From Pseudobdellovibrionaceae bacterium (GTDB lineage: Bacteria > Bdellovibrionota > Bdellovibrionia > Bdellovibrionales > Bdellovibrionaceae): a DNA stretch of 64,000 nt. The stretch lies in assembly GCA_043757515.1 (NCBI GenBank), contig JAYVPD010000012.1, forward strand, positions 1,658 through 65,657, given 5' to 3'. Positions 1 to 64,000 of this stretch are shown in pieces; positions within the stretch are counted from its first letter, which is position 1; each line of letters starts with the position of its first letter. The position numbers and the translations under genes were made by a program. A model generated the notes under the pieces. It saw nothing but the letters and a program-made list of their open reading frames with translations, made no database searches and had not been told where the DNA came from.

Positions 1-890
1 ATTGTACGGGAATACTTTTCGGCTATTTCTTTTTTGCCTTTGAACGGGTGACGTACTTTTTTATCATCAATCTGAGAGTCAGAAACAACGTAACCGAAAT
101 ATTTCATATTGTACTGGTTTAGCTTTTTAGCAATTAATTGGGTTTCTGGTAGCTGACCTTGAAAAATGTCTGCAAGGCTAATCGCTATGCCTTCGCTAAA
201 TCGCATTCCAGAAATGAACAGGTAGCGAAACAGAATCGCCTCTTGCTTAAATTTATTTGCTTTTAAGCATTGGTAAACCATTTCCATTTCGTTTGGATAG
301 ATAACATCGTCAATGTTTCTTTTTTTTGTTAGATGCTCGGGGAATGATTCACACTTAAAATTTTGATGGATTATTTTTTGATTAAACAGGTGATTTAGGA
401 AGGTGTTTAAGGATTTGATTGCATGATTTCTTGATGAAACTGCGATGGGTTTATTTGAACGAATTAGTTTAGCCGTTGTGAGCCATTCCATGAATGAATC
501 AAAATGGTCAGGCCATAGTTCAATGTTGTTTAGTTTTTTAATTGATAGAAAGTAAGGAAAGACATAATGCTTGATGTAGAAAATATTATTTTGCCAAGAA
601 TTTGGAGCTTTCTTTTTTTGGATTTTCTCATATTGGTCAAGTAGACCCGAAAAGCTGTAGTATTGTTTTTCCCATTCTAGACGTTTGAGAATTCTGAGTT
701 TTTCGGCATCGTAGTGAGATTCAAAAAGCTTCAGGCAGTCTTGAGCTTCAGTTTCCGTGAGAATATCTTTACCGAATCGTTTTCTGATTTCTTTTTTGGT
801 TAAGCGCCGGTATTTTGAATTTTTAGAATCGTACCAAACGAACGAATAATATGATGAACCATCTTTAAGAATTCGATTCTCATAACGCAT
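1..890 (-). CDS. tyrosine recombinase / phage-type integrase, N-terminal part only (ORF runs off the left edge, so it is absent from the ORF track)
   Basis: Own translation of the minus strand from ATG at 890: MRYENRILKDGSSYYSFVWYD...QEAILFRYLFISGMRFSEGIAISLADI... It stays open for all ~296 codons down to position 1. The SGMRxSE segment resembles the box-I Arg region of tyrosine recombinases. The start lies 138 bp from the 3' end of a tRNA gene. Confidence 0.7.
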   Translation of the reverse strand, partial: MRYENRILKDGSSYYSFVWYDSKNSKYRRLTKKEIRKRFGKDILTETEAQDCLKLFESHYDAEKLRILKRLEWEKQYYSFSGLLDQYEKIQKKKAPNSWQNNIFYIKHYVFPYFLSIKKLNNIELWPDHFDSFMEWLTTAKLIRSNKPIAVSSRNHAIKSLNTFLNHLFNQKIIHQNFKCESFPEHLTKKRNIDDVIYPNEMEMVYQCLKANKFKQEAILFRYLFISGMRFSEGIAISLADIFQGQLPETQLIAKKLNQYNMKYFGYVVSDSQIDDKKVRHPFKGKKEIAEKYSRT

Positions 891-1028
891 AAACAACTCC
901 GATGTATCGGCTCGTTGTTTAGTCGTTCCAAATTTCCATGAAAACCGGCAGTACCGGATAAGATGTTTTTCAGGGGCTCCAAAATCAGTAACCTTTTGAA
1001 TTCATTTAAGAATACTAGGGTGTGAGTT

Positions 1029-1105
1029 TGGCGGGGTGGACGGGACTCGAACCCGCGGCCTTCCGCGTGACAGGCGGACGTTATAACCAACTTAACTACC
1101 ACCCC
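1029..1105 (-). tRNA. tRNA-Asp (anticodon GTC)
   Basis: The reverse complement reads GGGGTGGTAGTTAAGTTGGTTATAACGTCCGCCTGTCACGCGGAAGGCCGCGGGTTCGAGTCCCGTCCACCCCGCCA. The acceptor stem GGGGTGG/CCACCCC, D stem GTTA/TAAC and anticodon stem TCCGC/GCGGA with loop CTGTCAC all pair. A TPsiC loop TTCGAGT and an encoded CCA are present. Confidence 0.9.
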
Positions 1106-1206
1106 GTAAAAGTGGAAGCACCAGTTATAGCAGCAAAGACTTAGAGATCAACAAAAAAATGGGTCGATTTTGGTAGAATTGTGCTTAAAATTCGCACAAC
1201 TTCCTG

Positions 1207-2214
1207 TTACCAGAAAACAGGTTCTGCCTCTAAGCGAACACCGAATTGATTGTAGCAGTCGATGCTGATTTGCCCTACAAGCTTCATAATGTCTTCGATA
1301 CGGCCGTGACCCAAGTTAACCATTACCAGTGCTTGCTTTTCGTACATGCCGACGGTGCCTTCTTTCTTTCCTTTGTAGCCCAATTTGTCGATCAGCTGCC
1401 CAGCAGCTAATTTATATTGGCCATCTGGTTGAGGGTAGCTCACTAAATCGGGGAAGCCTTTTTTTAAACTCGTCTGTCTGTCGGCACTGACTATTGGATT
1501 TTTAAAAAAACTTCCGACATTGGGGATCTTCGAAACATCAGGTAATTTATTTTGCCTGATCTCGATCACTTTTTGCGCGACTTCTGACGGAATCGGGGTT
1601 TTGCCTTTGAAGGCCACCTCTAATTCGGCATAGCTAATAACCGGGGTATGGTGTTTAGGAAATTGAAATTCTACGCTTGAAATGAAAAAAGTTTTAAAGG
1701 CGGGTGTTTTAAAAATGCTATGGCGGTAGGAAAAACCGCATTCGTCTGCAGAAAGTGTGCGCTGAGTGCCAGTTTCAAAATCATAGCCGACTACGCTTTT
1801 GATAAAACGATCGACTTCAACTCCATAGGCACCAATATTTTGGATAGGCGCGCCGCCGACAGTTCCAGGAATCAGCGCCAAATTTTCCAAGCCAAAATGT
1901 CCAAGTTTAAGACTTGATAAAACAAATTGGTGCCAGTTTTCACCGGACGAGCAGGCGACAAATCGCTGCTGATCATTTTCGCAAGTAATTTGGGATCCCA
2001 GTAAACTATTTTTGATCACCAGTGCATTTATTTTTGTTGGGAGAATTACATTTGAGCCGCCGCCCAAAAATTTAATAGAAACGTTTTCTTTTTTTGCAAA
2101 AGCAATCAAATCTGGAATATCAGAAATATCTGTTAGCTCTGCAAAATACCGTGCTACTGAAGCTAATTTGAAAGTATTTAAACTGATTAAATCAAAATTG
2201 TTTTTAAGGATCAC
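1207..2214 (-). CDS. murB: UDP-N-acetylenolpyruvoylglucosamine reductase
   Basis: 335 aa. Motifs GLENLALIPGTVGGAPIQNIGAYGVEV, YRHSIFK, GSFFKNP and KLAAGQLID match E. coli-type MurB along the full length. Confidence 0.9.
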   Translation of the reverse strand: MILKNNFDLISLNTFKLASVARYFAELTDISDIPDLIAFAKKENVSIKFLGGGSNVILPTKINALVIKNSLLGSQITCENDQQRFVACSSGENWHQFVLSSLKLGHFGLENLALIPGTVGGAPIQNIGAYGVEVDRFIKSVVGYDFETGTQRTLSADECGFSYRHSIFKTPAFKTFFISSVEFQFPKHHTPVISYAELEVAFKGKTPIPSEVAQKVIEIRQNKLPDVSKIPNVGSFFKNPIVSADRQTSLKKGFPDLVSYPQPDGQYKLAAGQLIDKLGYKGKKEGTVGMYEKQALVMVNLGHGRIEDIMKLVGQISIDCYNQFGVRLEAEPVFW

Positions 2215-2248
2215 TTTAAAAACCTAGCATAGGTTTTTAAAAGGGGCA

Positions 2249-3088
2249 CTAGGTTTTCTTAACGAGTTCAATTCCGGCTTCGGTAACCTTAACAAGGCGT
2301 TTACTGTAGAGGCCAGCAAGGGCTACTTTAAATTTTTTGCGGCTAACTTTAAATTGGCTGGAAATCACTTCGGACGAACTTTTGTCATTCACTTTTAGAG
2401 AGCCGTTATTGGCGGTCAGGGCCTCAAGAATCTGAATAGCTATAGCGTCAATAGAATCAACACTGGCATTTTTTAAAATCAAATCAATTTTTCCATCTGG
2501 GCGAATTTTATTAACATAGGCATCTGTTTTTGTGCCCAATTGAATGCGTTCAAAAACTTCCGAATGATAAAGTAGACCATCAAATTCGTTGTTAACAATC
2601 GCTTTGTAGCCCAAGTCTGTTTCTGCGTAGATTAATATTTTTACACGCTTGTCTTTGACGGAGGCTAAATCTACTAATGGTTTTAAAAACTTATTAGTTT
2701 TCATCGAAGCCGAGATTCGTCCAGATTCGTCAATATAGAGGTATACTAAATAATGTTCACCCGGATTCAGATCTCGAGTTTGCTCGGTAAAATGAACGAA
2801 TAGGTCTTTGTCCAAGCCCCAATCCATAAACGCACCGGGGCCTTCCATAGATTTTAATTCAAGAAAGGCAAAGTCGCCGACAGTTGCCAAAGGAGTCTGC
2901 GTGGTGGCCACCAGGCGGTCTTCAGAATCTAAATACAAAAAGACGTCCATAGATTCACCGACTTCAAAATCTTCCGGCACAAATCGTTTTGGCAATAGTA
3001 TTTCGCCCAAATCGTCGCCGTCTAAAAAAAGACCGTGGATTGTGCGTTTAAGTATCTTTAATGTATTGATTTTCCCTATGGTTGGCAT
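2249..3088 (-). CDS. S1-like RNA-binding protein (CvfB/YitL family)
   Basis: 279 aa. Repeated S1-like segments (GEILLPKRFVPEDFEVGESMDVFLYLDSEDRLVAT; GAFMDWGLDKDLFVHFTEQ) and a C-terminal winged-helix-like tail are typical of the CvfB/YitL family. Confidence 0.7.
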   Translation of the reverse strand: MPTIGKINTLKILKRTIHGLFLDGDDLGEILLPKRFVPEDFEVGESMDVFLYLDSEDRLVATTQTPLATVGDFAFLELKSMEGPGAFMDWGLDKDLFVHFTEQTRDLNPGEHYLVYLYIDESGRISASMKTNKFLKPLVDLASVKDKRVKILIYAETDLGYKAIVNNEFDGLLYHSEVFERIQLGTKTDAYVNKIRPDGKIDLILKNASVDSIDAIAIQILEALTANNGSLKVNDKSSSEVISSQFKVSRKKFKVALAGLYSKRLVKVTEAGIELVKKT

Positions 3089-3166
3089 AGAGAACTTATC
3101 GAAGTTTCTTGGAATTTAAGCAAGTATTAAGTGCAAGATGAAAAAAATGACAAAAGCTCGCAATGC

Positions 3167-3910
3167 CTATTTAAATTCGGCAGTCCACCAGGCCTGAATG
3201 GTCGCGCAAATTTCGCTGCCGGTACCGGTGCAAAACTGACCGCCCGTATGGCCTTCAAGCCCGCTCATTTTTCTAATAAGCTTGTTGTTAATGGCGGTGC
3301 CCCCACTAATCGGCAGGGAGTTCATTAGAGGCCCATAAAACATGGCTTGGTATGTCCATGTATGGCATTTTACACAATTGCTCGCGATAAATGGTGCCAT
3401 ATTCGCGTTGAAAAATGGTTCTGCTTTTGAGGAATAAGACACAAAAGATACTGGGCTCGGTTTAATCATGTTTTCAGGTTTGGCTTCGTAGCCGTAAGCC
3501 CAGAGTTTTTGAGTGGTTCCATTCGCCAATTCTGCAGGAACTTTAAAGGAATAGTAGTGCCCAGCGTAGGTGCCGACACCGGATTCTTTGGCGACGATTT
3601 CACCAGCCAAGGTGCCAGTTCCAACGGGTCCGCCAGCATAAAAAATCACTTTGATTGCTTGGGTTTTATTAACCGTGTCCAATGCATAACCAAAAGCGCG
3701 ACCATCGGTAGAAACATACTGAAAGTTTGCAGTTAATTTTCCGCTGAAATTAGTCACAAGATCCACCGTAGATTCGGTGGTTGCACTAGCGGCGTCGGCC
3801 GAAGTGTCTTTGTTATCTGGTGCACAGTTATTGAAAAAAAGCGTGATCGTACTAAACGCGAGCGCAAGGAATATATATCTAGAATGACGTACCTTCATAT
3901 CCAACCTCAC
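3167..3910 (-). CDS. secreted protein with a C-terminal CxxCH (c-type haem) domain, planctomycete-cytochrome-like
   Basis: 247 aa. N-terminal signal/TM (YIFLALAFSTITLFFNNC). The C-terminus FFNANMAPFIASNCVKCHTW...ATIQAWW resembles the PSCyt1-type haem domain. Confidence 0.5.
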   Translation of the reverse strand: MRLDMKVRHSRYIFLALAFSTITLFFNNCAPDNKDTSADAASATTESTVDLVTNFSGKLTANFQYVSTDGRAFGYALDTVNKTQAIKVIFYAGGPVGTGTLAGEIVAKESGVGTYAGHYYSFKVPAELANGTTQKLWAYGYEAKPENMIKPSPVSFVSYSSKAEPFFNANMAPFIASNCVKCHTWTYQAMFYGPLMNSLPISGGTAINNKLIRKMSGLEGHTGGQFCTGTGSEICATIQAWWTAEFK

Positions 3911-4119
3911 CCTTAGGATAACCGAAATTCAGTGGTTTAGCGCTTTAATTTGGGGACGCTGTACCACTCTAGAACAGCAACCTTTGAATAATTCTATGTC
4001 TTTAAAAAATTAATATAATCTCAAAATTGAACGCCAAATTTATATACAAAATAAATAAGATAAAATGGCGTCGCTTAGTGAAAAATAAGAACCCGTAAGG
4101 ACCTAAGAAATAAGTATAA

Positions 4120-6594
4120 TTAATTTTCGAATCCGCTAACAGAAAGCATTCCTCTCGAAAAGACTCCGGTCCCCATAAGGCCAAAATTTGAATCGGTCCC
4201 CCAGCATTTTTCCGCGGAATTTATTATGGCACAGGTTACCGTTCTATAAGGCAATCCAACTGCAGTCACACTAGAACCCGAGGGGTAAATCGTTACGGGT
4301 GTCAATTTTTCAACTACGGTTCCGTCTCCACTGACGCCCGATGTGTTGGCGCCCCAGCATTTTAGCCCAGCATTAACAACGGCACAACCCTGATTGTAGG
4401 CTAGGTATCCGGAAGTAACGCCGCTTCCTTCTGCAATTACCAGTGTGGGCGTGGTTCGAGCAACCTTATCACCGACGCCAAGGCCCCCAGAGGTATTGGA
4501 ACCCCAGCAAAATAAACCCGAATTTTTAATTGCACAGAGATTAGTACTAGAACCAAAAACTTTAGTCACACCCGATCCTGGAGGAATAATATCGACAGGG
4601 GAAAGGCGCGTAGTTGTGCTGCCGTCACCGACGAGGCCACCCGAATTGAATCCCCAGCATTTTAGGCCGCCGGCAATCACTGCGCATGTCGTGGCTGAAC
4701 CTTCGAAAGACCAAGCCCCGACAATAATAACGTCGGTGACTCCAGATCCGCTGGCAAAAATCTGAACAGGCGAATTTCTCTGAGTGGTGCTTCCGTCACC
4801 AATTTGTCCTGTGTCATTGTATCCCCAGCAGTTTAAACCACCGTTAATGACAGCGCATGAAGAACCTTGGCGAACTTCAACTTTTGTGACTCCAGAGGCT
4901 GCGGCAATGGCCACTACGGGAGTGGTTGAACTTGAGGTCGTTGATCCATTTCCAAGTTGGCCAAACGTATTTGTTCCCCAACACTGCACCCCTCCTGCTA
5001 TGACTGAGCAGGCATAGGAATCAAAAAATGAATCGTACTGGGTCATTTGTATAGAGGAGGCGCCGCTGCCACTAGCAACAATTTGCATGGGAGCTAAACC
5101 GTAGCCTGAGCCCCAGCATTTAATTCCACCGTTTACAACCGCACACGTAGACGCATTTGTTGTGCCGGAAATTTCTGCCAAATCTGTAACCGAGCTTAAT
5201 GCCGGAATAGCGGTTACCGGTGTTGTCCTATTTGTTGAGGTACCATCTCCCACTCCTCCGTTTAGATTTGAACCCCAACATTTCACCCCTCCATTTTGAA
5301 TGGCGCAGTTTTGATAAACACTGTCATCATTTAGTAGGTCGGCCTTAGCAAGCGCGCTCACATTCGTGGTTAATCCAGAAACTGGCTGAGGACTTGTCCA
5401 GTTCATCGATCCACCAGAGGGGCCGGCCCCTAAAGTTCCCGCGCCCCAACATACAATTTTAGTGTTACCTTCAACGACGCAAACATTATTATTTCCGGAT
5501 GCTACAAAAGTTACTTGGGCAATTGTATCGAGTACTAAGTTTGGAACAAGTTTTGGCGACGTGCTGACGCAATCGTTTTGTTCACCGTATTGATTTGAGC
5601 CCCAGCACCAAAGTTGTCCGGCAACAAGTGCACAAGAATTTCCTATACCTAAAGCGGCCTGGGTAACTCCGCTTCCTGGTGGGTAAATGGAAACAGGTGA
5701 ATTGCGGGTAGTAGTCGTGTTATCGCCAAGATTTCCTGTCGAGTTAAGTCCCCAACAACTCAACCCACCATTTTTTAATGCGCAGCTGTGTCGAGATCCA
5801 GAATATATTTCCGAAACCCCCGTGCCCAGGGATGGGATTTTCACTGGCGCTAATCGAGCAAGTAAAGTTCCATCACCCAGTTGGCCATTGGTGTTTAATC
5901 CCCAGCACCAAACTTCTCCAGCTACAATTGCGCACGAATGAGTTGAACCCAGTGCGACTTTTGTTACCCCAAAACCTTGAGCAAAAATTTGAATCGGACT
6001 TGAACGAAGCGTATTCGAACCGTCTCCGACATAGCCGGCAGCACCCCAGCAATAAAGGCCTCCCAAACGTATAGCGCAAACAGCTGATGAGCCCACACTG
6101 ATAGCAGTAACACCACTGCCGCTTGCAATTGCTGTTACGAAAGTGGCCGAATTTGCAGTGGATCCGTTTCCCAGAAGCCCACTTGTGCCGGTACCCGAGC
6201 AGAGCACCCCACTATCAACAACAATACAGGTAACGTTCGGACCAACTGCAAAATCGCTAACGATTGGGGTTGGAATAACAGTGAGTGGATTCACTAAAAG
6301 CTTAGACGCACCTGGAATCCCAATTTGATCAAAATTATTGCTATCCCAACAATCCATTCCTTGATCATGAGACGCGCACGTTAAACCCGAGCCAGATATT
6401 TTTTTAATAACTTTAGGTACACTGACAACGGGTGGTATGGGATTTTGTTGACTAGGATCTGGATTGGATGAGCCAGGCGTTGTGGGGTCTGTATTTTTAT
6501 CATCAAGATTGCTGTTTAGACTCACAATGTGTGAGTCTAGAACACAGGAAAGCTGGAAGACGCTGACAAAAAATACCACAGCCAATTTAGTCAC
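4120..6594 (-). CDS. RCC1-repeat (beta-propeller) lipoprotein
   Basis: 824 aa with a GTG start. Signal plus Cys (VSVFQLSC). More than 14 copies of the ...C(W/S)G.N..GQLGDG(T/S).... repeat characteristic of RCC1/ATS1 blades. Confidence 0.8.
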   Translation of the reverse strand: MTKLAVVFFVSVFQLSCVLDSHIVSLNSNLDDKNTDPTTPGSSNPDPSQQNPIPPVVSVPKVIKKISGSGLTCASHDQGMDCWDSNNFDQIGIPGASKLLVNPLTVIPTPIVSDFAVGPNVTCIVVDSGVLCSGTGTSGLLGNGSTANSATFVTAIASGSGVTAISVGSSAVCAIRLGGLYCWGAAGYVGDGSNTLRSSPIQIFAQGFGVTKVALGSTHSCAIVAGEVWCWGLNTNGQLGDGTLLARLAPVKIPSLGTGVSEIYSGSRHSCALKNGGLSCWGLNSTGNLGDNTTTTRNSPVSIYPPGSGVTQAALGIGNSCALVAGQLWCWGSNQYGEQNDCVSTSPKLVPNLVLDTIAQVTFVASGNNNVCVVEGNTKIVCWGAGTLGAGPSGGSMNWTSPQPVSGLTTNVSALAKADLLNDDSVYQNCAIQNGGVKCWGSNLNGGVGDGTSTNRTTPVTAIPALSSVTDLAEISGTTNASTCAVVNGGIKCWGSGYGLAPMQIVASGSGASSIQMTQYDSFFDSYACSVIAGGVQCWGTNTFGQLGNGSTTSSSTTPVVAIAAASGVTKVEVRQGSSCAVINGGLNCWGYNDTGQIGDGSTTQRNSPVQIFASGSGVTDVIIVGAWSFEGSATTCAVIAGGLKCWGFNSGGLVGDGSTTTRLSPVDIIPPGSGVTKVFGSSTNLCAIKNSGLFCWGSNTSGGLGVGDKVARTTPTLVIAEGSGVTSGYLAYNQGCAVVNAGLKCWGANTSGVSGDGTVVEKLTPVTIYPSGSSVTAVGLPYRTVTCAIINSAEKCWGTDSNFGLMGTGVFSRGMLSVSGFEN

Positions 6595-6618
6595 TTAGTC
6601 TGATCGGATTCTTTGTGA

Positions 6619-6657
6619 TAAAACATTAGATCGTGTCACTTTGAAACGATCTAATGT
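6619..6657 (-). terminator. intercistronic hairpin / probable rho-independent terminator after the VWA gene
   Basis: Perfect 11-bp stem ACATTAGATCG (6623-6633) / CGATCTAATGT (6647-6657). On the minus strand it is followed by TTTT. It lies between the stop at 6686 and the next start at 6594. Confidence 0.5.
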
Positions 6658-6685
6658 CGCCATTTTGATTGGATCTATGTAACTC

Positions 6686-8314
6686 CTATTTCAAACACGT
6701 ATATCCTATTTCATAATTTCCGGGACTCATTTCCGTCGCAAATTTAATATTTAATCCTTCCATCGTATAGGGATTATTCAAAATCTTGCCATCTCGTTTT
6801 ATCGTAATTGCAAATTGAGACAGTGGTTGACAAGACAGTGTCAGCGTTTTTAGTAGCCTGCGGATTTCATCGGCTATGCCAGTTACTTGGGCGGAATAAT
6901 CCATGGCGCAAACATTACCTACAACTCCGCCGGTTGTGTTTGATAAAGAATTGTAGCGGACGCCGTAAGTCGCTCCGTAAGAATTCAGACACGCAGAATC
7001 GCCTGGACGAGTGATTATTGAATTGAAATTGAAACGTTTTTGTTCGGCCCAGGTCGAACTAATTAGGCTCAACAAATGGGCTGGATCATTTTTGTCTGTG
7101 TCAGCCGATTCATCTTCATCAGAGATTAAAACTACCGAAAGTTGAGCGTCCGACCGCAAAAAGGCTCGCAAGTCAGACTCATTTTGTCCATACCGTTCAA
7201 TCGCCCTGTAAACGGCTCGAATCCCTTGTTCGATGCCTGAACCCGTTTCTGGTCGCTGAAGTGTTCGGCTTAACAATGATTGCGCACTCGATGCTGCCAT
7301 GCTCGAATCAATAATTTTAATTCCATTGCCGCCGGTGATAGGTATCAAGCGGCCATCACCTAAAGTAATATTTCTTGGATCGGTAGTCGTGACAGCGATT
7401 TGATAGTCAAGTCCTTGAAGAGTATTTATAAACTGGGAGGTACGTTGACCCATGCTTTGCTGTTCGTAGGCCATGGAACCCGAATTATCGATAACAAAAA
7501 GTACATCGACTTTTTTGTAATTGTCGACAGTCACCTTTTGAACAATGGATTTATACAAACTATGAACCGTCCACTGAATCGATTTTGTTGAACTGTTTTG
7601 TAGATCATCCGTGGCAGTTACTGTAAATGTATAGTCTCCGGCGGGCAATTGGGGGAGCTGAACTTTGTTAAGTCCCGAAAAACACGTTTTCTGAACGGAA
7701 TTTAAAGAGCATGTTACGGTGACGGTTGCCGATCGATCATCCTTAACTAAAAACGATAAATCGGCCACAGTCCCAAGTTCAATAGTAGCAGCCGGATACG
7801 TTTGAAAAATAATTTCAGGCCCGATGTTATCTTGTGTGATCGAGCGGCGATAACAAACTGATTTCGAACCTTCCCAATCCTGAAATTGCAAAGAAAAAGT
7901 CAAGACAGTATTGAACTCAGTCAATGAAAGGCGTCTTTGAGAAACAAAGTTTTCCCAAACACCATCACTACAATCTAATGATCGACCCAACTTTATTTTG
8001 AAGGGCGCCAGCGTATTGAAGGTAAAATCCAAAAAGTCTTTGTTCGTAGCTTTTGCTCCATCATCAATAGTGAATCCTTCCTGATAAGCCGAATCATCAG
8101 GATTCAAATCAGGCGGGGGAAGCACTACGGGTTCATCACTTTTAGGAGCTGGAGTTCCCGTGTCTTGGGCCACCGTGAAGTCGACACTTGGTGGTGTTGC
8201 GCCAGTGGACGTAACCGAAGTTTCAGTAACAGATTCGTCACTGGTCAACTTGCATGAAGTACTAAATATAATAGATATAATAGAAAAAATAAATACGCGG
8301 TTTTTAGAAAGCAT
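6686..8314 (-). CDS. von Willebrand factor A (VWA) domain lipoprotein
   Basis: 542 aa. Lipoprotein-like signal (IIFSTSC). MIDAS motif in VDVLFVIDNSGSMAYEQ. The N-terminal half resembles Ig-like beta-sandwich. Confidence 0.75.
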   Translation of the reverse strand: MLSKNRVFIFSIISIIFSTSCKLTSDESVTETSVTSTGATPPSVDFTVAQDTGTPAPKSDEPVVLPPPDLNPDDSAYQEGFTIDDGAKATNKDFLDFTFNTLAPFKIKLGRSLDCSDGVWENFVSQRRLSLTEFNTVLTFSLQFQDWEGSKSVCYRRSITQDNIGPEIIFQTYPAATIELGTVADLSFLVKDDRSATVTVTCSLNSVQKTCFSGLNKVQLPQLPAGDYTFTVTATDDLQNSSTKSIQWTVHSLYKSIVQKVTVDNYKKVDVLFVIDNSGSMAYEQQSMGQRTSQFINTLQGLDYQIAVTTTDPRNITLGDGRLIPITGGNGIKIIDSSMAASSAQSLLSRTLQRPETGSGIEQGIRAVYRAIERYGQNESDLRAFLRSDAQLSVVLISDEDESADTDKNDPAHLLSLISSTWAEQKRFNFNSIITRPGDSACLNSYGATYGVRYNSLSNTTGGVVGNVCAMDYSAQVTGIADEIRRLLKTLTLSCQPLSQFAITIKRDGKILNNPYTMEGLNIKFATEMSPGNYEIGYTCLK

Positions 8315-8488
8315 GAATCTACTCCTTTAAATTCTTTTACTCTCTGCTTACATACCGCAAGGAACCTACAATCTTTGTAAACTCCGTAGACTCTATCAAT
8401 ATAACATAAGACTTCGGAGTTAGAAACTTTCCTAAATAATTCCGGGTCAACTCGAGATTTGTCAAAAAACCGTCAACTTCCTGTACAA

Positions 8489-8780
8489 AAACTTTGCAAT
8501 GGAAAACCAAAACTTCAGATTTAGCTCTGCACTTTCCGTTTTTCAAAAATGGATCAGGTTCGAAAGTTAGCCCAGAGTCGGTTTGTAAAGTCTGTCCCTA
8601 TATATTTAGAACTCGGCCTTCGTGGCCTCGCCGGCTTAATACGCCCTCCAGGCGCGCCGGAGGTTCTAAATATATAGGGACAGACTTTACAAACCGACTC
8701 TGGGTATCTTTGACTGATTTTTTTGGAAAGCAGGAAGGGCAGAGCTAAATCTGAAGTTTTGGTTTTCCATTGCAAAGTTT
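8489..8780. repeat. 292-bp nested imperfect palindrome (MITE-like or structured element) with two perfect 42-bp inverted-repeat pairs
   Basis: The outer arms 8489-8530 (AAACTTTGCAATGGAAAACCAAAACTTCAGATTTAGCTCTGC) and 8739-8780 are exact reverse complements. The inner arms 8571-8612 (CCCAGAGTCGGTTTGTAAAGTCTGTCCCTATATATTTAGAAC) and 8663-8704 are also exact. The ~50-bp core is GC-rich. Mirror-image ORFs on both strands (MQWKTKTSDLAL...) are a by-product. Confidence 0.85.
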
Positions 8781-8821
8781 GGATTTGACATGGGTGTCGT
8801 TCGCGTTTTCAATGAAAAACT

Positions 8822-9514
8822 ATGACGGTCGAATATCCGTGTCCTCAGTGTGGCGCGAACATTTTATTTACTACATCGTTTTCCGTTTCTAGTGTTTGTG
8901 CTTATTGTCATTCATTGGTTGTTAGGAATGATCAAAATTTAGAATTGTTAGGTAAAGAGTCTATTTTGCAAGATGAGATGAATCCGATTCAACTGGGGAC
9001 TCGTGGTCGATTTATGGATACGGGAGTTACTGTTCTTGGTGGGGTTCGATTGAATCATCATGAAGGATTTTGGCAGGAATGGTATTTGCAACTCGACAAG
9101 CCGATTTTAAATTCTCGTTATGCTTGGCTTGCGCAGGCTCAAGGGGAATATCAGTTTTTGTTTGAACCTGTTGAGATGCCGGCTCTTTGGCCAAAACAGT
9201 TAGATGTGGGTGAAACGGTTTCTGTTTCTGAATCAGTGGCTAAAAAGCTTGAAACGTGGTCAAAATCTTTAGCCAAAAATACAAAAGCATTTCAAGTAGT
9301 AGATTCTAGGACGGCTCAAATGACTCATTTTCTTGGGCAGTTGCCTTGGAAGCCAGATAAAAATCGTAAGCGAACGGTTGCTGAATTGGCTTCGACTGAC
9401 GATGCAAAACTTACCGTAGAGCTTGGCGATGCTGTCAGTTTTATTTATTTTGGACGAGTTATGAATTTTGAAGATTTTAAATTTCAAAATTTAAAAGAGA
9501 TTAAAGGATGGTAA
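8822..9514 (+). CDS. zinc-ribbon + DUF4178 domain protein
   Basis: 230 aa. N-terminal CPQCG...CAYCH ribbon, followed by QLGTRGRF...GFWQEWYLQLD...YAWLAQAQGEY, typical of DUF4178. Confidence 0.6.
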   Translation: MTVEYPCPQCGANILFTTSFSVSSVCAYCHSLVVRNDQNLELLGKESILQDEMNPIQLGTRGRFMDTGVTVLGGVRLNHHEGFWQEWYLQLDKPILNSRYAWLAQAQGEYQFLFEPVEMPALWPKQLDVGETVSVSESVAKKLETWSKSLAKNTKAFQVVDSRTAQMTHFLGQLPWKPDKNRKRTVAELASTDDAKLTVELGDAVSFIYFGRVMNFEDFKFQNLKEIKGW

Positions 9515-10794
9515 AAGCCGTCACGTGTCCTTCCTGCGGCGGGACGGTCACGATTAAATTTGCGGAAACAAGTCTAAGCTGTGTTTGTCCCAGTTGTTTG
9601 ACTGTTCTTTCTAGTGACGACGAATCTGTTAAAATTTTAGTAAAAGCACAAAAGAAATGGGCTTTGCCAACTATTAAATTGGGCCAGCGATATAATTTTA
9701 GAGGACAAGACTGGGAAGCGATAGGCTATCTTTTACGAAGTGATAAGACAGAAGACTACAAATGGACCGAATACCTTTTATTTAACCCATATGTCGGCTA
9801 TCGATTTTTAGTTTGCATGGATGGACATTGGACTTACGTAACCAAGACAAAATCTGCGCCTGAGGTGGATTCGCTTTTAAGTGTCGCTCGTTATTTGGGT
9901 AAAACGTATAAACTATTTAATAAAGGGCAGGTTAAAACTCTGTTTGTTCTTGGTGAGTTTTACTGGAAGATTAAAGCCAATGAAGTCGTCTACAGCGAAG
10001 ACTATGTGAGCCCGCCTGAAATGTTGTCCTTAGAAAAAGACGCGGACGAACAGATTTGGTCTTTGGGGGACTATGTCAGCCGGGCAGATGTTGAAAAAGC
10101 ATTTAAGCTTCAAGGCTTGATGCCCTTAGATATTGGTGTATCGCCACACCAGCCATCGCCCCATCAAGATTCTAAAAAAGTTAAAATGTATTTGAGTTAT
10201 CTAGTGTCCATTTTATTTGTCATTCAATTTATAATTCTGGTGGGTTCACACCGGACTGAAATACTAAATCAAACATACGATACGCCAATTCCTAAAGGTT
10301 ATAAAGTAACAACACCTTCGTTTACGGTGGACGACAAATCGGGTTATATTGAATCGCGCTTGATTGCCGGAGTAAATAACAATTGGTTCGAAGTTCTGGC
10401 CGAAGTCGTAAATGAAGATAGTGAAAGTGACGAAGATTATGAATACGATCAAGGGGTTGAATACTATACAGGGTATGATTCGGACGGCAGTTGGTCCGAA
10501 GGGTCGCGTGATACCGATCGAAGAATTGCAAAATTGCCACCAGGGCGATATCATTTGAATCTGACCACAGATGCTGGCGCTAACAGTGCTGTTCAGTTTT
10601 CCCTTGTGCTAAGTCAGGGTAATACGTCTTGGGGAAATTTTTTCTTGGCCATATTTCTAGTTTGTCTTTATCCAATTTATTATATTTTTAGATCAAATCG
10701 GTTTGAAAAAGAACGCTGGGCGCAAAGTGATCTGTCGCCCTATTGGAAAGAGCAAGGGTTGCCAAAATCTTGGAGCAGTTTAAATGATGATTAA
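9508..10794 (+). CDS. zinc-ribbon + DUF4178 domain membrane protein
   Basis: 428 aa. CPSCGG...CPSC ribbon. LGQRYNFRGQDWEAIGYLLRSDKTEDYKWTEYLLFNPYVGYRFL matches the DUF4178 signature. Two TM helices. Its start overlaps the upstream stop by 7 nt. Confidence 0.65.
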   Translation: MVKAVTCPSCGGTVTIKFAETSLSCVCPSCLTVLSSDDESVKILVKAQKKWALPTIKLGQRYNFRGQDWEAIGYLLRSDKTEDYKWTEYLLFNPYVGYRFLVCMDGHWTYVTKTKSAPEVDSLLSVARYLGKTYKLFNKGQVKTLFVLGEFYWKIKANEVVYSEDYVSPPEMLSLEKDADEQIWSLGDYVSRADVEKAFKLQGLMPLDIGVSPHQPSPHQDSKKVKMYLSYLVSILFVIQFIILVGSHRTEILNQTYDTPIPKGYKVTTPSFTVDDKSGYIESRLIAGVNNNWFEVLAEVVNEDSESDEDYEYDQGVEYYTGYDSDGSWSEGSRDTDRRIAKLPPGRYHLNLTTDAGANSAVQFSLVLSQGNTSWGNFFLAIFLVCLYPIYYIFRSNRFEKERWAQSDLSPYWKEQGLPKSWSSLNDD

Positions 10795-10924
10795 AGGGTA
10801 TTTAGTTTATGGTTTTTTAGTAGTGCTTATTTATTCCTACATTAGTTTTGTGGGAATGAGTTATTATGATTTTGTTTCGGGTAAAAGTTTTCAAGCGGCG
10901 GGAAAAACGTTTCAACATAAATAA
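10784..10924 (+). CDS. possible 46-aa single-TM small protein (not in the ORF track, <60 aa)
   Basis: Own translation: MMIKGYLVYGFLVVLIYSYISFVGMSYYDFVSGKSFQAAGKTFQHK*. The start overlaps the preceding stop (ATGATGATTAA). It fills the gap before the DUF350 gene. Confidence 0.35.
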   Translation: MMIKGYLVYGFLVVLIYSYISFVGMSYYDFVSGKSFQAAGKTFQHK

Positions 10925-10941
10925 TTGAATAGGAGTTAGAA

Positions 10942-11166
10942 ATGGACATGGAAGTGTTTATCAATATTAAAAATATCGTAAATGCCTTGGTGTATTCACT
11001 AATGGGTATTTTAATTTTAGGGTTTTCATTTTTTCTTTTCGATAAAATCACCCCCGGAAATATGTGGAAAGAAGTCGTTGAAGAAAAAAATGTAGCACTG
11101 GCAATAACTGTTGGAGCCATGACTATCGCCATGGCCTTGATTATTTCTAGCGGCATTCACGGTTAG
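10942..11166 (+). CDS. DUF350 (YjfL-like) small membrane protein
   Basis: 74 aa with two TM helices. The KITPGNMWKEVVEEKNVALAITVGAMTIAMALII pattern is typical of DUF350. An AGGAG RBS lies upstream. Confidence 0.7.
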   Translation: MDMEVFINIKNIVNALVYSLMGILILGFSFFLFDKITPGNMWKEVVEEKNVALAITVGAMTIAMALIISSGIHG

Positions 11167-11168
11167 CC

Positions 11169-12683
11169 ATGACCTATCTATTGTTATTTTCTGTATTCGT
11201 GGTGGCAACCTGTGGGTTAATTTATGAATTGATTACCGGGGCCTTAGCTAGCTATTTATTGGGCGATTCAGTTACCCAGTTTTCTACAATCATTGGAACT
11301 TATTTGTTTGCGATGGGTGTGGGTTCTTTTTTTTCAAAATTCTTTAATAAAAACTTACTGAACGTATTTATTGAAATTGAAATGATCATCGGGGTTGTCG
11401 GTGGCTTTTCGGCTGCCTTTTTGTTTTTTTCATTTGAGTACGCCACGTCCTTTCGATTTATTTTATATGCGGTGATTTTTGTGATCGGATGTTTTGTTGG
11501 GCTTGAAATTCCTTTATTAATGAGGATATTAAAAGATCGTTTTGAATTTAAAGACTTAGTTTCTAAAATTTTCACTTTTGATTATATCGGCGCACTGATT
11601 GCATCGATTTCGTTTCCTTTGCTTTTGGTGCCTTATTTGGGACTTGTCCGATCGGCCTTACTGTTTGGAATTTTTAATATTTCCGTAGCTTTGGCCACAG
11701 TGCTTGTATTTCGTAATGAAATCAAATCGGAAAGGTATTTGCGGTTTAAGGCCATTGTCATTTTGGTCGTGATGGCTGTGTCGTTTGGCTTTTCTGAAAA
11801 ACTGGTTAATTTTCTGGAAGTTCAAAACTATCGAGAACGAATTATATTTAAAAAAACAACGGCGTATCAGAAGATTGTATTAACCCAGGGTAGCGGCGAG
11901 ATGAAATTGTTTCTAAATGGAAATTTGCAATTTAGTTCCAAAGACGAATATCGCTATCATGAAAGTCTGGTTCATGTGGGAATGTCGCGGTTAGCAAATC
12001 CAAAGACGGTTTTGATTTTAGGTGGCGGGGATGGATTGGCGGCCAGAGAAGTATTGAAATACCCTTCGGTTGAAAAGATTTTACTTGTCGACCTCGATGC
12101 ACAAATGACCCATTTGTTTAGGACAAATCCGATTCTGCTCGAACTGAACCAGGGATCTTTGAATCACCCTAAAATGGAAGTTTTAAATCAGGACGCGTTT
12201 GTTTGGATTAAGAATAATCAAAAGCGGTTTGATTTTGTAATTGTTGATTTTCCAGATCCCTCGCAATTTGCCCTAGGGAAGCTGTATTCTAGAACGTTTT
12301 ATAGTTACATGGCTTCTGCCATAGGACCAGAGGGCTTGATTGCTGTTCAAAGTACCTCGCCCTATGTTGCTAAAAAGTCTTTTCAAATTATTGTGAATAC
12401 ATTGAATGATGTGGATTTATTTACAAAGCCCTATCATGTTTATGTTCCATCATTTGGTGAGTGGGGCTATGTTTTAGCTGGCAAAAAATCGCTTGAAGTT
12501 TCTGGGTTAAAATTGGCATTGCCCAGTGGTTTGCAGTTTTTAACTGACGAAATGGTTCCTTATTTGTATCAATTTAGCAAAGATTTGCTGGCTGACACCA
12601 AAGAAGTGAATAGATTAAATAATCAAGTATTGGTTAGAACGTTTGAACAAGAGTGGGAACAATACAATCAACATGAAAACTGA
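11169..12683 (+). CDS. membrane-bound spermidine-synthase-like polyamine aminopropyltransferase
   Basis: 504 aa. About 7 N-terminal TM helices, then a SpeE fold with LILGGGDGLAAREVLKYPSVEKILLVDLD and VIVDFPDP motifs. Confidence 0.8.
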   Translation: MTYLLLFSVFVVATCGLIYELITGALASYLLGDSVTQFSTIIGTYLFAMGVGSFFSKFFNKNLLNVFIEIEMIIGVVGGFSAAFLFFSFEYATSFRFILYAVIFVIGCFVGLEIPLLMRILKDRFEFKDLVSKIFTFDYIGALIASISFPLLLVPYLGLVRSALLFGIFNISVALATVLVFRNEIKSERYLRFKAIVILVVMAVSFGFSEKLVNFLEVQNYRERIIFKKTTAYQKIVLTQGSGEMKLFLNGNLQFSSKDEYRYHESLVHVGMSRLANPKTVLILGGGDGLAAREVLKYPSVEKILLVDLDAQMTHLFRTNPILLELNQGSLNHPKMEVLNQDAFVWIKNNQKRFDFVIVDFPDPSQFALGKLYSRTFYSYMASAIGPEGLIAVQSTSPYVAKKSFQIIVNTLNDVDLFTKPYHVYVPSFGEWGYVLAGKKSLEVSGLKLALPSGLQFLTDEMVPYLYQFSKDLLADTKEVNRLNNQVLVRTFEQEWEQYNQHEN

Positions 12684-14289
12684 TCGGCGTGAGTTTTTAA
12701 AATATGGGCTAGCCACATCGTCTTTGTTTTTAGGATCTCTGTATGGAATTGAGAGCTTTAAAAAACTTCGAAAGGAGAGGCGTTATCAGGGGCAATGGAT
12801 TGAAAATTCCGGCCGGGGCCATCAATTGCGAAGTGCCATTAACCAGGCGGTAGCTCATTATTCAAATCAGCCGACATTGATAGTTGGCGGCGGTATGTCC
12901 GGCTTAGTGACTGGGTATTATTTGAAAAAAAATGGCGTCACAGATTTTAAAATTATTGAAATGAATACCGAAGCCGGTGGTAACTCATCCTATGGTGAAA
13001 ATTCCACTTCGAAGTACCCTTGGGGAGCTCATTATATTCCCCTTCCGAACAAAGAAAACAAAGATTTGGCAGAGTTTTTTAAGTCACTGGGTGTGGCTAT
13101 GCCTAGCGCCAAAGGCCTTGAATACAATGAAGAGTATTTATGCCAAGATCCCCAAGAACGTTTACTAATAAAAGGGGAATGGCAGGAAAGTCTTTTGCCG
13201 ACTAAGAATATTTCAGAAAATGACAGAGTAGAATTAGGCCGATTCCAAGATTTGGTTGATGATTTTAAATTTAAAAAAGGACGGGATGGAAAATTTGTTT
13301 TTTCAATCCCGGTTATGGGGTCAAGCCAGGATCCAGAGTTTCTAAAACTGGATTCGATTTCATTTCGTACGTTTCTAACTGAAAAGGGATTTCAGTCCGA
13401 CGTTTTCAATTGGTATGTCAATTATTGTACATTGGATGATTTTGGCATGGGTGCACAGTCTGTTTCGGCCTGGGCCGGCTTGCACTATTTTTGTTCAAGG
13501 CGACCGACAGATGATCATGACGATCATAAAATACTGACTTGGCCAGAAGGCAACGGTTGGGTTTTGCGAAAGTTAACAGAGGAGCTTAAGGATCACATTG
13601 AAATTAATCAGGCTGCAATAAAGATTGAATCAAAAGGCAACAAAGTTGAAAGCCAAATCTATAATTTTGAAACCAAAGAGATTACTCAATATGATTCAAA
13701 CAAGCTTGTATTTTCAGCTCCGCACTTTTTAATCCCTCATGTTTTTGTACAACAAAAAATGCGGGATCAGGTAACCCCCGATGATTACTATAGCTGGTTA
13801 GTTGCCAATATCACAGTCAAACTGACACGGGAACAACTGCGAAGTGTGCATTGGGACAATGTTCGCTTTCAATCAGAAAGTTTGGGCTACGTGAATGCCC
13901 GGCACCAAGAATTGCGCGCACGGGTGGATGATCAAACCGTGCTGACTTTGTATTGGCCTTTGTATGACAAGGATTTATCGGCCACAGACGTCCGAAAAAA
14001 AATCGCCACTTGGAAATGGAACGAATGGGCACCCAAAGTAGAATCAGAATTGGAATCCATGCATCCAGGAATTTCGCCATTTATTCAGGCAATGGACATT
14101 AAAATTCATGGGCATGCCATGATTGGGCCTAGAATAGGTCGAATGGCCAAAGTGTTTGAAAAGCATAATACAGAACCAGCAGATAAAAATATATTTTTTG
14201 CTCATACAGATAATTCCGGTATGTCATTGTTTGAAGAAGCACATTTTTGGGGACTCAAAACTGCAAAAGGCCTGCTAAGCAGTGTCTAG
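12673..14289 (+). CDS. Tat-exported FAD/NAD(P)-binding oxidoreductase (amine-oxidase-like)
   Basis: The ATG at 12673 gives MKTDRREFLKYGLATSSLFLGS, a twin-arginine signal. Dinucleotide-binding LIVGGGMSGLVTGYYL follows. The track ORF begins at an upstream TTG (12643). Confidence 0.75.
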   Translation: MKTDRREFLKYGLATSSLFLGSLYGIESFKKLRKERRYQGQWIENSGRGHQLRSAINQAVAHYSNQPTLIVGGGMSGLVTGYYLKKNGVTDFKIIEMNTEAGGNSSYGENSTSKYPWGAHYIPLPNKENKDLAEFFKSLGVAMPSAKGLEYNEEYLCQDPQERLLIKGEWQESLLPTKNISENDRVELGRFQDLVDDFKFKKGRDGKFVFSIPVMGSSQDPEFLKLDSISFRTFLTEKGFQSDVFNWYVNYCTLDDFGMGAQSVSAWAGLHYFCSRRPTDDHDDHKILTWPEGNGWVLRKLTEELKDHIEINQAAIKIESKGNKVESQIYNFETKEITQYDSNKLVFSAPHFLIPHVFVQQKMRDQVTPDDYYSWLVANITVKLTREQLRSVHWDNVRFQSESLGYVNARHQELRARVDDQTVLTLYWPLYDKDLSATDVRKKIATWKWNEWAPKVESELESMHPGISPFIQAMDIKIHGHAMIGPRIGRMAKVFEKHNTEPADKNIFFAHTDNSGMSLFEEAHFWGLKTAKGLLSSV

Positions 14290-15358
14290 TAATACGGGAC
14301 GTTTTTGGATTCGATCACCTACCTATGATTCCGTTTGGATCATTGGACCCCATTTTTATTCGATACTATTGGCAATTGCCATTTACCCAATTGTGAAAGA
14401 TTGGGATTCGATGCCGCTATGGATTTGGTTTGTTCTAGTGGTCGGTATCGATGTTTCCCATGTGTACTCTACGGTGTTTCGTGTTTATCTGGATAAAGTG
14501 GAACGGCAGCGGTATCAAATTATTGGATGGCTGATTCCATTGGGTGTTTGGATTGTTGGAGTTGTAGCCTATTCGCTTTCGGCCGTGCTTTTTTGGCGGG
14601 GCCTTGCTTATCTTGCCGTTTTTCATTTTATTCGCCAGCAATATGGTTTTACTAGAATTTATTCAGGGGTCAGTAACAGCCGATCGTGGCTGTTTAAAGT
14701 TTTCAATCAATATGCAATTTATTTTGTAACAGTTTTGCCAGTTTTAATTTGGCATTTTAGCGGGCCTAAACGATTCAATTGGTTTATTGAAAAGGATTTC
14801 TTCTATTTTAAATCCGAGCTGGTTTTGTCTATTTTGAATTACAGCTTACTATTGGCAATGGCCATCTATGTCGCTACCGAGGTTCAAGAAACTTTGGGAA
14901 CTAGACAAATTAATTGGCCTAAAAACGGTCTCTATTTGGGAACAGTGTTAGTTTGGTATTTGGGCATAGTGTATTTCGACAATGACATAATATTCTCGCT
15001 GACCAATGTGGTGGCCCATGGAGTTCCTTACATTGCGTTGATTTGGAGTTACAAACGACGGAAGCAGCGAAGCTACGATTTTAGATTTTTAAAAGCAAAT
15101 AACATTCTCATTTTTTTAGGATGTTTATTTCTATTTGCGTATGTCGAAGAATTTTTTTGGGCTGCGTTTGTTTGGAATGAACATTTGCCCGCCTTTTTCT
15201 TAAATCGAACCCACGTTAATTTTGTGGTAAGCCCATTGTTGATGACCTATGTAGTTCCCCTGTTAGCAGTGCCGCAGGGGACACACTATATTTTGGATGC
15301 TTTTATTTGGAAAATCAGGGACATTAATCGAAATCAGTGGACCACCGAAGGGGCGTAA
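14282..15358 (+). CDS. polytopic membrane protein of unknown function with conserved His motifs
   Basis: 358 aa with about 9 hydrophobic segments. His-containing motifs: DVSHVYS, FHFIRQQYGF, VAHGVPY, GTHYILD. It overlaps the upstream stop by 8 nt. Confidence 0.55.
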   Translation: MSSNTGRFWIRSPTYDSVWIIGPHFYSILLAIAIYPIVKDWDSMPLWIWFVLVVGIDVSHVYSTVFRVYLDKVERQRYQIIGWLIPLGVWIVGVVAYSLSAVLFWRGLAYLAVFHFIRQQYGFTRIYSGVSNSRSWLFKVFNQYAIYFVTVLPVLIWHFSGPKRFNWFIEKDFFYFKSELVLSILNYSLLLAMAIYVATEVQETLGTRQINWPKNGLYLGTVLVWYLGIVYFDNDIIFSLTNVVAHGVPYIALIWSYKRRKQRSYDFRFLKANNILIFLGCLFLFAYVEEFFWAAFVWNEHLPAFFLNRTHVNFVVSPLLMTYVVPLLAVPQGTHYILDAFIWKIRDINRNQWTTEGA

Positions 15359-15359
15359 T

Positions 15360-16193
15360 ATGGATATTAAACAAAATGTTTCGAAGCTTAGCTTTTTATT
15401 TATTTGCTTGGTAGTTACTATGCTCTTTGTTGGTACGTGCGTATTGATTACAACAGTTTCGTTTGGAATTAATCCTTTTAAGTCAGAAACCACGGCGTTT
15501 TTGTCATTAAGTTTTTTCTCGATGATTGGGATGTCCGTCGTTGCGCTTATGCTTAACGTAGCTGCGAATTTAAGTCTGATTGCAGAAGGCAGAACTGGCG
15601 ATACCAGTGTAAAAGCCAAAAGTTTTACGGACTCGAAAAAGATCTTGAAACTGTGGACAATCGGAACTGGGGCAACGACTGCGGGGCTAATAATTTTAAT
15701 TCTAGTTCTGAATTTGGCCTCTGAAAGTCGTAAGTTTAAGATGATGGAAGATCTATCAAATGAAGTCTTATCCGGAAACAAAGGGCTCGTTGAAAAGTTG
15801 GCCGGGGATTTAAAGGCGGGAACCATCGAGAGGTTATCTGAAATTCCAAAAAAGTTAGAGTTTTTGAAAAAGCAACGGCAAGATTTACCTGAACTGGTTT
15901 TGATTTTTTCCGAAGATTTTGAAGGGCAACGGGCCTATCGAGTTATAAATTCTTGGAACTTTAGCCCGTTAACCAAAGAGAATTCAAAGTATCCATTCTA
16001 TTCCTGCACTAAAGATGTCGACTGTGAAAAATTGAAATCCTTTTTTGAAGCGGGCGGAATGCAAAAGTTTTCAGTGAAACAAAATGGGCTTGATGAATAC
16101 TCGGTTTATTTTCCTTATGAAATAAATGGAACTCGATTTATTTTGATGTTTAACAAAGGTATTCGATTTGGCTCGGTTGGAAAATATGAATAA
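15360..16193 (+). CDS. membrane protein, unknown function
   Basis: The ATG at 15360 lies immediately after the upstream stop and gives MDIKQNVSKLSFLFICLVV... There are 4 TM segments and a soluble C-terminal domain. No family was recognised. Confidence 0.5.
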   Translation: MDIKQNVSKLSFLFICLVVTMLFVGTCVLITTVSFGINPFKSETTAFLSLSFFSMIGMSVVALMLNVAANLSLIAEGRTGDTSVKAKSFTDSKKILKLWTIGTGATTAGLIILILVLNLASESRKFKMMEDLSNEVLSGNKGLVEKLAGDLKAGTIERLSEIPKKLEFLKKQRQDLPELVLIFSEDFEGQRAYRVINSWNFSPLTKENSKYPFYSCTKDVDCEKLKSFFEAGGMQKFSVKQNGLDEYSVYFPYEINGTRFILMFNKGIRFGSVGKYE

Positions 16194-16899
16194 CAAAGAC
16201 GAGGCCTTGGAAAAGAAATTAGCTTTGGTTCAGCAGGCCTATATTCAAAAAAATCAAAAAGCCATCATAGTTTTAGAAGGCGTCGATGCTGCAGGCAAGG
16301 GTGGTTTGATTCGGCGATTGGCGTGGTCTATGGATCCCCGGGCATTGAAAGTTTGGCCAATTGGTGCGCCGAATGAAATGGAAAAGCACGCTCACTATTT
16401 ATCACGCTTTTGGGCCCGACTGCCTGGTCCCGGCGAAATCGCCGTCTTTGATCGGTCCTGGTATGGACGTGTTTTAGTCGAACGGATTGAAGGTCTGATT
16501 GATGATAAAACCAGAGACCGCGCCTATACTGAAATAAATGAATTTGAAAAAATGTTAGTCGATGATTCAGTTAGGGTTATAAAATTACTATTGAGAATTA
16601 GTAAAAAAGAGCAGTCCAAACGACTTGTCCAAAGGCTTGAAGACCCCGAGAAAAATTGGAAGCTGACCTTTGATGACATTAGAAACCGTGATCGATGGCA
16701 AGACTATGAAAAAGCTTACAATAAAATGGTTTTAAGGACCTCTAAGAAGCATTCCCAATGGAAAGTGATTGAATCTGATGAAAAAGATGAAGCTCGTGAA
16801 ATGGCAATCAATTATTTGACAAAAGAATTGTCCCGCGGGCTGTCACTGAAGCCGGTCCCAGTTTCTGAGAAGCTAAAAAAACTAATTAAAAAAATATAG
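16186..16899 (+). CDS. polyphosphate kinase 2 (PPK2) family protein
   Basis: Walker A VLEGVDAAGKGGLIRRL and FDRSWYGRVLVERIEG are typical of single-domain PPK2. ATG 16186 is preferred over the TTG at 16168. Confidence 0.85.
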   Translation: MNNKDEALEKKLALVQQAYIQKNQKAIIVLEGVDAAGKGGLIRRLAWSMDPRALKVWPIGAPNEMEKHAHYLSRFWARLPGPGEIAVFDRSWYGRVLVERIEGLIDDKTRDRAYTEINEFEKMLVDDSVRVIKLLLRISKKEQSKRLVQRLEDPEKNWKLTFDDIRNRDRWQDYEKAYNKMVLRTSKKHSQWKVIESDEKDEAREMAINYLTKELSRGLSLKPVPVSEKLKKLIKKI

Positions 16900-16993
16900 A
16901 TTCGGCGCGCTGAATCAAAGATTGATGGAAATGTCTTGTTATAAAAGATTATTTTTTTGAACCTTTTGTCCTTTCAGTTGTTTAATACTCTAG

Positions 16994-17536
16994 ATGACCA
17001 ACTTTAAAGACCATGACCTTTATGAGATGCTTGTTACCTCTGAAAAGGAAGCGGCCTTTCGTTGTCTTTATGAGCGGCATTCGGGGGGGGTATTTCGATT
17101 CTTGTACCGGTTTACGCTGAATTCCCAACTGGCTGAAGAGCTACTTCAAGATATCTTCATCGAGCTTCTGGAAAGTCGGTTGGATAAAACAGCCGAGATC
17201 AATGTCAAAGCCTGGTTATTCACTCTGGCAAAAAATAAAAGTTTGAACCTTTTGAAAAAAATGTCTCATGAAACAAAAAATGATCGAGCAATTTTGGCGG
17301 CGGTCTCAAGCGAGGACGCAGAGGCTGTTGTGGTCGGAGACGACCTTTTGCGGCGATTAGCTAGGTTAGAACCCCATTTACCTGCAGATTTGCAACAAAC
17401 CTGGTCACTTAGAAAAGATGGATTGGACTATAAAGAGATCGCAGAAATGCTTTCTATACCCATCGGCACTGTAAAGTCACGTTTAAGCCGATTGGTTGAA
17501 TTTTTAAGCCGAGAATTTAAAGGAGTCGAAAAATGA
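16994..17536 (+). CDS. ECF (sigma-70 family) RNA polymerase sigma factor
   Basis: 180 aa. Region 2 (FRCLYERHSGGVFRFLYRF) and region 4 HTH (YKEIAEMLSIPIGTVKSRLSR). Confidence 0.85.
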   Translation: MTNFKDHDLYEMLVTSEKEAAFRCLYERHSGGVFRFLYRFTLNSQLAEELLQDIFIELLESRLDKTAEINVKAWLFTLAKNKSLNLLKKMSHETKNDRAILAAVSSEDAEAVVVGDDLLRRLARLEPHLPADLQQTWSLRKDGLDYKEIAEMLSIPIGTVKSRLSRLVEFLSREFKGVEK

Positions 17537-17922
17537 ATTTTGAACTGAATGAGAAAGTTAAATCTCTGCTGAGACCGTTTTATTTTGGGTCAATCGCAGA
17601 GGACCAGAGGATTCTAGTAGAACAACAGCTGCTTCTGGATTCCGAAGTTCTTCTTGATTATTTAGATTTGAAGCGATCGCTCGAGGCGGCGCCAGTAATT
17701 CCCGCTGTTCCGTCGCCCGCTGTTTGGCTCAAGGTTCGCGAACGAGTCGTCACTGGCAGGCGATTGTTTGTTTCATTGTCATTTGGAGCCGCTGCCGTTA
17801 TTGCCCTAGTGGTATTTTTATTCAAATCAACGCCGACAGAAATAAAGTCAGAAGATCAAAACAAGACTGAAATTTTATTTGATTCTTTCCGTGAACATTC
17901 TATGAATTCAAATGTTCTATAA
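17533..17922 (+). CDS. putative anti-sigma factor (single TM)
   Basis: 129 aa. 4-nt overlap with the sigma gene. Central TM helix (LFVSLSFGAAAVIALVVFLF). The assignment rests on position. Confidence 0.5.
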   Translation: MNFELNEKVKSLLRPFYFGSIAEDQRILVEQQLLLDSEVLLDYLDLKRSLEAAPVIPAVPSPAVWLKVRERVVTGRRLFVSLSFGAAAVIALVVFLFKSTPTEIKSEDQNKTEILFDSFREHSMNSNVL

Positions 17923-17935
17923 GCAGGAGTTAACA

Positions 17936-19165
17936 ATGATTAAAAAATGTAAATATTTATTTTTGAGTTTTTCTATATGCTTTTCTGGTTGGTCGTCCGT
18001 TTGTTGGTCTCATGGGCATGAAGAAACGCGTGATTGGAAAGCGAAGTCGGCAGAGGCCTTTTCAGATGCAGAATCCAATTTTAAATTGACGATGAAGGCT
18101 TTGCTTGAAAAACATGTAGATAAATCACTTAATAAGGACGATCTTTTTCGCGCGGCTACAGCCGGTATGTTGGCTTCACTAAACGGTGTGGATGAGTCTT
18201 GGAATGAACTATTATCGCCAGAAGATATGCATGAGATGCAAATCGATCTGTCGGGCAAGGTTACGGGCATCGGTATCGAGCTAAAATTTGAAGAAAGTAC
18301 GGGGTATGGCATGGTGCTAAAATTAATCCCTGGTTCGGCAGCAGAAAAATCAGGATTAAAACCAGACGATCAGATTTTAAGTGTTGATGGCAAAAAATTT
18401 AAAGGAAAGAAATTTCACGATATGGTGTTCGCCGTTCGTGGTGCTGTGGGCAATTCAGTTTCCTTAAAAGTTTTGCGTGAAGATAAAATAATGACATTCA
18501 ATATTAAACGCGAATCTGTGCCTTGGACACCCGTTGAATTGGAAGCTATTGATGATTCTACTGCGCTATTGAGTATCCGATTTTTTAATGACGAGACACC
18601 GAAAATGGTCGAACAAAAAATAATTGAAATTAACGGTGGTAAATTTAAAAAGTTAATTGTTGATGTGCGCGATAATGGCGGTGGTGGTTTTGATCAAGCC
18701 ATTCATGTTACTGAGCTTTTCATACCAAAAGACTTGGGCGTAGCAAGAACACGTAACCGCGATGGGCAGATCGAACAGTTTAAATCAAAAAAAGGTTTAC
18801 TGAATTCAGACATGCCCGTGATTCTGTTAACAAATAAAAAGACATACAGCGGTGCGGAACTTTTCACAGCGGCGTTAAAAGAAAGTCGAAATGTTAAAAT
18901 TGTTGGCGAGAGAACTTTTGGCAAATGGACTGCGCAGACAGTAGAGCCATTGCCAAATAGATTTGCGATCAAATACACGGTTAAAGAATTTCAATCACCA
19001 AATGGAAATTCCTTTCAAAACAAAGGGGTTAAACCTGATTTGGAAGTCTTATTGCCATCAGGAGTTGACTCTCAAGACCTAAGACATCGACTCGATATGA
19101 AAAAAAGAATGAATGAAGACACGCAGCTAAAAGCGGCGCTCGAGTTATTGAAGACGGCCGGATAA
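17936..19165 (+). CDS. S41 family C-terminal processing peptidase with PDZ domain
   Basis: The ATG at 17936 follows an AGGAG RBS. PDZ segment (GIGIELKFEE...LIPGSAAEKSGLKPDDQILSVDG) and S41 catalytic region (NKKTYSGAELF). Confidence 0.85.
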   Translation: MIKKCKYLFLSFSICFSGWSSVCWSHGHEETRDWKAKSAEAFSDAESNFKLTMKALLEKHVDKSLNKDDLFRAATAGMLASLNGVDESWNELLSPEDMHEMQIDLSGKVTGIGIELKFEESTGYGMVLKLIPGSAAEKSGLKPDDQILSVDGKKFKGKKFHDMVFAVRGAVGNSVSLKVLREDKIMTFNIKRESVPWTPVELEAIDDSTALLSIRFFNDETPKMVEQKIIEINGGKFKKLIVDVRDNGGGGFDQAIHVTELFIPKDLGVARTRNRDGQIEQFKSKKGLLNSDMPVILLTNKKTYSGAELFTAALKESRNVKIVGERTFGKWTAQTVEPLPNRFAIKYTVKEFQSPNGNSFQNKGVKPDLEVLLPSGVDSQDLRHRLDMKKRMNEDTQLKAALELLKTAG

Positions 19166-19191
19166 ATTAGTGTTTTTCCTCTAGTTCCCTT

Positions 19192-19220
19192 AAAAAAAAC
19201 ACCGGCTTGTCTAAAGCCGG
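19192..19220 (-). terminator. hairpin with a T8 tract on the minus strand (orientation puzzling)
   Basis: Stem CCGGCTT (19202-19208) / AAGCCGG (19214-19220). An A8 run at 19192-19199 on the plus strand equals U8 after the stem on the minus strand. On the plus strand only CTGTT follows the stem. Confidence 0.4.
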
Positions 19221-19448
19221 CTGTTCGAAGTTGTGTCGAAGACAAGATGAAATCTTTGTTTCTAGTTTTTTCTGAGGGGGTTTCCAAGTGGATCAGCACG
19301 CCATAGTCTAACTCTTGCGAAATTTATTTTTCCAAGTATGATTGGAACGTTGATATTCGCACGAAGTTTTAAATCGCAGAGATCTAAAATGGAAGTATTG
19401 GAAACAACTAAAAAACAATTGTTGAAAATAGTAAAAACGGAGAAAAAA

Positions 19449-20729
19449 ATGAAATCTAACGCAAACCCAGTTTATATTTTAGGAAGTTCCAGGATCCCGT
19501 TTGCAAAAAGTCAAACCAACTATTCTGATGTGACACGAAAAGAGTTAATGGTCGCCGCTGTCGAGGGTCTTGTAAAAAATGTAAAGTTAGACAATCAATT
19601 TATTGGCGACACGGCTTTGGGTGCCGTGATGAACAGTTCGTCTGATTTTAATTTGGCCCGAGAAGTATTGCTATCCACTGCTATTCATCCGGATTCACCA
19701 GCTTACAATGTTCAGCGAGCTTGCGGCACAGGGCTGGAAACAGTTTGGCAGTTAGCACTGAAGGCCCATGTAGGGGCAATTAAACTTGGAATTGCGGGTG
19801 GAGTCGATACCAATAGTGATTTGCCGATCGAGGTTTCCAAACGGTTTCAGCGGGTTCTTCTTGATTTAAATAAAGCACGTAGCTTTGGTGAAAAATTAGC
19901 GGCTATTTCACATTTGGGTTTTGGTGCTTTTAAACCATCCGTCCCAAGTGTAAATGAGCCGCGAACATTAAAATCTATGGGCGAACACTGTGAACTTATG
20001 GTTAAGGAATGGCATATTTCCCGAGAAGAACAAGATATTTTAGCATTAGCCAGTCATAAGAATGGGGCTAAAGCTTACGATGCTGGTTTTTATGATGACC
20101 TGGTTATACCGTTTCATGGATTGAAACGCGATGGAACTTTGCGAGGCGATACGTCGCTAGAAAAATTGGCAAAATTGAAACCAGTTTTTGACACATCTTC
20201 AGCCGGTACATTGACTGCCGGAAATAGTTCACCACTCACAGATGGAGCAGCCTGCGTGTTGGTTGGAAATCAAGCGGGTGCTGACCAAGTGGGTGCTAAA
20301 CCACTGGCTCGTTTGGTCGATGTTCAAGCAGCAGCCGTTGATTTTGTTAAAGGAGCCGGCTTATTAATGGCGCCTACAAAGGCGATCGCACAGCTATTTA
20401 CTCGTAATAAATTAACGCCGGCTGATTTTGATTATTTTGAATTGCATGAAGCCTTTGCGGGACAGGTGCTTTGTAACTTAAAAGCGCTTGAAGACTCCGA
20501 GTATTCTAAAAATGTTTTGGGCTTAGCAAGTCCTATTGGCCCTTTTGATAGAAATAAGATGAATCAGGTAGGTAGCAGTTTGGCTGTCGGTCATCCATTC
20601 GCAGCAACTGGAGCTCGAATTACTGGAACACTGGCTAAATTGCTAGCGAGTGGCGGTAAAAAACGGGGTTTAATTTCAATTTGCACTGCTGGCGGTATGG
20701 GAATCGCTGCTATTTTGGAATCAGTTTAG
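19449..20729 (+). CDS. acetyl-CoA C-acyltransferase (thiolase family)
   Basis: The ATG at 19449 follows a GGAG. Active-site Cys region QRACGTGLE, C-terminal GHPFAATGARI and CTAGGMGIA. Confidence 0.85.
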   Translation: MKSNANPVYILGSSRIPFAKSQTNYSDVTRKELMVAAVEGLVKNVKLDNQFIGDTALGAVMNSSSDFNLAREVLLSTAIHPDSPAYNVQRACGTGLETVWQLALKAHVGAIKLGIAGGVDTNSDLPIEVSKRFQRVLLDLNKARSFGEKLAAISHLGFGAFKPSVPSVNEPRTLKSMGEHCELMVKEWHISREEQDILALASHKNGAKAYDAGFYDDLVIPFHGLKRDGTLRGDTSLEKLAKLKPVFDTSSAGTLTAGNSSPLTDGAACVLVGNQAGADQVGAKPLARLVDVQAAAVDFVKGAGLLMAPTKAIAQLFTRNKLTPADFDYFELHEAFAGQVLCNLKALEDSEYSKNVLGLASPIGPFDRNKMNQVGSSLAVGHPFAATGARITGTLAKLLASGGKKRGLISICTAGGMGIAAILESV

Positions 20730-20769
20730 TTGAATTAAAGTGGACTTTTGTATTCTAAACTAAAATTCA

Positions 20770-21618
20770 CTATTTGCGAAGCTCTTGAATACAGCGCCAC
20801 TTAGGCTCTACAAGGCTGCCCCCGCGCTTGCTGGTTAAGTCAATGCATGTTTCTTGGTTGTCGCTTTCCTTACGATTAAAATGAGAAGCTTCGTAGACGA
20901 CGACGTTTGCAAATCGTTTTTGTTTTCCATCCCAGCCCGTCGCATTTAAATAATCGAGCTTATCTTTAAAAAATTTTTTCCACTGACTTTTTTCATAACT
21001 AAGGTGGGGATCAAATTCAACATAGAGTTTTTTGTTTACAATTTTTGCGGTTTTCAACGCATTCAAATCCTTATCTGTAGCGGTCATCGCTCTGCCGGAG
21101 GTTGACTTCATGTCAATTTGATCGGCGTCACTTCGCGGAATTAAATTTGAATAACTAAAGCCGTCTGCTGTAGGAAATATTGCGGAAACCGCACCTAGGT
21201 CACGTTGGTCAGTGATTTTATCGGTTTTTGCATTCCATAAAACGACTCGGTAGTTGTCTTGAAACGGTCTATTGTCACTAGAATAAAATATAGCCAACGT
21301 GTTTTTTCCGATTGGCAATGCCAGAGTGTCTTTGCAGTTTGATTTGATTTTGGGGGGGATGAAATTAAAATCGCCTTCGCTGGATTTAAGGGTGGATTCT
21401 AACGTTGATTCAATTTTACTTTTTAAAAAAACTAGTGGTGCACCGGAAAAATCGTTTGTGGCTGAGTCCATTTTTTTTTCAAAACGTAAAAATAATTCCA
21501 CTTTTATTTTGCCTAAATGACAAGTGGTTTGCTTGAAAGGAATTGATTTTTTCAGGGTAATAGAATTCGACAGTAAAGGTATCAAAAACAGTAGGAGACT
21601 AGTTATTTTACTCAGCAT
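20770..21618 (-). CDS. secreted hypothetical protein
   Basis: 282 aa. N-terminal signal (LLFLIPLLSNSITL). No recognised domain. Clean ORF with only one overlapping minor ORF. Confidence 0.5.
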   Translation of the reverse strand: MLSKITSLLLFLIPLLSNSITLKKSIPFKQTTCHLGKIKVELFLRFEKKMDSATNDFSGAPLVFLKSKIESTLESTLKSSEGDFNFIPPKIKSNCKDTLALPIGKNTLAIFYSSDNRPFQDNYRVVLWNAKTDKITDQRDLGAVSAIFPTADGFSYSNLIPRSDADQIDMKSTSGRAMTATDKDLNALKTAKIVNKKLYVEFDPHLSYEKSQWKKFFKDKLDYLNATGWDGKQKRFANVVVYEASHFNRKESDNQETCIDLTSKRGGSLVEPKWRCIQELRK

Positions 21619-21791
21619 TCACACTCCAAAACAAAAGGAATATTAAGTTTATGGTAGGATTGCATTTTTGCAACCATAAAAACCCAAAACTAAATCCAAA
21701 TCCTAGCAGGGGCCAAAGACATTTTCTTGACAGCCCAGCCTGGTATAGACCAAGGTTTCAATAGTAATAAACCATTTAAAAAGGACAAAAA

Positions 21792-22082
21792 ATGACTTCA
21801 ACAATTTATAGAAATACAGCGTTACTAGCGTCTGTTTTATTATTAGTTTCCACTGGAGCTTTAGCGGCAAATAAAACGTATCAGGTAACGGGGCCAGTTT
21901 TAGAAATGACCGATTCTACGATCACAGTTCAAAAAGGTAGTGAGAAATGGGTACTTAAAAAAGACGCTACCACGGCTAGTAAGGGCGAAGTTAAAGTAGG
22001 GTCAAAAGTAACTATTGAATATTCTATGACAGCCACCTCAATAGAAGCGAAAGAAGCTAAATCACCTAAAAAGAAGAAATAG
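21792..22082 (+). CDS. small secreted protein with Lys-rich tail
   Basis: 96 aa. Signal peptide ending GALA-AN. A GGA-containing RBS lies upstream. A terminator follows. Confidence 0.55.
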   Translation: MTSTIYRNTALLASVLLLVSTGALAANKTYQVTGPVLEMTDSTITVQKGSEKWVLKKDATTASKGEVKVGSKVTIEYSMTATSIEAKEAKSPKKKK

Positions 22083-22089
22083 ATTAATC

Positions 22090-22121
22090 GGCCAGCTCAA
22101 GATGGGCTGGCCAAATTTTTT
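22090..22121 (+). terminator. rho-independent terminator between convergent genes
   Basis: GGCCAGC (22090-22096) / GCTGGCC (22106-22112), followed by AAATTTTTT. Confidence 0.6.
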
Positions 22122-22123
22122 AA

Positions 22124-22954
22124 CTAAGCTCCGCATACGTGATGAGTGTGCCGAATTATAAAAGCCCTGGGAACGAATTTTTCATATCGTTTAAGCAATG
22201 CCGATTTGGCTTTTTCTGCTCCAGTAAGCTCTGCGCCTACTATCAAATAGCCTTTATATTCCATATCCCCATAAGTGCTTTCAGATTCCACCGATATTTT
22301 TGGAAACGGTTCTTTTCGAGTTGAAAAATAGCTGTCCGATGAGGCTGCTGTTTTATTGCTGGAATAGGCTATACCGACCGCTTTAGATATTTCAGTAGCG
22401 ATCAAATCTGCATTTTCCCAGGTTACTGTTCGAGCTAGCACAAATACCTTGGAATCAATACATCCAGATGTCGCACCGTAGCCGCCTTTATCGCCTTTTA
22501 CTTTGGTAAATTTAATATATGAATCAGGGATTGCACTTTTATATTTGGAAAATAAATTTTTTGAATCGATTGAAACCACGCCGCCAACTACAATGAATAA
22601 ATTTGGTGTCAAATTATTATATTTAGAAGAAATCTCGACAGTCAGATGGTCTTTATCATCATAATTGGAAACACGAGGCTTGTACAAATCATCCGAAAAC
22701 GAATGGGACTCAAAAGGAACATTCACTTTTTCACTAATTTCTTTAGCTTTTTTTTCCGCGTCTGCAGACGTTTTGGCACTAGCCAAAATCATCAATCCCC
22801 ATTTTATTGGTTTCGATTTTATTTGAGCACACGTGCTGTCATGGTCTTCTTTATCGCGTCCCACATCTAATTTAAGCGCTCGAGAGAGCGACTCGCTTGT
22901 TGCTAAACTATTCGTAGAAAATATCAAAAAGAAAGAAAAGAATAGAAATTTCAT
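22124..22954 (-). CDS. secreted protein, possibly two SPOR-like repeats
   Basis: 276 aa. Signal peptide. Two segments with a SPOR-like pattern (WGLMILASAKTSADAEKKAKEISEK...; GYLIVGAELTGAEKAKSALLKRYEKFVPRAFIIRH). The call is weak. Confidence 0.4.
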   Translation of the reverse strand: MKFLFFSFFLIFSTNSLATSESLSRALKLDVGRDKEDHDSTCAQIKSKPIKWGLMILASAKTSADAEKKAKEISEKVNVPFESHSFSDDLYKPRVSNYDDKDHLTVEISSKYNNLTPNLFIVVGGVVSIDSKNLFSKYKSAIPDSYIKFTKVKGDKGGYGATSGCIDSKVFVLARTVTWENADLIATEISKAVGIAYSSNKTAASSDSYFSTRKEPFPKISVESESTYGDMEYKGYLIVGAELTGAEKAKSALLKRYEKFVPRAFIIRHTHHVCGA

Positions 22955-23254
22955 TGGCCCTGCCTCTGGGCTCTATTAAACTCTGCTCTTGAGTGCGGCG
23001 CAAACTAAATCAAGCCTATCTGATTTTAATCTGTTTGTATTTTCGCCAGTCATTAACTGTCTAATTCTAGTTTCAGTTAGGGTTGTTTTCTAGGCGAAAT
23101 AAAATGGTTCTTGGCCGTCAACTGATAAATCATGGTTGCCGATAGGATTGACGGCTGGAACTAGACCCCAGTCTTAGATTAATTTTAAAGTTGTTAAAAT
23201 AAGTCGGTACAAATTAGAATTTATGGATAGCTTAGGCAAAAAAAAGGGGTCGTT

Positions 23255-23560
23255 TTGATTAAAAAAAAGGTAGAATTAGGAATACTATTTTTTTCACTTT
23301 TACAATCAGGCTGTGCTGGAATTAAAGTGGTTAATCCTAATGATCAAAACAAAAACGCGGGGACACTTTCGCTTGATGCCAGTGGTGGGCAATTGAAACT
23401 CGTAGGCACATACACGTGCAAAATTGAATCACTGGGAAAACGTTATTCAGCAGTCGGCAAAAGTGAAGGCGAAGCCAGCAAAGAAGTCGTTGCAAAATGC
23501 CATGACGGCACCTTGCTTTCTAATTGCAAACCTGAAAATGTAAAATGCCTAAAAAACTAA
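23255..23560 (+). CDS. small lipoprotein, unknown function
   Basis: 101 aa. TTG start after AAGGGG. Lipobox-like LLQSGC. Confidence 0.45.
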   Translation: MIKKKVELGILFFSLLQSGCAGIKVVNPNDQNKNAGTLSLDASGGQLKLVGTYTCKIESLGKRYSAVGKSEGEASKEVVAKCHDGTLLSNCKPENVKCLKN

Positions 23561-24510
23561 AGGCTGCTCACGTATTCCTCGAGCTTGTCTAGAGAACCTG
23601 TCCAACCTTGGGTCATTCCTGCGCGACCTTGAGCAAAAGTAGCCAGCTCTTCAGCCGTAACTGAACCTTGGGGCTCCCAGCGAATTGTAAGGCGAGTTTT
23701 GGTCGGTGTTTCTTCTGAAAGGAAAATTGTGGTGAGCATTGTTTCTGGCCAAGTTGGCGACATCGGATGACGATTGACCTTTTCGTTTTCATCGCAAAAT
23801 TGCTGGGTGTAGATTAAAAGATTTGGACGTTCTAATTTGAGGTATTCGGCTCGGCCATACATTTTTACATTGCCACCATCTGTCATGCAGTAGAATGTAC
23901 TGCTGCCTGGTTTGATTTCTGGTCTGAAAAAATTCATTTGAAATCCAGTTGGTGCTAGCCACTTTGAAAAATGCTTTGGATCGGTCCACATATCGTATAA
24001 AACATTTATGGGTGCTTCAAACGATCTATTGATGACAAAAATCTCTTGCCCTGTAGATTCTTTTGACAAGTATTCTGCCAATCGATCCCAAGTGCTATCG
24101 CCCCCGGCTTTCTTAATAAATTTTCGTGTCTCTTCGGCGGCTTCAGGAGTCGCAAGGGCCATCGACATTTCCATTTTTGTTTTACCTTTTGATTCTGAAA
24201 AATTGACGGTGACTTGAAACAGAGCAGGGTGGTCGTCGTTGGCGCCATGATCGTAAACAAGTCGTTTGTTTGTTTCTACTTCTAAATAGTGAGCTTTGTT
24301 GGGGTAGTCCACCCCATCTGGTCCATGCATTGTGTACGCCCAGCTGCCGCCAGTTCTAAAATCTTTACTGTGGGTCGTAATTGTAAATCCTCTTGGACCC
24401 CACCATTTGGCTGCTTTTTTTGGATCGGTCCAAGCCTCCCAAACCACTTTTACGGGAGCATCATAAATTCTTGTAATATCAATTGTGTTCGATCTATTTT
24501 TTACGGGCAT
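23557..24510 (-). CDS. tandem SRPBCC / AHSA1 (Aha1-like) domain protein
   Basis: 317 aa. Two repeats of the ITR.(Y/F).AP...(V/L)(W/Y)..WTDP....KW(W/L).P.GF pattern typical of the Activator-of-Hsp90-ATPase-like SRPBCC fold. Confidence 0.8.
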   Translation of the reverse strand: MPVKNRSNTIDITRIYDAPVKVVWEAWTDPKKAAKWWGPRGFTITTHSKDFRTGGSWAYTMHGPDGVDYPNKAHYLEVETNKRLVYDHGANDDHPALFQVTVNFSESKGKTKMEMSMALATPEAAEETRKFIKKAGGDSTWDRLAEYLSKESTGQEIFVINRSFEAPINVLYDMWTDPKHFSKWLAPTGFQMNFFRPEIKPGSSTFYCMTDGGNVKMYGRAEYLKLERPNLLIYTQQFCDENEKVNRHPMSPTWPETMLTTIFLSEETPTKTRLTIRWEPQGSVTAEELATFAQGRAGMTQGWTGSLDKLEEYVSSL

Positions 24511-24992
24511 TTTTTTTCCTTTTCTTATTTTTTTTAGTCGAATAATAGTTTTTTTATCAAAATTCTTCCGAATTAAAATTGTATCATCTGAATTCTTGAT
24601 CTGGATAAATTTTTATAAATCTCAATAATTGACTCTTTTTTTTAATTGGCAATTCTGTAGAGACCTCTTTGGTCTTGGAAAGAAAACCGAGGATCTTAGG
24701 CCAGTCATAGCTCTGTACCTATGAACTTGGATGGCCTTCACCAGGCAGGTTGGGTCGCGCAACAATGCGATGCAGATCAAAAATAAACTTCTAGATCAGT
24801 ATGACCCTAACTTGTGCGCATCCGTTCATCAGACTCGATGTAAAAAAGTTTATAATCTGCCACCTACCAATGTTGGCTATTGGCAAGTTACATGCGCTTG
24901 TAACAGTATGTAAAATAAAATTGCAATAAAAGCCCGGACAGCAAAGGTCTGGGCTATATAGACACTCTCTGCAAAAAAGCTTACAAATAAGT

Positions 24993-25421
24993 ATGTCCGA
25001 TGTGCCAAAAAAAAAGCGCTTTTTGCCGGGGCGTTATTTAATTTATCCCGAAATTCAGCTTAAATATGCGTCTATTTTTACCGGTATTGTAGTAATAACT
25101 TTAGCTTTTTTTTTCGTGGGGGAATTTTTCTATCTCAGTCGTGGCGAGAGTCTTGGTATTGAACCAAGTCTGATTGAGGGAATTAAAGATAGTCTTATTT
25201 CCTTCAACTTGCTTGTGTTTATTATCTCTACTGTTCTGACATTTTTGGTTTCAATATTGATAACTCATCGATTTTTGGGTCCAGTCATAGCGATAAAGCG
25301 GGCCCTTGAAAATTATAAATCAGACAATCAAAACTTTAAAATTAAAATAAGAAAAACAGATGAAGCTCATTTATTGGTCAAAATATTAAATGAGTTTTTT
25401 GAAGGATTAGATGAAAAATAG
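24993..25421 (+). CDS. small two-TM membrane protein with HAMP-like linker
   Basis: 142 aa with two TM helices. THRFLGPVIAIKRALENY resembles the start of a HAMP domain. Its stop overlaps the downstream start by 11 nt. Confidence 0.5.
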   Translation: MSDVPKKKRFLPGRYLIYPEIQLKYASIFTGIVVITLAFFFVGEFFYLSRGESLGIEPSLIEGIKDSLISFNLLVFIISTVLTFLVSILITHRFLGPVIAIKRALENYKSDNQNFKIKIRKTDEAHLLVKILNEFFEGLDEK

Positions 25422-28038
25422 ACAGTTAGGTTTTTCATTGTTAGAGGTTCTAATTGCTATTGGACTTATGTCTTTGGTGGCCGTGTCTACAGCTACTTTG
25501 ATTGGTGAGCAAAACAAACAAATCAAATTAATGTCGCAAAAAATAGTTTTAAACGATACTAAAAATGCGTTTCTTGCAACTATGCAGGACACGGTATCGT
25601 GCCAGAAAAACTTGGATTCATCAGTCGATGCGTCGCTAGTTTTTAATTCAACTTTGGTTGGAAATAAATCGATGGCCCTAGCGCGTATACGAATTGGCCA
25701 CTTGGTAACCTCACCGATTTTGTTGGATACTGCTTTAGAAGTAAGTCCTGGGTCTCGACTATTTGTAAATAGCATTACCTTAGATAACCTAACCGATGTC
25801 GGTGGCGGAAAATGGTCGGGTGTTTGGAAAGTTGATTTTAGGAATGATTTTTCTTCATTTCAATTTAAGGCAATGGTTTTAAATCCGCAGTTATTTGATG
25901 TTGATATTACAACTCCGACCGCAGCGAAAATTACAAATTGTAGTTCGGTAGTGGCCGGTGGATCTGGTCAATGGGCCTCGTTGAATGCGGTCGATATATA
26001 TTATTCAGGTGGTATGGTCGGAATCGGCACGACGGCGCCGACGTCTCAACTTGAAATCACAGAAAATTTTAAACTTCCTGTGACTACGGGCGTGGCTGGA
26101 CAGATATTACAAGGGTCCAATCGTATCTTTCATACATTTGGAACCAATAGTCTATTTTTGGGACCTGATTCTGGTAACTTGGCACTGACGGGGGCAAATA
26201 ACCTTGGTGTTGGATTTCAAGCAGGTCGAGCATTGACGACTGGTTCGCAAAACACATTTGTCGGTGATCGCGCTGGTATGAGCAATACGACCGGGACATG
26301 GAATACCTACTTTGGTCAGTCGGCAGGACTATTAAATACGACGGGGAGTTCAAATTCATTTTTTGGAAGGAATGTCGCTGAAAATGGTACAACGGGCGCC
26401 GGTAACACAGCGGTAGGGTATCAGGCCGCTCGAACGCTGACTGTCGGAAATAATAATACATATATTGGAAATGCGGCTGGATTCACCGACGGAACCGTAT
26501 CAACGCCTGTTAATTTAGTAAACTCGGCAGCTATCGGATTTAACGCGCAGGTAACGGTCAGCAATGCTATGGTCTTAGGTGGTACCGGTGCTTCAGCAGT
26601 CAACGTCGGAATTGGGACAACGGCGCCTACTGAGCAATTGGAAATAACTGGAAATTTTAATTTGCCAAGCTCCACTGCTACTTCTGGGATAATTAAACAA
26701 GCGAATAGTTCTTTTATTCACAATGTAGGAACTCAGAGTTTTTTTGCAGGATCTTTAGCCGGCACCCTTTCCAATACAGGCTCCTTCAATACAGGTGTTG
26801 GCTACACAGCAATGAAAAGTGTGACAACTGGGACTATTAACACGGCGATCGGGCATCGCACAGCGGAGAGTCTTACAACGGGTAGTTACAATACCGCCTT
26901 GGGAGCCGGTGCTATGGCTAAGCAGACTAGCCCAAATGATAACACGGCTGTGGGTTCAAATTCTTTGGGAAATAATATCGTCGGCGTCGGGAATGCCTAC
27001 ATTGGAGATTCTAGTGGTCGACGTACCGAAGGTAACTACAACTCAGGCATTGGCCAACAAGTCATGTACACCCTGGTCGGCGGAAGTTTCAATTCTGGAA
27101 TAGGAAACAACGCCGGAACTGCAAATGTAGGCGGCAGTAATAATACATTTCTAGGAACAAATGCGAACACGACGACTGACGGTTTTAATTTTGCGACGGC
27201 TGTGGGTGCTGGGGCACTGGTTGGCGCTTCAAATTCACTTGTGCTTGGGGCGCCGGGCACGAATGTCGGAATTGGAGTCAGCGTCCCAGTAAGAACTTTA
27301 GATGTGCAGGCAACTAATGCTAGGATAATGGCCACTTCAACAACAAATAGCAATGCAGCCGCTGTGCGGGCATTTAATGGAATTAATGAAATTACATTAG
27401 GAGTTGAATCAAGTGTGGGGGGAGCCCTGATGACCGGGACTCTCCCCTATGCAGCATTACTCTCTTCTGACTTTAGCTGGCCATTGCAATTCGCAGTGTT
27501 TGGTGGCGTAAAAATGACAATTCTCACTGATGGTAGTGTTGGGATTGGAACAGCGGCACCTACGCAAAAACTAGAGGTAAATGGTACCATCAAAACTGTT
27601 GATTTAATTTATTCATCGGATCGTCGCGCCAAACACAATATCATGTCTTTGTCTCCGGAAGAAAGTCTGGAAAAAATCTGTGCGATTAGGCCAGTTGCCT
27701 TTGATTGGAATTATTCTGATCGTCACGATCAGGGTGTGATTGCACAAGAACTTCAATCTGTATTTCCTGACTTTGTTGTGCGAGGCTCAGATGGCAATTA
27801 TTCAGTGAAATACAATTCTCTGCTGGCTCCTTTGATTTCGGCAGTTCAATTTTTGAATACGCGACTATCTCGCATAGAAACCAGTACTAAAATTCTTGAA
27901 GAAAAAATAGCACGGCTTGAAATTGAAAATAAAATGCTTTTATTAAAACAGTATGATCTTGAAGCTAGGCAATCTAAACTAGAAGTAAAAATTGAAAAAT
28001 TATTGACTGAAAATAAACCTAAACAGGCTGCTAGGTGA
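25411..28038 (+). CDS. chimeric fibre: type IV prepilin leader + pilin-like head + tail-fibre-like repeats + peptidase S74 intramolecular chaperone domain + coiled coil
   Basis: 875 aa. MKNRQLG/FSLLEVLIAIGLMSLVAV has Gly-1, Phe+1 and Glu+5. Cys64...Cys177 form a possible pair. Four G(I/V)GT.AP...LE(I/V).G motifs. YSSDRRAKHNI...GVIAQELQSVFPDFV...YSVKYNSLLAPLISAVQ matches the S74 domain. The C-terminus shows a heptad pattern. GAAGGA RBS. Confidence 0.8.
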   Translation: MKNRQLGFSLLEVLIAIGLMSLVAVSTATLIGEQNKQIKLMSQKIVLNDTKNAFLATMQDTVSCQKNLDSSVDASLVFNSTLVGNKSMALARIRIGHLVTSPILLDTALEVSPGSRLFVNSITLDNLTDVGGGKWSGVWKVDFRNDFSSFQFKAMVLNPQLFDVDITTPTAAKITNCSSVVAGGSGQWASLNAVDIYYSGGMVGIGTTAPTSQLEITENFKLPVTTGVAGQILQGSNRIFHTFGTNSLFLGPDSGNLALTGANNLGVGFQAGRALTTGSQNTFVGDRAGMSNTTGTWNTYFGQSAGLLNTTGSSNSFFGRNVAENGTTGAGNTAVGYQAARTLTVGNNNTYIGNAAGFTDGTVSTPVNLVNSAAIGFNAQVTVSNAMVLGGTGASAVNVGIGTTAPTEQLEITGNFNLPSSTATSGIIKQANSSFIHNVGTQSFFAGSLAGTLSNTGSFNTGVGYTAMKSVTTGTINTAIGHRTAESLTTGSYNTALGAGAMAKQTSPNDNTAVGSNSLGNNIVGVGNAYIGDSSGRRTEGNYNSGIGQQVMYTLVGGSFNSGIGNNAGTANVGGSNNTFLGTNANTTTDGFNFATAVGAGALVGASNSLVLGAPGTNVGIGVSVPVRTLDVQATNARIMATSTTNSNAAAVRAFNGINEITLGVESSVGGALMTGTLPYAALLSSDFSWPLQFAVFGGVKMTILTDGSVGIGTAAPTQKLEVNGTIKTVDLIYSSDRRAKHNIMSLSPEESLEKICAIRPVAFDWNYSDRHDQGVIAQELQSVFPDFVVRGSDGNYSVKYNSLLAPLISAVQFLNTRLSRIETSTKILEEKIARLEIENKMLLLKQYDLEARQSKLEVKIEKLLTENKPKQAAR

Positions 28039-28604
28039 TGATCCGCAAATCCATTAAATTTATAATGTTAGCTCTTTTTACGACCATGATCTATTCACTT
28101 CCAGGTTTGTCTGCTGGGTGCATCGCTGCGGATAGTGGAAAAACCCATTTGAATGCGGGTTTTTTAGAATTTTGTGATGGCTCTAATTGGCTTCCTATGG
28201 GGAAACCTTTATCCGGTCAAAACTGTCCGACTCCGGGATTGCAGAAAATGTTCGCAACCGCTATGAAATTTTGTTCCCCCTTAATCTGGTATGATCTATC
28301 ATGCAACGTGACGGCATCCCCCTGTCTTGCAAGTGCCACAGGGACACAAAGATTCTCAGGCGGAATGATGCAATATTGTAACGGTAGTAATTGGATTGAT
28401 ATGACTGGAGGCAGCTGCACAGTTGCCGTTGGTTATTGCCCTTCGTTTTTTGACATGGCCAGTTGCACATCAGGCACACACCCATGCATTTGGACTGGGG
28501 TGGTCTGCAATCCGGATTGTTCCTACGGAACACCTGCCCAGTGTGCAACACATCCGGATTGTTCTTGGGTGCCAATGTCTGGTGGTTGTTTGCCAATCTA
28601 CTAA
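28035..28604 (+). CDS. Cys-rich secreted protein (16 Cys in 189 aa)
   Basis: Signal peptide (ALFTTMIYSLPGLSAGC). Repeated (F/Y)C(D/N)GSNW(L/I).M.G motif (LEFCDGSNWLPMG, MQYCNGSNWIDMTG). The start (GTGATG) overlaps the fibre stop. Confidence 0.6.
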   Translation: MMIRKSIKFIMLALFTTMIYSLPGLSAGCIAADSGKTHLNAGFLEFCDGSNWLPMGKPLSGQNCPTPGLQKMFATAMKFCSPLIWYDLSCNVTASPCLASATGTQRFSGGMMQYCNGSNWIDMTGGSCTVAVGYCPSFFDMASCTSGTHPCIWTGVVCNPDCSYGTPAQCATHPDCSWVPMSGGCLPIY

Positions 28605-28665
28605 GGATTGTGGCGTCTAAGTTAATCCTCTATGAGGCAGCCATATCAGACTGATACGGTTCAAT

Positions 28666-28703
28666 TAGATAATGTTCAAGTAGATAATGTTCAAGTAGAT
28701 AAA
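28666..28703. repeat. 15-bp direct tandem repeat, 2.5 copies
   Basis: TAGATAATGTTCAAG at 28666-28680 and at 28681-28695, then TAGATAAA. It lies ~55 bp upstream of the ATG at 28757. Confidence 0.7.
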
Positions 28704-28756
28704 TAATGTTTTGTAATTTTAAAGCCACTCGATTGTATATCAAGCATGGGGGTCCT

Positions 28757-30163
28757 ATGTTTAAATCGATTTTTTCAGCGTTTGTTTTTTTTCTGTTAAT
28801 AACTCAGGCGGCTTTTGCAGATGATTACGTCCAAAAAATAGGGGATCAATTCGTACAGAATTTGCCCGGTGATTGGAACGCTTCGGTCGGTACGTGGACC
28901 TATTTTGACATTATAAAATGCTTCACAACTCCGGGTGCGTCTTGTTTTGGAAATAATCCATCAAGCCCCTATGGACAGCCAAACTTTCTTGATCCTGATA
29001 CCCAACAAATGAGTAACGTATTTCAAATGAATTATGATGAGGCAGTCGTTTTAATCTTTCGTACACCTCCTCAAATGCGATACTATTCATTTGTCCAATA
29101 TCTGTTTTCAGAACCTGGATCTACGTCGCCTGTTTTTGCAAGTCTAAGTGATGCCCTTAACATGAAAAAACTTGGAACCTCAGGATCAAACCAAATTGGT
29201 GGAAGCCCCTTTGACACATACTCAGCTGTTGTTTGGACTGCCGACATTAATACCTTTAATTCAGTGCAGTCTCAATTGCTTGCACTTGGTTTACCTGACA
29301 CGGCAATTAACTTTTATCCTATGCCAAGAACACTACCATTAAATCCAGATAAGACATTGCCTATGGGCTATGGCGGCCAAGCGGACTCATTTTCAATGTT
29401 AATGCGAACAGCCTTGCCCTCAGTACCAGCTAATTTCACACAATATATGAATGAAAAGCCATTTTATGTTCTCAAAGTAGGACCATCACTGCATTTGACG
29501 CCAAGTCCAGCTCCCGTCATAGGTTACGCAAGCGAAACTTCGGGAATAGTTGAAGCCAGTGGATTGCAGTCGGCACTTAATAAACTAGTGAGTGACATCA
29601 AAAATCAGTATTCAACAAACTACGCTTTGAAAAACCAAACGGTAGACTACACGTCAAAAGTTGGCTGGGATTGTATAAAAGGTGTCTCGCAATGTGCGGG
29701 GGACAATCACGATGCATTGTATTCTCAAGATGTGGACCGCCCTGTAGTTGTTTCTTCCTTAGATGATTTGGTTATTGTTGCTGGTGTCAATCATCAAAAA
29801 ACTGGAAAGGCCACGTACCTCAATCACGCAGTCTATGACACTAAAAAAATGGCGGGCATAGTTTCCGTAGCCGACACTTATTTTACAACTGGCAGTGCGC
29901 TTTATCACGCAGGTGTTACTAACCCCAGTGATATTAGAAATCGTATGTATCAGAATCTGTATGCCTACGTAATTTCGTATAATTGCGCTGGACGACAATA
30001 CTGTCTTCAGATTCCAGCTCCGACTCCAGACAATCCAGTTGGGCTTAACCCTGGTGCCCCGTTTTTTGTAATGGGTCGAAGTTATCTAGAACCTCACACT
30101 TTGGTTCGACCGTCACCAGATGAAATTGTTCACCATCAAGTTTATGTGGCTTCTAAAAGGTAA
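28757..30163 (+). CDS. secreted hypothetical protein
   Basis: The ATG at 28757 gives MFKSIFSAFVFFLLITQAAFA-DD, a signal peptide. About 468 aa. No family was recognised. Confidence 0.6.
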   Translation: MFKSIFSAFVFFLLITQAAFADDYVQKIGDQFVQNLPGDWNASVGTWTYFDIIKCFTTPGASCFGNNPSSPYGQPNFLDPDTQQMSNVFQMNYDEAVVLIFRTPPQMRYYSFVQYLFSEPGSTSPVFASLSDALNMKKLGTSGSNQIGGSPFDTYSAVVWTADINTFNSVQSQLLALGLPDTAINFYPMPRTLPLNPDKTLPMGYGGQADSFSMLMRTALPSVPANFTQYMNEKPFYVLKVGPSLHLTPSPAPVIGYASETSGIVEASGLQSALNKLVSDIKNQYSTNYALKNQTVDYTSKVGWDCIKGVSQCAGDNHDALYSQDVDRPVVVSSLDDLVIVAGVNHQKTGKATYLNHAVYDTKKMAGIVSVADTYFTTGSALYHAGVTNPSDIRNRMYQNLYAYVISYNCAGRQYCLQIPAPTPDNPVGLNPGAPFFVMGRSYLEPHTLVRPSPDEIVHHQVYVASKR

Positions 30164-30185
30164 AACGATTTCTATTTTTTCTTAC

Positions 30186-30262
30186 AGTTTGAGCAGACAA
30201 GGTCCCGGTTAGCAAGATTTCGCCTTCTTAATAAATCGGACCTACTGCTCAAACTTTTTTTT
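30186..30262 (+). terminator. long-hairpin rho-independent terminator
   Basis: AGTTTGAGCAG (30186-30196) pairs with CTGCTCAAACT (30245-30255). An inner GGTCC/GGACC pair is present. A T-run follows at 30256-30262. Confidence 0.6.
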
Positions 30263-30358
30263 CAAAAAAGTTTTTAGGACCAAGATGAAATCTATCAATA
30301 GGCCTACAAATTTCAATTAGAGGAACTTGACGACGAATAGTGTCACGTGAAACCCGAC

Positions 30359-30397
30359 CAACTAAGATTTTAGTTGAAATCAACTAAGGACTTAGTT
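30359..30397. promoter_or_regulatory. two adjacent dyads, candidate BlaI-family operator
   Basis: CAACTAA-GATT-TTAGTTG (30359-30376) and AACTAAG-GA-CTTAGTT (30382-30397). Both share the AACTAA/TTAGTT half-site. They lie 24-60 bp upstream of the repressor start. Confidence 0.5.
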
Positions 30398-30420
30398 AGA
30401 TTGAATTTGTGAGGTTACCC

Positions 30421-30810
30421 ATGACTAAAAAACTGAAAGACGAAAAACTTTTAACTGAAACTGAACTTGAATTAATTAGTATCCTTTGGAAATTAGGTGA
30501 AGGCAGCGTTGCCGACGTCCTTGCTATGCTTTCAGAAGATCGGGACCTTGCTTACACATCTGTTTCGACAATTTTAAGAATTCTTGAACAAAAAAAAATT
30601 CTGAAAGCTCGTAAAGAAGGCCGTGGTCATGTGTATATTCCTGTTCTTAGCAAAAAAGATTATGAAGAACGCACGGTTAGGCATGTAGTAGAAAATGTAT
30701 TTGATGGAACGCCAATGGCCTTGGCAAAACAACTCCTTATAACCAATCAGCTTACTAAAGACGATCTCGCCGAATTAAAAAAAATGATCGAAAAAGCGGA
30801 GAAACTCTAA
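30421..30810 (+). CDS. BlaI/MecI/CopY family transcriptional repressor
   Basis: The ATG at 30421 follows a GAGG. Winged-helix LTETELELISILWKLGEGSVADVLAML...YTSVSTILRILEQKKIL...GRGHVYIP. Confidence 0.85.
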   Translation: MTKKLKDEKLLTETELELISILWKLGEGSVADVLAMLSEDRDLAYTSVSTILRILEQKKILKARKEGRGHVYIPVLSKKDYEERTVRHVVENVFDGTPMALAKQLLITNQLTKDDLAELKKMIEKAEKL

Positions 30811-32438
30811 TGGGTTCTAGTTTGCTAAACATTTTTGTTAATGTTCATATTCTAGTGATTCTAGCTATGACTTTAAGTTTTTTTCTGAGGCTCTGTTGTC
30901 AAAGAAAAATTTTGAATGTGTCTGCAAAAAATGAAATGACTCTTAACAATATCCTTATTTTAGGTATCTTTGTTTTACCATTGATTGCCTATTCTGGGTC
31001 TGAAAGGTTTAGTTTTCAAACTGTGACAAAAACAGTGGCAGCCTTGTCCTACAAAGAGTTTGATGCCCATCTTACAGTTCCGTTAAAAGAAAACCTTATT
31101 CTTGGCAGTGATCCGATGTCACCGGTGATACCGATGGACTATCTAAAAAATGGGATCCTATTTATTTTATTCTTAACGATTCTTATTTCAATTTTTCAAA
31201 TACTATCCGAACTAAAAATTTTTTATCGAATTGCAAAAAAATCCATTGTCGTTCGTTCAATTGGTAGCACCCGAATTGCCTTTTCAGATCAGATTCAAAT
31301 ACCCTTTTCATTTTTGTTTTTTAGAACTGCCTGGGTTATTCTGCCGACTCGGTTTTTAGGCAATAAAAGTAAAATGAGAATGTCAATTCTGCATGAGTTG
31401 CAACATCATAGACAGGCGGATACTCGTTGGATATATCTCTGGCAATTGATGAAAGCGGCAGTGGGAGTCAATCCCGCCTTGAAGATTTGGCAGGGTTTGG
31501 TTTCTGAAGTTCAAGAATTAAAAGTTGATGAAAATTTGGTCGACCAAAGAAAGGTCACTGCAGTGAATTACGCTCGCTGTTTGATCGAGGTAGCTGAAAC
31601 CGTTGTGACGGAGGAAAAACGATTTGTTTGCGCAACAAGTTTAGTTTTCTTTCCCGATCGACAACAATTAAAACGGAGGATTGAATCCATGTTAAATAGA
31701 AAAATGGGCAGCAAGGTCGCTGCATTTGTAATAGCCGGTGTGTTTGTATCATCGATGACAACATTTGCACTAGGTACCAGAAAATTGATAGGAACACGAT
31801 CGGTAACATTGGCAGAGGCTGAAGTGATGGCGGCTGTGGCTAGGAAAGACAGTCAGTTTCCAATCGTTGTGAACGAGCTAGTTTTAGTTCAGTTGAATCG
31901 ATTTCTAGGAACAAAACAAGGCCGAGATTTTATGAAAGGGTCAATAAAGCGAATGGATCAGTACCGATCCATTATCGAAACAAAAATTAAAATGTTTCCC
32001 CATAAAATGCCTTTAGAACTATTGGCAGTTCCCTTGATTGAATCGGGCTATGTGAACATGCCATCATTAAAAAACAAATACAAGGCCGCGGGACTTTGGC
32101 AATTTATTCCGGAAACAGCGCTTGTTTATGGATTGCGAGTGGATGTAAAAGCGTCTAGGCCAGATGTAAGTTCTGTCGAGGACGAACGCCTTGATGTTGC
32201 GCTTTCAACCGATGCGGCACTTAATTATATTTGGTCCAATCAGCTTAGGTTTCATGATTGGCTCCTAGCGATGGCTGCCTACAACATGGGGGAAAATAAC
32301 CTAAAGACTGCAATTGATAAAATGGGCACGGACGATGTGTGGCAATTAGTGCGAGCCGGCTATGAAGGTGACAAAGCCTACCTTGCTAAGCTTGAAGCCG
32401 CTATTTTGATTTTAAAAAATCCGGATTCCTTGAACTAG
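30810..32438 (+). CDS. BlaR1-like M56 metallopeptidase fused to a C-terminal lytic transglycosylase (SLT/GH23) domain
   Basis: 542 aa. N-terminal TM helices. Zinc motif SILHELQHHRQAD. After a further TM helix: PLIESGYVNM, AAGLWQFIPETA and AAYNMGENN, typical of SLT. 1-nt overlap with the repressor stop (TAATG). Confidence 0.8.
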   Translation: MGSSLLNIFVNVHILVILAMTLSFFLRLCCQRKILNVSAKNEMTLNNILILGIFVLPLIAYSGSERFSFQTVTKTVAALSYKEFDAHLTVPLKENLILGSDPMSPVIPMDYLKNGILFILFLTILISIFQILSELKIFYRIAKKSIVVRSIGSTRIAFSDQIQIPFSFLFFRTAWVILPTRFLGNKSKMRMSILHELQHHRQADTRWIYLWQLMKAAVGVNPALKIWQGLVSEVQELKVDENLVDQRKVTAVNYARCLIEVAETVVTEEKRFVCATSLVFFPDRQQLKRRIESMLNRKMGSKVAAFVIAGVFVSSMTTFALGTRKLIGTRSVTLAEAEVMAAVARKDSQFPIVVNELVLVQLNRFLGTKQGRDFMKGSIKRMDQYRSIIETKIKMFPHKMPLELLAVPLIESGYVNMPSLKNKYKAAGLWQFIPETALVYGLRVDVKASRPDVSSVEDERLDVALSTDAALNYIWSNQLRFHDWLLAMAAYNMGENNLKTAIDKMGTDDVWQLVRAGYEGDKAYLAKLEAAILILKNPDSLN

Positions 32439-32448
32439 CTAAGAAGAG

Positions 32449-32470
32449 GGGAGCCGTAAGCTCCCTTTTT
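32449..32470 (+). terminator. rho-independent terminator
   Basis: GGGAGC-CGTAA-GCTCCC followed by TTTTT. Confidence 0.6.
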
Positions 32471-32653
32471 CTATTGATGATGAACGAAATGTCCAAGCTC
32501 GAAGTTTGTCCCAAGCTGGAATTAAAATCTCTTTGATTAGTGTCTCATTTTGATAATGATAAGTTCATTTCAATTGCAATTAATTCTGGAACCACGAACT
32601 CAAATATCGTGGTGATTCCCTATAGGAAGCCATGGAAACATCCGATTTAACTA

Positions 32654-33811
32654 GTGAAAATGGAAGCTTGGAGTATAATTTTTAGACAGCTAGTTTGCAA
32701 ATTAAAATCGTTTGGATTTTTTCTATTTTTATTTTTTTCAAGCTGCACGTTTAATGCAAATATAAAAAAAGTAGATAGTCTATTAGCCGACGAATCAAGT
32801 GCGCCTTCTGTCATTCCACCTCAATCCAATCCGGACGCACCGTCGGTCTTGTCTCTGCTAAATCCTTCGCTTTCGCCATTTAATATTTCAACCCCGACCA
32901 TTCACGTCGCTGGCGTTGTTTCGGGGCAAATTGTAAAACTTTTTTCAGACTCGAATTGTCTGACCATAAAAGCTAACGTAACTACCACGAATTATGGAGA
33001 TGGAGGTACAGCAATTATAAATCTTGTTGGGAATCCGTCTGGGCAAACAATTACCTCATCTGGATTATTGGGAACTCCCTACGGAATTGGCATAAACATT
33101 AATTCAGGTGCGAATGCTGTACTTTTTACTGGAAACACGTTTGCTCGGGCTTTGACGTTGACGTCAGGTGCTATTAATTTCGGTAATTCCATTGTAAATG
33201 TATCGAGCTCATTTGCAAAATTAGGCGGGACACTCTCGATGGGAACTTCGACTTTTAGATTTGAATGTCAAAACAACCAAAGTGGGTGCTGGGGGACTTC
33301 GGTTTCTATGAATCCCGGCAATATGGTATTCAACGATGTGTATCTTCTGGGTGGCGCGACCGCATATAATTTTGGTGGCACGACAATGACAGTATCTGGA
33401 AATCTAACAGTCGGGGATATTTATGCGAGTGCAGGCTATGACTATATAAATTCAGGTACAATTTCTGTTTCAGGAAATCTAAATATTGTTAACAATGGCA
33501 CTTCTGGAACAGGAATCATCAAACTAGCCGGGTCAACCAATCAAACAATTACAAGCGCACTTGCCGTACCAATACCTAATTTAACAATTGCCTCTACGGG
33601 CGGTACAGTCAGTGTCGCGGGTCTGGTAAAAGTTAATAGTGCTACTGTGATTACTACGGGTACCACTTCATTGTTAAATTCTTCTGCCTCCTTGACCACC
33701 GCGACCTTAAATTTAAACGGTACGACATTAACCAAAAGTGGTGGTGTTGTAACAGTCGGAGGCAGTGTGATTTCGACCGGTTCCCTTTACGGCGGGACAG
33801 TCAACCCGTAA
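32654..33811 (+). CDS. lipoprotein with Gly/Thr/Asn-rich beta-helix-like repeats
   Basis: 385 aa. Lipobox-like LFFSSC. The C-terminal two thirds are low-complexity G/T/S/N repeats (GGT..V.G.L.V...). No family was recognised. Confidence 0.5.
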   Translation: MKMEAWSIIFRQLVCKLKSFGFFLFLFFSSCTFNANIKKVDSLLADESSAPSVIPPQSNPDAPSVLSLLNPSLSPFNISTPTIHVAGVVSGQIVKLFSDSNCLTIKANVTTTNYGDGGTAIINLVGNPSGQTITSSGLLGTPYGIGININSGANAVLFTGNTFARALTLTSGAINFGNSIVNVSSSFAKLGGTLSMGTSTFRFECQNNQSGCWGTSVSMNPGNMVFNDVYLLGGATAYNFGGTTMTVSGNLTVGDIYASAGYDYINSGTISVSGNLNIVNNGTSGTGIIKLAGSTNQTITSALAVPIPNLTIASTGGTVSVAGLVKVNSATVITTGTTSLLNSSASLTTATLNLNGTTLTKSGGVVTVGGSVISTGSLYGGTVNP

Positions 33812-34268
33812 ACAAATCAAGTGGTCTGGCATTGACCTCGTTTTTCATTTAGAGTTTCTCAAGATGAGGCAACTCATCGGCGACCGGAACAGGTCATTCA
33901 GTTGTCGGTGAAGCGTTGCCTTTGCCCACAGAACAACTCAGCAACGTAGTCGTTTATATGGCCCCGACAACTAAAATTCAAAAAACCGTTGGGAATCGTT
34001 TAAGTGAAAGGGCTGCCGGCAAGCCGTAGCTTCTGAAATTAGTAGTAGTATCGCAAACAATCATAAAAGCTGTTAGCAGAATTTCCTACCTTATTACATT
34101 GCAAAATTCTATCAGGCGTCACTGTTGGGCTTTTTGAAAAGTCTAAGCACGAAAGAAATACGGGTGCCTGAGTTGTTGAAAAATCACACGCCTTAACTTT
34201 GTTTAATTTCCACTGTAGATAAATGGACAATAGGCCAAAAACCGTCACTTCGAAACAAAGGACAAGCG

Positions 34269-35237
34269 CTAGTGCGCGATTGTCCAGGCTTGTTGAACGA
34301 TGCCTTTCCAGGTGATCGATCGAGTAAAATTCTGTGTAGCTATTGAAAAGCTACAAGCACTTGGATCAGTGTCTATGTAGTTCCCGTCGTTAACGATTGC
34401 TAATCTAGTATTGTATCCGCTTACAGTATCTGAAACCGACGCTAAAAGTTGACCATTTTGTAAACGAAGTAGAACTTCTTTATTGGCAACTGTATCTCCA
34501 CACGGCTTGATCAAAGACACGATTTCATAAGGACTAGGGTCTGAATTCATTCCGTTGGCCCCGTTACAAATAGTCGCCGACTGTTGGTTTGGAAGATTGA
34601 TATTGTAGTGTCCAGTATCGGTTACATCTATAGCCATTAATATTATAGATCCGCCTGTTGAGCATACTGATGTTGGTGCTGCCACGACAGAAAAAACGGC
34701 GTTATGTCCATTTGAACCGGCGGCCCCTTTTGCACCGGGCAGCCCGGTGGCCCCGTCACACAACACTTCGGTATGACTGATTTCAGTGGCGTCTAAAAGG
34801 TTATTTCTGTTGGAATCAAGGCCAGAGCTTAACTGAATTCCAGCACTGCTTTCGCATGCTTCAAGGCCCACCAAAACCCGCTTCATAGTGATAAGTGAAT
34901 TGGCACCATCAGTGCCATTTACGCCCCCTCCAGAATCACAAACTACCTGAGTCGATATTAGTAAATCATCCTGGTCATAGCGGAAATTTTTATTAGTATC
35001 GTTATAGACTGAATAGACTTTTCCTGTAGCTGGACATTGAAGGTCCGTGGTATTACGCACGTCGATAAGCGGTGAGCCTTCTGTTGGTGCCTGAGCAATC
35101 TGATTTTGTGGACTAGTAGCAGAAGGATTGCCAAGTTGAGTCTTTGAACAGTTTTGAAATAGAATCAACGTTGTGCCTAAACCGGCTACTATTGCCGCTG
35201 ACGAAACAAATGACTTCAAAAAAATTACTGATCTCAT
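34269..35237 (-). CDS. lipoprotein with three Cys-bounded repeats ending in short Gly-X-Y runs
   Basis: 322 aa. Signal plus LFQNC. Repeats end in VVCDSGGGVNGTDGANS, VLCDGATGLPGAKGAAGSNG and TICNGANGMNSDP. Confidence 0.5.
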   Translation of the reverse strand: MRSVIFLKSFVSSAAIVAGLGTTLILFQNCSKTQLGNPSATSPQNQIAQAPTEGSPLIDVRNTTDLQCPATGKVYSVYNDTNKNFRYDQDDLLISTQVVCDSGGGVNGTDGANSLITMKRVLVGLEACESSAGIQLSSGLDSNRNNLLDATEISHTEVLCDGATGLPGAKGAAGSNGHNAVFSVVAAPTSVCSTGGSIILMAIDVTDTGHYNINLPNQQSATICNGANGMNSDPSPYEIVSLIKPCGDTVANKEVLLRLQNGQLLASVSDTVSGYNTRLAIVNDGNYIDTDPSACSFSIATQNFTRSITWKGIVQQAWTIAH

Positions 35238-35435
35238 ATTGATGCGCCCCTGGACTGGTTGAGTGATTAATAGTTGAACGGATTTCTTATCTTTATTCTA
35301 TCAGGTTACAAAAAAGCTCTCCATCAAAATTAAAAAAATGCATCAAGGTGATACGAGCCTTTATTCATTTAGATTTTGACAAGCCAGTTAGGCACTTATA
35401 AAAATAAGCTATCCATTTTTTTTCAAAGGACAAAT

Positions 35436-36767
35436 GTGAAAATCTTCTTTTTTATATTTTATTGTTTAGTTGTCTCAAAAACGGCACACGCTAATATTCA
35501 TAGCAGTGACATACAAAGTTTTAATCCAGCCGCGGACAACGGAGAATTTGTGACTGTTCAGTCAAATAGAATTTTGCCTGAAGGAACATTAAATTTTGGG
35601 GGATTTTTTGACTATGCAACCAACACACTGCCTGCTGCATTAGACGCTGCCTACAATAAATACGGTGCTAGAAATACAATATCGTCATTAGATTTACATG
35701 CGGCCTTGGGAATTTTACCCCGGTGGCAGGTGGGCTTGAGTTTGGGCTCGACTCTGGATACTCAAGTTAAGCCAGACTATTTGCGCGATTATTATAAAGT
35801 CAACGGACTAACCGATCTTCGCCTAAGTACCAAAGTAAAATTTTACCAAAATGAACAATGGGAATTGGGTTTACATTTTTTAATTGAGCTACCCCAAGTT
35901 GAAAATGATTATTTGTATGGCAAAAGTAATTTGCCATCCTACGCCGCAGAGATTTTAGGATCGATAGATTTCAATCAATGGTCCTTCGCTGCCAATTTTG
36001 GATACAATCTAAGGCAAAATGGCGATAAAATAATTGGCGGGCCCTATGATCCAGTGGGTGATTTATGGCTAGCATCTACAGCGGGCGCGTATCGGTTTGC
36101 CGATACCCCTTGGACAGCGGTGGCCGAATTATTTGCCACGGTCGCAAAGCAGGGAACGCAGAATTATTCACAAAATGAGTTAAGTGCCCTAGAAGGATTG
36201 GCCGGCGCCAAATATAAATGGAAAACTAATTTAGATTATCAGGCTGGCCTTACCAGCGGACTATCCAAGGGATTAAGCTCGCCAGATAGTCGAATATATG
36301 TCGGACTCAATTGGCAGGTGAGCGGTCTGTGGGACAATCGGATCGAGCAGAACAAGCCAGTTGTCAAAGCGCCGCTTCAGCCCACAGTAGCGCCTCTGAG
36401 CCCCCAGGTCGAGTTTCCGCCAATGAGTAATTTTATTGTTAGTAACATGAATTTTGAATCCGGTTCCGCAGTAGTTTCAGATTCCTACAATGGGCATTTG
36501 AAAGAGTTTGTTGAATTTGTAAATGCAAAAAAATCTTTTAAACAAGTTAGGATTCTGGGCTACACCGATAATGTTGGAAAAAAGAAGTCCAATTTGAAAC
36601 TAAGCGAAAATCGCGCACGGGCGGTTGCCGATATTTTGGTATCTTTTGGTCTAGATAAATCAAAAGTTTCAGCCCAGGGCATGGGGGATTCAAATCCCAT
36701 TTCTAGTAACAAAACAAAAGAAGGGCGACAAACAAATCGACGAATTGAATTCACTGTTGAAGAGTAG
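35436..36767 (+). CDS. OmpA-family outer membrane protein (beta-barrel + OmpA C-terminal domain)
   Basis: A GTG at 35436 after AAAGGA gives MKIFFFIFYCLVVSKTAHA. C-terminal OmpA motifs: RILGYTDNVG...NLKLSENRARAV...NRRIEF. The track ORF starts at an upstream TTG (35376). Confidence 0.8.
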   Translation: MKIFFFIFYCLVVSKTAHANIHSSDIQSFNPAADNGEFVTVQSNRILPEGTLNFGGFFDYATNTLPAALDAAYNKYGARNTISSLDLHAALGILPRWQVGLSLGSTLDTQVKPDYLRDYYKVNGLTDLRLSTKVKFYQNEQWELGLHFLIELPQVENDYLYGKSNLPSYAAEILGSIDFNQWSFAANFGYNLRQNGDKIIGGPYDPVGDLWLASTAGAYRFADTPWTAVAELFATVAKQGTQNYSQNELSALEGLAGAKYKWKTNLDYQAGLTSGLSKGLSSPDSRIYVGLNWQVSGLWDNRIEQNKPVVKAPLQPTVAPLSPQVEFPPMSNFIVSNMNFESGSAVVSDSYNGHLKEFVEFVNAKKSFKQVRILGYTDNVGKKKSNLKLSENRARAVADILVSFGLDKSKVSAQGMGDSNPISSNKTKEGRQTNRRIEFTVEE

Positions 36768-36928
36768 AATATTTTTGTGGTTTCTGCCTGTGAACTTGTG
36801 ACCGTCGGCACAGGGTCTGCAGTTCATAGGAATAGACCTAGTTTTAGGTAGAAAGATTTGTCTAGTCTAAAGAATTGGATTTGACGTCTTTCCCGTTGTT
36901 TAACTTTATGACAGAGGTCGGTCATTAA

Positions 36929-39118
36929 ATGTTTGGGTTTTTAATGATATTACCTGCAATGAAATCAAAATGGAAAACACGGCAGAACGGAATTGTTAGG
37001 CTATGTGCCATTATCCTTGTTGCCGCTCTTTTTGGCTCAAATAAATCGTCTGCAGCACAATTAAATTCCAAAACAGATGGTTTGGTTTCCTTGGTATCAC
37101 AATCATACTTTCTTAAGCAGTGTTTATTGCTGGAACAAATTCAAGATCCCGGCCAGAAGGTCGCTGCTTTTGATTCTGTTGTCCAGCGGCTTATAGAGTT
37201 TGATACTAAACATCGAAGCCAGATGAGTCTGACAAATCCAGTTGCAAAATCCCTGGCAAAATGGACCCAAGCCGAATTCATAGACTATGTTGCAGAACAA
37301 CTTGAATCTAAGTATTGGAGTTTAGCTGATGAAGCCAAGTTTCAGGATCTTCTTTCTAGCCGTCCTGATTTTTTTGAAATTCCATTACAGGAAATAGACA
37401 ACAATCCAGCCGCTAAAGCGTACTATAAAAGTCTTGTTGATAGTTTTAATGCCTATGACTTCGGAATTCCGGGTGCTTCGGTGGGTTTCCTTAGGCCGGT
37501 TATTAGAGGCGGAGCCAGTGCTTTATTTGGACTACTTAAACAGCCGGGTGCTGTGAAACTACAAATAATCGCCAATATTGAAAATGCTTTGGGCAGTAGG
37601 AAAAAAAGTTTACTTTTGATTCCAAAACAAATTATTAAATTGGGCCATTTAAACTTTGGAAATCCAACAGACCAGCGATTTTTCGAACTTTTAATTGGAA
37701 ACTATTTTTCCGACATTTCAGATGAATCTGCTCAAAACATTCTAAAAAAGTTGATCGAGCGACCAGACAAAAATTCACCAATGGATATTTTCAGGCTCCT
37801 AGTGCATCACTCAGATCCAATTTTTCAAAAGCTTTTACAGTTTGTTGCTCGACGGCCTGGTTTTTCGCCAGACTTGCAGGCGGTCTTTATTGAGCTAGAA
37901 AACTCGGGGATGGTTGAACCATAGGAAAAAGTGGGTGACCGGCTGAAGGCCGCGCCAGTAGGGTATCGTTGGAAGAATCCATGGAATGCAAGCAATCAGA
38001 AACCACTCGCAGGGACGATGGCTCAGACCTATTTTGCGAGTGCCATCCATAAGCACACCAAAGAAAAAGTCGATCTGGTGGCTCGCGTATTAAAAGACCC
38101 GGTAGCTCTAGCGAAACGAATTGAAACCGCCTATGCAAAACTGAAATCGCTCGCAAGGCACATGGATCAAGACCCGGTATTGCGAGCCAATCATTTTCCG
38201 CTGATCGACCCTTTAGTTGACGATGCCCGAGACTTTACAACTCGTGAACTAGATCTGGAACTAACAAAAGCAAATCAACAGCAAGGTGAAACCTATTATC
38301 CCGAGCGTGTGGAAATATCCAAAAAGTTGTCCATTGAATTTGTATCGCCAAAATCATTGGATTCGAAAGTTTCTTCCGTGCTCTATTCCACCCGAATGCC
38401 AGGGGTTAAATTTGATGAATTTTCGCGACTCTTTCCGGAGCTAGCGGGCGTCGTTGCCGAGGCGACTGTAAAAAAGTGGATCGAAGTGGCTTTTTTCAAA
38501 GGTTTATTTTTCCATGGCGATTTGCATCTAGGAAATATGAATGTGGAGGTCATTCAAGGACGAACAACGACCGTTCGTGTTGGCCTTTTTGACTATGGAA
38601 TTTCTGGCCATCTCGATGAGTCCCATTCTTCGATAATGGCTCGTCTTGAATTGGCTGCAAAAAATAAGCGGTCGGCAGTCTTGATGGCAAAGTATATTTG
38701 GATGCTATCTGATCCCGATAGTCAAACAATGAATCTGGATACACTGACCCGTAAAATGCGCGAACATAAAAAGGAAAAGAGAAGTCCAATAAGTGCCGCG
38801 GGATGGCTGTCCTGGGCCCTTTCCGAAGGACTTAAATTGGAAAAAAACATCAATGTGCTCGTTCGCGGGTTAGGAACCATGGAAATTCTTCTCAGTTCGG
38901 GCGGCTCAAATAAAAGTATAGGCGATTTGTATCTCGACGTGGCCATGGAAAATATAGCAGTCTCTTCAGACTATGTGATGAAGGCAAGCGACGATCAAAT
39001 CGGGGCTGGAGAAGGGCCAATCGATGAAGAGTTAAAACTGAGGAGCGAACTTTTTAAAGGTCGCTCTGGTATTAATTCGTGCCCGGGTTTTTATAAAACC
39101 AGCAAAGTTAAAAATTAG
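36929..39118 (+). pseudogene. ABC1/UbiB-family atypical kinase-like gene interrupted by one in-frame TAG (37922-37924)
   Basis: ORFs 36929..37924 and 37931..39118 are in the same frame. The ABC1 domain spans the stop: ...DPIFQKLLQFVARRPGFSPDLQAVFIELENSGMVEP*EKVGDRL...KPLAGTMAQTYFAS...FHGDLHLGNMNV...VGLFDYGISG. Confidence 0.55.
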
Positions 39119-41384
39119 TGACGAAACCCAGTGTTCCAGTAGATTGAGATTCCACCCCTACACCGTCTTTTTGAAATGTTTCTCGGTTACTTTTATCCTG
39201 GCGGCCTTCAAGTCTTAAAATTAAATTGGCATTGATTCGATTTTCAATCGTCAAAGTAAAACTCGTAAGTTTTTGTCCGTCAGTAAATGATTCTCCAAAA
39301 ATTAGATTGTCTTTGTCATCAGCGACTTCATATCTTGGCGAGACAGCCCATTTTTTACTAAATTGATATTTGGAATACACTGCAGTTCCGGTTGCGCTAT
39401 ATATTCCATGTACATAGCTATCAAAATTGATTGCAAACGAAAGCTTGTCATTCACTTTGTAAGAAGCAATAAAGTCATACAGGTTGCGATTTTGAACTGT
39501 ATTTCCTGCGTCTAGATTTGTAGGAAGGGTACTTGTACCACCCATTGTGTTTAAATAAAAAGAAAGTGAATCTGTAGGATTCCAATTGATTTGGGTTCCA
39601 TAGGATTTTTGACGAGAGTTAACGTACGAATTATTCCAACCATCTGCAACCAATGCCATAACTGAAAGTTTATCATTTATAGAATAGGTAGCCTTTACGC
39701 CTTGATGCCAAGCGGGTTGAAAATACCCACAAAGTAAACCGCGTGAATAATTCCAGTCATCTTGAGTTTCGGCTACTTCAAAACCAATATGAGTATAGAA
39801 TCGGCCCACTTCTATTTTTAAGCTTTCTAAGAGTTTATAACCAACATAAGCCTGATTCATATTTATTTGCGCCGCATCCGTCTTTGTGCCTGACAAAACT
39901 TGCATCGCTGGACCATATCCAAAGTCTAAAGTAGTCGATAGTTGTGAAATTGTTTTTTGAATTTGTAAATGCGCGTAACTGATTTGTAAATCGTCGTGGT
40001 ACAAATCGAAAACACGGTATTTATTTTGCGATTTTGAATCAGCAGCTGTCGGTGTTGCTGTATTAACGGCTGGATTGTTGCTATTGTATAAATAGTAACC
40101 ATCAACAGAGCCTTTTAATGTCACTCCAGAAAATAGTTCTACTAATTTATTTAGGTCTTCGTCTTTAGGTTTTTGATCAGCGTCTGTTAGGGCAATATAA
40201 TATGAAATATCTTTGTCGATTTGACTAGTTAAATGAATTCTAAAATGATTGATAATTTGAATAGTCCCAGCCGCATCTAGGTCTTGGCTAAACGGACTAT
40301 CTATGCCTCGCAATAGAGTGATCTCGACTGGTTCCCGAGTTGCCAAATTGAAAGCCAGGACACCGGACGCCATCAGTATCAGACTACCATAGGCGTAAGT
40401 TTTTAGTCTCCAAAATTGAAATGAAGAGTTATCTAAACTACTGTAACTAATCAGTCCCCTGGGTTTCTTAACTTTTTTCATTATCTCATCACAGGCATCG
40501 ACACAGGCTGTGCATGAAATACATTCCATTTGAAGGCCGTTTCGAATATCAATTCCAGTTGGACACACTTCTACACATCGATTGCAGCCGACACAGTCCC
40601 CGGTGTTTCGGCCTAGGTTTTTAAAATCTCGCCTGGGTTCGCCCCGTTTTTGGTCGTAGACAATAGCTAAAGAGGAAGGCTCCATCAGTACGCTTTGTAT
40701 GCGGCCATAGGGACACATGATGATGCAGAACTGTTCGCGAAACCAAGCAAAATTAAAAAGCAGGACAGCGGTGAATGCCATCACAAGTAAAAAATAATTC
40801 CAGTTATCAGTGGGCGAACCGTTTATCATCTTAAGGAGCTCTATAGATCCTGTAAAATAAGCGACGAAACTATGAGCGAATAGAGTTGAAACCAAGAAAA
40901 ATAATATCCATTTAAATGTTTTTTTCCTAAATTTTAAAAAGGACCAAGATTCTAAATTGAGTTTCCGCCTTTCAATATATTTTCCTTCGGTCCAAATTTC
41001 AATTTTACGATAAACAGCATCTATAAAAACAGTTTGAGGGCAGGCCCAACCGCACCATATTCGACCCCAAATCGATGTTACCAAAGCTAGGCCTAAAGTC
41101 AAAATCGCTAGTAATAGAAAAATAAGTGGCGCATCATGAGACTTAAAAATCAGTCCAAAAAAAATAAACTCACGGCTTTGAATATTTAGCAGGACCAGTT
41201 GATGCCCTTGAAAGTGAATCCAAGGAAGACCTAAAAAAACAAGCAGCAAACCAATTTGAACCCGAGTTCGATGCTTTCTAAAATAACCCTGAACCTCGGC
41301 GGGAATAATATTTATTCTAGCGCCGTGTTCGTCAATACTGGTTAGTTTGAATTGGTCTTTGCGTTTGTCATTGTTCTGTTGCAT
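39108..41384 (-). CDS. ccoG: CcoG/FixG-type 4Fe-4S ferredoxin membrane protein fused to a C-terminal porin-like beta-barrel domain
   Basis: 758 aa. aa 1-400: CGWACPQ, CPYGRIQS, CVGCNRCVEVCP, CISCTACVDAC and TM helices, as in CcoG. aa ~418-758: SGVTLKGSVDGYYLYNSNNP..., alternating beta-strand pattern, terminal ...LGFVTNF, as in OmpL/BBP2-type porins. Confidence 0.7.
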   Translation of the reverse strand: MQQNNDKRKDQFKLTSIDEHGARINIIPAEVQGYFRKHRTRVQIGLLLVFLGLPWIHFQGHQLVLLNIQSREFIFFGLIFKSHDAPLIFLLLAILTLGLALVTSIWGRIWCGWACPQTVFIDAVYRKIEIWTEGKYIERRKLNLESWSFLKFRKKTFKWILFFLVSTLFAHSFVAYFTGSIELLKMINGSPTDNWNYFLLVMAFTAVLLFNFAWFREQFCIIMCPYGRIQSVLMEPSSLAIVYDQKRGEPRRDFKNLGRNTGDCVGCNRCVEVCPTGIDIRNGLQMECISCTACVDACDEIMKKVKKPRGLISYSSLDNSSFQFWRLKTYAYGSLILMASGVLAFNLATREPVEITLLRGIDSPFSQDLDAAGTIQIINHFRIHLTSQIDKDISYYIALTDADQKPKDEDLNKLVELFSGVTLKGSVDGYYLYNSNNPAVNTATPTAADSKSQNKYRVFDLYHDDLQISYAHLQIQKTISQLSTTLDFGYGPAMQVLSGTKTDAAQINMNQAYVGYKLLESLKIEVGRFYTHIGFEVAETQDDWNYSRGLLCGYFQPAWHQGVKATYSINDKLSVMALVADGWNNSYVNSRQKSYGTQINWNPTDSLSFYLNTMGGTSTLPTNLDAGNTVQNRNLYDFIASYKVNDKLSFAINFDSYVHGIYSATGTAVYSKYQFSKKWAVSPRYEVADDKDNLIFGESFTDGQKLTSFTLTIENRINANLILRLEGRQDKSNRETFQKDGVGVESQSTGTLGFVTNF

Positions 41385-41389
41385 AGGGG

Positions 41390-41959
41390 TTACTCGATCA
41401 GGTTCCCTTGTGCGGCTTTAGCATTAGCAGGATTGGAACCTTTTTTTGAAATAACATAAGCGGTGACTGAATAGATTTCTTCAGTTGAAAGCATCTGATC
41501 CCATTCTGGCATGCCTTTGTCCAAAACACCCTCACGAATAACTTTTACGATATCTTGTCTGGATCCTTTGCCGTGAATCCAATAGTTATCAGTTAGATTT
41601 GGCCCAACCTGGCCTTGTAAATTAGCGCCATGGCATACTACACAACGAGCAATATAAATCTGCTCGCCATTCGAAATAGAATTTGGCCCTTTCATAGCGG
41701 CCGCAAGTAAGTCTTCTGATTCCAAAAGTTTTGGTTCGTGCAATCGATTGGTTTCAATCGCAAGCATAGCCGCCGCTAGTTCCTGTTTCAAAGTTGGTCC
41801 GCTTCCCGACGCATAGTGAATGAAATAAATAAAGGCGAAAATAATTGTGAAAAAAAAGGTCCACAGCCACCACCCCGGTAAAGGGTTATCCAGTTCTGTT
41901 ATACCGTCATAGCTATGACCACTCAGTTCAAGGTCTTTATCAATTTTATCATCAGTCAT
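41390..41959 (-). CDS. ccoP: cbb3-type cytochrome c oxidase subunit III, monohaem form
   Basis: The ATG at 41959 follows a GGAG. HSYDGITELDNPLPGWWLWTFF is the CcoP N-terminal signature. There is a single CVVCH haem site. The track ORF extends to an upstream ATG (42076). Confidence 0.8.
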   Translation of the reverse strand: MTDDKIDKDLELSGHSYDGITELDNPLPGWWLWTFFFTIIFAFIYFIHYASGSGPTLKQELAAAMLAIETNRLHEPKLLESEDLLAAAMKGPNSISNGEQIYIARCVVCHGANLQGQVGPNLTDNYWIHGKGSRQDIVKVIREGVLDKGMPEWDQMLSTEEIYSVTAYVISKKGSNPANAKAAQGNLIE

Positions 41960-42122
41960 GGGATTCTCCGGCTTCAAATGGTAAGGTTTCAATTCTTTTA
42001 TAGAGAATTCTATTTCGGCTGATGGAGGTCCACCAAAGTACGCCAACAAAAAAGAGGAAAAAAATAATAAGTCCAATTGAAGTTAAATAAGTGTCGTTAA
42101 AGTAGGATAGTCCGTCTTTCAT
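41952..42122 (-). CDS. ccoQ: cbb3 oxidase small subunit CcoQ-like
   Basis: 56 aa from the ATG at 42122 (TAATG overlap with the ccoNO stop): MKDGLSYFNDTYLTSIGLIIFFLFFVGVLWW... Single TM. The position between ccoO and ccoP supports the call. Confidence 0.55.
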   Translation of the reverse strand: MKDGLSYFNDTYLTSIGLIIFFLFFVGVLWWTSISRNRILYKRIETLPFEAGESHD

Positions 42123-44224
42123 TATTTTTTTCCTTTTTGTCCTAGACATTGAATATAGGCAATTAAAGCTACGATTTCCTTTTTTTCCATTCCAGCAGGC
42201 ACGCCGTTAGCTTCTAGGTCTTTGGCAATTTCAAGCGCTTGTTTTTGAGCAACAATATCCGCATTTGCAACGGTGTCGTCATCATATGGGACGCCTAAAT
42301 ACCGCATCACAGATAGTTCTTTTCGCAGAGGCAAAAAATCCATCGAGTGTTCGATCAGCCAAGGATAGTTGGGCATAATACTTTTTTGCGTCATGCTTCG
42401 GGGGTCTATCATGTGATTGTAGTGCCACAGATTATTATATTTTTTTCCAACACGAGCTAAATCAGGCCCTGTTCTTTTGGATCCCCATTGAAAGGGTCGA
42501 TCATACATGGATTCTTCAATCGTTGACGCTTTTCCATAGCGTAAAACATCAGCAGGTATTTGTCGAATCTGCTGAGAATGGCAAAGGTAGCAGCCTTCAC
42601 GAATATAAAGTCCACGCCCCGCTAATTCCAAAGGGGTGTAAGGTTCAGTCGCATCGTTCGGACTGATATAGCGATTAAGAGACAAGGTTGGGTAGATTTC
42701 AATTATCGAACCAACTGCGATGGCTAAAAAAGCAAGAACTGAAAATGTAAAACCAAGGCCTTCTAGCTTTCTATGTGGGTCTTCATTTTTTTCATCAAAG
42801 CCAGTTCTTGATACTTCCACGCCGCTGTCTTGCACCGTTTTAGGCGCCAGTTGAATTGTTTTATAGACGTTGTAAATCATCAGCATAAAACCGACGATAA
42901 AAAGAAATCCGCCTCCTGCCCGAACCCAGTAAAGGGGAACAATTTTAGAAACAGTTTCTACAAAATCGGGGTACGACAGTTTGCCGTTTGGCTCGACCGC
43001 CAGCCACATCAGACCCTGAGTAATGCCCGCTGTGAGCATCGACGTGTAATAGAGCACAACGCCGGTTAGCGCGATCCAAAAATGCTGCTGCATTAGTTTT
43101 TCACTGTACATCTTAGTGTTCCAGAGTTTTGGAATCAGGTAGTAAAACATACCAAAAATAAGCATACCATTCCAGCCAAGAGCACCGCCATGAACGTGCC
43201 CAATGATCCAATCTGTGTAGTGGCCAAGGGCGCTTACACTTTTTATGGACAACAAGGGGCCTTCGAAAGTCGCCATTCCATAAAATGTTAAGGCGGCAAT
43301 AAAAAATCGAATAATTGGATCGGACCGCAGCCTTTGCCAAGCCCCTTTGATTGTCAAAAGGCCATTGATCATGCCGCCCCAACTGGGGGCCCAAAGCATA
43401 ACTGAAAAAACCATTCCCAGAGTTTGCGCCCAATCAGGTAAAGACGTGTAAAGCAAATGATGAGGACCCGCCCAAATATAAATAAATACCAACGCCCAAA
43501 AATGAATGATGGAAAGGCGATAGGAATAAACTGGCCTACTAGCAGCTTTTGGAACAAAATAGTACATCAAACCAAGGAAGGGAGTCGTTAAAAAGAAAGC
43601 AACGGCATTGTGTCCATACCACCACTGAACTAGCGCATCCTGAATTCCTGAATAAACAGGAAAACTTTTAAACGCAGCGACTGGGATTTCGATGGAATTA
43701 ACAATATGCAAAACGGCGACTGTTATGATTGTGGCGATATAAAACCAAATCGCCACATACATGTGTTTTTCGCGTCGATTTTTAATCGCACCAAAAAAAT
43801 TGACAGCAAAAACAACCCAAATCAGTGTGATAGCGATGTCAATAGGCCATTCCAGTTCGGCGTATTCTTTTGATTGAGTGTAACCCAGGGGTAAGGTAAT
43901 AGCGGCAGAGACTATAATAAGTTGCCAGCCCCAAAAATGGATTTTTGAAAGAGTATCTGAAAGCATTCGGGTTTTAAGCAACCGTTGTGTTGAATAATAA
44001 ATCCCGGCAAAAATAGCATTTCCTGCAAATGCAAAGATAGCGGCGTTGGTATGCAAGGGTCGCAAGCGACCGAAAGTAATCCATTCTAAATTAAAATTCA
44101 TAGGCCAGTAGGCCAGTTGCAAAGCGATGACTAATCCAAATAGAAAGGCAGCGCCTCCCCAAATTAGTGTGGCTAGCACAAACTTTTTAACGATCTCGTC
44201 GTCATATTTTATAAATTCTTTCAT
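42122..44224 (-). CDS. ccoNO: fused cbb3-type cytochrome c oxidase subunits I and II
   Basis: 700 aa. About 12 TM helices of haem-copper oxidase type (HVHGGALGWNG, HFWALVFIYIWAGPHH), followed by a CcoO part with LYIREGCYLCHSQQIR. Confidence 0.9.
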   Translation of the reverse strand: MKEFIKYDDEIVKKFVLATLIWGGAAFLFGLVIALQLAYWPMNFNLEWITFGRLRPLHTNAAIFAFAGNAIFAGIYYSTQRLLKTRMLSDTLSKIHFWGWQLIIVSAAITLPLGYTQSKEYAELEWPIDIAITLIWVVFAVNFFGAIKNRREKHMYVAIWFYIATIITVAVLHIVNSIEIPVAAFKSFPVYSGIQDALVQWWYGHNAVAFFLTTPFLGLMYYFVPKAASRPVYSYRLSIIHFWALVFIYIWAGPHHLLYTSLPDWAQTLGMVFSVMLWAPSWGGMINGLLTIKGAWQRLRSDPIIRFFIAALTFYGMATFEGPLLSIKSVSALGHYTDWIIGHVHGGALGWNGMLIFGMFYYLIPKLWNTKMYSEKLMQQHFWIALTGVVLYYTSMLTAGITQGLMWLAVEPNGKLSYPDFVETVSKIVPLYWVRAGGGFLFIVGFMLMIYNVYKTIQLAPKTVQDSGVEVSRTGFDEKNEDPHRKLEGLGFTFSVLAFLAIAVGSIIEIYPTLSLNRYISPNDATEPYTPLELAGRGLYIREGCYLCHSQQIRQIPADVLRYGKASTIEESMYDRPFQWGSKRTGPDLARVGKKYNNLWHYNHMIDPRSMTQKSIMPNYPWLIEHSMDFLPLRKELSVMRYLGVPYDDDTVANADIVAQKQALEIAKDLEANGVPAGMEKKEIVALIAYIQCLGQKGKK

Positions 44225-44379
44225 TTTTGAACCCTTTCATGGTCATCATTTTCAAGTATTCGATGGGCGGGAGTTTCGGTGTCTTCAAATTGCCCGTTGT
44301 CGGCAGCCCACATAAAGGCCCCAACGAAACCGAAACCAAGAATCAGTGCCAAGGGAATCATGAGAATAAGAATATTCAT
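44221..44379 (-). CDS. ccoS: cbb3 oxidase maturation protein CcoS/FixS (not in the ORF track, 52 aa)
   Basis: Own translation: MNILILMIPLALILGFGFVGAFMWAADNGQFEDTETPAHRILENDDHERVQK*. ATGA overlaps occur at both ends. Confidence 0.75.
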   Translation of the reverse strand: MNILILMIPLALILGFGFVGAFMWAADNGQFEDTETPAHRILENDDHERVQK

Positions 44380-46643
44380 CGAAGCCCCCAAAGCGTGGAA
44401 AAAATAATGAGTACAGAACTAATTGGCATTAAGATCGCGGCTAACCAGGGACTCACATAGCCAGACAACGCTAAAACCGCGCCGGTCAGATTGTAAATTA
44501 AGGAAAACCCAAGATTTCGTGTCAAAACGTGCTTGGCTTTTTTAGAAAGCTCAAACAAATCGATTAATGAAGTTAAACCGCCGCGGGTAAAGCAAACATC
44601 AGCTGCGTGCAAATTAATGTAGGTACTTCCTTTAACAGCAATGCCTATATCCGCAACAGCCAGCGACGGCGAATCATTTGTACCATCTCCAATCATGCAT
44701 GTATTTTTGAAAGACTGGACAATTTCAGATTTTTTATTTGAACTTAGGTTTCCAAAAGACTGGACTAAGGGAATCCCCGTGATAAAAGCAATTCTATCGA
44801 CGCGACTTTTTGAATCGCCAGAAACGATAAAGCAATTAAGTCCACTTTTTTGCAACGTTTGAATACAGTGTGCTGATTCCTCTCTTAAGGAGTTTTCAAA
44901 GTTCAAGGTGGCGATAGTTTGACCGTTTCTTTTTAAATCAATTTCCAGTCCATAACTTTCAGTTTGGTTCACAGCAGTTGCCAATTCATAATTTTCTGTT
45001 CCTAAAACGCCACTCACCCCGAAACCGGCGGTTTCACAACATCCCGTTAAGACTGCAGGCTCAGATTTCGACCATATTTTACGCAGGGCAAAGGCAATCG
45101 GATGATAGGAATGAGTCTCTAGTCCTAAAATAATGGATTTTGTTTTGTCAGTGAGGAATTTGGGTTTCGATGAAACTAGTTGCAAATCCGTTTCTGTCAA
45201 GGTGCCTGTTTTATCGAAAAAAATATTTTTGAGACTAAGTAATTTTTCGAACACGTCCGCATTTTTTACAAGGATTCCTTTTTCCTGGGCTTTTTTTACA
45301 GCTAATGCAATTGCCAATGGCGATCCCAATGCCAGTGCGCACGGGCAGGCTAGGACCAGGAGGGCAAGTGATCTATTGAAAGCCTCTTGAGGATCGTGAT
45401 TGAAATAGAAGATAAAAAACAGAATAGCGACGGCAAATACGGTTAGAATTAAAATATGGGCCGTTCGATCGGTCAGAGTGATGAATTTGGATTTGCTCCA
45501 TAGGCCTTCATTGAGTTGTTTCAGCGTATTTGCTAAATGGGAATTGGACGCCCGATTTTTGGCCCTTAGATAGACTATCGGACTGATAATTTTGGAACCG
45601 GCTTGAATTTCCATGCCCATTTCAAATTTTCTTGGCATGGGTTCGCCATTCAAGACAGAGACATCGACCAGCGCAGATTTATTTTCAATGTGCCCATCAA
45701 CGGGAACTATTTGTCCTTGAACAAGCTTTATCAGATCGCCCGAATTAACTTCAGACAATGGTATTTTAGTTTCAGTCAATCCATCGATCCTTAAAAATGA
45801 GTCACTGACCATAATGTCTTCTAGCTCTAGCGAAGTTAAATATTTTTGCTGAATTTTTTTAAGTAAATACCGAGAACTCAATATAAGAAAAATAAAACTA
45901 GCCGTAGAATCAAAATAGATCGCATCGTTTCCTCGAATTAAATTAATGGTTGAAAGAAAAAAACCAGTCAGCATGGCTACTGTAATAGGCAGATCAATAC
46001 TGATCATCCGCATTTTTAAACTTGACCAGGCACCCTTGTAGAACGAAGTACTCGAATAGAAAATTATAGGAAGAAACAAAAGAAAACTCATCCAATTGAA
46101 AGCGAGTTTCCATGGTCCTAGTAAACCAGAATAAACTGGAATAACAAATAACATGATATTTCCGGCACAGGCTCCTGCTACGGCAAGTTTTTTTAAAGCG
46201 GTTTTATTTTCCCTTTCTTGAATGCCTTTAATTTCCTGGGATGCTTTTAAAAACTGACCCGCATACCCCAGTGCTGACAAAGTGGTCATGCATTTTGTTA
46301 GTGAGAATCCATTTTTAACTTTAAGGTAGAGTTTAGACTGGCTAAAATCCACTCGAGCGATTTCAACCTCTGAATCATAGTAAGGCAACTTTTCAATAAG
46401 ATGCACACAGGCTGAGCAATGTAGACCTTCAACATAAAGCTGATAGTCAAACGAGCCTAAGTTTAATTTATACAACATTTTAAAATTAGGCTGATCCAAA
46501 TAGCTTAATTCTGGAATGGGAACTTTGTATTGAAAATTTCCGTCTAGAGTTTCGCACCCTAAACAGCAATATTTGGATCCAGCCGCAGGGGAGCCACAAA
46601 ATTTGCAATTTGAATGGGCCAAAGCCTCGGCCAAGATTTTCAT
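44376..46643 (-). CDS. ccoI: copper-translocating P1B-type ATPase CcoI/FixI
   Basis: 755 aa. N-terminal Cys clusters, HMA-like HCSACV, CPC motif (ACPCALALG), DKTGTLT, GDGTNDSPSL. Confidence 0.9.
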   Translation of the reverse strand: MKILAEALAHSNCKFCGSPAAGSKYCCLGCETLDGNFQYKVPIPELSYLDQPNFKMLYKLNLGSFDYQLYVEGLHCSACVHLIEKLPYYDSEVEIARVDFSQSKLYLKVKNGFSLTKCMTTLSALGYAGQFLKASQEIKGIQERENKTALKKLAVAGACAGNIMLFVIPVYSGLLGPWKLAFNWMSFLLFLPIIFYSSTSFYKGAWSSLKMRMISIDLPITVAMLTGFFLSTINLIRGNDAIYFDSTASFIFLILSSRYLLKKIQQKYLTSLELEDIMVSDSFLRIDGLTETKIPLSEVNSGDLIKLVQGQIVPVDGHIENKSALVDVSVLNGEPMPRKFEMGMEIQAGSKIISPIVYLRAKNRASNSHLANTLKQLNEGLWSKSKFITLTDRTAHILILTVFAVAILFFIFYFNHDPQEAFNRSLALLVLACPCALALGSPLAIALAVKKAQEKGILVKNADVFEKLLSLKNIFFDKTGTLTETDLQLVSSKPKFLTDKTKSIILGLETHSYHPIAFALRKIWSKSEPAVLTGCCETAGFGVSGVLGTENYELATAVNQTESYGLEIDLKRNGQTIATLNFENSLREESAHCIQTLQKSGLNCFIVSGDSKSRVDRIAFITGIPLVQSFGNLSSNKKSEIVQSFKNTCMIGDGTNDSPSLAVADIGIAVKGSTYINLHAADVCFTRGGLTSLIDLFELSKKAKHVLTRNLGFSLIYNLTGAVLALSGYVSPWLAAILMPISSVLIIFSTLWGLR

Positions 46644-46912
46644 GATGCAAAATCTTATTCCAAAATGACAGCCAGACCTCAGATGAAAAATAGGCTGGAA
46701 TGGGTTCTAATTTTGGGACAATTTGTCACTATGTTTGGACGAGTTTCGACATTTTGTCCGCATCGTTGAGAAATGCTTGGTTTTAAACTTTGCAAAGTTG
46801 AAAGGCGTGTTAAGAATTCGGGAGAATGACTTTTCTCAAATTGAGATTCTGTTCTTTTTTGATACGAGACTTTTTTCTTCAAAAAATCTAGAATGTTGCC
46901 GATAAAGGTCAA

Positions 46913-49900
46913 GTGGGACTAAACACAAAATTAATTTATTTTGTTAAATCTATTCTGTTTTTAGGATTTAGCATTTTGTTTTTAAACGCCTGTGGATTAA
47001 ATACTCCGGCAGTCAGCGATCTATCTTCAAGTTCGAAAAATACCGGAGCCCCCGACACGTCTAATCTTTTACAAATTAAGGTCACAGATAGCAATGGCAG
47101 TCTTTTCAAAGACCCGTCAGTTCCACTAACTGTAGGTACGAAGCTTACTTTGAAAGCCGCATTGTTTAATCTCAGTGGTGATTTTGTAAAAGAAGAAAGT
47201 GTTTTCTGGTCTATAAAAACTCTTTCTGGTGGATTAAATTCGGGTCTCAGTTGCATAGCCATACCGTCGACGACCTGCGATTTTACTCCACTTCAAGCCG
47301 GTGTGGTCATTTTAGAAGCGTCTTACATTGGCACTGATAAAACAGTCATTGGACTGAACGCTTCGTCGCCTCCCATTATGGTGACGTCACTTAGTGTCCC
47401 GTCCACAATGACCATTCAAAGCGGTGACAATCAACTGGTTGTGGCGAATTCAGATAGTACGAGTCCATTAGCTGTTATTGCTAAGGATAGTTTTGGTCAA
47501 CCGGTCACAGGAGTCACAGTGAGTTTCACAGTGACTGCGGGCGGCGGCTCCGTAAACTCAGCAACGGCCATTACAGACACAAATGGAATTGCCCGGTCTA
47601 TTTTTCATAGCTCTACTTTAGCGGGCAGCCTAAATAATACAATTGTAGCACAAGTCGTTGCTAATCCAGCGTTGATCCAAACACTGCATGCCTCAACGAT
47701 CGCTGGTGGGGCAGACCATTTATCTTATCTAGTGCAGCCAGCGGGAAGTTATTCTTTAGTGGCGCTTAATTCTCAGCCCGTTGTTCAGCTTCGCGATCTC
47801 TATGATAACGTAGTCTCTAGTAATGCCAATGTTGTATTGACCAGACAAGCAGGTACAGGAGCGTTGGGCGGAACCACAACACTTCCGATGATTAACGGCA
47901 CCGCTTCGTTTTCTAATGTGACTTATTCAGTTGCAGAAACAGGAATTGTGCTTCGAGCAACCAGCGGTGCGCTGGGTGTAAACTCGGTTCCATTTATTGT
48001 GGCGACCTCGGGCGGCGCTGTAGATCGCGATCCCGATGATGTCATTTTTAAATTTTCCGTTTCTTATGTTGGCGGTGCGCCGGGCCGAACTTCTTCAAAT
48101 AGTGTTACCATCGCAGGAATTGCCGTTCCAATCGATATCACTCTCAGCGGAGCTGGCAATCCAAAACTCATTCTAAATGGTGGTGCTGAAGTGGCCTCAT
48201 TAACCGGAGTCGGTGTCGGAGCGCAGATCGCTGTGGCGGTGGATGCACCAACGATTTTAGGAAATAAAAATACGGTTACAGTTTATATGGGCACTCGAAT
48301 TGAAACCTGGGAACTTGGCTATGCGGACTCTACAAAAATAGCACCCGTATTTGTTACAAGTACAAATTATGCTGGAAATTTTGGCGGCGTTAGTAGCGCC
48401 GATACAGCCTGCCAAACCGTTGCGACGAATGCTGGCCTCGGTGGAAATTGGATGGCCATGGTTGCGACCGCTACTTCGGCATCAGTTCGCACTCGCATTC
48501 CTTGGAATTATGGTCAGGTTCGCAGGCTGGACGGTGTGATTGTCGCAAATGATTTCAACGATCTTTGGGATGGCGTTTGGGCTTTTCCGATAAATGTAAC
48601 TGAAAATCAAGCTGTTAAAAATTCAGACGTGTGGTGGGGAAATACCATTTTCGGTGAAGGATATGTTGGCGCCCCAAGCGCAGACTGCGGTACCTGGACG
48701 TCCAATTCAGGCGGTGCTACAAGTACAGTGATGGCTTCGGCCTCGACGACATTAGCTGTTAATAATTCAAAAGCCTGTTCAAGCACGTTAGCCTTTTTTT
48801 GTATGGGCGATACGTCTGGTGCCGCGGACACGGATCCAACTGATGTTGATTTCTTGGCAGACGTTTCGTACGTTGCAAGCGCAAGAAAAGTTTCAAATAT
48901 AATTACTATTACAGGCATCACAGCCAGCATTCCTGTTTCTATTGCTGGAAGCAGCGGGACTCCGCAGATCAAAATAAATGGTGGCGCAGAAGTGTCCTCG
49001 GGAACAGCCTCGCTGGGTGATACGATTCAATTAGTGATGGATGCGCCAAGTAGTTTGGGTACAAAAAATACAGCTACCGTTACGATGGGCAGCGACGTGC
49101 GCACGTGGTGGGTTGGGTACGCTGACAACACAAAAACGGCGCGGGTATTTGTTTCTGATTATAAATATCCAGGGGGATCTTTTGGTGGCTCATCAGGAAT
49201 GGACAGTCGTTGTCAAACGATGGCCGGCAATGCTGGCTATGCGGGAACGTGGAAAGCATTAATCGGTGATAGTAGCAATGGCGGTGGACCGCGTAACCGA
49301 ATGAACTATAATTGGGGAAATTTACTTCGAATTGACGGCGCGGTTGTCGCAACTTCTTGGTCAGATTTGTGGGATGGGTCGATTGCGAATTCAATTTCTG
49401 TAGATGAATTTGCAAACACACAAAATGGATCTGCCTGGACAGGTTCAACAAGTCAGGGTGCCTTGGATGTCAACGGCATAGGAACCTGTTCAAATTGGTC
49501 CGTAAGATCAGCGTTTGCACGAGGGGGCTCGACGGCCTCGACTTCTTCAACTTGGATAAATAATGCATCGTTAGATTGTAACGATGGTGGCGGCTATTAT
49601 TTTTATTGTGTCGAAGATGTACCAGCAGTCGATACTCTTCCTACGGCTTTAAATTTCCCAGTAGAAGTTTCCTACGTAAGCGGAGTCGGTGGTCGCACAG
49701 GATCGGTAACACAAACTATTCGTGGAATAAGCCAAGCGGTTTCTGTCTCGATTTCGGCAACCGGCGGAAATGCTACTTTTAAAATAAATGGCGGCGCGGA
49801 AGTGACATCGGGCACAGTGCAATGGGGTGATACTGTAAAAATATTTATGGATTCTCCTACAGTTTTTGGAACCAAGTATACGGCCACTTTAACTGTGGGC

Positions 49901-52072
49901 AGTGGTGTCTACACTTGGTCTTTGGGTTATGCAGATTCATCTATTACAGCTCGAATTTTTGTTGCCGACACAGCGTTAGCTCCGAGTAGCTTGGGTGGAC
50001 TTTCAGGTGCTGATTCCAAATGCCAAGCGATGGCGACGACTGCAAGCTATTCTGGAACTTGGAAAGCATTACTTGCAACTACTACTTTTGGCGGCCCAAG
50101 AAATCGTATGAATTTTAATTGGGGTACTCTTAAGCGAATCGACGGGGCTGTCGTAGCTACATCATGGTCGGATTTGTGGGATGGAACTATTGCTAATAGT
50201 ATTAATCGTGATGAAAATGGAAATTTAATTAGTACGGGCTGGGTAATTACTGGTTCCGATGCTTTAGGAAATTTAGATTCCACTTCGGGAATCACAACGT
50301 GCAATGATTGGTCTACAAACAATTCATCTGTTGTGTATCGTATGGGATCCGTGGGGTCGACATCTGGAACCTGGCTGTTCAATGCGATGTCTTATTGCGA
50401 TGCCAGTATTTACGCCTACTACTATTGCTATGAGGACACAGTGGTTGCCGATACAGATCCAGGAAATTTATATTTTCCAATGGAAGTTTCCAACACGGCC
50501 GGTGTTCCAGGACGCAAAACGTCGTCGACTGTTTCTATAAAAGGAATTAACCAAGCGGTTTCAGTTACAGTCAGCGGTGCTAGCGGTAATCCGGCGATAA
50601 AAATAAATGGCGGGGCCGAAGTGGCTTCTGGCACAGTGAATTGGGGCGACACTGTTCAAGTTGTCATGGATGCGCCAAGTGTTTTTGGTACTAAATATAC
50701 GGCTACTATCAATATTGGCAGCGGGTCCTACACTTGGAATCTGGCCTATGCGGACAGCACCATTACTGCTAAAGTTTTTGTCACCTCGGGATTATACACT
50801 GGAAATTTAAATGGAAGCGGCGGACCAAATGGGATTTGCCAAACAACTGCGACTGCAGCAGGGTATTCGGGAACGTGGAAAGCTATTTTTTCAACATCCT
50901 CGTCGAAAATTCGTGAAACAGCGCCTTTCAATTGGGGTACTTTGGCCCGAGTCGATGGAGTCGCTGCTGCGACTAATTGGTCTGATCTTTGGGATGGAAG
51001 CCTTACTAACCCAATTACCAAAGACGAAAATGGTGCGAGTACAACGGGTTATGCATGGACCGGCAGTGCCAGCAATGGTTCGGCGACAGCGCTCAATTGT
51101 AACGATTGGGGATCGTCGAGCTCAGCAATACTGGGTCGTTATGGCCAGATAACAAGCAATTCTAATTGGATTTCGTTTTCGGATTATGATTGCGTCAATT
51201 ACGCATCCCACTTGTATTGCATTGAAGACACAGTTTCAAATGATCTCACTCCGTATAACTTTTTTGTCCCTTATAAGCTTTATCAAAATACCAGCACACG
51301 AATTTCATCCGTAGCTGTGCCCGTAACAGGAATCACGGCAGCGGCAGCGGTTACGATTTCAGGAGCAAGCGGTAATCCAGCCTTTAAAATTAACGGAGGC
51401 GCCGAGGTGACATCAGGAAATGTGAACAATGGGGATACAATTACACTAGTTATGGATAGCCCAGGCACATTTAATCAAAGTAATAAAATGACCGTGCAAA
51501 TTGGGAATGGTGCGGCCACTCCATGGCGTGTATGGACCGGCGATGGCTCAAGCGGAATACAGAAGCGTATTTTCGTAACGTCGACAACCTATTTGGGAAA
51601 TATTGGCGGAATCGCCGCCGTCGATGCTCTTTGCCAAGCCCGCGGAAATTCTAATGCCGGCTTAGCTGGAAAAACCTGGAAAGCATTGGTTTCTGGTCCA
51701 AGCACCTCCGAAGTCGATTGGGCCATAAATCACATTGGCTACAACTGGGCCGAGTTATGGACGATAAATCCTGACGGTTCATTGCGAAATAAAGTTTTAA
51801 ATGGATCACAAATTTGGAATACGCCAATCAGTTTGGTAAATACTGTCAATTACACAGAAGCAGGCGCTGTTGCTACAGCTACAACAATGGCCTGGACAGG
51901 CACTAATCAATATGGATTTGGAAATAGCACAAGTGCGTGTAATACCTGGACATTCGGATCCTATCAACAGACATCGACTCGAGGCAATCGAGCTAGTCCC
52001 GGCGACAATTGGGTCAACGATAGTGCCGCTGGTTGTGATAATCCCAGCATTTTATACTGTATAGAACAATAG
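46913..52072 (+). CDS. giant surface lipoprotein: Ig-like (Big) domains + five tandem [Ig-like + endostatin/DUF1554-like 4-Cys] modules
   Basis: 1719 aa with a GTG start. Signal plus FLNAC. aa ~150-370 are invasin/Big_1-like (TIQSGDNQ...VTFTVTAGGG). Five ~265-275-aa repeats follow, each ending ...YC(V/I/Y)E(D/Q). Confidence 0.85.
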   Translation: MGLNTKLIYFVKSILFLGFSILFLNACGLNTPAVSDLSSSSKNTGAPDTSNLLQIKVTDSNGSLFKDPSVPLTVGTKLTLKAALFNLSGDFVKEESVFWSIKTLSGGLNSGLSCIAIPSTTCDFTPLQAGVVILEASYIGTDKTVIGLNASSPPIMVTSLSVPSTMTIQSGDNQLVVANSDSTSPLAVIAKDSFGQPVTGVTVSFTVTAGGGSVNSATAITDTNGIARSIFHSSTLAGSLNNTIVAQVVANPALIQTLHASTIAGGADHLSYLVQPAGSYSLVALNSQPVVQLRDLYDNVVSSNANVVLTRQAGTGALGGTTTLPMINGTASFSNVTYSVAETGIVLRATSGALGVNSVPFIVATSGGAVDRDPDDVIFKFSVSYVGGAPGRTSSNSVTIAGIAVPIDITLSGAGNPKLILNGGAEVASLTGVGVGAQIAVAVDAPTILGNKNTVTVYMGTRIETWELGYADSTKIAPVFVTSTNYAGNFGGVSSADTACQTVATNAGLGGNWMAMVATATSASVRTRIPWNYGQVRRLDGVIVANDFNDLWDGVWAFPINVTENQAVKNSDVWWGNTIFGEGYVGAPSADCGTWTSNSGGATSTVMASASTTLAVNNSKACSSTLAFFCMGDTSGAADTDPTDVDFLADVSYVASARKVSNIITITGITASIPVSIAGSSGTPQIKINGGAEVSSGTASLGDTIQLVMDAPSSLGTKNTATVTMGSDVRTWWVGYADNTKTARVFVSDYKYPGGSFGGSSGMDSRCQTMAGNAGYAGTWKALIGDSSNGGGPRNRMNYNWGNLLRIDGAVVATSWSDLWDGSIANSISVDEFANTQNGSAWTGSTSQGALDVNGIGTCSNWSVRSAFARGGSTASTSSTWINNASLDCNDGGGYYFYCVEDVPAVDTLPTALNFPVEVSYVSGVGGRTGSVTQTIRGISQAVSVSISATGGNATFKINGGAEVTSGTVQWGDTVKIFMDSPTVFGTKYTATLTVGSGVYTWSLGYADSSITARIFVADTALAPSSLGGLSGADSKCQAMATTASYSGTWKALLATTTFGGPRNRMNFNWGTLKRIDGAVVATSWSDLWDGTIANSINRDENGNLISTGWVITGSDALGNLDSTSGITTCNDWSTNNSSVVYRMGSVGSTSGTWLFNAMSYCDASIYAYYYCYEDTVVADTDPGNLYFPMEVSNTAGVPGRKTSSTVSIKGINQAVSVTVSGASGNPAIKINGGAEVASGTVNWGDTVQVVMDAPSVFGTKYTATINIGSGSYTWNLAYADSTITAKVFVTSGLYTGNLNGSGGPNGICQTTATAAGYSGTWKAIFSTSSSKIRETAPFNWGTLARVDGVAAATNWSDLWDGSLTNPITKDENGASTTGYAWTGSASNGSATALNCNDWGSSSSAILGRYGQITSNSNWISFSDYDCVNYASHLYCIEDTVSNDLTPYNFFVPYKLYQNTSTRISSVAVPVTGITAAAAVTISGASGNPAFKINGGAEVTSGNVNNGDTITLVMDSPGTFNQSNKMTVQIGNGAATPWRVWTGDGSSGIQKRIFVTSTTYLGNIGGIAAVDALCQARGNSNAGLAGKTWKALVSGPSTSEVDWAINHIGYNWAELWTINPDGSLRNKVLNGSQIWNTPISLVNTVNYTEAGAVATATTMAWTGTNQYGFGNSTSACNTWTFGSYQQTSTRGNRASPGDNWVNDSAAGCDNPSILYCIEQ
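48023..52069 (+). repeat. five tandem coding repeats of 792-828 bp inside the giant gene
   Basis: The module starts are read from the sequence: 48023 (DRDPDD), 48827 (DTDPTD), 49631 (DTLPTA), 50450 (DTDPGN) and 51242 (DLTPYN). Shared motifs: KINGGAEV.SG, (Y/W).GYAD, (I/V)FV(T/A)S, GTWKA, WSDLWDG. Confidence 0.85.
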
Positions 52073-52089
52073 TCTTACTGAGTGCATTT

Positions 52090-52770
52090 CTAAACTAGCC
52101 GGTACCCAACGCCTGGCTCTGTTAAAATGTGTTTTGGCTGTGAAGGATTTTTTTCGATTTTTTTCCTCAGTTCTTTAATATAGATGCGCAGGTAATGAGT
52201 TTCATGTTCGGCAATAGCGCCCCAAATTTGTTTTAAAAGCACAGATTGGGAAACTACTTTGCCTTGGTCCCGCACTAGTCTCGAAATCACTTCGAATTCT
52301 GTTTTTGTGAGTTTAATAACGGCGCCAGAAACTAAAACTTGTTTTTGGTTGAGGTCTATTTTTAGATCGCCAGATTCAAAAATCGGTGTGGCTTCGGCAT
52401 GGCCATGGTGGCGTAAACCAACTCGGACTCGCGCAAGTAATTCAGAAGGCCCAAACGGTTTTGTTAAATAGTCATCGGCACCGGCATCAAGCAAGCGCAC
52501 TTTTACGGACTCGTCGTCCGTTGCGGTTAGGATAATGACCGGTATCGTTGTCCAGGTTCGTAGTTCCTTTAGAACCTGATAGCCATCCATATCCGGCAGA
52601 CCAAGATCCAAAATAACTAAGTGAGGATGAAAATTCGTAGCGGCGCTTAAACCATCAACGGCCGTTTTTGCTTCGCTGACTTCGTAGCCTTGATTTTTCA
52701 AATTGAGGGTGATTACATTTCTAATCGCGGCTTCATCGTCAATAATAAGTACTCGCAAACTTTGGTTCAT
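52090..52770 (-). CDS. kdpE: OmpR-family response regulator KdpE
   Basis: 226 aa. Receiver domain (VLIIDDE...ILDLGLPDMDG) plus winged-helix (LTKTEFEVISRL...TEPGVGYR). 4-nt overlap with kdpD. Confidence 0.9.
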   Translation of the reverse strand: MNQSLRVLIIDDEAAIRNVITLNLKNQGYEVSEAKTAVDGLSAATNFHPHLVILDLGLPDMDGYQVLKELRTWTTIPVIILTATDDESVKVRLLDAGADDYLTKPFGPSELLARVRVGLRHHGHAEATPIFESGDLKIDLNQKQVLVSGAVIKLTKTEFEVISRLVRDQGKVVSQSVLLKQIWGAIAEHETHYLRIYIKELRKKIEKNPSQPKHILTEPGVGYRLV

Positions 52771-55463
52771 GATTCAACCTCGTTTGGAATAGCCGGTTGT
52801 TCTTCCAGTGGCAGTTCAATGACAAATCTAGATCCCCGAGGTGATAATGGCTCATAATTGATATTTCCGCGATGCAAAGACACAATTCCTTTTACTATAG
52901 AAAGTCCAAGTCCGGTTCCACCAGGGGCAGCCCCAGGTACCCGGTAAAATTTATCGAATATTTTTGGAATGGAGTCTTCAGGGATACCTGGTCCGTCATC
53001 TTCAATAACTAATTTTGCCATGGTTCCGCTTGAAAAACCGTGAATAGAAATACGACTTCCTTCTGGAGCATATTGGGTGGCATTTAGAATTAAATTTGAA
53101 ATTGCATGTTCAAAAAGTCTAAAATCTATTTTCAAAAGTCCAATGTCCGGTGAAATTTCAACTTCAATTTTATGTCGGCGGGTAGATTTAGAAATCTTTT
53201 TAAGGACTACACCGACAAGATCACTCAAATCTTGCCATTCTAATTTCAAAGCGAGTACTCCAGAACTGAGACGGCTCATATCTAATAGATTTTCAATCAC
53301 TTGATTAAGCCGGTTACCAGCTTCGCTTAGATTGGTGGCTATTTCCCTAACATAAGGGTCACTTACAAGTTCGCTATCAAGTGCCGCCGTTGATCCTAGA
53401 ATCGCTGTGAGCGGTGTTCTTAGCTCGTGAGATATAGAATTTAATAATGTTTGATGGAGCATTTCCGAATCTTTTAATCGTTGCGCTTCCATCCATCGGC
53501 GGCTTAAAAAATGTCGTTCAATGGAAACTCCAAGCTGACTGGTGATCGATAAAAGCAAAGTTTGCTGATCTGGTCCGAGTTTTCTAATTTTTCTGTTTGG
53601 TCGAAATACAAACATTCCCACGGTTTCAGAAACTCCCCGAAGCGGAATATAAAGACTTCGTGATTCACCCAATGTATCGGTTGACCAACCAGCGGCCTTT
53701 TGATTTTGAAAACTCCATAGTGCAACAGCCCGTTCTTTGTCGTCGAGCCGCAGGCAAAGTGTTTTTTCAGAATCAAAAATAAGAAAGCCTTCTTTTGATT
53801 TCAAAATCACTCCGCAGTCTGCATCCAGAGTCTGGCCTACGCGGGTTTTTATTTTCTCGATAAATTCTTGTTTGTCTTTGCTGTTTGAAATGTCTCTTAA
53901 CACTTCATAAAGAACATTGGTGCGTTCTTCGCGATCACGAATAATTAATTCATGGAACCGAATTCGATTTGTTAAAAAACCAGTAATTAGCGCCACAACA
54001 AAATAAACAAAACATAGAATCATGTCCTCTGGCTGAGCAATAACAAACGTAAATCGAGGAGGAATAAAACCAAAATTCCAGGTTAAGGCACTTACGGTGG
54101 CCGCAAACAAAACGGCGCCCAGACTTCCAAATAGTCCAACAACTAGAACTCCCAACAAAAATATAAATCCAACAGTTCTATACCCCACAATAGGCTCAAG
54201 ACTGGCTCCAACTACAGTCATGCCAATTAGAAACCAAAGGGTGTTCCAATATTTTTGCCAGCCAAAATCGGTTTGATAATGAGAAAGTTCATTTTTTAAA
54301 GTCGGACGGACGCGATTTTCCTGATCTTGACGAACGACATGAACGTCAATTTCCAAACTTTCTTTTACTAGTTTTTCTAACAGTGATCCGCCTTCCAGCA
54401 GATCTCGAAACCATCGTCGGGTCGGGCGTCCTACAATAACTTGTGTGACATTTTTCTGCCTCGAGATACGTTTAATGGCCTCGGGCAAATTGGTTTCTGT
54501 AGTTGTAATGACTTCGGCTTTTAGTTCTTTTGCCAGATTTAGATTTTTAAGCAATTGCGCTTGATCTTCATCGTTCAAATATATTCCTGTGTCGATATGC
54601 ACAGCTATCCAAGGTGCTTCCAAATTATAAGCAAGGCGGCGAGTGGCCCTAATGACTTTTTCAGAATAAGGACTATGCGAAACGGCCACCAGCAATCGCT
54701 CGTTAGTTTGCCAGGGCTTTTCGTCTTTCACCGAGGAAAATCGCTGTAGATCATGATCCACGCGTTCTGCCGTTAATCGTAGGGCAATTTCTCGCAGCGC
54801 AGTTAGTTTGTCTTCCTTAAAAAATCCATCGGCAGCGGTAACGGCTTTTTCGCCAAGGTAAACCTTTCCTTCCTGCAGTCGTTTCAGGAGTTCAACTGGG
54901 GCAATATCCACAAGTTCGACTTGGCCTGCGCGCTCTAGAATGCTGTCGGGAACAGTTTCGCGAATTCTAATTCCAGTGATGGATTCAACCGCGTCTTTTC
55001 GACTTTCTAGATGTTGAACATTAAGGGCTGTGTAGACATCAATTCCATTATCTAAAATTTCCAGCACGTCCTGATAGCGCTTCTGATGCCTGGACCCTGG
55101 AATATTTGTGTGTGCTAGTTCATCCACGATGACAAGATCTGGCTTTCTGGCAAGAATAGCATCTAGATCCATTTCCTCTAGCTGAGCCCCTCGATAGGTC
55201 ACCGAACGTCTGGATACAATTTCATGGCCACTCAGTAAAGCCGCCGTTTCATTTCGGCCATGAGTTTCCACAACGCCAACAACAACATCGATTCCTTCAG
55301 ATTTTTTTTGTTGGGCGGCTCGAAGCATCGCAAATGTTTTTCCAACCCCGGCAGACATCCCAAGGAAAACGCGAAGTTTGGCAGATGAACGTGCGCTGTC
55401 CTCTTGATTTATGACTTTTAAAAGCTCGTCGGGATCTAAGGCTCCGCTGCGCTTTGAGTCCAC
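52767..55463 (-). CDS. kdpD: sensor histidine kinase KdpD
   Basis: 898 aa. GTG start after AAGGAG. N-terminal KdpD domain (GMSAGVGKTFAML), Usp-like region, 4 TM helices, HisKA (SISHELRTPLTAI) and HATPase (GGTGLGLSIV). Confidence 0.9.
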   Translation of the reverse strand: MDSKRSGALDPDELLKVINQEDSARSSAKLRVFLGMSAGVGKTFAMLRAAQQKKSEGIDVVVGVVETHGRNETAALLSGHEIVSRRSVTYRGAQLEEMDLDAILARKPDLVIVDELAHTNIPGSRHQKRYQDVLEILDNGIDVYTALNVQHLESRKDAVESITGIRIRETVPDSILERAGQVELVDIAPVELLKRLQEGKVYLGEKAVTAADGFFKEDKLTALREIALRLTAERVDHDLQRFSSVKDEKPWQTNERLLVAVSHSPYSEKVIRATRRLAYNLEAPWIAVHIDTGIYLNDEDQAQLLKNLNLAKELKAEVITTTETNLPEAIKRISRQKNVTQVIVGRPTRRWFRDLLEGGSLLEKLVKESLEIDVHVVRQDQENRVRPTLKNELSHYQTDFGWQKYWNTLWFLIGMTVVGASLEPIVGYRTVGFIFLLGVLVVGLFGSLGAVLFAATVSALTWNFGFIPPRFTFVIAQPEDMILCFVYFVVALITGFLTNRIRFHELIIRDREERTNVLYEVLRDISNSKDKQEFIEKIKTRVGQTLDADCGVILKSKEGFLIFDSEKTLCLRLDDKERAVALWSFQNQKAAGWSTDTLGESRSLYIPLRGVSETVGMFVFRPNRKIRKLGPDQQTLLLSITSQLGVSIERHFLSRRWMEAQRLKDSEMLHQTLLNSISHELRTPLTAILGSTAALDSELVSDPYVREIATNLSEAGNRLNQVIENLLDMSRLSSGVLALKLEWQDLSDLVGVVLKKISKSTRRHKIEVEISPDIGLLKIDFRLFEHAISNLILNATQYAPEGSRISIHGFSSGTMAKLVIEDDGPGIPEDSIPKIFDKFYRVPGAAPGGTGLGLSIVKGIVSLHRGNINYEPLSPRGSRFVIELPLEEQPAIPNEVES

Positions 55464-55639
55464 TAGTATCTCCTTAAAAGGAATTAGTATTTTAATTCGT
55501 GCATGGCCAATTCAGTTTCAAAGCATTCAATCGTTGCACTCTAACGTTTATACCAAAATTGTAAGGTTTGGTCAGGTCATTGATAGCTTTGCGCATGGCG
55601 CTGGTCTCAATTCCTTGTCTCGTGAGAAATCAAACTCAT

Positions 55640-55918
55640 TTAGATTCCGGCCAAAACTCGATAGAACCTAATAAATATAGCCAAAGCTCCAACTAATGCT
55701 GAGAGTTTAATTATTTTTACTCTTTCTTTTTCCACAGCTGGATCCTTTCTTTGTTTTAACAAAGGTACCGAAAGAAAAATAAATAACGCGAGCAAAAGAA
55801 TTCTTTCGACTGTTATGAGCTGAGCAAAACTTGGCAACTCTACTTGGGCGGGTGCCAATGGCGCAGATATATAACCAACCGCGGACGCTTGGTTGATCAA
55901 ATAGAATAAGAGTCTCAT
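55640..55918 (-). CDS. small membrane protein, unknown function
   Basis: 92 aa with 2-3 hydrophobic segments. It is divergent from kdpF, and its start lies 40 bp from the inverted KdpE-box-like repeat. Confidence 0.4.
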   Translation of the reverse strand: MRLLFYLINQASAVGYISAPLAPAQVELPSFAQLITVERILLLALFIFLSVPLLKQRKDPAVEKERVKIIKLSALVGALAIFIRFYRVLAGI

Positions 55919-55957
55919 TTTATGCCTCCTGGTACTTCTTTAGGCTAGACGCTAGTA

Positions 55958-56004
55958 GCGTAAAAAAGATGTAAAAAATTTTTATTTTTACATCTTTTTT
56001 ACGC
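55958..56004. promoter_or_regulatory. perfect 20-bp inverted repeat containing KdpE-box-like T-rich direct repeats
   Basis: GCGTAAAAAAGATGTAAAAA (55958-55977), loop ATTTTTA, then TTTTTACATCTTTTTTACGC (55985-56004). The plus-strand arm carries TTTACA and TTTACG 11 bp apart, 46 bp upstream of the kdpF ATG. Confidence 0.55.
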
Positions 56005-56049
56005 GGCGCTGAGTAATCATAAATGGAAGCAGAGAATTTGGAGGAACCT

Positions 56050-56133
56050 ATGGATTTTATTGTAGCTGGTCTGATTGGATGTGTAGTTCTAGTTTATTTA
56101 ACGTACGCTCTATTTAACCCAGAAAAGTTTTGA
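56050..56133 (+). CDS. kdpF: K+-transporting ATPase subunit F (not in the ORF track, 27 aa)
   Basis: Own translation: MDFIVAGLIGCVVLVYLTYALFNPEKF*. A GGAGG RBS lies upstream. It ends 7 nt before kdpA. Confidence 0.75.
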   Translation: MDFIVAGLIGCVVLVYLTYALFNPEKF

Positions 56134-56140
56134 GGCTTTT

Positions 56141-57832
56141 ATGAAAATTGTCGATTACATTCAATTTTTTTTATATCTCACAATTTTAATTACGATAACT
56201 CCGCCGTTGGGTCGATTTATGGCCAGGGTTTTTCAAGGTGAAAAAACGTGGCTACATAGACCTCTAGGCTGGCTTGAAAATTTAACGTATAAATTCTCTG
56301 GAATTAATCCAAAAGAAGAAATGACCTGGAAAGTATACGCAGGCGCATTCATGGTTTTTCATATAATTGGAATTTTTGTGTTGATGATTTTCCAAATGAC
56401 CCAGGCGTGGCTTCCACTAAATCCGCAAGGATTGCCAAACGTCGGGTGGCATTCGGCTTTGAATACTGCGGTAAGTTTTATTACCAATACGAATTGGCAA
56501 GGCTATTCCGGCGAAGTTACCATGAGCCATTTGACTCAAATGACAGCCCTTACCGTGCAAAACTTTTTAAGCGCGGCGTGTGGAATCGCGGTAGCCATTG
56601 CACTCACACGTGGAATTGCTAGAAAATCGTCATCTACAATTGGTAACTTTTGGGTGGATACGACACGAACAACCATTTACATATTGCTGCCTCTGTGTTT
56701 AATTTTTACACTTGTTTTAGTGGGTCAAGGGGTTGTGCAAACCCTAGCAGGTTCTTTGGATGTGATAACGCTCGAAGGGTTGAAACAGACAATTGCCTTG
56801 GGACCCGTTGCATCCCAAGTGGCCATCAAAATGCTGGGAACAAATGGAGGCGGCTTTTTTAATGCGAATGCGGCTCATCCATTTGAAAATTCAACGGCGC
56901 TATCGAATTTTCTTCAGATCATATCCATTTTTTCAATTGGTGCGGCGTTAACTTACACCTATGGTATCATGACCAATTCTCGTAAACATGGTTGGGTGAT
57001 TTTTGGAACCATGCTGGCCCTGTTTATTGGATTTACAGCGTTATCCTTGGCTTCAGAATTCACGACAAACGCAGTTTTTAATCAATCCGGAATTATGGAA
57101 GGCAAAGAAACCCGATTCGGGATTTTTAACAGCGTCTTTTTTTCTACAATAACTACGTCGGCTTCGTGCGGAGCTGTCAATGCCATGCATTCTTCATTGT
57201 CTCCGCTATCTGGTGGTATCGCGATGGTAAATATCATGCTTGGGGAAGTGATCTTTGGAGGCGTGGGTGCTGGACTTTATGGGATGCTTTTATTTGTGCT
57301 TCTCACGGTGTTTATTGCGGGACTGATGGTGGGGCGAACTCCTGAATACATGGGTAAAAAAATAGAAGCTCGTGAAATGACGATGGTTATTTTAGCCATT
57401 TTGGCACCGTGCGCTTGCATTTTAATCGGAACAGCAATTTCTGCGGTAAACCCAGCGGCCCTTTCGAGCCTCGCTAACAAGGGTCCACATGGATTTTCAG
57501 AAATGCTTTACGCATTCACATCCGCAGCGGGAAATAATGGAAGTGCATTTGCCGGTCTGAATGCAAACACAGTGTACTATAACTTGATGTTGGCCATTAC
57601 TATGTTTGTAGGTCGCTTTGCGATCATCCTACCTATTCTGGCTGTAGCTGGAAGCTTGGCTCAGAAAAAATATTCAGCACCGTCTTCGGGAACGTTTGAA
57701 ACGGACACAGGACTCTTTGCAGTATTGCTTGTGGCTGTAATTTTAATTGTCGGAGCTTTAACTTTTCTACCAGGTCTTTCTTTAGGTCCAATCGTTGAAC
57801 ATTTGATGATGATCAAAGGTCAAACTTTTTAA
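56141..57832 (+). CDS. kdpA: K+-transporting ATPase subunit A
   Basis: 563 aa, polytopic. Motifs NTNWQGYSGE and GTNGGGFFNANAAHPFEN are typical of KdpA. Confidence 0.95.
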   Translation: MKIVDYIQFFLYLTILITITPPLGRFMARVFQGEKTWLHRPLGWLENLTYKFSGINPKEEMTWKVYAGAFMVFHIIGIFVLMIFQMTQAWLPLNPQGLPNVGWHSALNTAVSFITNTNWQGYSGEVTMSHLTQMTALTVQNFLSAACGIAVAIALTRGIARKSSSTIGNFWVDTTRTTIYILLPLCLIFTLVLVGQGVVQTLAGSLDVITLEGLKQTIALGPVASQVAIKMLGTNGGGFFNANAAHPFENSTALSNFLQIISIFSIGAALTYTYGIMTNSRKHGWVIFGTMLALFIGFTALSLASEFTTNAVFNQSGIMEGKETRFGIFNSVFFSTITTSASCGAVNAMHSSLSPLSGGIAMVNIMLGEVIFGGVGAGLYGMLLFVLLTVFIAGLMVGRTPEYMGKKIEAREMTMVILAILAPCACILIGTAISAVNPAALSSLANKGPHGFSEMLYAFTSAAGNNGSAFAGLNANTVYYNLMLAITMFVGRFAIILPILAVAGSLAQKKYSAPSSGTFETDTGLFAVLLVAVILIVGALTFLPGLSLGPIVEHLMMIKGQTF

Positions 57833-57844
57833 GAGGTAATAAAT

Positions 57845-59932
57845 ATGTCAGAAACAATACAAAACCCACTATTTGATTCAAAACTTGTTTTGCCAGCCAT
57901 TAAGGAATCCTTTTTAAAGCTGGACCCACGAGTTCAAATGAAAAATCCTGTTATGTTTGTCACCTTAATTGGCGCCATCATGACAACGACCTACGTCTTA
58001 TTTAATATTGGCCATGGATCAAAGGTTTTTGAATTTCAAATTTCAATTTGGCTTTGGTTTACTGTTCTTTTCGCTAATTTTGCAGAAGCCATCGCTGAAG
58101 GGCGTGGAAAAGCGCAGGCTGAGAGTTTGAAAAAAACCAGAACGCAAACGGTTGCAAGGCTGATGACTGAAAAAAAAGAAAGCAAAATCAGCGCGGCCGA
58201 TCTTAAAAAGGGAAATGTCGTAGTGTGTGAAGCCGGTGATATTATCCCTGGTGACGGCGAAGTGGTAGATGGAATTGCCAGTGTTGATGAATCAGCAATT
58301 ACGGGAGAATCAGCTCCCGTAATTCGCGAATCTGGTGGTGACAGAAGTGCTGTTACTGGTGGTACCCGAGTTATAAGTGATCGGATTCTTATTCGTATTA
58401 CTGCGGAAGCAGGCAATAGTTTCCTAGATCGAATGATTGCTTTGGTCGAAGGGGCGAAGAGACAAAAAACACCAAATGAAATTGCGCTTAGTATTGTTTT
58501 GGCTGGGCTGACTATTATTTTTGTGTTAGCCGTAATGACTTTAAAACCTTTTGCAGACTATAGTGCCGTGGCTGCCGGACAAGATCTTAGTGCCATAGTT
58601 ACAGTCCCAGTGCTTATTGCCCTTTTAGTTTGTCTTATTCCAACGACCATCGGTGGCTTATTGAGCGCCATTGGCATTAGCGGCATGGATCGGCTTATCC
58701 GTCGAAATGTGATTGCCACAAGTGGTCGCGCCGTTGAAGCCGCCGGCGATATCGACGTGTTACTTTTAGATAAAACAGGTACAATCACTCTTGGTAATCG
58801 AATGGCTTCGGCATTTTTACCAGTCAAGGGCATTTCGGCCGAGCGACTTGCGGAAGCCGCCCAATTAGCCTCCCTAGCTGATGAAACAGCCGAAGGACGC
58901 TCAATAGTAGTTCTAGCTAAAGAAAAACATTCTCTGCGAGCCGAAAGTGTTCAACCAACCCAGGCCAAATTTATTCCCTTCTCTGCAAACTCTCGGATGA
59001 GTGGAATTGATTTTCAAAATTCATCGGGAACGAAAAGTATTCGAAAAGGTGCGGGAGATTCGATCAAAGACTACGTAAAAAAACTCGGTGGAGTCATTCC
59101 GCACGATTTAGATGGAATCGTCGACGGTGTAGCCAAAAAAGGCGGAACGCCTTTGGTTGTAGTGGATGGAAAAGAAATATTAGGAGTTGTTCAACTTAAA
59201 GATATTGTAAAAGGTGGTATTAAAGAGCGATTCGCAGAACTTCGGAAGATGGGAATTCGCACAGTGATGATTACTGGCGATAATCCACTGACCGCAGCCG
59301 CCATTGCAGCGGAAGCGGGCGTTGATGATTTTATGGCCCAAGCAACTCCTGAAGCAAAACTAAAAAGAATACGCGAAGAACAGGCGACGGGTCATCTTGT
59401 GGCTATGACAGGCGATGGAACAAATGATGCTCCGGCCTTAGCGCAAGCGGATGTCGGTGTGGCCATGAACACAGGAACACAGGCTGCGCGGGAAGCCGGA
59501 AATATGGTTGACCTTGATAGCAATCCTACGAAGTTGATTGAAATTGTTGAAATCGGAAAACAACTATTGATGACTCGAGGGTCATTGACCACGTTCAGTA
59601 TTGCAAATGACGTGGCTAAATACTTCGCGATAATTCCGGCTTTATTTAGTACTCTTTATCTTATTCAAGGGACTAAAGAAGGACCGCTTGCTGTTCTGAA
59701 TATTATGAGACTAGTCTCCCCTCAAAGTGCCATTCTAAGTGCTGTTATTTTTAACGCACTTATTATTGTAGCATTGATTCCTTTGGCCTTAAAGGGTGTG
59801 CCTTACAAGGCTCAAGGCGCCTCAGCAGTTTTAAGAAGAAATCTTTTGATCTATGGATTGGGCGGGATTGTGATTCCCTTCGTTGGCATCAAATTGATTG
59901 ATATTATTATTACAACCATCGGTTTGGTTTAG
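57845..59932 (+). CDS. kdpB: K+-transporting P-type ATPase subunit B
   Basis: 695 aa. Motifs [21 protein letters not shown] and [17 protein letters not shown]. Confidence 0.95.
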
Positions 59933-59953
59933 TTTAGTTAAAGAGGAGTTTTT

Positions 59954-60556
59954 ATGAAGTATGTTATGCCTGCAATTAGATTTAAAATATTTATGACAAT
60001 TCTTTTAGGTCTTGCCTATCCGCTTTTTATGACCGGAGTTTCGCAAACTGTTTTTCCCCTTCAGGCAAACGGTGATTTTGTCATGCGGGGCGGGCAATTG
60101 GTAGGATCGGTGCTGATTGCTCAAAACTTTGAGAAGGCTGACTATTTTTGGCCGCGCCCCTCTGCAATTGCCTACAATCCATTGCCGTCGGGAGGATCAA
60201 ATCTTGGTCAAGCCAGCCAAGATTTGAAAAAAGCTGTTGATGAAAGAAAAGCTAAATTAAAAGCGGCCCACCCCGAACAATCAACAGAGCCTCCCCAAGA
60301 TTTACTTTTTGCTTCGGCTAGTGGCTTAGATCCTCACATCAGTCCGGAAGCTGCGCAATACCAAGCGCAGCGGGTTGCCAAAGCAAGAAATTTGGATTTT
60401 CAAATTGTGCAAAAAATGATTGAACAAGCTACGTTTGGAAGGCAACTGGGTATTTTAGGAGAACCGACGGTTAATGTTCTTACTTTAAATCTTGCTCTTG
60501 ATAAAAGCCAAGGTATCGACAGCGCACCTATTTTATTACCTGTACCGGCCCACTAG
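59954..60556 (+). CDS. kdpC: K+-transporting ATPase subunit C
   Basis: 200 aa. N-terminal TM helix. SGGSNLG and ASGLDPHISPEAA motifs. Confidence 0.9.
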   Translation: MKYVMPAIRFKIFMTILLGLAYPLFMTGVSQTVFPLQANGDFVMRGGQLVGSVLIAQNFEKADYFWPRPSAIAYNPLPSGGSNLGQASQDLKKAVDERKAKLKAAHPEQSTEPPQDLLFASASGLDPHISPEAAQYQAQRVAKARNLDFQIVQKMIEQATFGRQLGILGEPTVNVLTLNLALDKSQGIDSAPILLPVPAH

Positions 60557-61674
60557 CGATATTTAGGCAGGGTAACAGAAAAGGTTGACCCGACTCCGGC
60601 CTGACTTAATACGCCGATAGTCCCGCCCCAGGAATTCACAATTTTATAAGCGGTAGCAAGGCCTAAACCAGTTCCGTGGCCAATTGCTTTCGTCGTAAAA
60701 AATGGTTTGAAAAGCTGCCTTTGATTGTCTTCAGAAATGCCAATCCCAGTATCTACAATAGAGATTTTCACTAGGGTTTTTAAATCTTCAACTTTTAAAG
60801 TGACTTCATGGGATCGGCTCAGATTTTGATCTTTGAATTCTTCAATGGCCTGAATGGCGTTTATCATCAGGTTAAGTAGAACTTGGCCCAATGGCCCTGA
60901 TTCTGCTTTTAGCAAACACTCGGGGATAATTTCTTTTTTCAGCAATATGCCTTTGCGTCCAAATTCATGTTCCAGCAAGTTAAGAACGTCTTGAATTACC
61001 TGATCCAAATTCACTGAGGTTGCTAGATCAGATTTTCCACCGCGCGCTAAATGAAGAAGTGAATTAACTAGTTTTGTAATCCGATCAATTTGGGTCACTA
61101 CGACGTTTAGACTCTCAAGAACCATCGGATTTTCTGCTGATCGTTTTGCGGCCAATTCTGCTCGACTGCGAATAATTCCAAGTGGTGTGCCGATTTCATG
61201 GGCGAGACTGGACGCTAACAGACCAAGCGAAGCCAGTCGATCTTGATGAAGTACTTGAGCTTTTATTTGTTTAAGTTCATTTAAATCTTGCACTGTTTTT
61301 ATTGAATAACGAATCGATCGCTCGAGCAAAGGATAAGTAAGCTGATCTTTTACTAGGTAGTCAGAGGCTCCTTTTTCCATCGCTTTCACATCGAGTTCAA
61401 AATCACCAAGACCAGTCAGAAAAATTACGGGGTAGGAATACGCGCGGGCCTTAGCTTCGCCTAATAAATCCAAGCCGGTTTTTTCTCCTAATTTGTAATC
61501 AAGCAAGCACGCATCAAAGTCCTTTTCTTGCAGGGCTCTAAGGCCGGCTGAATAACTAGCTTCCCAAAATACTTCATATTTCGAGGAAACTATGTCGCGC
61601 AGTAAATCACGAATTTGGACAAAGTCGTCTTCATCGTCGTCTATTACTAGAATCCGAAAACTTTTTCTTTCCAC
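60553..61674 (-). CDS. hybrid receiver-histidine kinase (REC-HisKA-HATPase)
   Basis: 373 aa. Receiver domain (ILVIDDDEDD...LLDYKLGEKTG), H-box SSLAHEIGTPLGII, G-boxes GHGTGLGLA. Its stop overlaps the kdpC stop region by 4 nt (convergent). Confidence 0.8.
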   Translation of the reverse strand: MERKSFRILVIDDDEDDFVQIRDLLRDIVSSKYEVFWEASYSAGLRALQEKDFDACLLDYKLGEKTGLDLLGEAKARAYSYPVIFLTGLGDFELDVKAMEKGASDYLVKDQLTYPLLERSIRYSIKTVQDLNELKQIKAQVLHQDRLASLGLLASSLAHEIGTPLGIIRSRAELAAKRSAENPMVLESLNVVVTQIDRITKLVNSLLHLARGGKSDLATSVNLDQVIQDVLNLLEHEFGRKGILLKKEIIPECLLKAESGPLGQVLLNLMINAIQAIEEFKDQNLSRSHEVTLKVEDLKTLVKISIVDTGIGISEDNQRQLFKPFFTTKAIGHGTGLGLATAYKIVNSWGGTIGVLSQAGVGSTFSVTLPKYR

Positions 61675-62129
61675 TATTTGTCTCTTTTAAAATTGGGAAG
61701 TTCTACAATTTCAAACCAATACCGTCCGATATCCCGCATCACTTGCACTAGAGTCTGAAACTCAATTGGTTTTGTTATAAATGAATTCGCGCCCAGATTG
61801 TAGGATCTAACTATGTCTTCTTCCGCTTCTGAAGTGGTCAAAACAACAATGGGAATCTGATGGAGCTCTGGATGTTTTTTTAATTCTTTTAGCACGTCGC
61901 GGCCGTCCATTTTTGGCATATTTAAATCCAAAAGAATTAGACCGGGAAGATTTCTTTGATCCTGGGCTCGCCCTCGCTCGCTATGCAAAAGGCTTAGCAA
62001 TTGTTCGCCGTCGTGGACAAATTTTACTTCGTTTAGAAGGCGACTTTCTTTTAAAGCGTCGCGAATCATTTCACAATCTTCCATGTCGTCGTCAGCTACT
62101 AGAATTGGGACAGAATATTTGCTGCGCAT
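61674..62129 (-). CDS. single-domain response regulator (CheY-like receiver)
   Basis: 151 aa. ILVADDDMED...ILLDLNMPKMDG...TTS...K. Confidence 0.8.
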   Translation of the reverse strand: MRSKYSVPILVADDDMEDCEMIRDALKESRLLNEVKFVHDGEQLLSLLHSERGRAQDQRNLPGLILLDLNMPKMDGRDVLKELKKHPELHQIPIVVLTTSEAEEDIVRSYNLGANSFITKPIEFQTLVQVMRDIGRYWFEIVELPNFKRDK

Positions 62130-62131
62130 TT

Positions 62132-63274
62132 TTAAGTTCCTTCTTTATTTCCTACTGGCAAGGTTACAATGAAAGTCGAGCCTTCACCAATGGCCGATTT
62201 TGCCGTTAATATACCGCCGTGTCTATCCACAATTTTGCGGCAAACGGCCAATCCAATACCTGTGCCTTCATATTCATGTCTACCATGAAGACGCTGGAAA
62301 ATTGTAAAAATACGATCAAGATACTTTTCATCGAAACCGATTCCGTTATCTTTAACAAAAATCTTACAAATAGATTCTATATTTCCCATGAACGATGATT
62401 TCACTATTTCCGCGCTAATAACCACAATCGGACTTTGGTTAGGTTTGTGAAATTTAAGCCCATTGCCAATTAGATTTAGGAATAGCTGATGCATTTGGGT
62501 GGGGTCAGCGTCAATAGCGGGCAAATCAGAAAAATGCACTTGGCCCTGCGACTGCTCAATTCGAACTTCCAAATCCGAGCAAACCTGTTTCACGGTTTCA
62601 TTTAATGAAACCGAGGAAAAGGGTTTCGCTTTTGTTGTGACCCGCGAATAGGTCAATAAATCGTTAATTAGAATTTGCATTCGTTTAGCTGAATTTTGAA
62701 CTCGATCTAAATAATCCAAGGCATCGGGTGCGATTGAATCTTTAGATTTTGTTTTCACTCGATCGGCGAACGTCTGAATTTTGCGCAAGGGTTCTTGCAA
62801 GTCATGAGCGGCCACTGAAGCAAAGTCTTGAAGTTCTTGGTTACTGATTTCTAATTTTTTTGCGTAAACTTTAAGCCGTTCTTCGGCGACTTTTCTTTCT
62901 GTGATCTCATAACGAACAGCAATATATCGATCTGGCTTTCCGTCCTTGTCCATAAACGGAACGATTGTGGTGTTGACCCAGTAAAAACTTCCGTCTTTGG
63001 CTCGATTGCAAACTTCGCCTTCCCAGGTCTGGCCAGAAGAAATCGTTTGCCACATATTGTTAAAAAAATCGGCAGGATGAAAATGCGAATTGATAATTCG
63101 GTGAGTTTTTCCTAAAAGTTCATCTTCTGAAAACTGCGATATGGCGCAAAACTTATTATTTACGTAGGTGATTACACCCTGACTGTCGGTAACAGCAACA
63201 ATAGCGGCCTCATCAATAGCCGCCATTAAATAGGAAAAATCTTGAGTCGGTAAACCCTTAGTTAGTTTTTTCAT
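62132..63274 (-). CDS. PAS-domain sensor histidine kinase
   Basis: PAS domain ([38 protein letters not shown]...), H-box [12 protein letters not shown], HATPase [11 protein letters not shown] 63274 is preferred. The track ORF extends to 63361, which would overlap the upstream gene by 104 nt. Confidence 0.8.
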
Positions 63275-64000
63275 TCGAGTCCTCAATTGGCTCTGGAGTA
63301 TCATCCGACACGAGTCCATAAAGCCGCTCTTTTCGATAGAGTGTTCGTCGACTGACGCCAAGAATTTCAGCGGCCTCTTCTTTTTTATTGTTTACTTCAC
63401 TCATAATTAACTTGATATATCTCTCTTCAAGCTTTTCAAGGGTAGGTCGGTCTGCATGAAGTTGTTCGATGTTTTGGTGCGCTTCTTCTAGGGCGCTTCC
63501 CAGAATCACATTTTTTTCAATCAAGGTACCTGAGCTTAATACTATAGCCCTCTCTATCACATTTTCTAGTTCACGCACATTCCCAGGCCATGGGTGGGCC
63601 ATTAATAGGCTCATGGCCTCGGTGGTTACCCCTTGGATATTTGAATTATTTCTGATTGCGAATTTTTTAATAAAGTTTTCGACTAACAAGGGGATGTCTT
63701 CCATTCGCTCTCTTAACGGAGGCACTCGAATTGGGACAACATTTAGCCTGTAAAAAAGATCTTCACGAAATTTTCCATCTTTTACCATTATTTTTAAATC
63801 TCGATGGGTGGCCGCAATTATTCGAACATCGATGGTCTTTAAACTATTGCCTCCGACGGCGCGAATTTGTTTGTCCTGCAGGACGCGCAAAAGTTTTGAT
63901 TGAAGTTGAAGGCTCATATCGCCAATTTCATCTAAAAATAAAGTGCCGCCATTGGCCTCTTCAAAAAGTCCTTTTTTTTCAGAAATGGCACCCGTGAAAG
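63258..64000 (-). CDS. sigma-54-dependent Fis-family transcriptional activator, C-terminal part (continues beyond the right edge)
   Basis: Own translation stays open upstream of the track Met: ...[41 protein letters not shown]...[22 protein letters not shown]... (AAA+ Walker B, R-finger region). C-terminal [18 protein letters not shown]. Confidence 0.85.

Follow-up and report, generated by a model that had tools for sequence, protein, structure and literature searches.

How can one polypeptide begin like a type IV pilin and end like a phage tail fibre, and what would such a protein build? This question is raised by a gene of a Pseudobdellovibrionaceae bacterium, which was studied here together with the 64-kb stretch of DNA around it (64,000 nucleotides, referred to as the window). 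We propose, at roughly even odds (a probability of about 0.5), that this gene's product is a modular type IV pilin, consisting of a pilin module, a stalk and tip similar to those of mosaic adhesive trimers (MATs) and tail fibres, and a removable S74 domain, and that its trimer tips a type IV filament. The 875-aa open reading frame on which the original prediction was built does exist (Table 1). Its ATG is directly preceded by an in-frame stop codon, so no start further upstream is possible, and a ribosome-binding site, GAAGGA, lies 5 nt 5' of the start. The protein contains three cysteines, at positions 64, 177 and 757.

Table 1. Features of the fibre gene and of the two genes flanking it; nucleotide positions count from the first letter of the window.
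Feature	Residues	Nucleotides	Strand	Basis or remark
Upstream gene, small membrane protein	142 aa	24993..25421	+	ORF list and sequence
Whole gene, modular pilin-like fibre protein	875 aa	25411..28038	+	Stop codon 28036-28038
Class III (prepilin) leader peptide MKNRQLG		25411..25431	+	N_methyl and TIGR02532 above cut-offs; predicted prepilin-peptidase cut after Gly7
Pilin-like module	8-195	25432..25995	+	AlphaFold2 model, profile search, invariant Cys pair
Hydrophobic alpha1N	8-31	25432-25503	+	Sequence; long helix runs on to ~aa 59
Stalk	196-611	25996..27243	+	Motif and autocorrelation analysis, homologue names, phage matches
Stalk capping loops	203-216; 399-412	26017-26058; 26605-26646	+	Motif
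Predicted distal tip	612-735	27244..27615	+	Between two capping loops; alignment to Bd2133 (8ond) and 8ojn
Tip-bounding capping loops	619-632; 710-723	27265-27306; 27538-27579	+	Motif
Peptidase S74 intramolecular chaperone/autoprotease domain	736-800	27616..27810	+	PF13884, SDxxxK, structure alignments
Predicted catalytic residues	Ser736; Lys741	27616-27618; 27631-27633	+	S-D-x-x-x-K motif
C-terminal heptad coiled coil of the chaperone	801-875	27811..28035	+	Heptad register
Downstream gene, secreted protein	189 aa	28035..28604	+	GTG start overlaps the fibre stop codon

Both terminal domains that had been claimed for this protein were recovered above their curated cut-offs, and N_methyl and Peptidase_S74 thus stand in one ORF, the combination of the IPR012902 motif with a domain that is not pilus-specific by which modular type IV pilins are recognised. 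The N-terminus reads MKNRQLG/FSLLEV, with glycine at -1, phenylalanine at +1 and glutamate at +5. The Pfam model N_methyl (PF07963) matched residues 3-26 with 25.3 bits (E 1.1e-5; gathering cut-off 21.2 bits), and the NCBIfam model TIGR02532 scored 17.6 bits against a cut-off of 16.3. The NCBIfam models of named minor pilins (PRK10557, GspI) scored far under their cut-offs and covered only the N-terminal helix. At the other end, Peptidase_S74 (PF13884) matched residues 736-789 of 875 with 51.4 bits (E 1.4e-13; gathering cut-off 22 bits). The AlphaFold2 model of the head, built on a 36-sequence alignment, has a mean pLDDT of 90.8 and comprises a helix at residues 10-59 (pLDDT >90) followed by nine beta strands, which are predicted to form an antiparallel sheet; the Cys64/Cys177 pair belongs to this beta-rich head. 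A Foldseek search of this model against the PDB returned no pilin and no significant match, the best hits being VirB8/NTF2-like folds (E 0.15), and the globular part of the head was matched by no Pfam or NCBIfam model.

Judged by its sequence, this head of about 190 residues defines an unnamed family. When 1.84 billion cluster representatives were searched with a profile, 739 matched at E<=1e-3, most of them over profile positions ~4-185. Homologues of the head keep the leader rather than starting downstream of it: Gly7, the cleavage-site glycine, is invariant in the 94 aligned members, as are Cys64 and Cys177, and N_methyl matches 65 of the 94 at E<=0.01. The invariant glycine is followed by the pattern F/x-S-L-(I/V)-E in two thirds of the members; about one third lack Glu+5, and a third lack Phe+1 and/or Glu+5. 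The C-terminal modules attached to this head vary, and include S74 fibres, Gly_rich_2, Shufflon_N, YadA_head and H_lectin. Such interchangeability is what an adhesin-carrying module would show. S74 itself follows the head in 16 of the 94 relatives (at least 16 clusters). One of these relatives, P0139 (339 aa), consists only of the head, one capping loop and S74, and in it the chaperone would have little purpose except trimerising the pilin heads. An identical architecture occurs at 90% identity in an independent assembly, a Pseudobdellovibrionaceae MAG (protein P0002), and no fewer than 14 other clusters at 50% identity share it, so that chance is not the explanation. The head family has so far been placed only in a Bdellovibrio-family MAG; NCBI taxonomy places Bdellovibrio within Pseudobdellovibrionaceae, in good agreement with the predatory or surface-attaching host envisaged in the original prediction.

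With regard to the stalk, the four G(I/V)GT motifs and the N-T-x-(I/V)-G repeats described in the original prediction proved real, the motif positions given there lying within 3-8 nt of the actual ones. The capping-loop motifs, G(I/V)G..P...L(E/D)(I/V) (G-I-G-T-x-x-P-x-x-x-L-E), start at residues 204, 400, 620 and 711 (nt 26020, 26608, 27268 and 27541). The repeats, N-T-x-(V/I/F)-G-x-x-A...T-T-G, form two blocks (~aa 281-371 and 460-594) with a 17-residue period, BLOSUM autocorrelation showing maxima at offsets of 17 and 34 in each. There are 4897 homologues that carry the name 'tail fiber domain-containing protein' or 'trimeric autotransporter adhesin' in their sources. The resemblance to phage tail fibres that had been claimed for the stalk was borne out by tblastn, in which tail-fibre/appendage genes of 134 phage records matched residues ~194-590 only, at 29-37% identity; no match in these records covered residues 1-193. 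The segment bounded by the last two capping loops would be the distal tip, the end exposed after S74 release, and its fold is an inferred one. The best match of solved structure in the HMMER search was Bd2133 (8ond, E 1.8e-8), which aligns through three capping-loop blocks; two such blocks of 8ojn also align, and the matches to 8ojn, 8on4, 8ol4 and 8oml are weak.

The SDRRAK motif, likewise expected from the original prediction, occupies residues 736-741 (nt 27616), and self-cleavage is predicted between Ser735 and Ser736. The S74 region aligns with those of MyRF (7dc3), a tail fibre (8jov) and a phage long tail fibre distal subunit (6f45). The proposed C-terminal heptad coiled coil is also present: the last 75 residues form leucine-rich heptads in one register, nearly all 'd' positions being occupied by Leu or Ile, and have a composition of 19% Leu, 12% Glu and 12% Lys. 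Release of the S74 domain would take this coiled coil with it.

The combination of these domains had been taken for an undescribed architecture. This does not hold, as N_methyl with S74 (IPR012902-IPR030392) was listed in 29 proteins by Raynaud et al. in 2021 (PNAS, PMC8179133, Dataset S1), where it is the sixth most frequent modular-pilin architecture in InterPro, and a variant with YadA-like repeats (IPR012902-IPR008640-IPR030392) adds 4 + 3 further proteins. That work was a database count only, in which the S74 module was read as 'peptidase activity' and the representative shown apparently came from a Clostridiales bacterium, judged by figure order; its authors argued that modular pilins are probably exposed at the tip. 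The architecture has thus been catalogued and never characterised. The present protein shares with the modular pilins of PMC8179133 the class III signal and pilin module, the optional repeat stalk and the C-terminal S74 domain, in the same order, and differs from them in its distinct unnamed head, its MAT-type capping loops and its Bdellovibrio-family host.

The nearest counterparts of the fibre part are the MAT fibres of Bdellovibrio, with an S74 subgroup that includes Bd3182 (Caulton et al. 2024, PMC10769870); they share with it a C-terminal S74 domain with SDxxxK and capping-loop blocks of the type 'MTI..G.VGIGT.APT..L.V.G' recurring along the fibre, and their host belongs to the same taxonomic family. 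Two loops precede the catalytic serine in both proteins at similar spacing, with 91 aa from loop to loop and 25 aa from loop to Ser here, compared with 96 and 30 aa in Bd3182, according to the residue numbers quoted in PMC10769870. Trimer-dependent self-cleavage has been demonstrated for Bd3182 (PMC10769870). In MAT proteins, an ordinary signal peptide leads into a conserved, beta-rich N-terminal domain of about 130 aa that has no structural homologue in the PDB (PMC10769870), whereas the present protein begins with a prepilin leader, a pilin-type helix of about 50 residues and a different or unmatched head.

Pilins and S74 domains had been thought to conflict, since pilins would enter filaments as monomers and S74 domains act as trimers. 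There is, however, a precedent for a trimeric pilin: the minor pilin CofB homotrimerises via its C-terminal beta domains and caps a type IVb pilus, acting as its initiator complex (PMC6048534). CofB and TcpB (PMC6048534, PMC5207764) also carry a pilin module followed by beta-rich C-terminal domains, and one head-family member has an H-type lectin module, a fold that also forms the CofB tip. The likeness is limited to function. PDB sequence searches with the fibre protein gave no match to CofB or TcpB, and no pilus operon was found in the window; CofB and TcpB lie inside pilus operons, have type IVb leaders and lack S74, whereas the fibre protein is encoded by an orphan gene with a 7-aa leader and its trimerisation would use a chaperone that is later discarded. 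Phage tail fibres and tailspikes (K1F endosialidase, the T5 L-shaped tail fibre) likewise have the S74 Ser-Lys dyad followed by a helical region, and their genes match the repeat stalk; in contrast to them, the present gene is cellular and chromosomal, and its N-terminus is a prepilin module rather than a virion-attachment domain. Trimeric autotransporter adhesins with YadA-type heads share the short Gly/Asn/Thr-rich repeats, which in their case form a trimeric stalk. Neither YadA_anchor nor YadA_head matched the fibre protein, which has no C-terminal beta-barrel anchor, and its repeat period is 17, as against 14 in the YadA head.

The surroundings of the gene are chromosomal (thiolase, AHSA1-like, BlaI/BlaR, OmpA-family, cbb3 oxidase and kdp genes), no phage genes were found around it, and synteny is preserved in a second genome (locus L001). 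The small upstream gene overlaps the fibre gene by 11 nt; its product combines two hydrophobic segments with a C-terminal region resembling HAMP (ITHRFLGPVIAIKRAL...), and gave no Pfam match at E<=0.01. Homologues lie directly 5' of P0002 (L001, 1457-1876) and P0125 (L003, 9712-10047) and are read as N-terminal extensions in P0144 and P0127; none was found 5' of the L004 array. In the downstream secreted protein, which has 16 Cys and may be an accessory protein, the motif (F/Y)C(D/N)GSNW recurs; the protein matched nothing in Pfam or NCBIfam, and its gene is kept at the same place in L001 (4442-5008) and was not found beside P0125 or the L004 array. A search for pilus machinery, T2SS or prepilin peptidase genes found none within the window or adjoining those relatives' loci that were examined, and the window contains no prepilin motif other than that of the fibre gene.

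A further clue comes from one relative's genome, in which six genes encoding head and S74 form two overlapping tandem triplets, A-B-C and A'-B'-C' (L004/L005). Corresponding members are 73% (A and A'), 59% (B and B') and 66% (C and C') identical, and A, B and C share about 40% identity among themselves, an arrangement that fits three chains per fibre. Within these triplets, Phe+1 and Glu+5 are missing only in the B chains. Loss of Glu+5 is a known trait of tip pilins; GspK, the top pilin of the GspIJK tip, also lacks Glu5.

Taken as a modular pilin, the protein would be inserted into the inner membrane by alpha1N, as its class III motif suggests, leaving the remainder in the periplasm, and prepilin peptidase would cut off MKNRQLG and methylate Phe8. 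The S74 domain and coiled coil would gather three chains and serve as a template on which the beta-rich stalk folds, beginning at its C-terminal end, whereupon Ser736 and Lys741, the dyad present in the domain, would sever the chaperone. Trimerisation and cleavage are expected here from the chaperone domains of phage endosialidases and tail fibres and from Bd3182. The predicted product is a fibre of three 728-aa chains with three pilin heads and three membrane-embedded helices at its base. In a type IV filament, this trimer would play the part that CofB and TcpB play, that of the tip or initiator complex, with major pilins polymerising underneath it and pushing the fibre out via the secretin; the tip exposed by cleavage (aa ~612-735) could then bind a surface ligand, plausibly on prey cells. 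Leader processing, trimerisation, self-cleavage and the surface or pilus location are all predictions.

One of the options originally put forward was a trimeric fibre that three pilin-type helices hold, for example as a pilus tip; this is the reading that we favour, conditionally, and the two A-B-C triplets back it. The passing of both cut-offs, the invariance of Gly7 and the helix and sheet of the head model support it. So do the N-terminal position of the anchor and the exposure of the distal end once S74 is released, an orientation shared with MAT and phage fibres (PMC10769870), and the precedents of CofB for a pilus tip made of a trimeric minor pilin (PMC6048534) and of modular pilins, including this very architecture (PMC8179133). 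B. bacteriovorus, which NCBI places in the same family, needs type IV pili for predation (PMC3983030). The absence of machinery genes nearby, the failure of Foldseek to return a pilin and the low scores of the NCBIfam minor-pilin models weigh it down.

The same N-terminus might be used differently. The pilin-like module could be a membrane anchor or export handle only, the fibre maturing as above, with three alpha1 helices holding it in the inner membrane, or a short T2SS-like pseudopilus lifting it to the surface, and the fibre never standing on an extended pilus. An orphan gene without pilus genes nearby would be expected here, the N-terminal helix of many members weakly resembles those of the T2SS minor pseudopilins GspI, GspH and GspJ, and in one clade the gene is translationally coupled to that of a dedicated small membrane protein upstream, which may point to a partner of its own for assembly or anchoring. 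We consider this unlikely, given that a useful adhesin must cross the outer membrane, for which it offers no route distinct from a pilus or T2SS, and that variable tips and the loss of Glu+5 in one chain per triplet suit a filament tip better.

It is less probable still that the protein is an ordinary MAT-type surface fibre, with a Sec-type signal or signal anchor, an incidental N_methyl match and a head that binds the cell surface in the manner of the conserved MAT N-terminal domain. Indeed, 118 of the 120 best fibre homologues lack a prepilin leader, most of them beginning with classical Sec-type signal peptides; the N-terminal domain of MATs (PMC10769870) and the present head are both without a PDB match, a third of the head family deviates at Phe+1 and/or Glu+5, and a possible signal-peptidase I site, S-T-A|T, lies near aa 28. 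Nevertheless, a Sec signal needs neither a glycine conserved in 94 of 94 members, nor F/x-S-L-(I/V)-E in two thirds of them, nor a helix of about 50 residues, and N_methyl scores above its gathering cut-off here and recurs in 65 of 94 relatives. The loss of Glu+5 is itself known in tip pilins. A phage tail fibre gene, in a prophage or remnant, with a chance hydrophobic N-terminal helix is highly improbable: the stalk does match phage genes and phage tailspikes and fibres are the best-known bearers of S74, but the neighbours are chromosomal, no phage match reaches the head, synteny is preserved in the second genome and a scan of viral contigs found none of the head's close clade.

A broader reading of the modular pilin is possible, though doubtful. 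The head family would then be pilin modules made into obligate trimers by a disposable S74 domain, homotrimers in the present case and A-B-C heterotrimers where triplet operons occur, and these trimers would be the tip or initiator complex of a type IV filament and carry a phage-like receptor-binding fibre, a prey-recognising 'tail fibre on a pilus'. S74 would in that case have been taken over for constructing a complex at the pilus tip, beyond the fibre alone, and the pilin module would supply one kind of anchor for MAT-like fibres. The combination of N_methyl with an S74 fibre suggests that pilus tips can carry fibres of this kind.

The gene at 25411-28038 was confirmed as real by ORF calling and translation, and its product contains all the elements that the original prediction had listed, with coordinates within a few bases. 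Both of the predicted terminal domains, N_methyl and Peptidase_S74, score above the Pfam gathering scores. The architecture comprises a prepilin motif, a long helix, a conserved head, a repeat stalk with loops of the kind found in the mosaic adhesive trimer (MAT) fibres of Bdellovibrio bacteriovorus, an S74 domain with its dyad, and a coiled coil. The stalk repeats show a clear period of 17 residues in both blocks, and a leucine-rich heptad pattern extends over the final 75 residues. Since an in-frame stop codon is located immediately 5' of the ATG, the prepilin leader cannot have arisen from calling the ORF too long. The sequence GAAGGA is found 5 nt 5' of this ATG, the upstream ORF overlaps the start of the fibre gene by 11 nt, and the downstream ORF has a GTG start which overlaps the fibre-gene stop; all three genes look translationally coupled.

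Features of the fibre protein, its gene neighbourhood and related loci (nt, window coordinates unless a locus is named; aa, residues of the fibre protein)
Feature	Position	Strand	Observation
RCC1 protein	nt 4120-6594	-	large putative surface protein, 824 aa, built of RCC1 repeats
Upstream membrane protein	nt 24993-25421	+	142 aa; two hydrophobic segments; HAMP-like ITHRFLGP..AIKRAL..IR.TDEA tail
Fibre gene	nt 25411-28038	+	875 aa
N_methyl (Pfam)	aa 3-26		25.3 bits; gathering score 21.2
TIGR02532 (NCBIfam)			17.6; cut-off 16.3, passes
G-I-G-(T/V)-x-x-P-x-x-x-L-(E/D)-(I/V), four motifs	aa 204, 400, 620, 711 (starts)		capping loops
Peptidase_S74 (Pfam)	aa 736-789		51.4 bits; gathering score 22
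SDRRAK	aa 736-741
Cysteines	aa 64, 177, 757
First downstream gene	nt 28035-28604	+	secreted, 189 aa, 16 Cys; (F/Y)C(D/N)GSNW motif twice; start overlaps fibre stop
Second downstream gene	nt 28706-30163	+	secreted, 485 aa
Repressor and sensor genes	nt 30409-32438	+	BlaI-type repressor, then 542-aa BlaR1-like protein (Peptidase_M56)
Ferredoxin-barrel ORF	nt 39108-41384	-	758 aa; Fer4_18 and Fer4_5 4Fe-4S dicluster (aa ~90-316 of this ORF), full BBP2 outer-membrane beta-barrel porin (aa 421-758)
Oxidase ORF	nt 42122-44224	-	700 aa; COX1 (cbb3 subunit I, aa 11-441 of this ORF), FixO/CcoO mono-haem subunit (aa 484-696); apparent CcoN-CcoO fusion
Big_1 protein	nt 46913-52072	+	large putative surface protein, 1719 aa; Big_1, C-terminal DUF1554, weak endostatin-like match
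Homologue of the 142-aa protein, L001	1457-1876		upstream of P0002
Homologue of the 142-aa protein, L003	9712-10047		upstream of P0125
Six-gene head+S74 array, L004	6006-18225		GCA_043720065.1, JAYSTF010000028.1 (MAG)
Six-gene head+S74 array, L005	17-12236

With the C-terminal 271 residues as query, the best solved-structure match was Bd2133 of B. bacteriovorus (8ond, E 1.8e-8), running through three 'MTI..G.VGIGT.APT..L.V.G' blocks, followed by MyRF (7dc3) and two phage tail fibre chaperone regions (8jov, 6f45). The same query also matched further B. bacteriovorus 'cell wall surface anchor' chains (8ojn, 8on4, 8ol4, 8oml), and the stalk alone gave no sequence match in the PDB. The matched B. 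bacteriovorus chains appear to represent the MAT fibres that Caulton et al. described in 2024; among them, only 8ond bears the depositor label Bd2133. Strain HD100 has 21 MAT proteins, 13 of them with a C-terminal S74 domain containing SDxxxK; the fibres bear capping loops along their length and are displayed on the surface, and self-cleavage has been proven for Bd3182, at Ser782 (PMC10769870). MAT proteins begin with an ordinary signal peptide, which is followed by a conserved N-terminal domain of ~130 aa, and the authors consider it of interest that the fibres may interact with type IV pili (PMC10769870). The last two loops of our protein are 91 aa apart, compared with 96 in Bd3182, and the second of them is separated from the catalytic serine by 25 aa, compared with 30. 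As these spacings are near those of Bd3182, residues ~612-735 probably correspond to a Bd3182-like tip that would be uncovered on S74 release.

The head family came to light through an exhaustive profile search and not through the word-index search. The latter returned only two relatives for the head alone (aa 1-200) and, with a 36-sequence head profile, ten relatives, none of which carries a name. The profile search of 1.84 billion cluster representatives identified 739 proteins at E<=1e-3, 137 of which also lie at E<=1e-10; in nearly all cases the match spans the whole head. A scan of a genome collection found no relative besides one already known, and scans with the close clade of the head gave zero viral matches and one short metagenome contig. 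Across an alignment of 94 family members, no columns other than Gly7, Cys64 and Cys177 are invariant. N_methyl matches 65 of these members, Phe is present at +1 in 47 and Glu at +5 in 63; about one third lack one or both of these residues and show G-(Q/N/S)-S-L-(I/V)-(Q/S/G) instead of G-F-S-L-x-E. No model in Pfam or NCBIfam covers the globular head, and matches to named minor pilins (ComGE, PRK10557, GspI and PilV) are weak and, in the window protein, limited to the N-terminal helix. An AlphaFold2 model built from four sequences was unusable (pLDDT 49.6), and the model was redone with 36 family members (pLDDT 90.8), giving a helix at residues 10-59 followed by beta strands. As modelled, the head has the sequence hallmarks and the general topology of a pilin; Foldseek matches it to no solved pilin, and neither the PDB, where the best hit (E 0.15) was VirB8/NTF2-like, nor the viral models of BFVD gave a significant hit.

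Members of this family usually have 240-400 aa and consist of the head and a small module at the C-terminus. In the 94 members, the Pfam modules attached to the head are Gly_rich_2, Shufflon_N, YadA_head, H_lectin and Peptidase_S74, the last of these in 16 proteins. P0121, a close relative, retains the head and the first capping loop and carries a different C-terminal region of ~100 aa. In another relative, P0139 (339 aa, from a Logan contig of 3129 bp), the prepilin leader, the head and one capping loop lead directly into S74 and the coiled coil. After the predicted self-cleavage, little more than the head would be left of P0139, so its chaperone could hardly do anything other than trimerise heads. 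This points to a role of S74 in bringing three heads together, that is, in the trimerisation of the pilin module itself.

In the L004 array, which is present likewise at L005, six tandem head+S74 genes are arranged as two overlapping triplets, A-B-C and A'-B'-C'. Corresponding chains share 73% (A and A'), 59% (B and B') and 66% (C and C') identity, and A, B and C within a triplet are 38-44% identical to one another. The A and C chains keep GF(S/T)L(L/I)E, and the B chains, with G|SSIVQ, have neither Phe+1 nor Glu+5. GspK, the top subunit of the GspIJK pseudopilus tip, is devoid of Glu5, and the loss of this residue in exactly one chain per L004 triplet resembles that situation. The presence of three co-expressed paralogues, duplicated as a unit, argues for three chains per fibre, and the array suggests heterotrimeric fibres composed of three different pilin modules.

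The organism is represented by metagenome assemblies alone, and the 90%-identical homologue P0002 originates from a 'Pseudobdellovibrionaceae bacterium' MAG; NCBI taxonomy places Bdellovibrio and Pseudobdellovibrio within Pseudobdellovibrionaceae. The window has a G+C content of 41.6%. The upstream 142-aa membrane protein has no Pfam match. Its gene is translationally coupled 5' of the pilin-like gene in several relatives, and in the database proteins P0144 and P0127 it is read as an N-terminal extension fused to the pilin; it is absent at the L004 array. Within the clade of the window protein it is a conserved partner of the fibre gene. The two secreted proteins encoded downstream match no family, and their homologues are found in the same order at L001. 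The BlaI-type/BlaR1-like pair is also kept in L001; its BlaR1-like protein has a C-terminal SLT lytic transglycosylase domain in place of the penicillin-binding sensor domain. The ORF at 39108-41384 adjoins the cbb3 oxidase genes and pairs a cytoplasmic-membrane-type ferredoxin with an outer-membrane barrel, an odd combination which may be two genes read as one.

We propose that prepilin peptidase would process the leader of the window protein, that the S74 domain would trimerise the chains in the periplasm, starting from the C-terminus, and that it would cleave itself off between Ser735 and Ser736. The product would be a fibre based on three pilin heads, which would serve a type IV filament as its tip or initiator complex and whose distal end would bind a ligand, plausibly on prey. 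We assign this proposal, taken as a whole from prepilin processing to a fibre at the filament tip, a probability of about 0.5. The geometry fits a pilus tip, with an N-terminal anchor and a binding end exposed on release of the chaperone. A precedent is provided by CofB, whose beta domains, located after a pilin module, form a homotrimer that acts as the initiator complex at the tip (PMC6048534). The pilin-like module could instead serve as an anchor or export handle without an extended pilus, which we regard as rather unlikely. In its favour, and against the pilus-tip proposal, the 64-kb window contains neither genes for a pilus, a T2SS or a prepilin peptidase nor another prepilin motif, and the relatives examined are likewise orphans, with no pilus genes alongside.

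It is quite improbable that the protein is a conventional MAT-type fibre, with its N-terminus serving as a Sec signal or anchor. The whole-protein search yielded 4897 homologues; where their sources give a name, it is 'tail fiber domain-containing protein' or 'trimeric autotransporter adhesin'. Among the best 120 of them, the prepilin leader occurs only in the identical P0001 and in P0002, and most of the others have a Sec-type signal peptide of the classical kind, which speaks for this rival. Residues ~194-590 are matched, with 29-37% identity, by tail-fibre, appendage and endosialidase genes from 134 phage records, and none of these matches covers residues 1-193; a phage remnant is very improbable. 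The gene content of the window is ordinary for a chromosome, including murB, spermidine synthase, PPK2, an ECF sigma factor, thiolase, BlaI/BlaR, an OmpA-family protein, cbb3 oxidase and kdp. On the basis of this context and of recurrence in independent assemblies, both a prophage and an assembly fusion were rejected.

The original prediction had not recognised the architecture as a described one, yet the combination is on record. In the InterPro survey of Raynaud et al. (2021), which looked for IPR012902 combined with a foreign domain, IPR012902-IPR030392 (S74) was sixth in frequency, with 29 proteins; versions with YadA-like repeats accounted for 4 and 3 more (PMC8179133). This published InterPro count is the one used here for N_methyl+S74 across lineages, and the sole comment of these authors on the combination was that pili might present peptidase activity (PMC8179133). 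As a full-text literature search retrieved no other paper treating it, the window protein is a further member of a catalogued, uncharacterised kind. New, if not proven, are the connection drawn between an N_methyl+S74 protein and the MAT fibres of Bdellovibrio, the large and unnamed family of heads with exchangeable tips, the head+S74 triplet operons, and the interpretation of S74 as the chaperone that trimerises a module of the pilus tip.

The fibre gene bears on prey recognition by predatory bacteria and on how their phage-like MAT fibres are attached to the cell. A MAT-type, S74-matured fibre joined directly to a pilin module would offer a concrete and testable link, namely a fibre on a pilus tip. 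It would also give a biological reading to an architecture known until now only from a database count and interpreted as a peptidase, the S74 domain being, in the proposed reading, the folding and trimerising chaperone of a tip adhesin. For type IV filament biology, the leads are the unnamed head family of 739 representatives with its interchangeable tip modules, the triplet operons with one chain devoid of Glu5, and the minimal head+S74 protein.

Follow-up and report, generated by a model that had tools for sequence, protein, structure and literature searches.

The Len proteins of Leptospira (LenA-F) are lipoproteins with one or two Len motifs that bind laminin, fibronectin and factor H, and have been reported from pathogenic Leptospira only. 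Every characterised member of the DUF1554/Len domain family is a binder. The link between Len lipoproteins and endostatin was published in 2007/2008, and in 2008 DUF1554 was connected to the Len family and to the endostatin structure 1koe. How does a protein encoded by a member of the Bdellovibrionota compare with this group? In the window, by which we mean the whole 64,000-nucleotide stretch of DNA analysed, one gene encodes a putative lipoprotein that, like the Len proteins, carries a 4-Cys, endostatin-like domain of approximately 160 aa. In both cases a lipoprotein signal precedes the motif or motifs (by pattern, the lipobox is LNAC here and LSGC in relatives), the domain end C(V/I)EQ is shared, with YCIEQ of module 5 resembling the Len-motif end CVEQ, and the domain is duplicated within the gene, as in LenC-F. 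However, Len proteins have one or two motifs without an interleaved Ig-like domain or a Big_1 stalk, whereas the window protein has five Ig plus DUF1554 units. Its host is not a pathogenic Leptospira, and the protein is not a lenA paralogue. The first-pass annotation of this DNA had recognised a Leptospira-type DUF1554 domain; the family assignment stands, with PF07588 above threshold, but the host itself belongs to the Bdellovibrionota. The window protein is a member of a known, very abundant bacterial family, DUF1554/Len, and is therefore a good example rather than a discovery; current knowledge is not overturned by it.

Results

A gene with five tandem modules

The open reading frame (46913..52072, + strand) starts with GTG, with AAGG 4 nt 5' of the start, and its translation is 1719 aa long. 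The protein is acidic, has a mass of roughly 174 kDa, and is rich in Ser, Gly, Thr, Ala and Asn with few charged residues. The reading frame, the lipobox, the five modules, their coordinates and the four cysteines per module had all been described in the first-pass annotation exactly as we find them (Table 1). Since GC3 of the gene is that of its neighbours, the gene appears to be native, and recent horizontal acquisition was rejected. An enzyme role was likewise rejected on zero catalytic family matches in Pfam and NCBIfam scans, the latter assigning the whole protein to no family. Promoter and terminator scans around the gene gave counts at chance level only, and no further copy of either module half was found elsewhere in the window.

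Table 1. Features of the five-module protein (positions are those of the window)
Feature	Position	Strand	Basis
Signal peptide with lipobox (aa 1-27, ...FSILFLNAC)	46913..46993	+	Translation; pattern only; lipidation predicted at Cys27
Ser/Thr-rich low-complexity tether (aa 28-47)	46994..47053	+	Sequence; relatives align poorly; AF2 pLDDT <40
N-terminal beta domain 1 (aa ~48-160), conserved Cys114/Cys122 pair	47054..47392	+	AF2, alignment of relatives
Big_1/Invasin_D3 Ig-like domain (aa 172-248)	47426..47656	+	Pfam
Third stalk domain (aa ~262-366), probably Ig-like	47696..48010	+	Conserved in relatives
Module 1 N-half, Ig-like beta sandwich, no Pfam family	48023..48343	+	Fold inferred from module 4 model
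Module 1 C-half, DUF1554/endostatin-like, 4 Cys	48344..48826	+	Endostatin 2.4e-4 full length, DUF1554 2.9e-4; local family HMM 4.4e-54
Module 2 N-half, Ig-like beta sandwich	48827..49141	+	Module comparison
Module 2 C-half, endostatin-like, 4 Cys	49142..49630	+	Whole-length alignment with other C-halves; alone, weak Endostatin 0.0093
Module 3 N-half, Ig-like beta sandwich; extra module, missing from 4-module relatives	49631..49951	+	
Module 3 C-half, DUF1554/endostatin-like, 4 Cys	49952..50449	+	DUF1554 8.3e-5; phmmer alignment to endostatin 1koe
Module 4 N-half, Ig-like beta sandwich (modelled)	50450..50770	+	AF2 residues 1-104 all beta, pLDDT 91-98
Module 4 C-half, DUF1554/endostatin-like (modelled), 4 Cys	50771..51241	+	DUF1554 31.3 bits; Endostatin 7.3e-4 full length; Foldseek
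Module 5 N-half, Ig-like beta sandwich	51242..51565	+	Module comparison
Module 5 C-half, DUF1554/endostatin-like, ends ...LYCIEQ-stop	51566..52069	+	DUF1554 35.0 bits, Endostatin 2e-4

The modules start at nt 48023, 48827, 49631, 50450 and 51242, all in frame, are 268, 268, 273, 264 and 276 aa long (M1-M5), and contain exactly four cysteines each. Their pairwise protein identity is 31-53 %, and even the most distant pair, M1 and M5, match far above chance (BLASTP E=3e-22). Identity at the DNA level is only 47-58 %, and searches for DNA repeats pick up no more than 60-73 % remnants, located at conserved motifs approximately 800 nt apart. The modules are therefore old, diverged copies, as had been proposed from the letters, and a recent tandem DNA duplication was rejected. 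Both consensus strings first read by eye were recovered, that of the N-half with KINGGAEV and that of the C-half with (R/K)(I/V)FV ... WSDLWDG ... YC(I/V)E(D/Q). The modules end in FCMGD, YCVED, YCYED, YCIED and YCIEQ. Variability peaks in C-half residues ~190-250 and is lowest in the structural motifs.

C-terminal halves of endostatin/DUF1554 type

The whole protein matches DUF1554 (PF07588) at E=4.4e-18 and 65.9 bits (cut-off 27.5) in five stretches, and Endostatin (PF06482) at 31.4 bits (cut-off 29.4), which bears out by HMM the identity originally suggested. Similarity of individual modules to the Pfam DUF1554 model is modest (21-35 bits each): scanned alone, the C-halves of modules 4 and 5 score 31.3 and 35.0 bits, those of modules 1 and 3 score 21.1 and 22.9 bits, and that of module 2 has no DUF1554 match, so three of the five lie under the Pfam cut-offs. 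All five nevertheless align mutually over their whole length. A phmmer search of the PDB with the whole protein reached endostatin only marginally (E about 0.27), and a profile was needed. Built from 17 C-halves, the profile matched the endostatins of collagen XVIII and XV (1koe 3.1e-8, 1dy0 3.4e-8, 1bnl 1.6e-7, 1dy2 2.5e-6) with all four cysteines aligned, in the order first noticed by eye, and the W-x-x-L-(F/W)-x-G motif also aligns with endostatin.

The AlphaFold2 model of module 4 has a pLDDT of 93.8 and a pTM of 0.88 over both domains. Its top four Foldseek matches in the PDB are human or mouse endostatin (1bnl, 1dy1, 1koe, 1dy0; E 2e-8 to 1.5e-7, target TM 0.72-0.77, rmsd 2.8-2.9 Å), so that the predicted fold agrees with the one proposed beforehand, at a sequence identity to endostatin (collagen XVIII/XV NC1; 1bnl, 1koe, 1dy0, 1dy2) of about 18-19 %. 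No bacterial DUF1554 member was present among the solved structures searched. The model and the profile make the C-half a compact domain, C-type-lectin-like and of endostatin/DUF1554 type, in which, by analogy with endostatin, two disulfides are presumably formed, and the high pTM across both domains suggests a rigid Ig/endostatin-like interface inside each module. The window protein offers a clean example, with a high-confidence model, that DUF1554 does have the endostatin fold.

Could it then bind animal matrix, as endostatin and the Len proteins do, attaching to an animal host through laminin, fibronectin, heparan sulfate or complement regulators? The domain family and the lipoprotein anchoring are those of LenA-F, and the closest solved structure is endostatin. 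The window protein, however, lacks the collagen repeats, trimerisation domain and hinge of endostatin; it contains no run of at least four G-X-Y triplets and no Pfam collagen match. Its modules are acidic whereas endostatin is basic, and every C-half considered in the window protein and its four-module relatives (21/21) has a pI of 4.1-5.2 and a net charge of -2 to -7. We take the N-terminal Zn site of endostatin to consist of three His plus one Asp, and its heparin-binding basic patch to include Arg24 and Arg27. In the C-half alignment the Arg24 and Arg27 positions are Gly or Ser, and all five modules together contain only two His, too few for the 3-His Zn site. Acidic modules without these residues make heparin or matrix binding unlikely, and the matrix part of the multivalent glycan or matrix binding originally proposed finds no support here. 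The host also argues against it: KdpB similarity of 86-92 % to named MAGs places it in the Bdellovibrionaceae/Pseudobdellovibrionaceae, and the relatives of the protein are metagenomic, not from an animal pathogen. We regard a matrix-binding role as quite improbable. An acidic, Zn-less and Arg-poor surface argues for a role of the bacterial domains other than heparin binding. The Ca/sugar lectin motifs EPN, QPD, WND, EPS and EPD are absent from the whole protein.

Ig-like halves, lipobox and stalk

The N-half, approximately 105 aa, is in the module 4 model an all-beta, Ig-like sandwich, in line with the beta-sandwich anticipated for the first ~100 aa of each module. Pfam covers this repeat with no family, either in any N-half of the window protein or in proteins with 7-26 N-half copies. 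Foldseek with the modelled N-half gave weak matches to MSP, PapD-like and SbsC (S-layer protein) domains. In phage genomes tblastn gave one weak N-half match, of the module 4 N-half at 41 % to a cyanophage protein that carries the annotation 'IPT/TIG domain-containing', and a single-module scan of IMG/VR gave zero matches. Cyanophage giant proteins also occur among the Foldseek matches, as partial matches only.

Relatives P0003 and P0005 have canonical LLSGC lipoboxes at the site equivalent to the FLNAC of the window protein, which supports the lipoprotein signal recognised, by pattern, in the first reading; Cys27 is probably lipidated. The residue at +2 is Gly, which fits outer-membrane sorting and is uninformative on which face the protein occupies. 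In diderm bacteria, numerous lipoproteins are oriented towards the periplasm.

Invasin-like Big domains had been proposed for the region that follows. This holds for aa 172-248 (Big_1 7.4e-12, 45.6 bits, cut-off 34.9; Invasin_D3 2.7e-9, 37.9 bits, cut-off 33), the region to which most distant homologues owe their match, but not for the two other N-terminal beta-rich regions, which match no Pfam family. In the stalk model only beta domain 1 is predicted with confidence (all beta, pLDDT 66-90 and for the most part 79-90), and its cysteine pair is invariant in 5 relatives. The third stalk domain is strongly conserved among the 5 relatives, and its AF2 confidence is low. The stalk model as a whole, from a 5-sequence alignment, is poor (pLDDT 53.8), and its Foldseek matches, generic antibody/Ig pairs including FdeC, are not to be over-read. 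No relation was detected by hhalign between the N-half and the three stalk domains or among the stalk domains.

With invasin, intimin and FdeC, adhesins whose Big_1 arrays terminate in an Ig plus C-type-lectin-like superdomain, the protein shares the Big_1/Invasin_D3 stalk domain and a design logic in which an Ig-like domain is packed on a compact lectin-like head. Unlike invasin and intimin, it has a lipobox anchor and, in Pfam scans, no inverse-autotransporter beta-barrel or LysM. Its head is of endostatin type, with invasin and intimin not in the top 50 fold matches, and the Ig plus head unit occurs five times here and once in invasin, intimin and FdeC.

Relatives and genomic context

An exhaustive search found about 13,000 representative proteins that match at E<=1e-10. 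DUF1554 arrays reach 12 copies (P0238), with 11 copies plus fn3 in P0222, and giant proteins combine the same domains in arrays with fn3, Big_3 and Lcl_C. DUF1554 is found overwhelmingly in bacteria, frequently in arrays, and animal matrix is not its main setting; to call it eukaryotic-matrix-like, as was done at first, is an overstatement, the domain being mostly a bacterial building block. The family is common in Leptospira, Microcystis, an Alphaproteobacteria bacterium and Planctomycetota, Myxococcales and Nannocystis are among the named distant relatives, and a scan of genome contigs found a weak Planctomycetota relative. The value of the window protein lies in annotation, and in offering a start towards the function of a large DUF family and of an Ig-like repeat missing from Pfam.

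Uncharacterised metagenomic DUF1554 array proteins share the domains and the tandem layout, and the nearest relatives, metagenomic four-module proteins and not Leptospira proteins, also share the stalk and the module order. Among the matches listed, the Ig plus DUF1554 unit occurs four times in eleven relatives (including P0002-P0005, P0217-P0220, P0232 and P0240) and five times only in the window protein, which carries one additional internal module, module 3. All 21 modules in five proteins have four cysteines. Across four of the four-module relatives the modules are positionally orthologous, which supports the maintained function suggested from module divergence. No module type is conserved more widely than that of module 5, to which the terminal modules of many other proteins also belong.

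There is no conserved gene neighbourhood: cbb3 oxidase and kdp genes are the neighbours in the window, unrelated genes lie beside the relatives, and every relative has a different context. A 179-aa ORF adjoins the genes of two relatives; neither the window nor L005 has an equivalent.

Discussion

What might a lipoprotein with five such modules do? The explanation that we favour as a whole, by analogy and as moderately probable, is a lipid-anchored multivalent adhesin with five Ig plus endostatin-like heads. The lipidated Cys27 and the Ser/Thr-rich tether would lead into a stalk with three beta domains, among them the Big_1/Invasin_D3 domain, and this into the five modules, in which the Ig-like halves would space and orient the binding heads. 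Contacts with ligand are likely to be made by the variable segment that lies between the WTG motif and the last Cys. Every head has preserved a sequence character of its own since before the species diverged, so ligand preference probably differs between heads. The protein would be exposed at the surface, and adhesin function is inferred from the Len precedent, from the C-type-lectin-fold tips with which Bdellovibrio recognises prey, and from the combination of a Big_1/Invasin_D3 stalk with arrays that elsewhere include fn3, Big_3 and Lcl_C, an adhesin-typical architecture. A polyanion is an improbable ligand; a neutral glycan, or a protein carried by other cells or particles, is the probable one. 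Against this explanation count the missing Ca/sugar lectin motifs, the periplasmic orientation of many diderm lipoproteins, a gene context that offers no functional clue, and the three C-halves that score under the Pfam cut-offs on their own.

A structural role in the envelope must be weighed against a multivalent adhesin, with a lipoprotein that faces the periplasm or forms a coat, its repeats serving as spacers or lattice without specific ligand recognition. The Gly at +2, although silent on face, the weak SbsC matches of the N-half, and the composition rich in Ser, Gly, Thr, Ala and Asn with few charges would all suit such a protein. Positional orthology, module-specific signatures and a hypervariable C-half segment suit diversified binding heads better, however, and all characterised DUF1554/Len members bind ligands; we consider a purely structural role doubtful.

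A specific form of the multivalent adhesin is one that recognises prey. Bdellovibrio uses C-type-lectin-fold tips in prey recognition, and its tips vary, from Bd2740, with its C-type-lectin fold, to S74-terminated fibres. A lipid-anchored stalk on which each head has its own ligand, a prey-envelope glycan or particle, would be a non-fibre complement to the MAT fibre proteins. The Bdellovibrionota origin, Bd2740's C-type-lectin fold, an S74-terminated 875-aa protein encoded in the same window, and the Myxococcales and Nannocystis relatives are consistent with this possibility, whereas the abundance of the domain family in the non-predatory lineages named above speaks against it, and in this specific form we hold it to be rather unlikely. 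Should prey recognition prove true, it would be the first function for the huge non-Leptospira DUF1554 family. Five conserved heads, in a lineage that uses diverse adhesive folds on its prey, are reason to regard the protein as a fair candidate for binding assays.

Structural identity of the modules

The C-terminal half (C-half) of each of the five tandem modules (M1-M5) in the 1719-aa predicted lipoprotein had been read in the first-pass annotation as an endostatin/DUF1554 domain, and this reading is borne out by Pfam, by a C-half profile and by a structural model. Scanned whole, the protein matched DUF1554 (PF07588) in five stretches (E=4.4e-18, 65.9 bits) and Endostatin (PF06482) with 31.4 bits, both above their respective Pfam cut-offs of 27.5 and 29.4 bits; we take the two families to belong to one C-type-lectin clan in Pfam. 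In single-module scans M4 and M5 were above the DUF1554 cut-off, M1 and M3 were just under it, and M2 gave a weak Endostatin match and nothing else. A profile of 17 C-halves, taken from the protein and four of its relatives, matched collagen XVIII endostatin (mouse and human) and collagen XV endostatin in the PDB (3.1e-8 to 2.5e-6) across nearly the whole domain, with the four cysteines and the W-x-x-L-(F/W)-x-G motif all in register, and matched no bacterial structure there. The AlphaFold2 model of M4, made from a 19-module alignment (pLDDT 93.8, pTM 0.88), placed endostatin structures 1bnl, 1dy1, 1koe and 1dy0 first to fourth in a Foldseek search of the PDB (E 2e-8 to 1.5e-7, target TM 0.72-0.77, rmsd 2.8-2.9 A). 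Neither the HMM searches nor the predicted structure speaks against the proposed identity.

Features of the predicted lipoprotein gene and its product
Feature	Position	Strand	Description
Lipoprotein ORF	46913..52072	+	GTG start, 1719 aa
Big_1/Invasin_D3 domain	aa 172-248		stalk, Pfam
Module M1	start nt 48023	+	268 aa, four Cys
Module M2	start nt 48827	+	268 aa, four Cys
Module M3	start nt 49631	+	273 aa, four Cys
Module M4	start nt 50450	+	264 aa, four Cys
Module M5	start nt 51242	+	276 aa, four Cys

The N-terminal half (N-half) of each module, approximately 105 aa, had been described as a beta-sandwich; it is indeed all beta in the M4 model (pLDDT 91-98), and its Foldseek matches are weak ones to Ig-like sandwiches (MSP, the HYDIN PapD-like domain and S-layer SbsC domains). 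No Pfam family was found for it, in this protein or in proteins with 7-26 copies, and hhalign detected no relation to the three stalk domains preceding M1. The N-half (e.g., window 50450-50770, and proteins P0216, P0237 and P0249) represents a large repeat family without a Pfam model, and proteins of 3,400-4,400 aa carry N-half-only arrays of up to ~26-29 copies. Against BFVD, the whole-module M4 model (window 50450-51241) gave partial Foldseek matches (E 2e-8 to 5e-5, 126-166 columns) to giant structural proteins of cyanophages S-SCSM1, S-CBWM1, ACG-2014e and S-CAM1, annotated as 'Phage tail collar domain-containing', 'Outer capsid protein' and 'BNR repeat domain protein'. The N-half has a 41 % match (E=7e-4) in a protein of Synechococcus phage Sf-CH1b annotated 'IPT/TIG domain-containing', which probably accounts for these partial matches.

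Gene, N-terminus and stalk

The proposed ORF was confirmed by translation. Its GTG is preceded by AAGG 4 nt upstream, and there is no alternative in-frame ATG start. Besides a basic n-region and a hydrophobic core, the N-terminus (MGLNTKLIYFVKSILFLGFSILFLNAC) contains the lipobox-like sequence LNAC, where the related proteins P0003 and P0005 carry a canonical LLSGC. GC3 of the gene (0.378) is like that of neighbouring genes, and the gene is therefore native. For aa ~48-160 of the stalk the model shows a beta domain with good confidence, and a pair of Cys there is conserved; elsewhere the stalk model is poor (pLDDT 53.8 over the entire stalk), and the folds that it matches there are generic Ig pairs.

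Age and orthology of the module array

The five module starts in the first-pass annotation are exact and all in frame. Modules are 31-53 % identical pairwise at the protein level, and even the most distant pair, M1 and M5, is matched by BLASTP at E=3e-22. At the DNA level they are 47-58 % identical, and repeat finders recovered only 60-73 % remnants at conserved motifs, so that the modules are old, diverged copies and not recent DNA duplicates, as had been proposed. No further copy of either half was found elsewhere in the window. Variability peaks at C-half residues ~190-250, from the WTG motif to the last Cys, whereas the KINGGAEV loop and the NWGxLxRxDG segment vary least, a pattern that fits a conserved scaffold with a diversified contact surface.

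The word-indexed search yielded no more than four close relatives (P0002-P0005; 39-49 % identity, four modules each). In a tree of all 21 modules there is positional orthology across P0002-P0004 (window m1 with m1, m2 with m2, m4 with m3 and m5 with m4), clear in P0005 for the last module only, and window module 3 is an additional, old internal copy. The array is therefore older than the species split, and each position has kept its identity.

The gene lies between a cbb3 oxidase cluster (with a CcoI-type ATPase) and kdpED/kdpFAB. The neighbourhoods of P0002, P0004 and P0005 all differ, and no operon partner was found in these or in the window. Two relatives have 179-aa ORFs directly beside the gene, alike in length and position (locus L003 6242-6781; P0005 locus 69-608) and without a Pfam match; the L003 ORF has an LGC lipobox-like N-terminus, and neither the window nor locus L005 has a counterpart.

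Family context

The protein is a well-formed new member of a known, very large family. An exhaustive profile search of 1.84 billion representative proteins gave 21,944 matches at E<=1e-3, 13,212 at <=1e-10 and 1,157 at <=1e-30, counts that include both module halves. Many matches with seemingly one module derive from fragmentary multi-module proteins; the last module in these is of the m5 type and ends in YCIEQ. A domain re-count of about 200 retrieved proteins found pure DUF1554 arrays of up to 12 copies (P0238), confirmed by Pfam as DUF1554 plus Endostatin; eleven proteins had four of the composite Ig+DUF1554 units, and only the window protein had five.

LenA-F were named 'leptospiral endostatin-like' lipoproteins by Stevenson et al. 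(2007, PMC2063517). Threading in that study predicted an endostatin fold, and the Len-motif described there, which has CVEQ at its end, is duplicated in LenC-F. The study also demonstrated laminin, fibronectin and factor H as binding partners. DUF1554 (PF07588), the Len family and PDB 1koe were explicitly connected in 2008 (PMC2387172). Full-text searching turned up four papers that mention DUF1554, three of them on Leptospira and one an unrelated fungal study, with none on other bacteria, and nothing relevant that joins Bdellovibrio with endostatin. The five-fold Ig+DUF1554 unit is an architecture absent from the literature, in an unexpected lineage. KdpB from the window shares 86-92 % identity with proteins whose names assign them to MAGs of Bdellovibrionaceae, Pseudobdellovibrionaceae and Bdellovibrio, which makes the host a Bdellovibrionota bacterium, not Leptospira.

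Predicted function

The predicted function is most likely adhesive. The protein would be an envelope-anchored multivalent adhesin, in which a lipid anchor leads through a tether and an Ig-like stalk to five binding heads. In the M4 model, pTM 0.88 over both module domains suggests a fixed Ig/head unit. Invasin and intimin have an Ig plus lectin-like superdomain, which this unit recalls by analogy, although neither was among the model's top fold matches.

The first-pass annotation was correct overall in description and structural interpretation; the heparin or matrix binding that it suggested is unlikely, because the C-halves are acidic in all 21 modules (pI 4.1-5.2), the profile alignment puts Gly/Ser opposite endostatin Arg24 and Arg27, and the endostatin Zn site must be absent, there being only two His across the five modules. 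The protein also lacks EPN, QPD and WND, the canonical motifs of lectins. Our best guess for the ligand is a neutral glycan or a protein on other cells or particles. Among the diverse adhesive folds with which Bdellovibrio recognises prey are a C-type-lectin tip (Bd2740) and fibres that end in S74, and an S74-terminated protein of 875 aa is encoded in the window as well. A role in prey recognition is an attractive, unproven candidate.

Other genes in the window

In Pfam, the 875-aa protein (25411-28038, +) matches nothing but the Peptidase_S74 intramolecular chaperone domain, at its C-terminus (aa 736-789), and so fits the published description of Bdellovibrio S74-terminated MAT fibre adhesins, such as those of the Bd3182 type. 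Adjoining the cbb3 oxidase genes, a 758-aa fusion (39108-41384, -) joins 4Fe-4S domains (Fer4_18, Fer4_5), CcoG/FixG-like by eye, to BBP2 (aa 420-757, E=4.8e-73), an OmpL-like beta-barrel porin that forms its C-terminal part; an outer-membrane barrel is an unusual partner for an iron-sulfur membrane protein. CcoN and CcoO are fused (COX1 + FixO) in a single 700-aa ORF (42122-44224, -), surrounded by FixS, P-type ATPase, FixQ and FixP-like genes. An 824-aa RCC1-repeat protein (4120-6594, -) matches WD40_RLD at 2.8e-80; distant Big_1 relatives of the lipoprotein (P0006, P0007 and P0009) join Big_1 with RCC1 repeats. In a 542-aa protein (30810-32438, +), an M56 peptidase domain of the BlaR1 type occurs together with an SLT lytic transglycosylase domain at the C-terminus.
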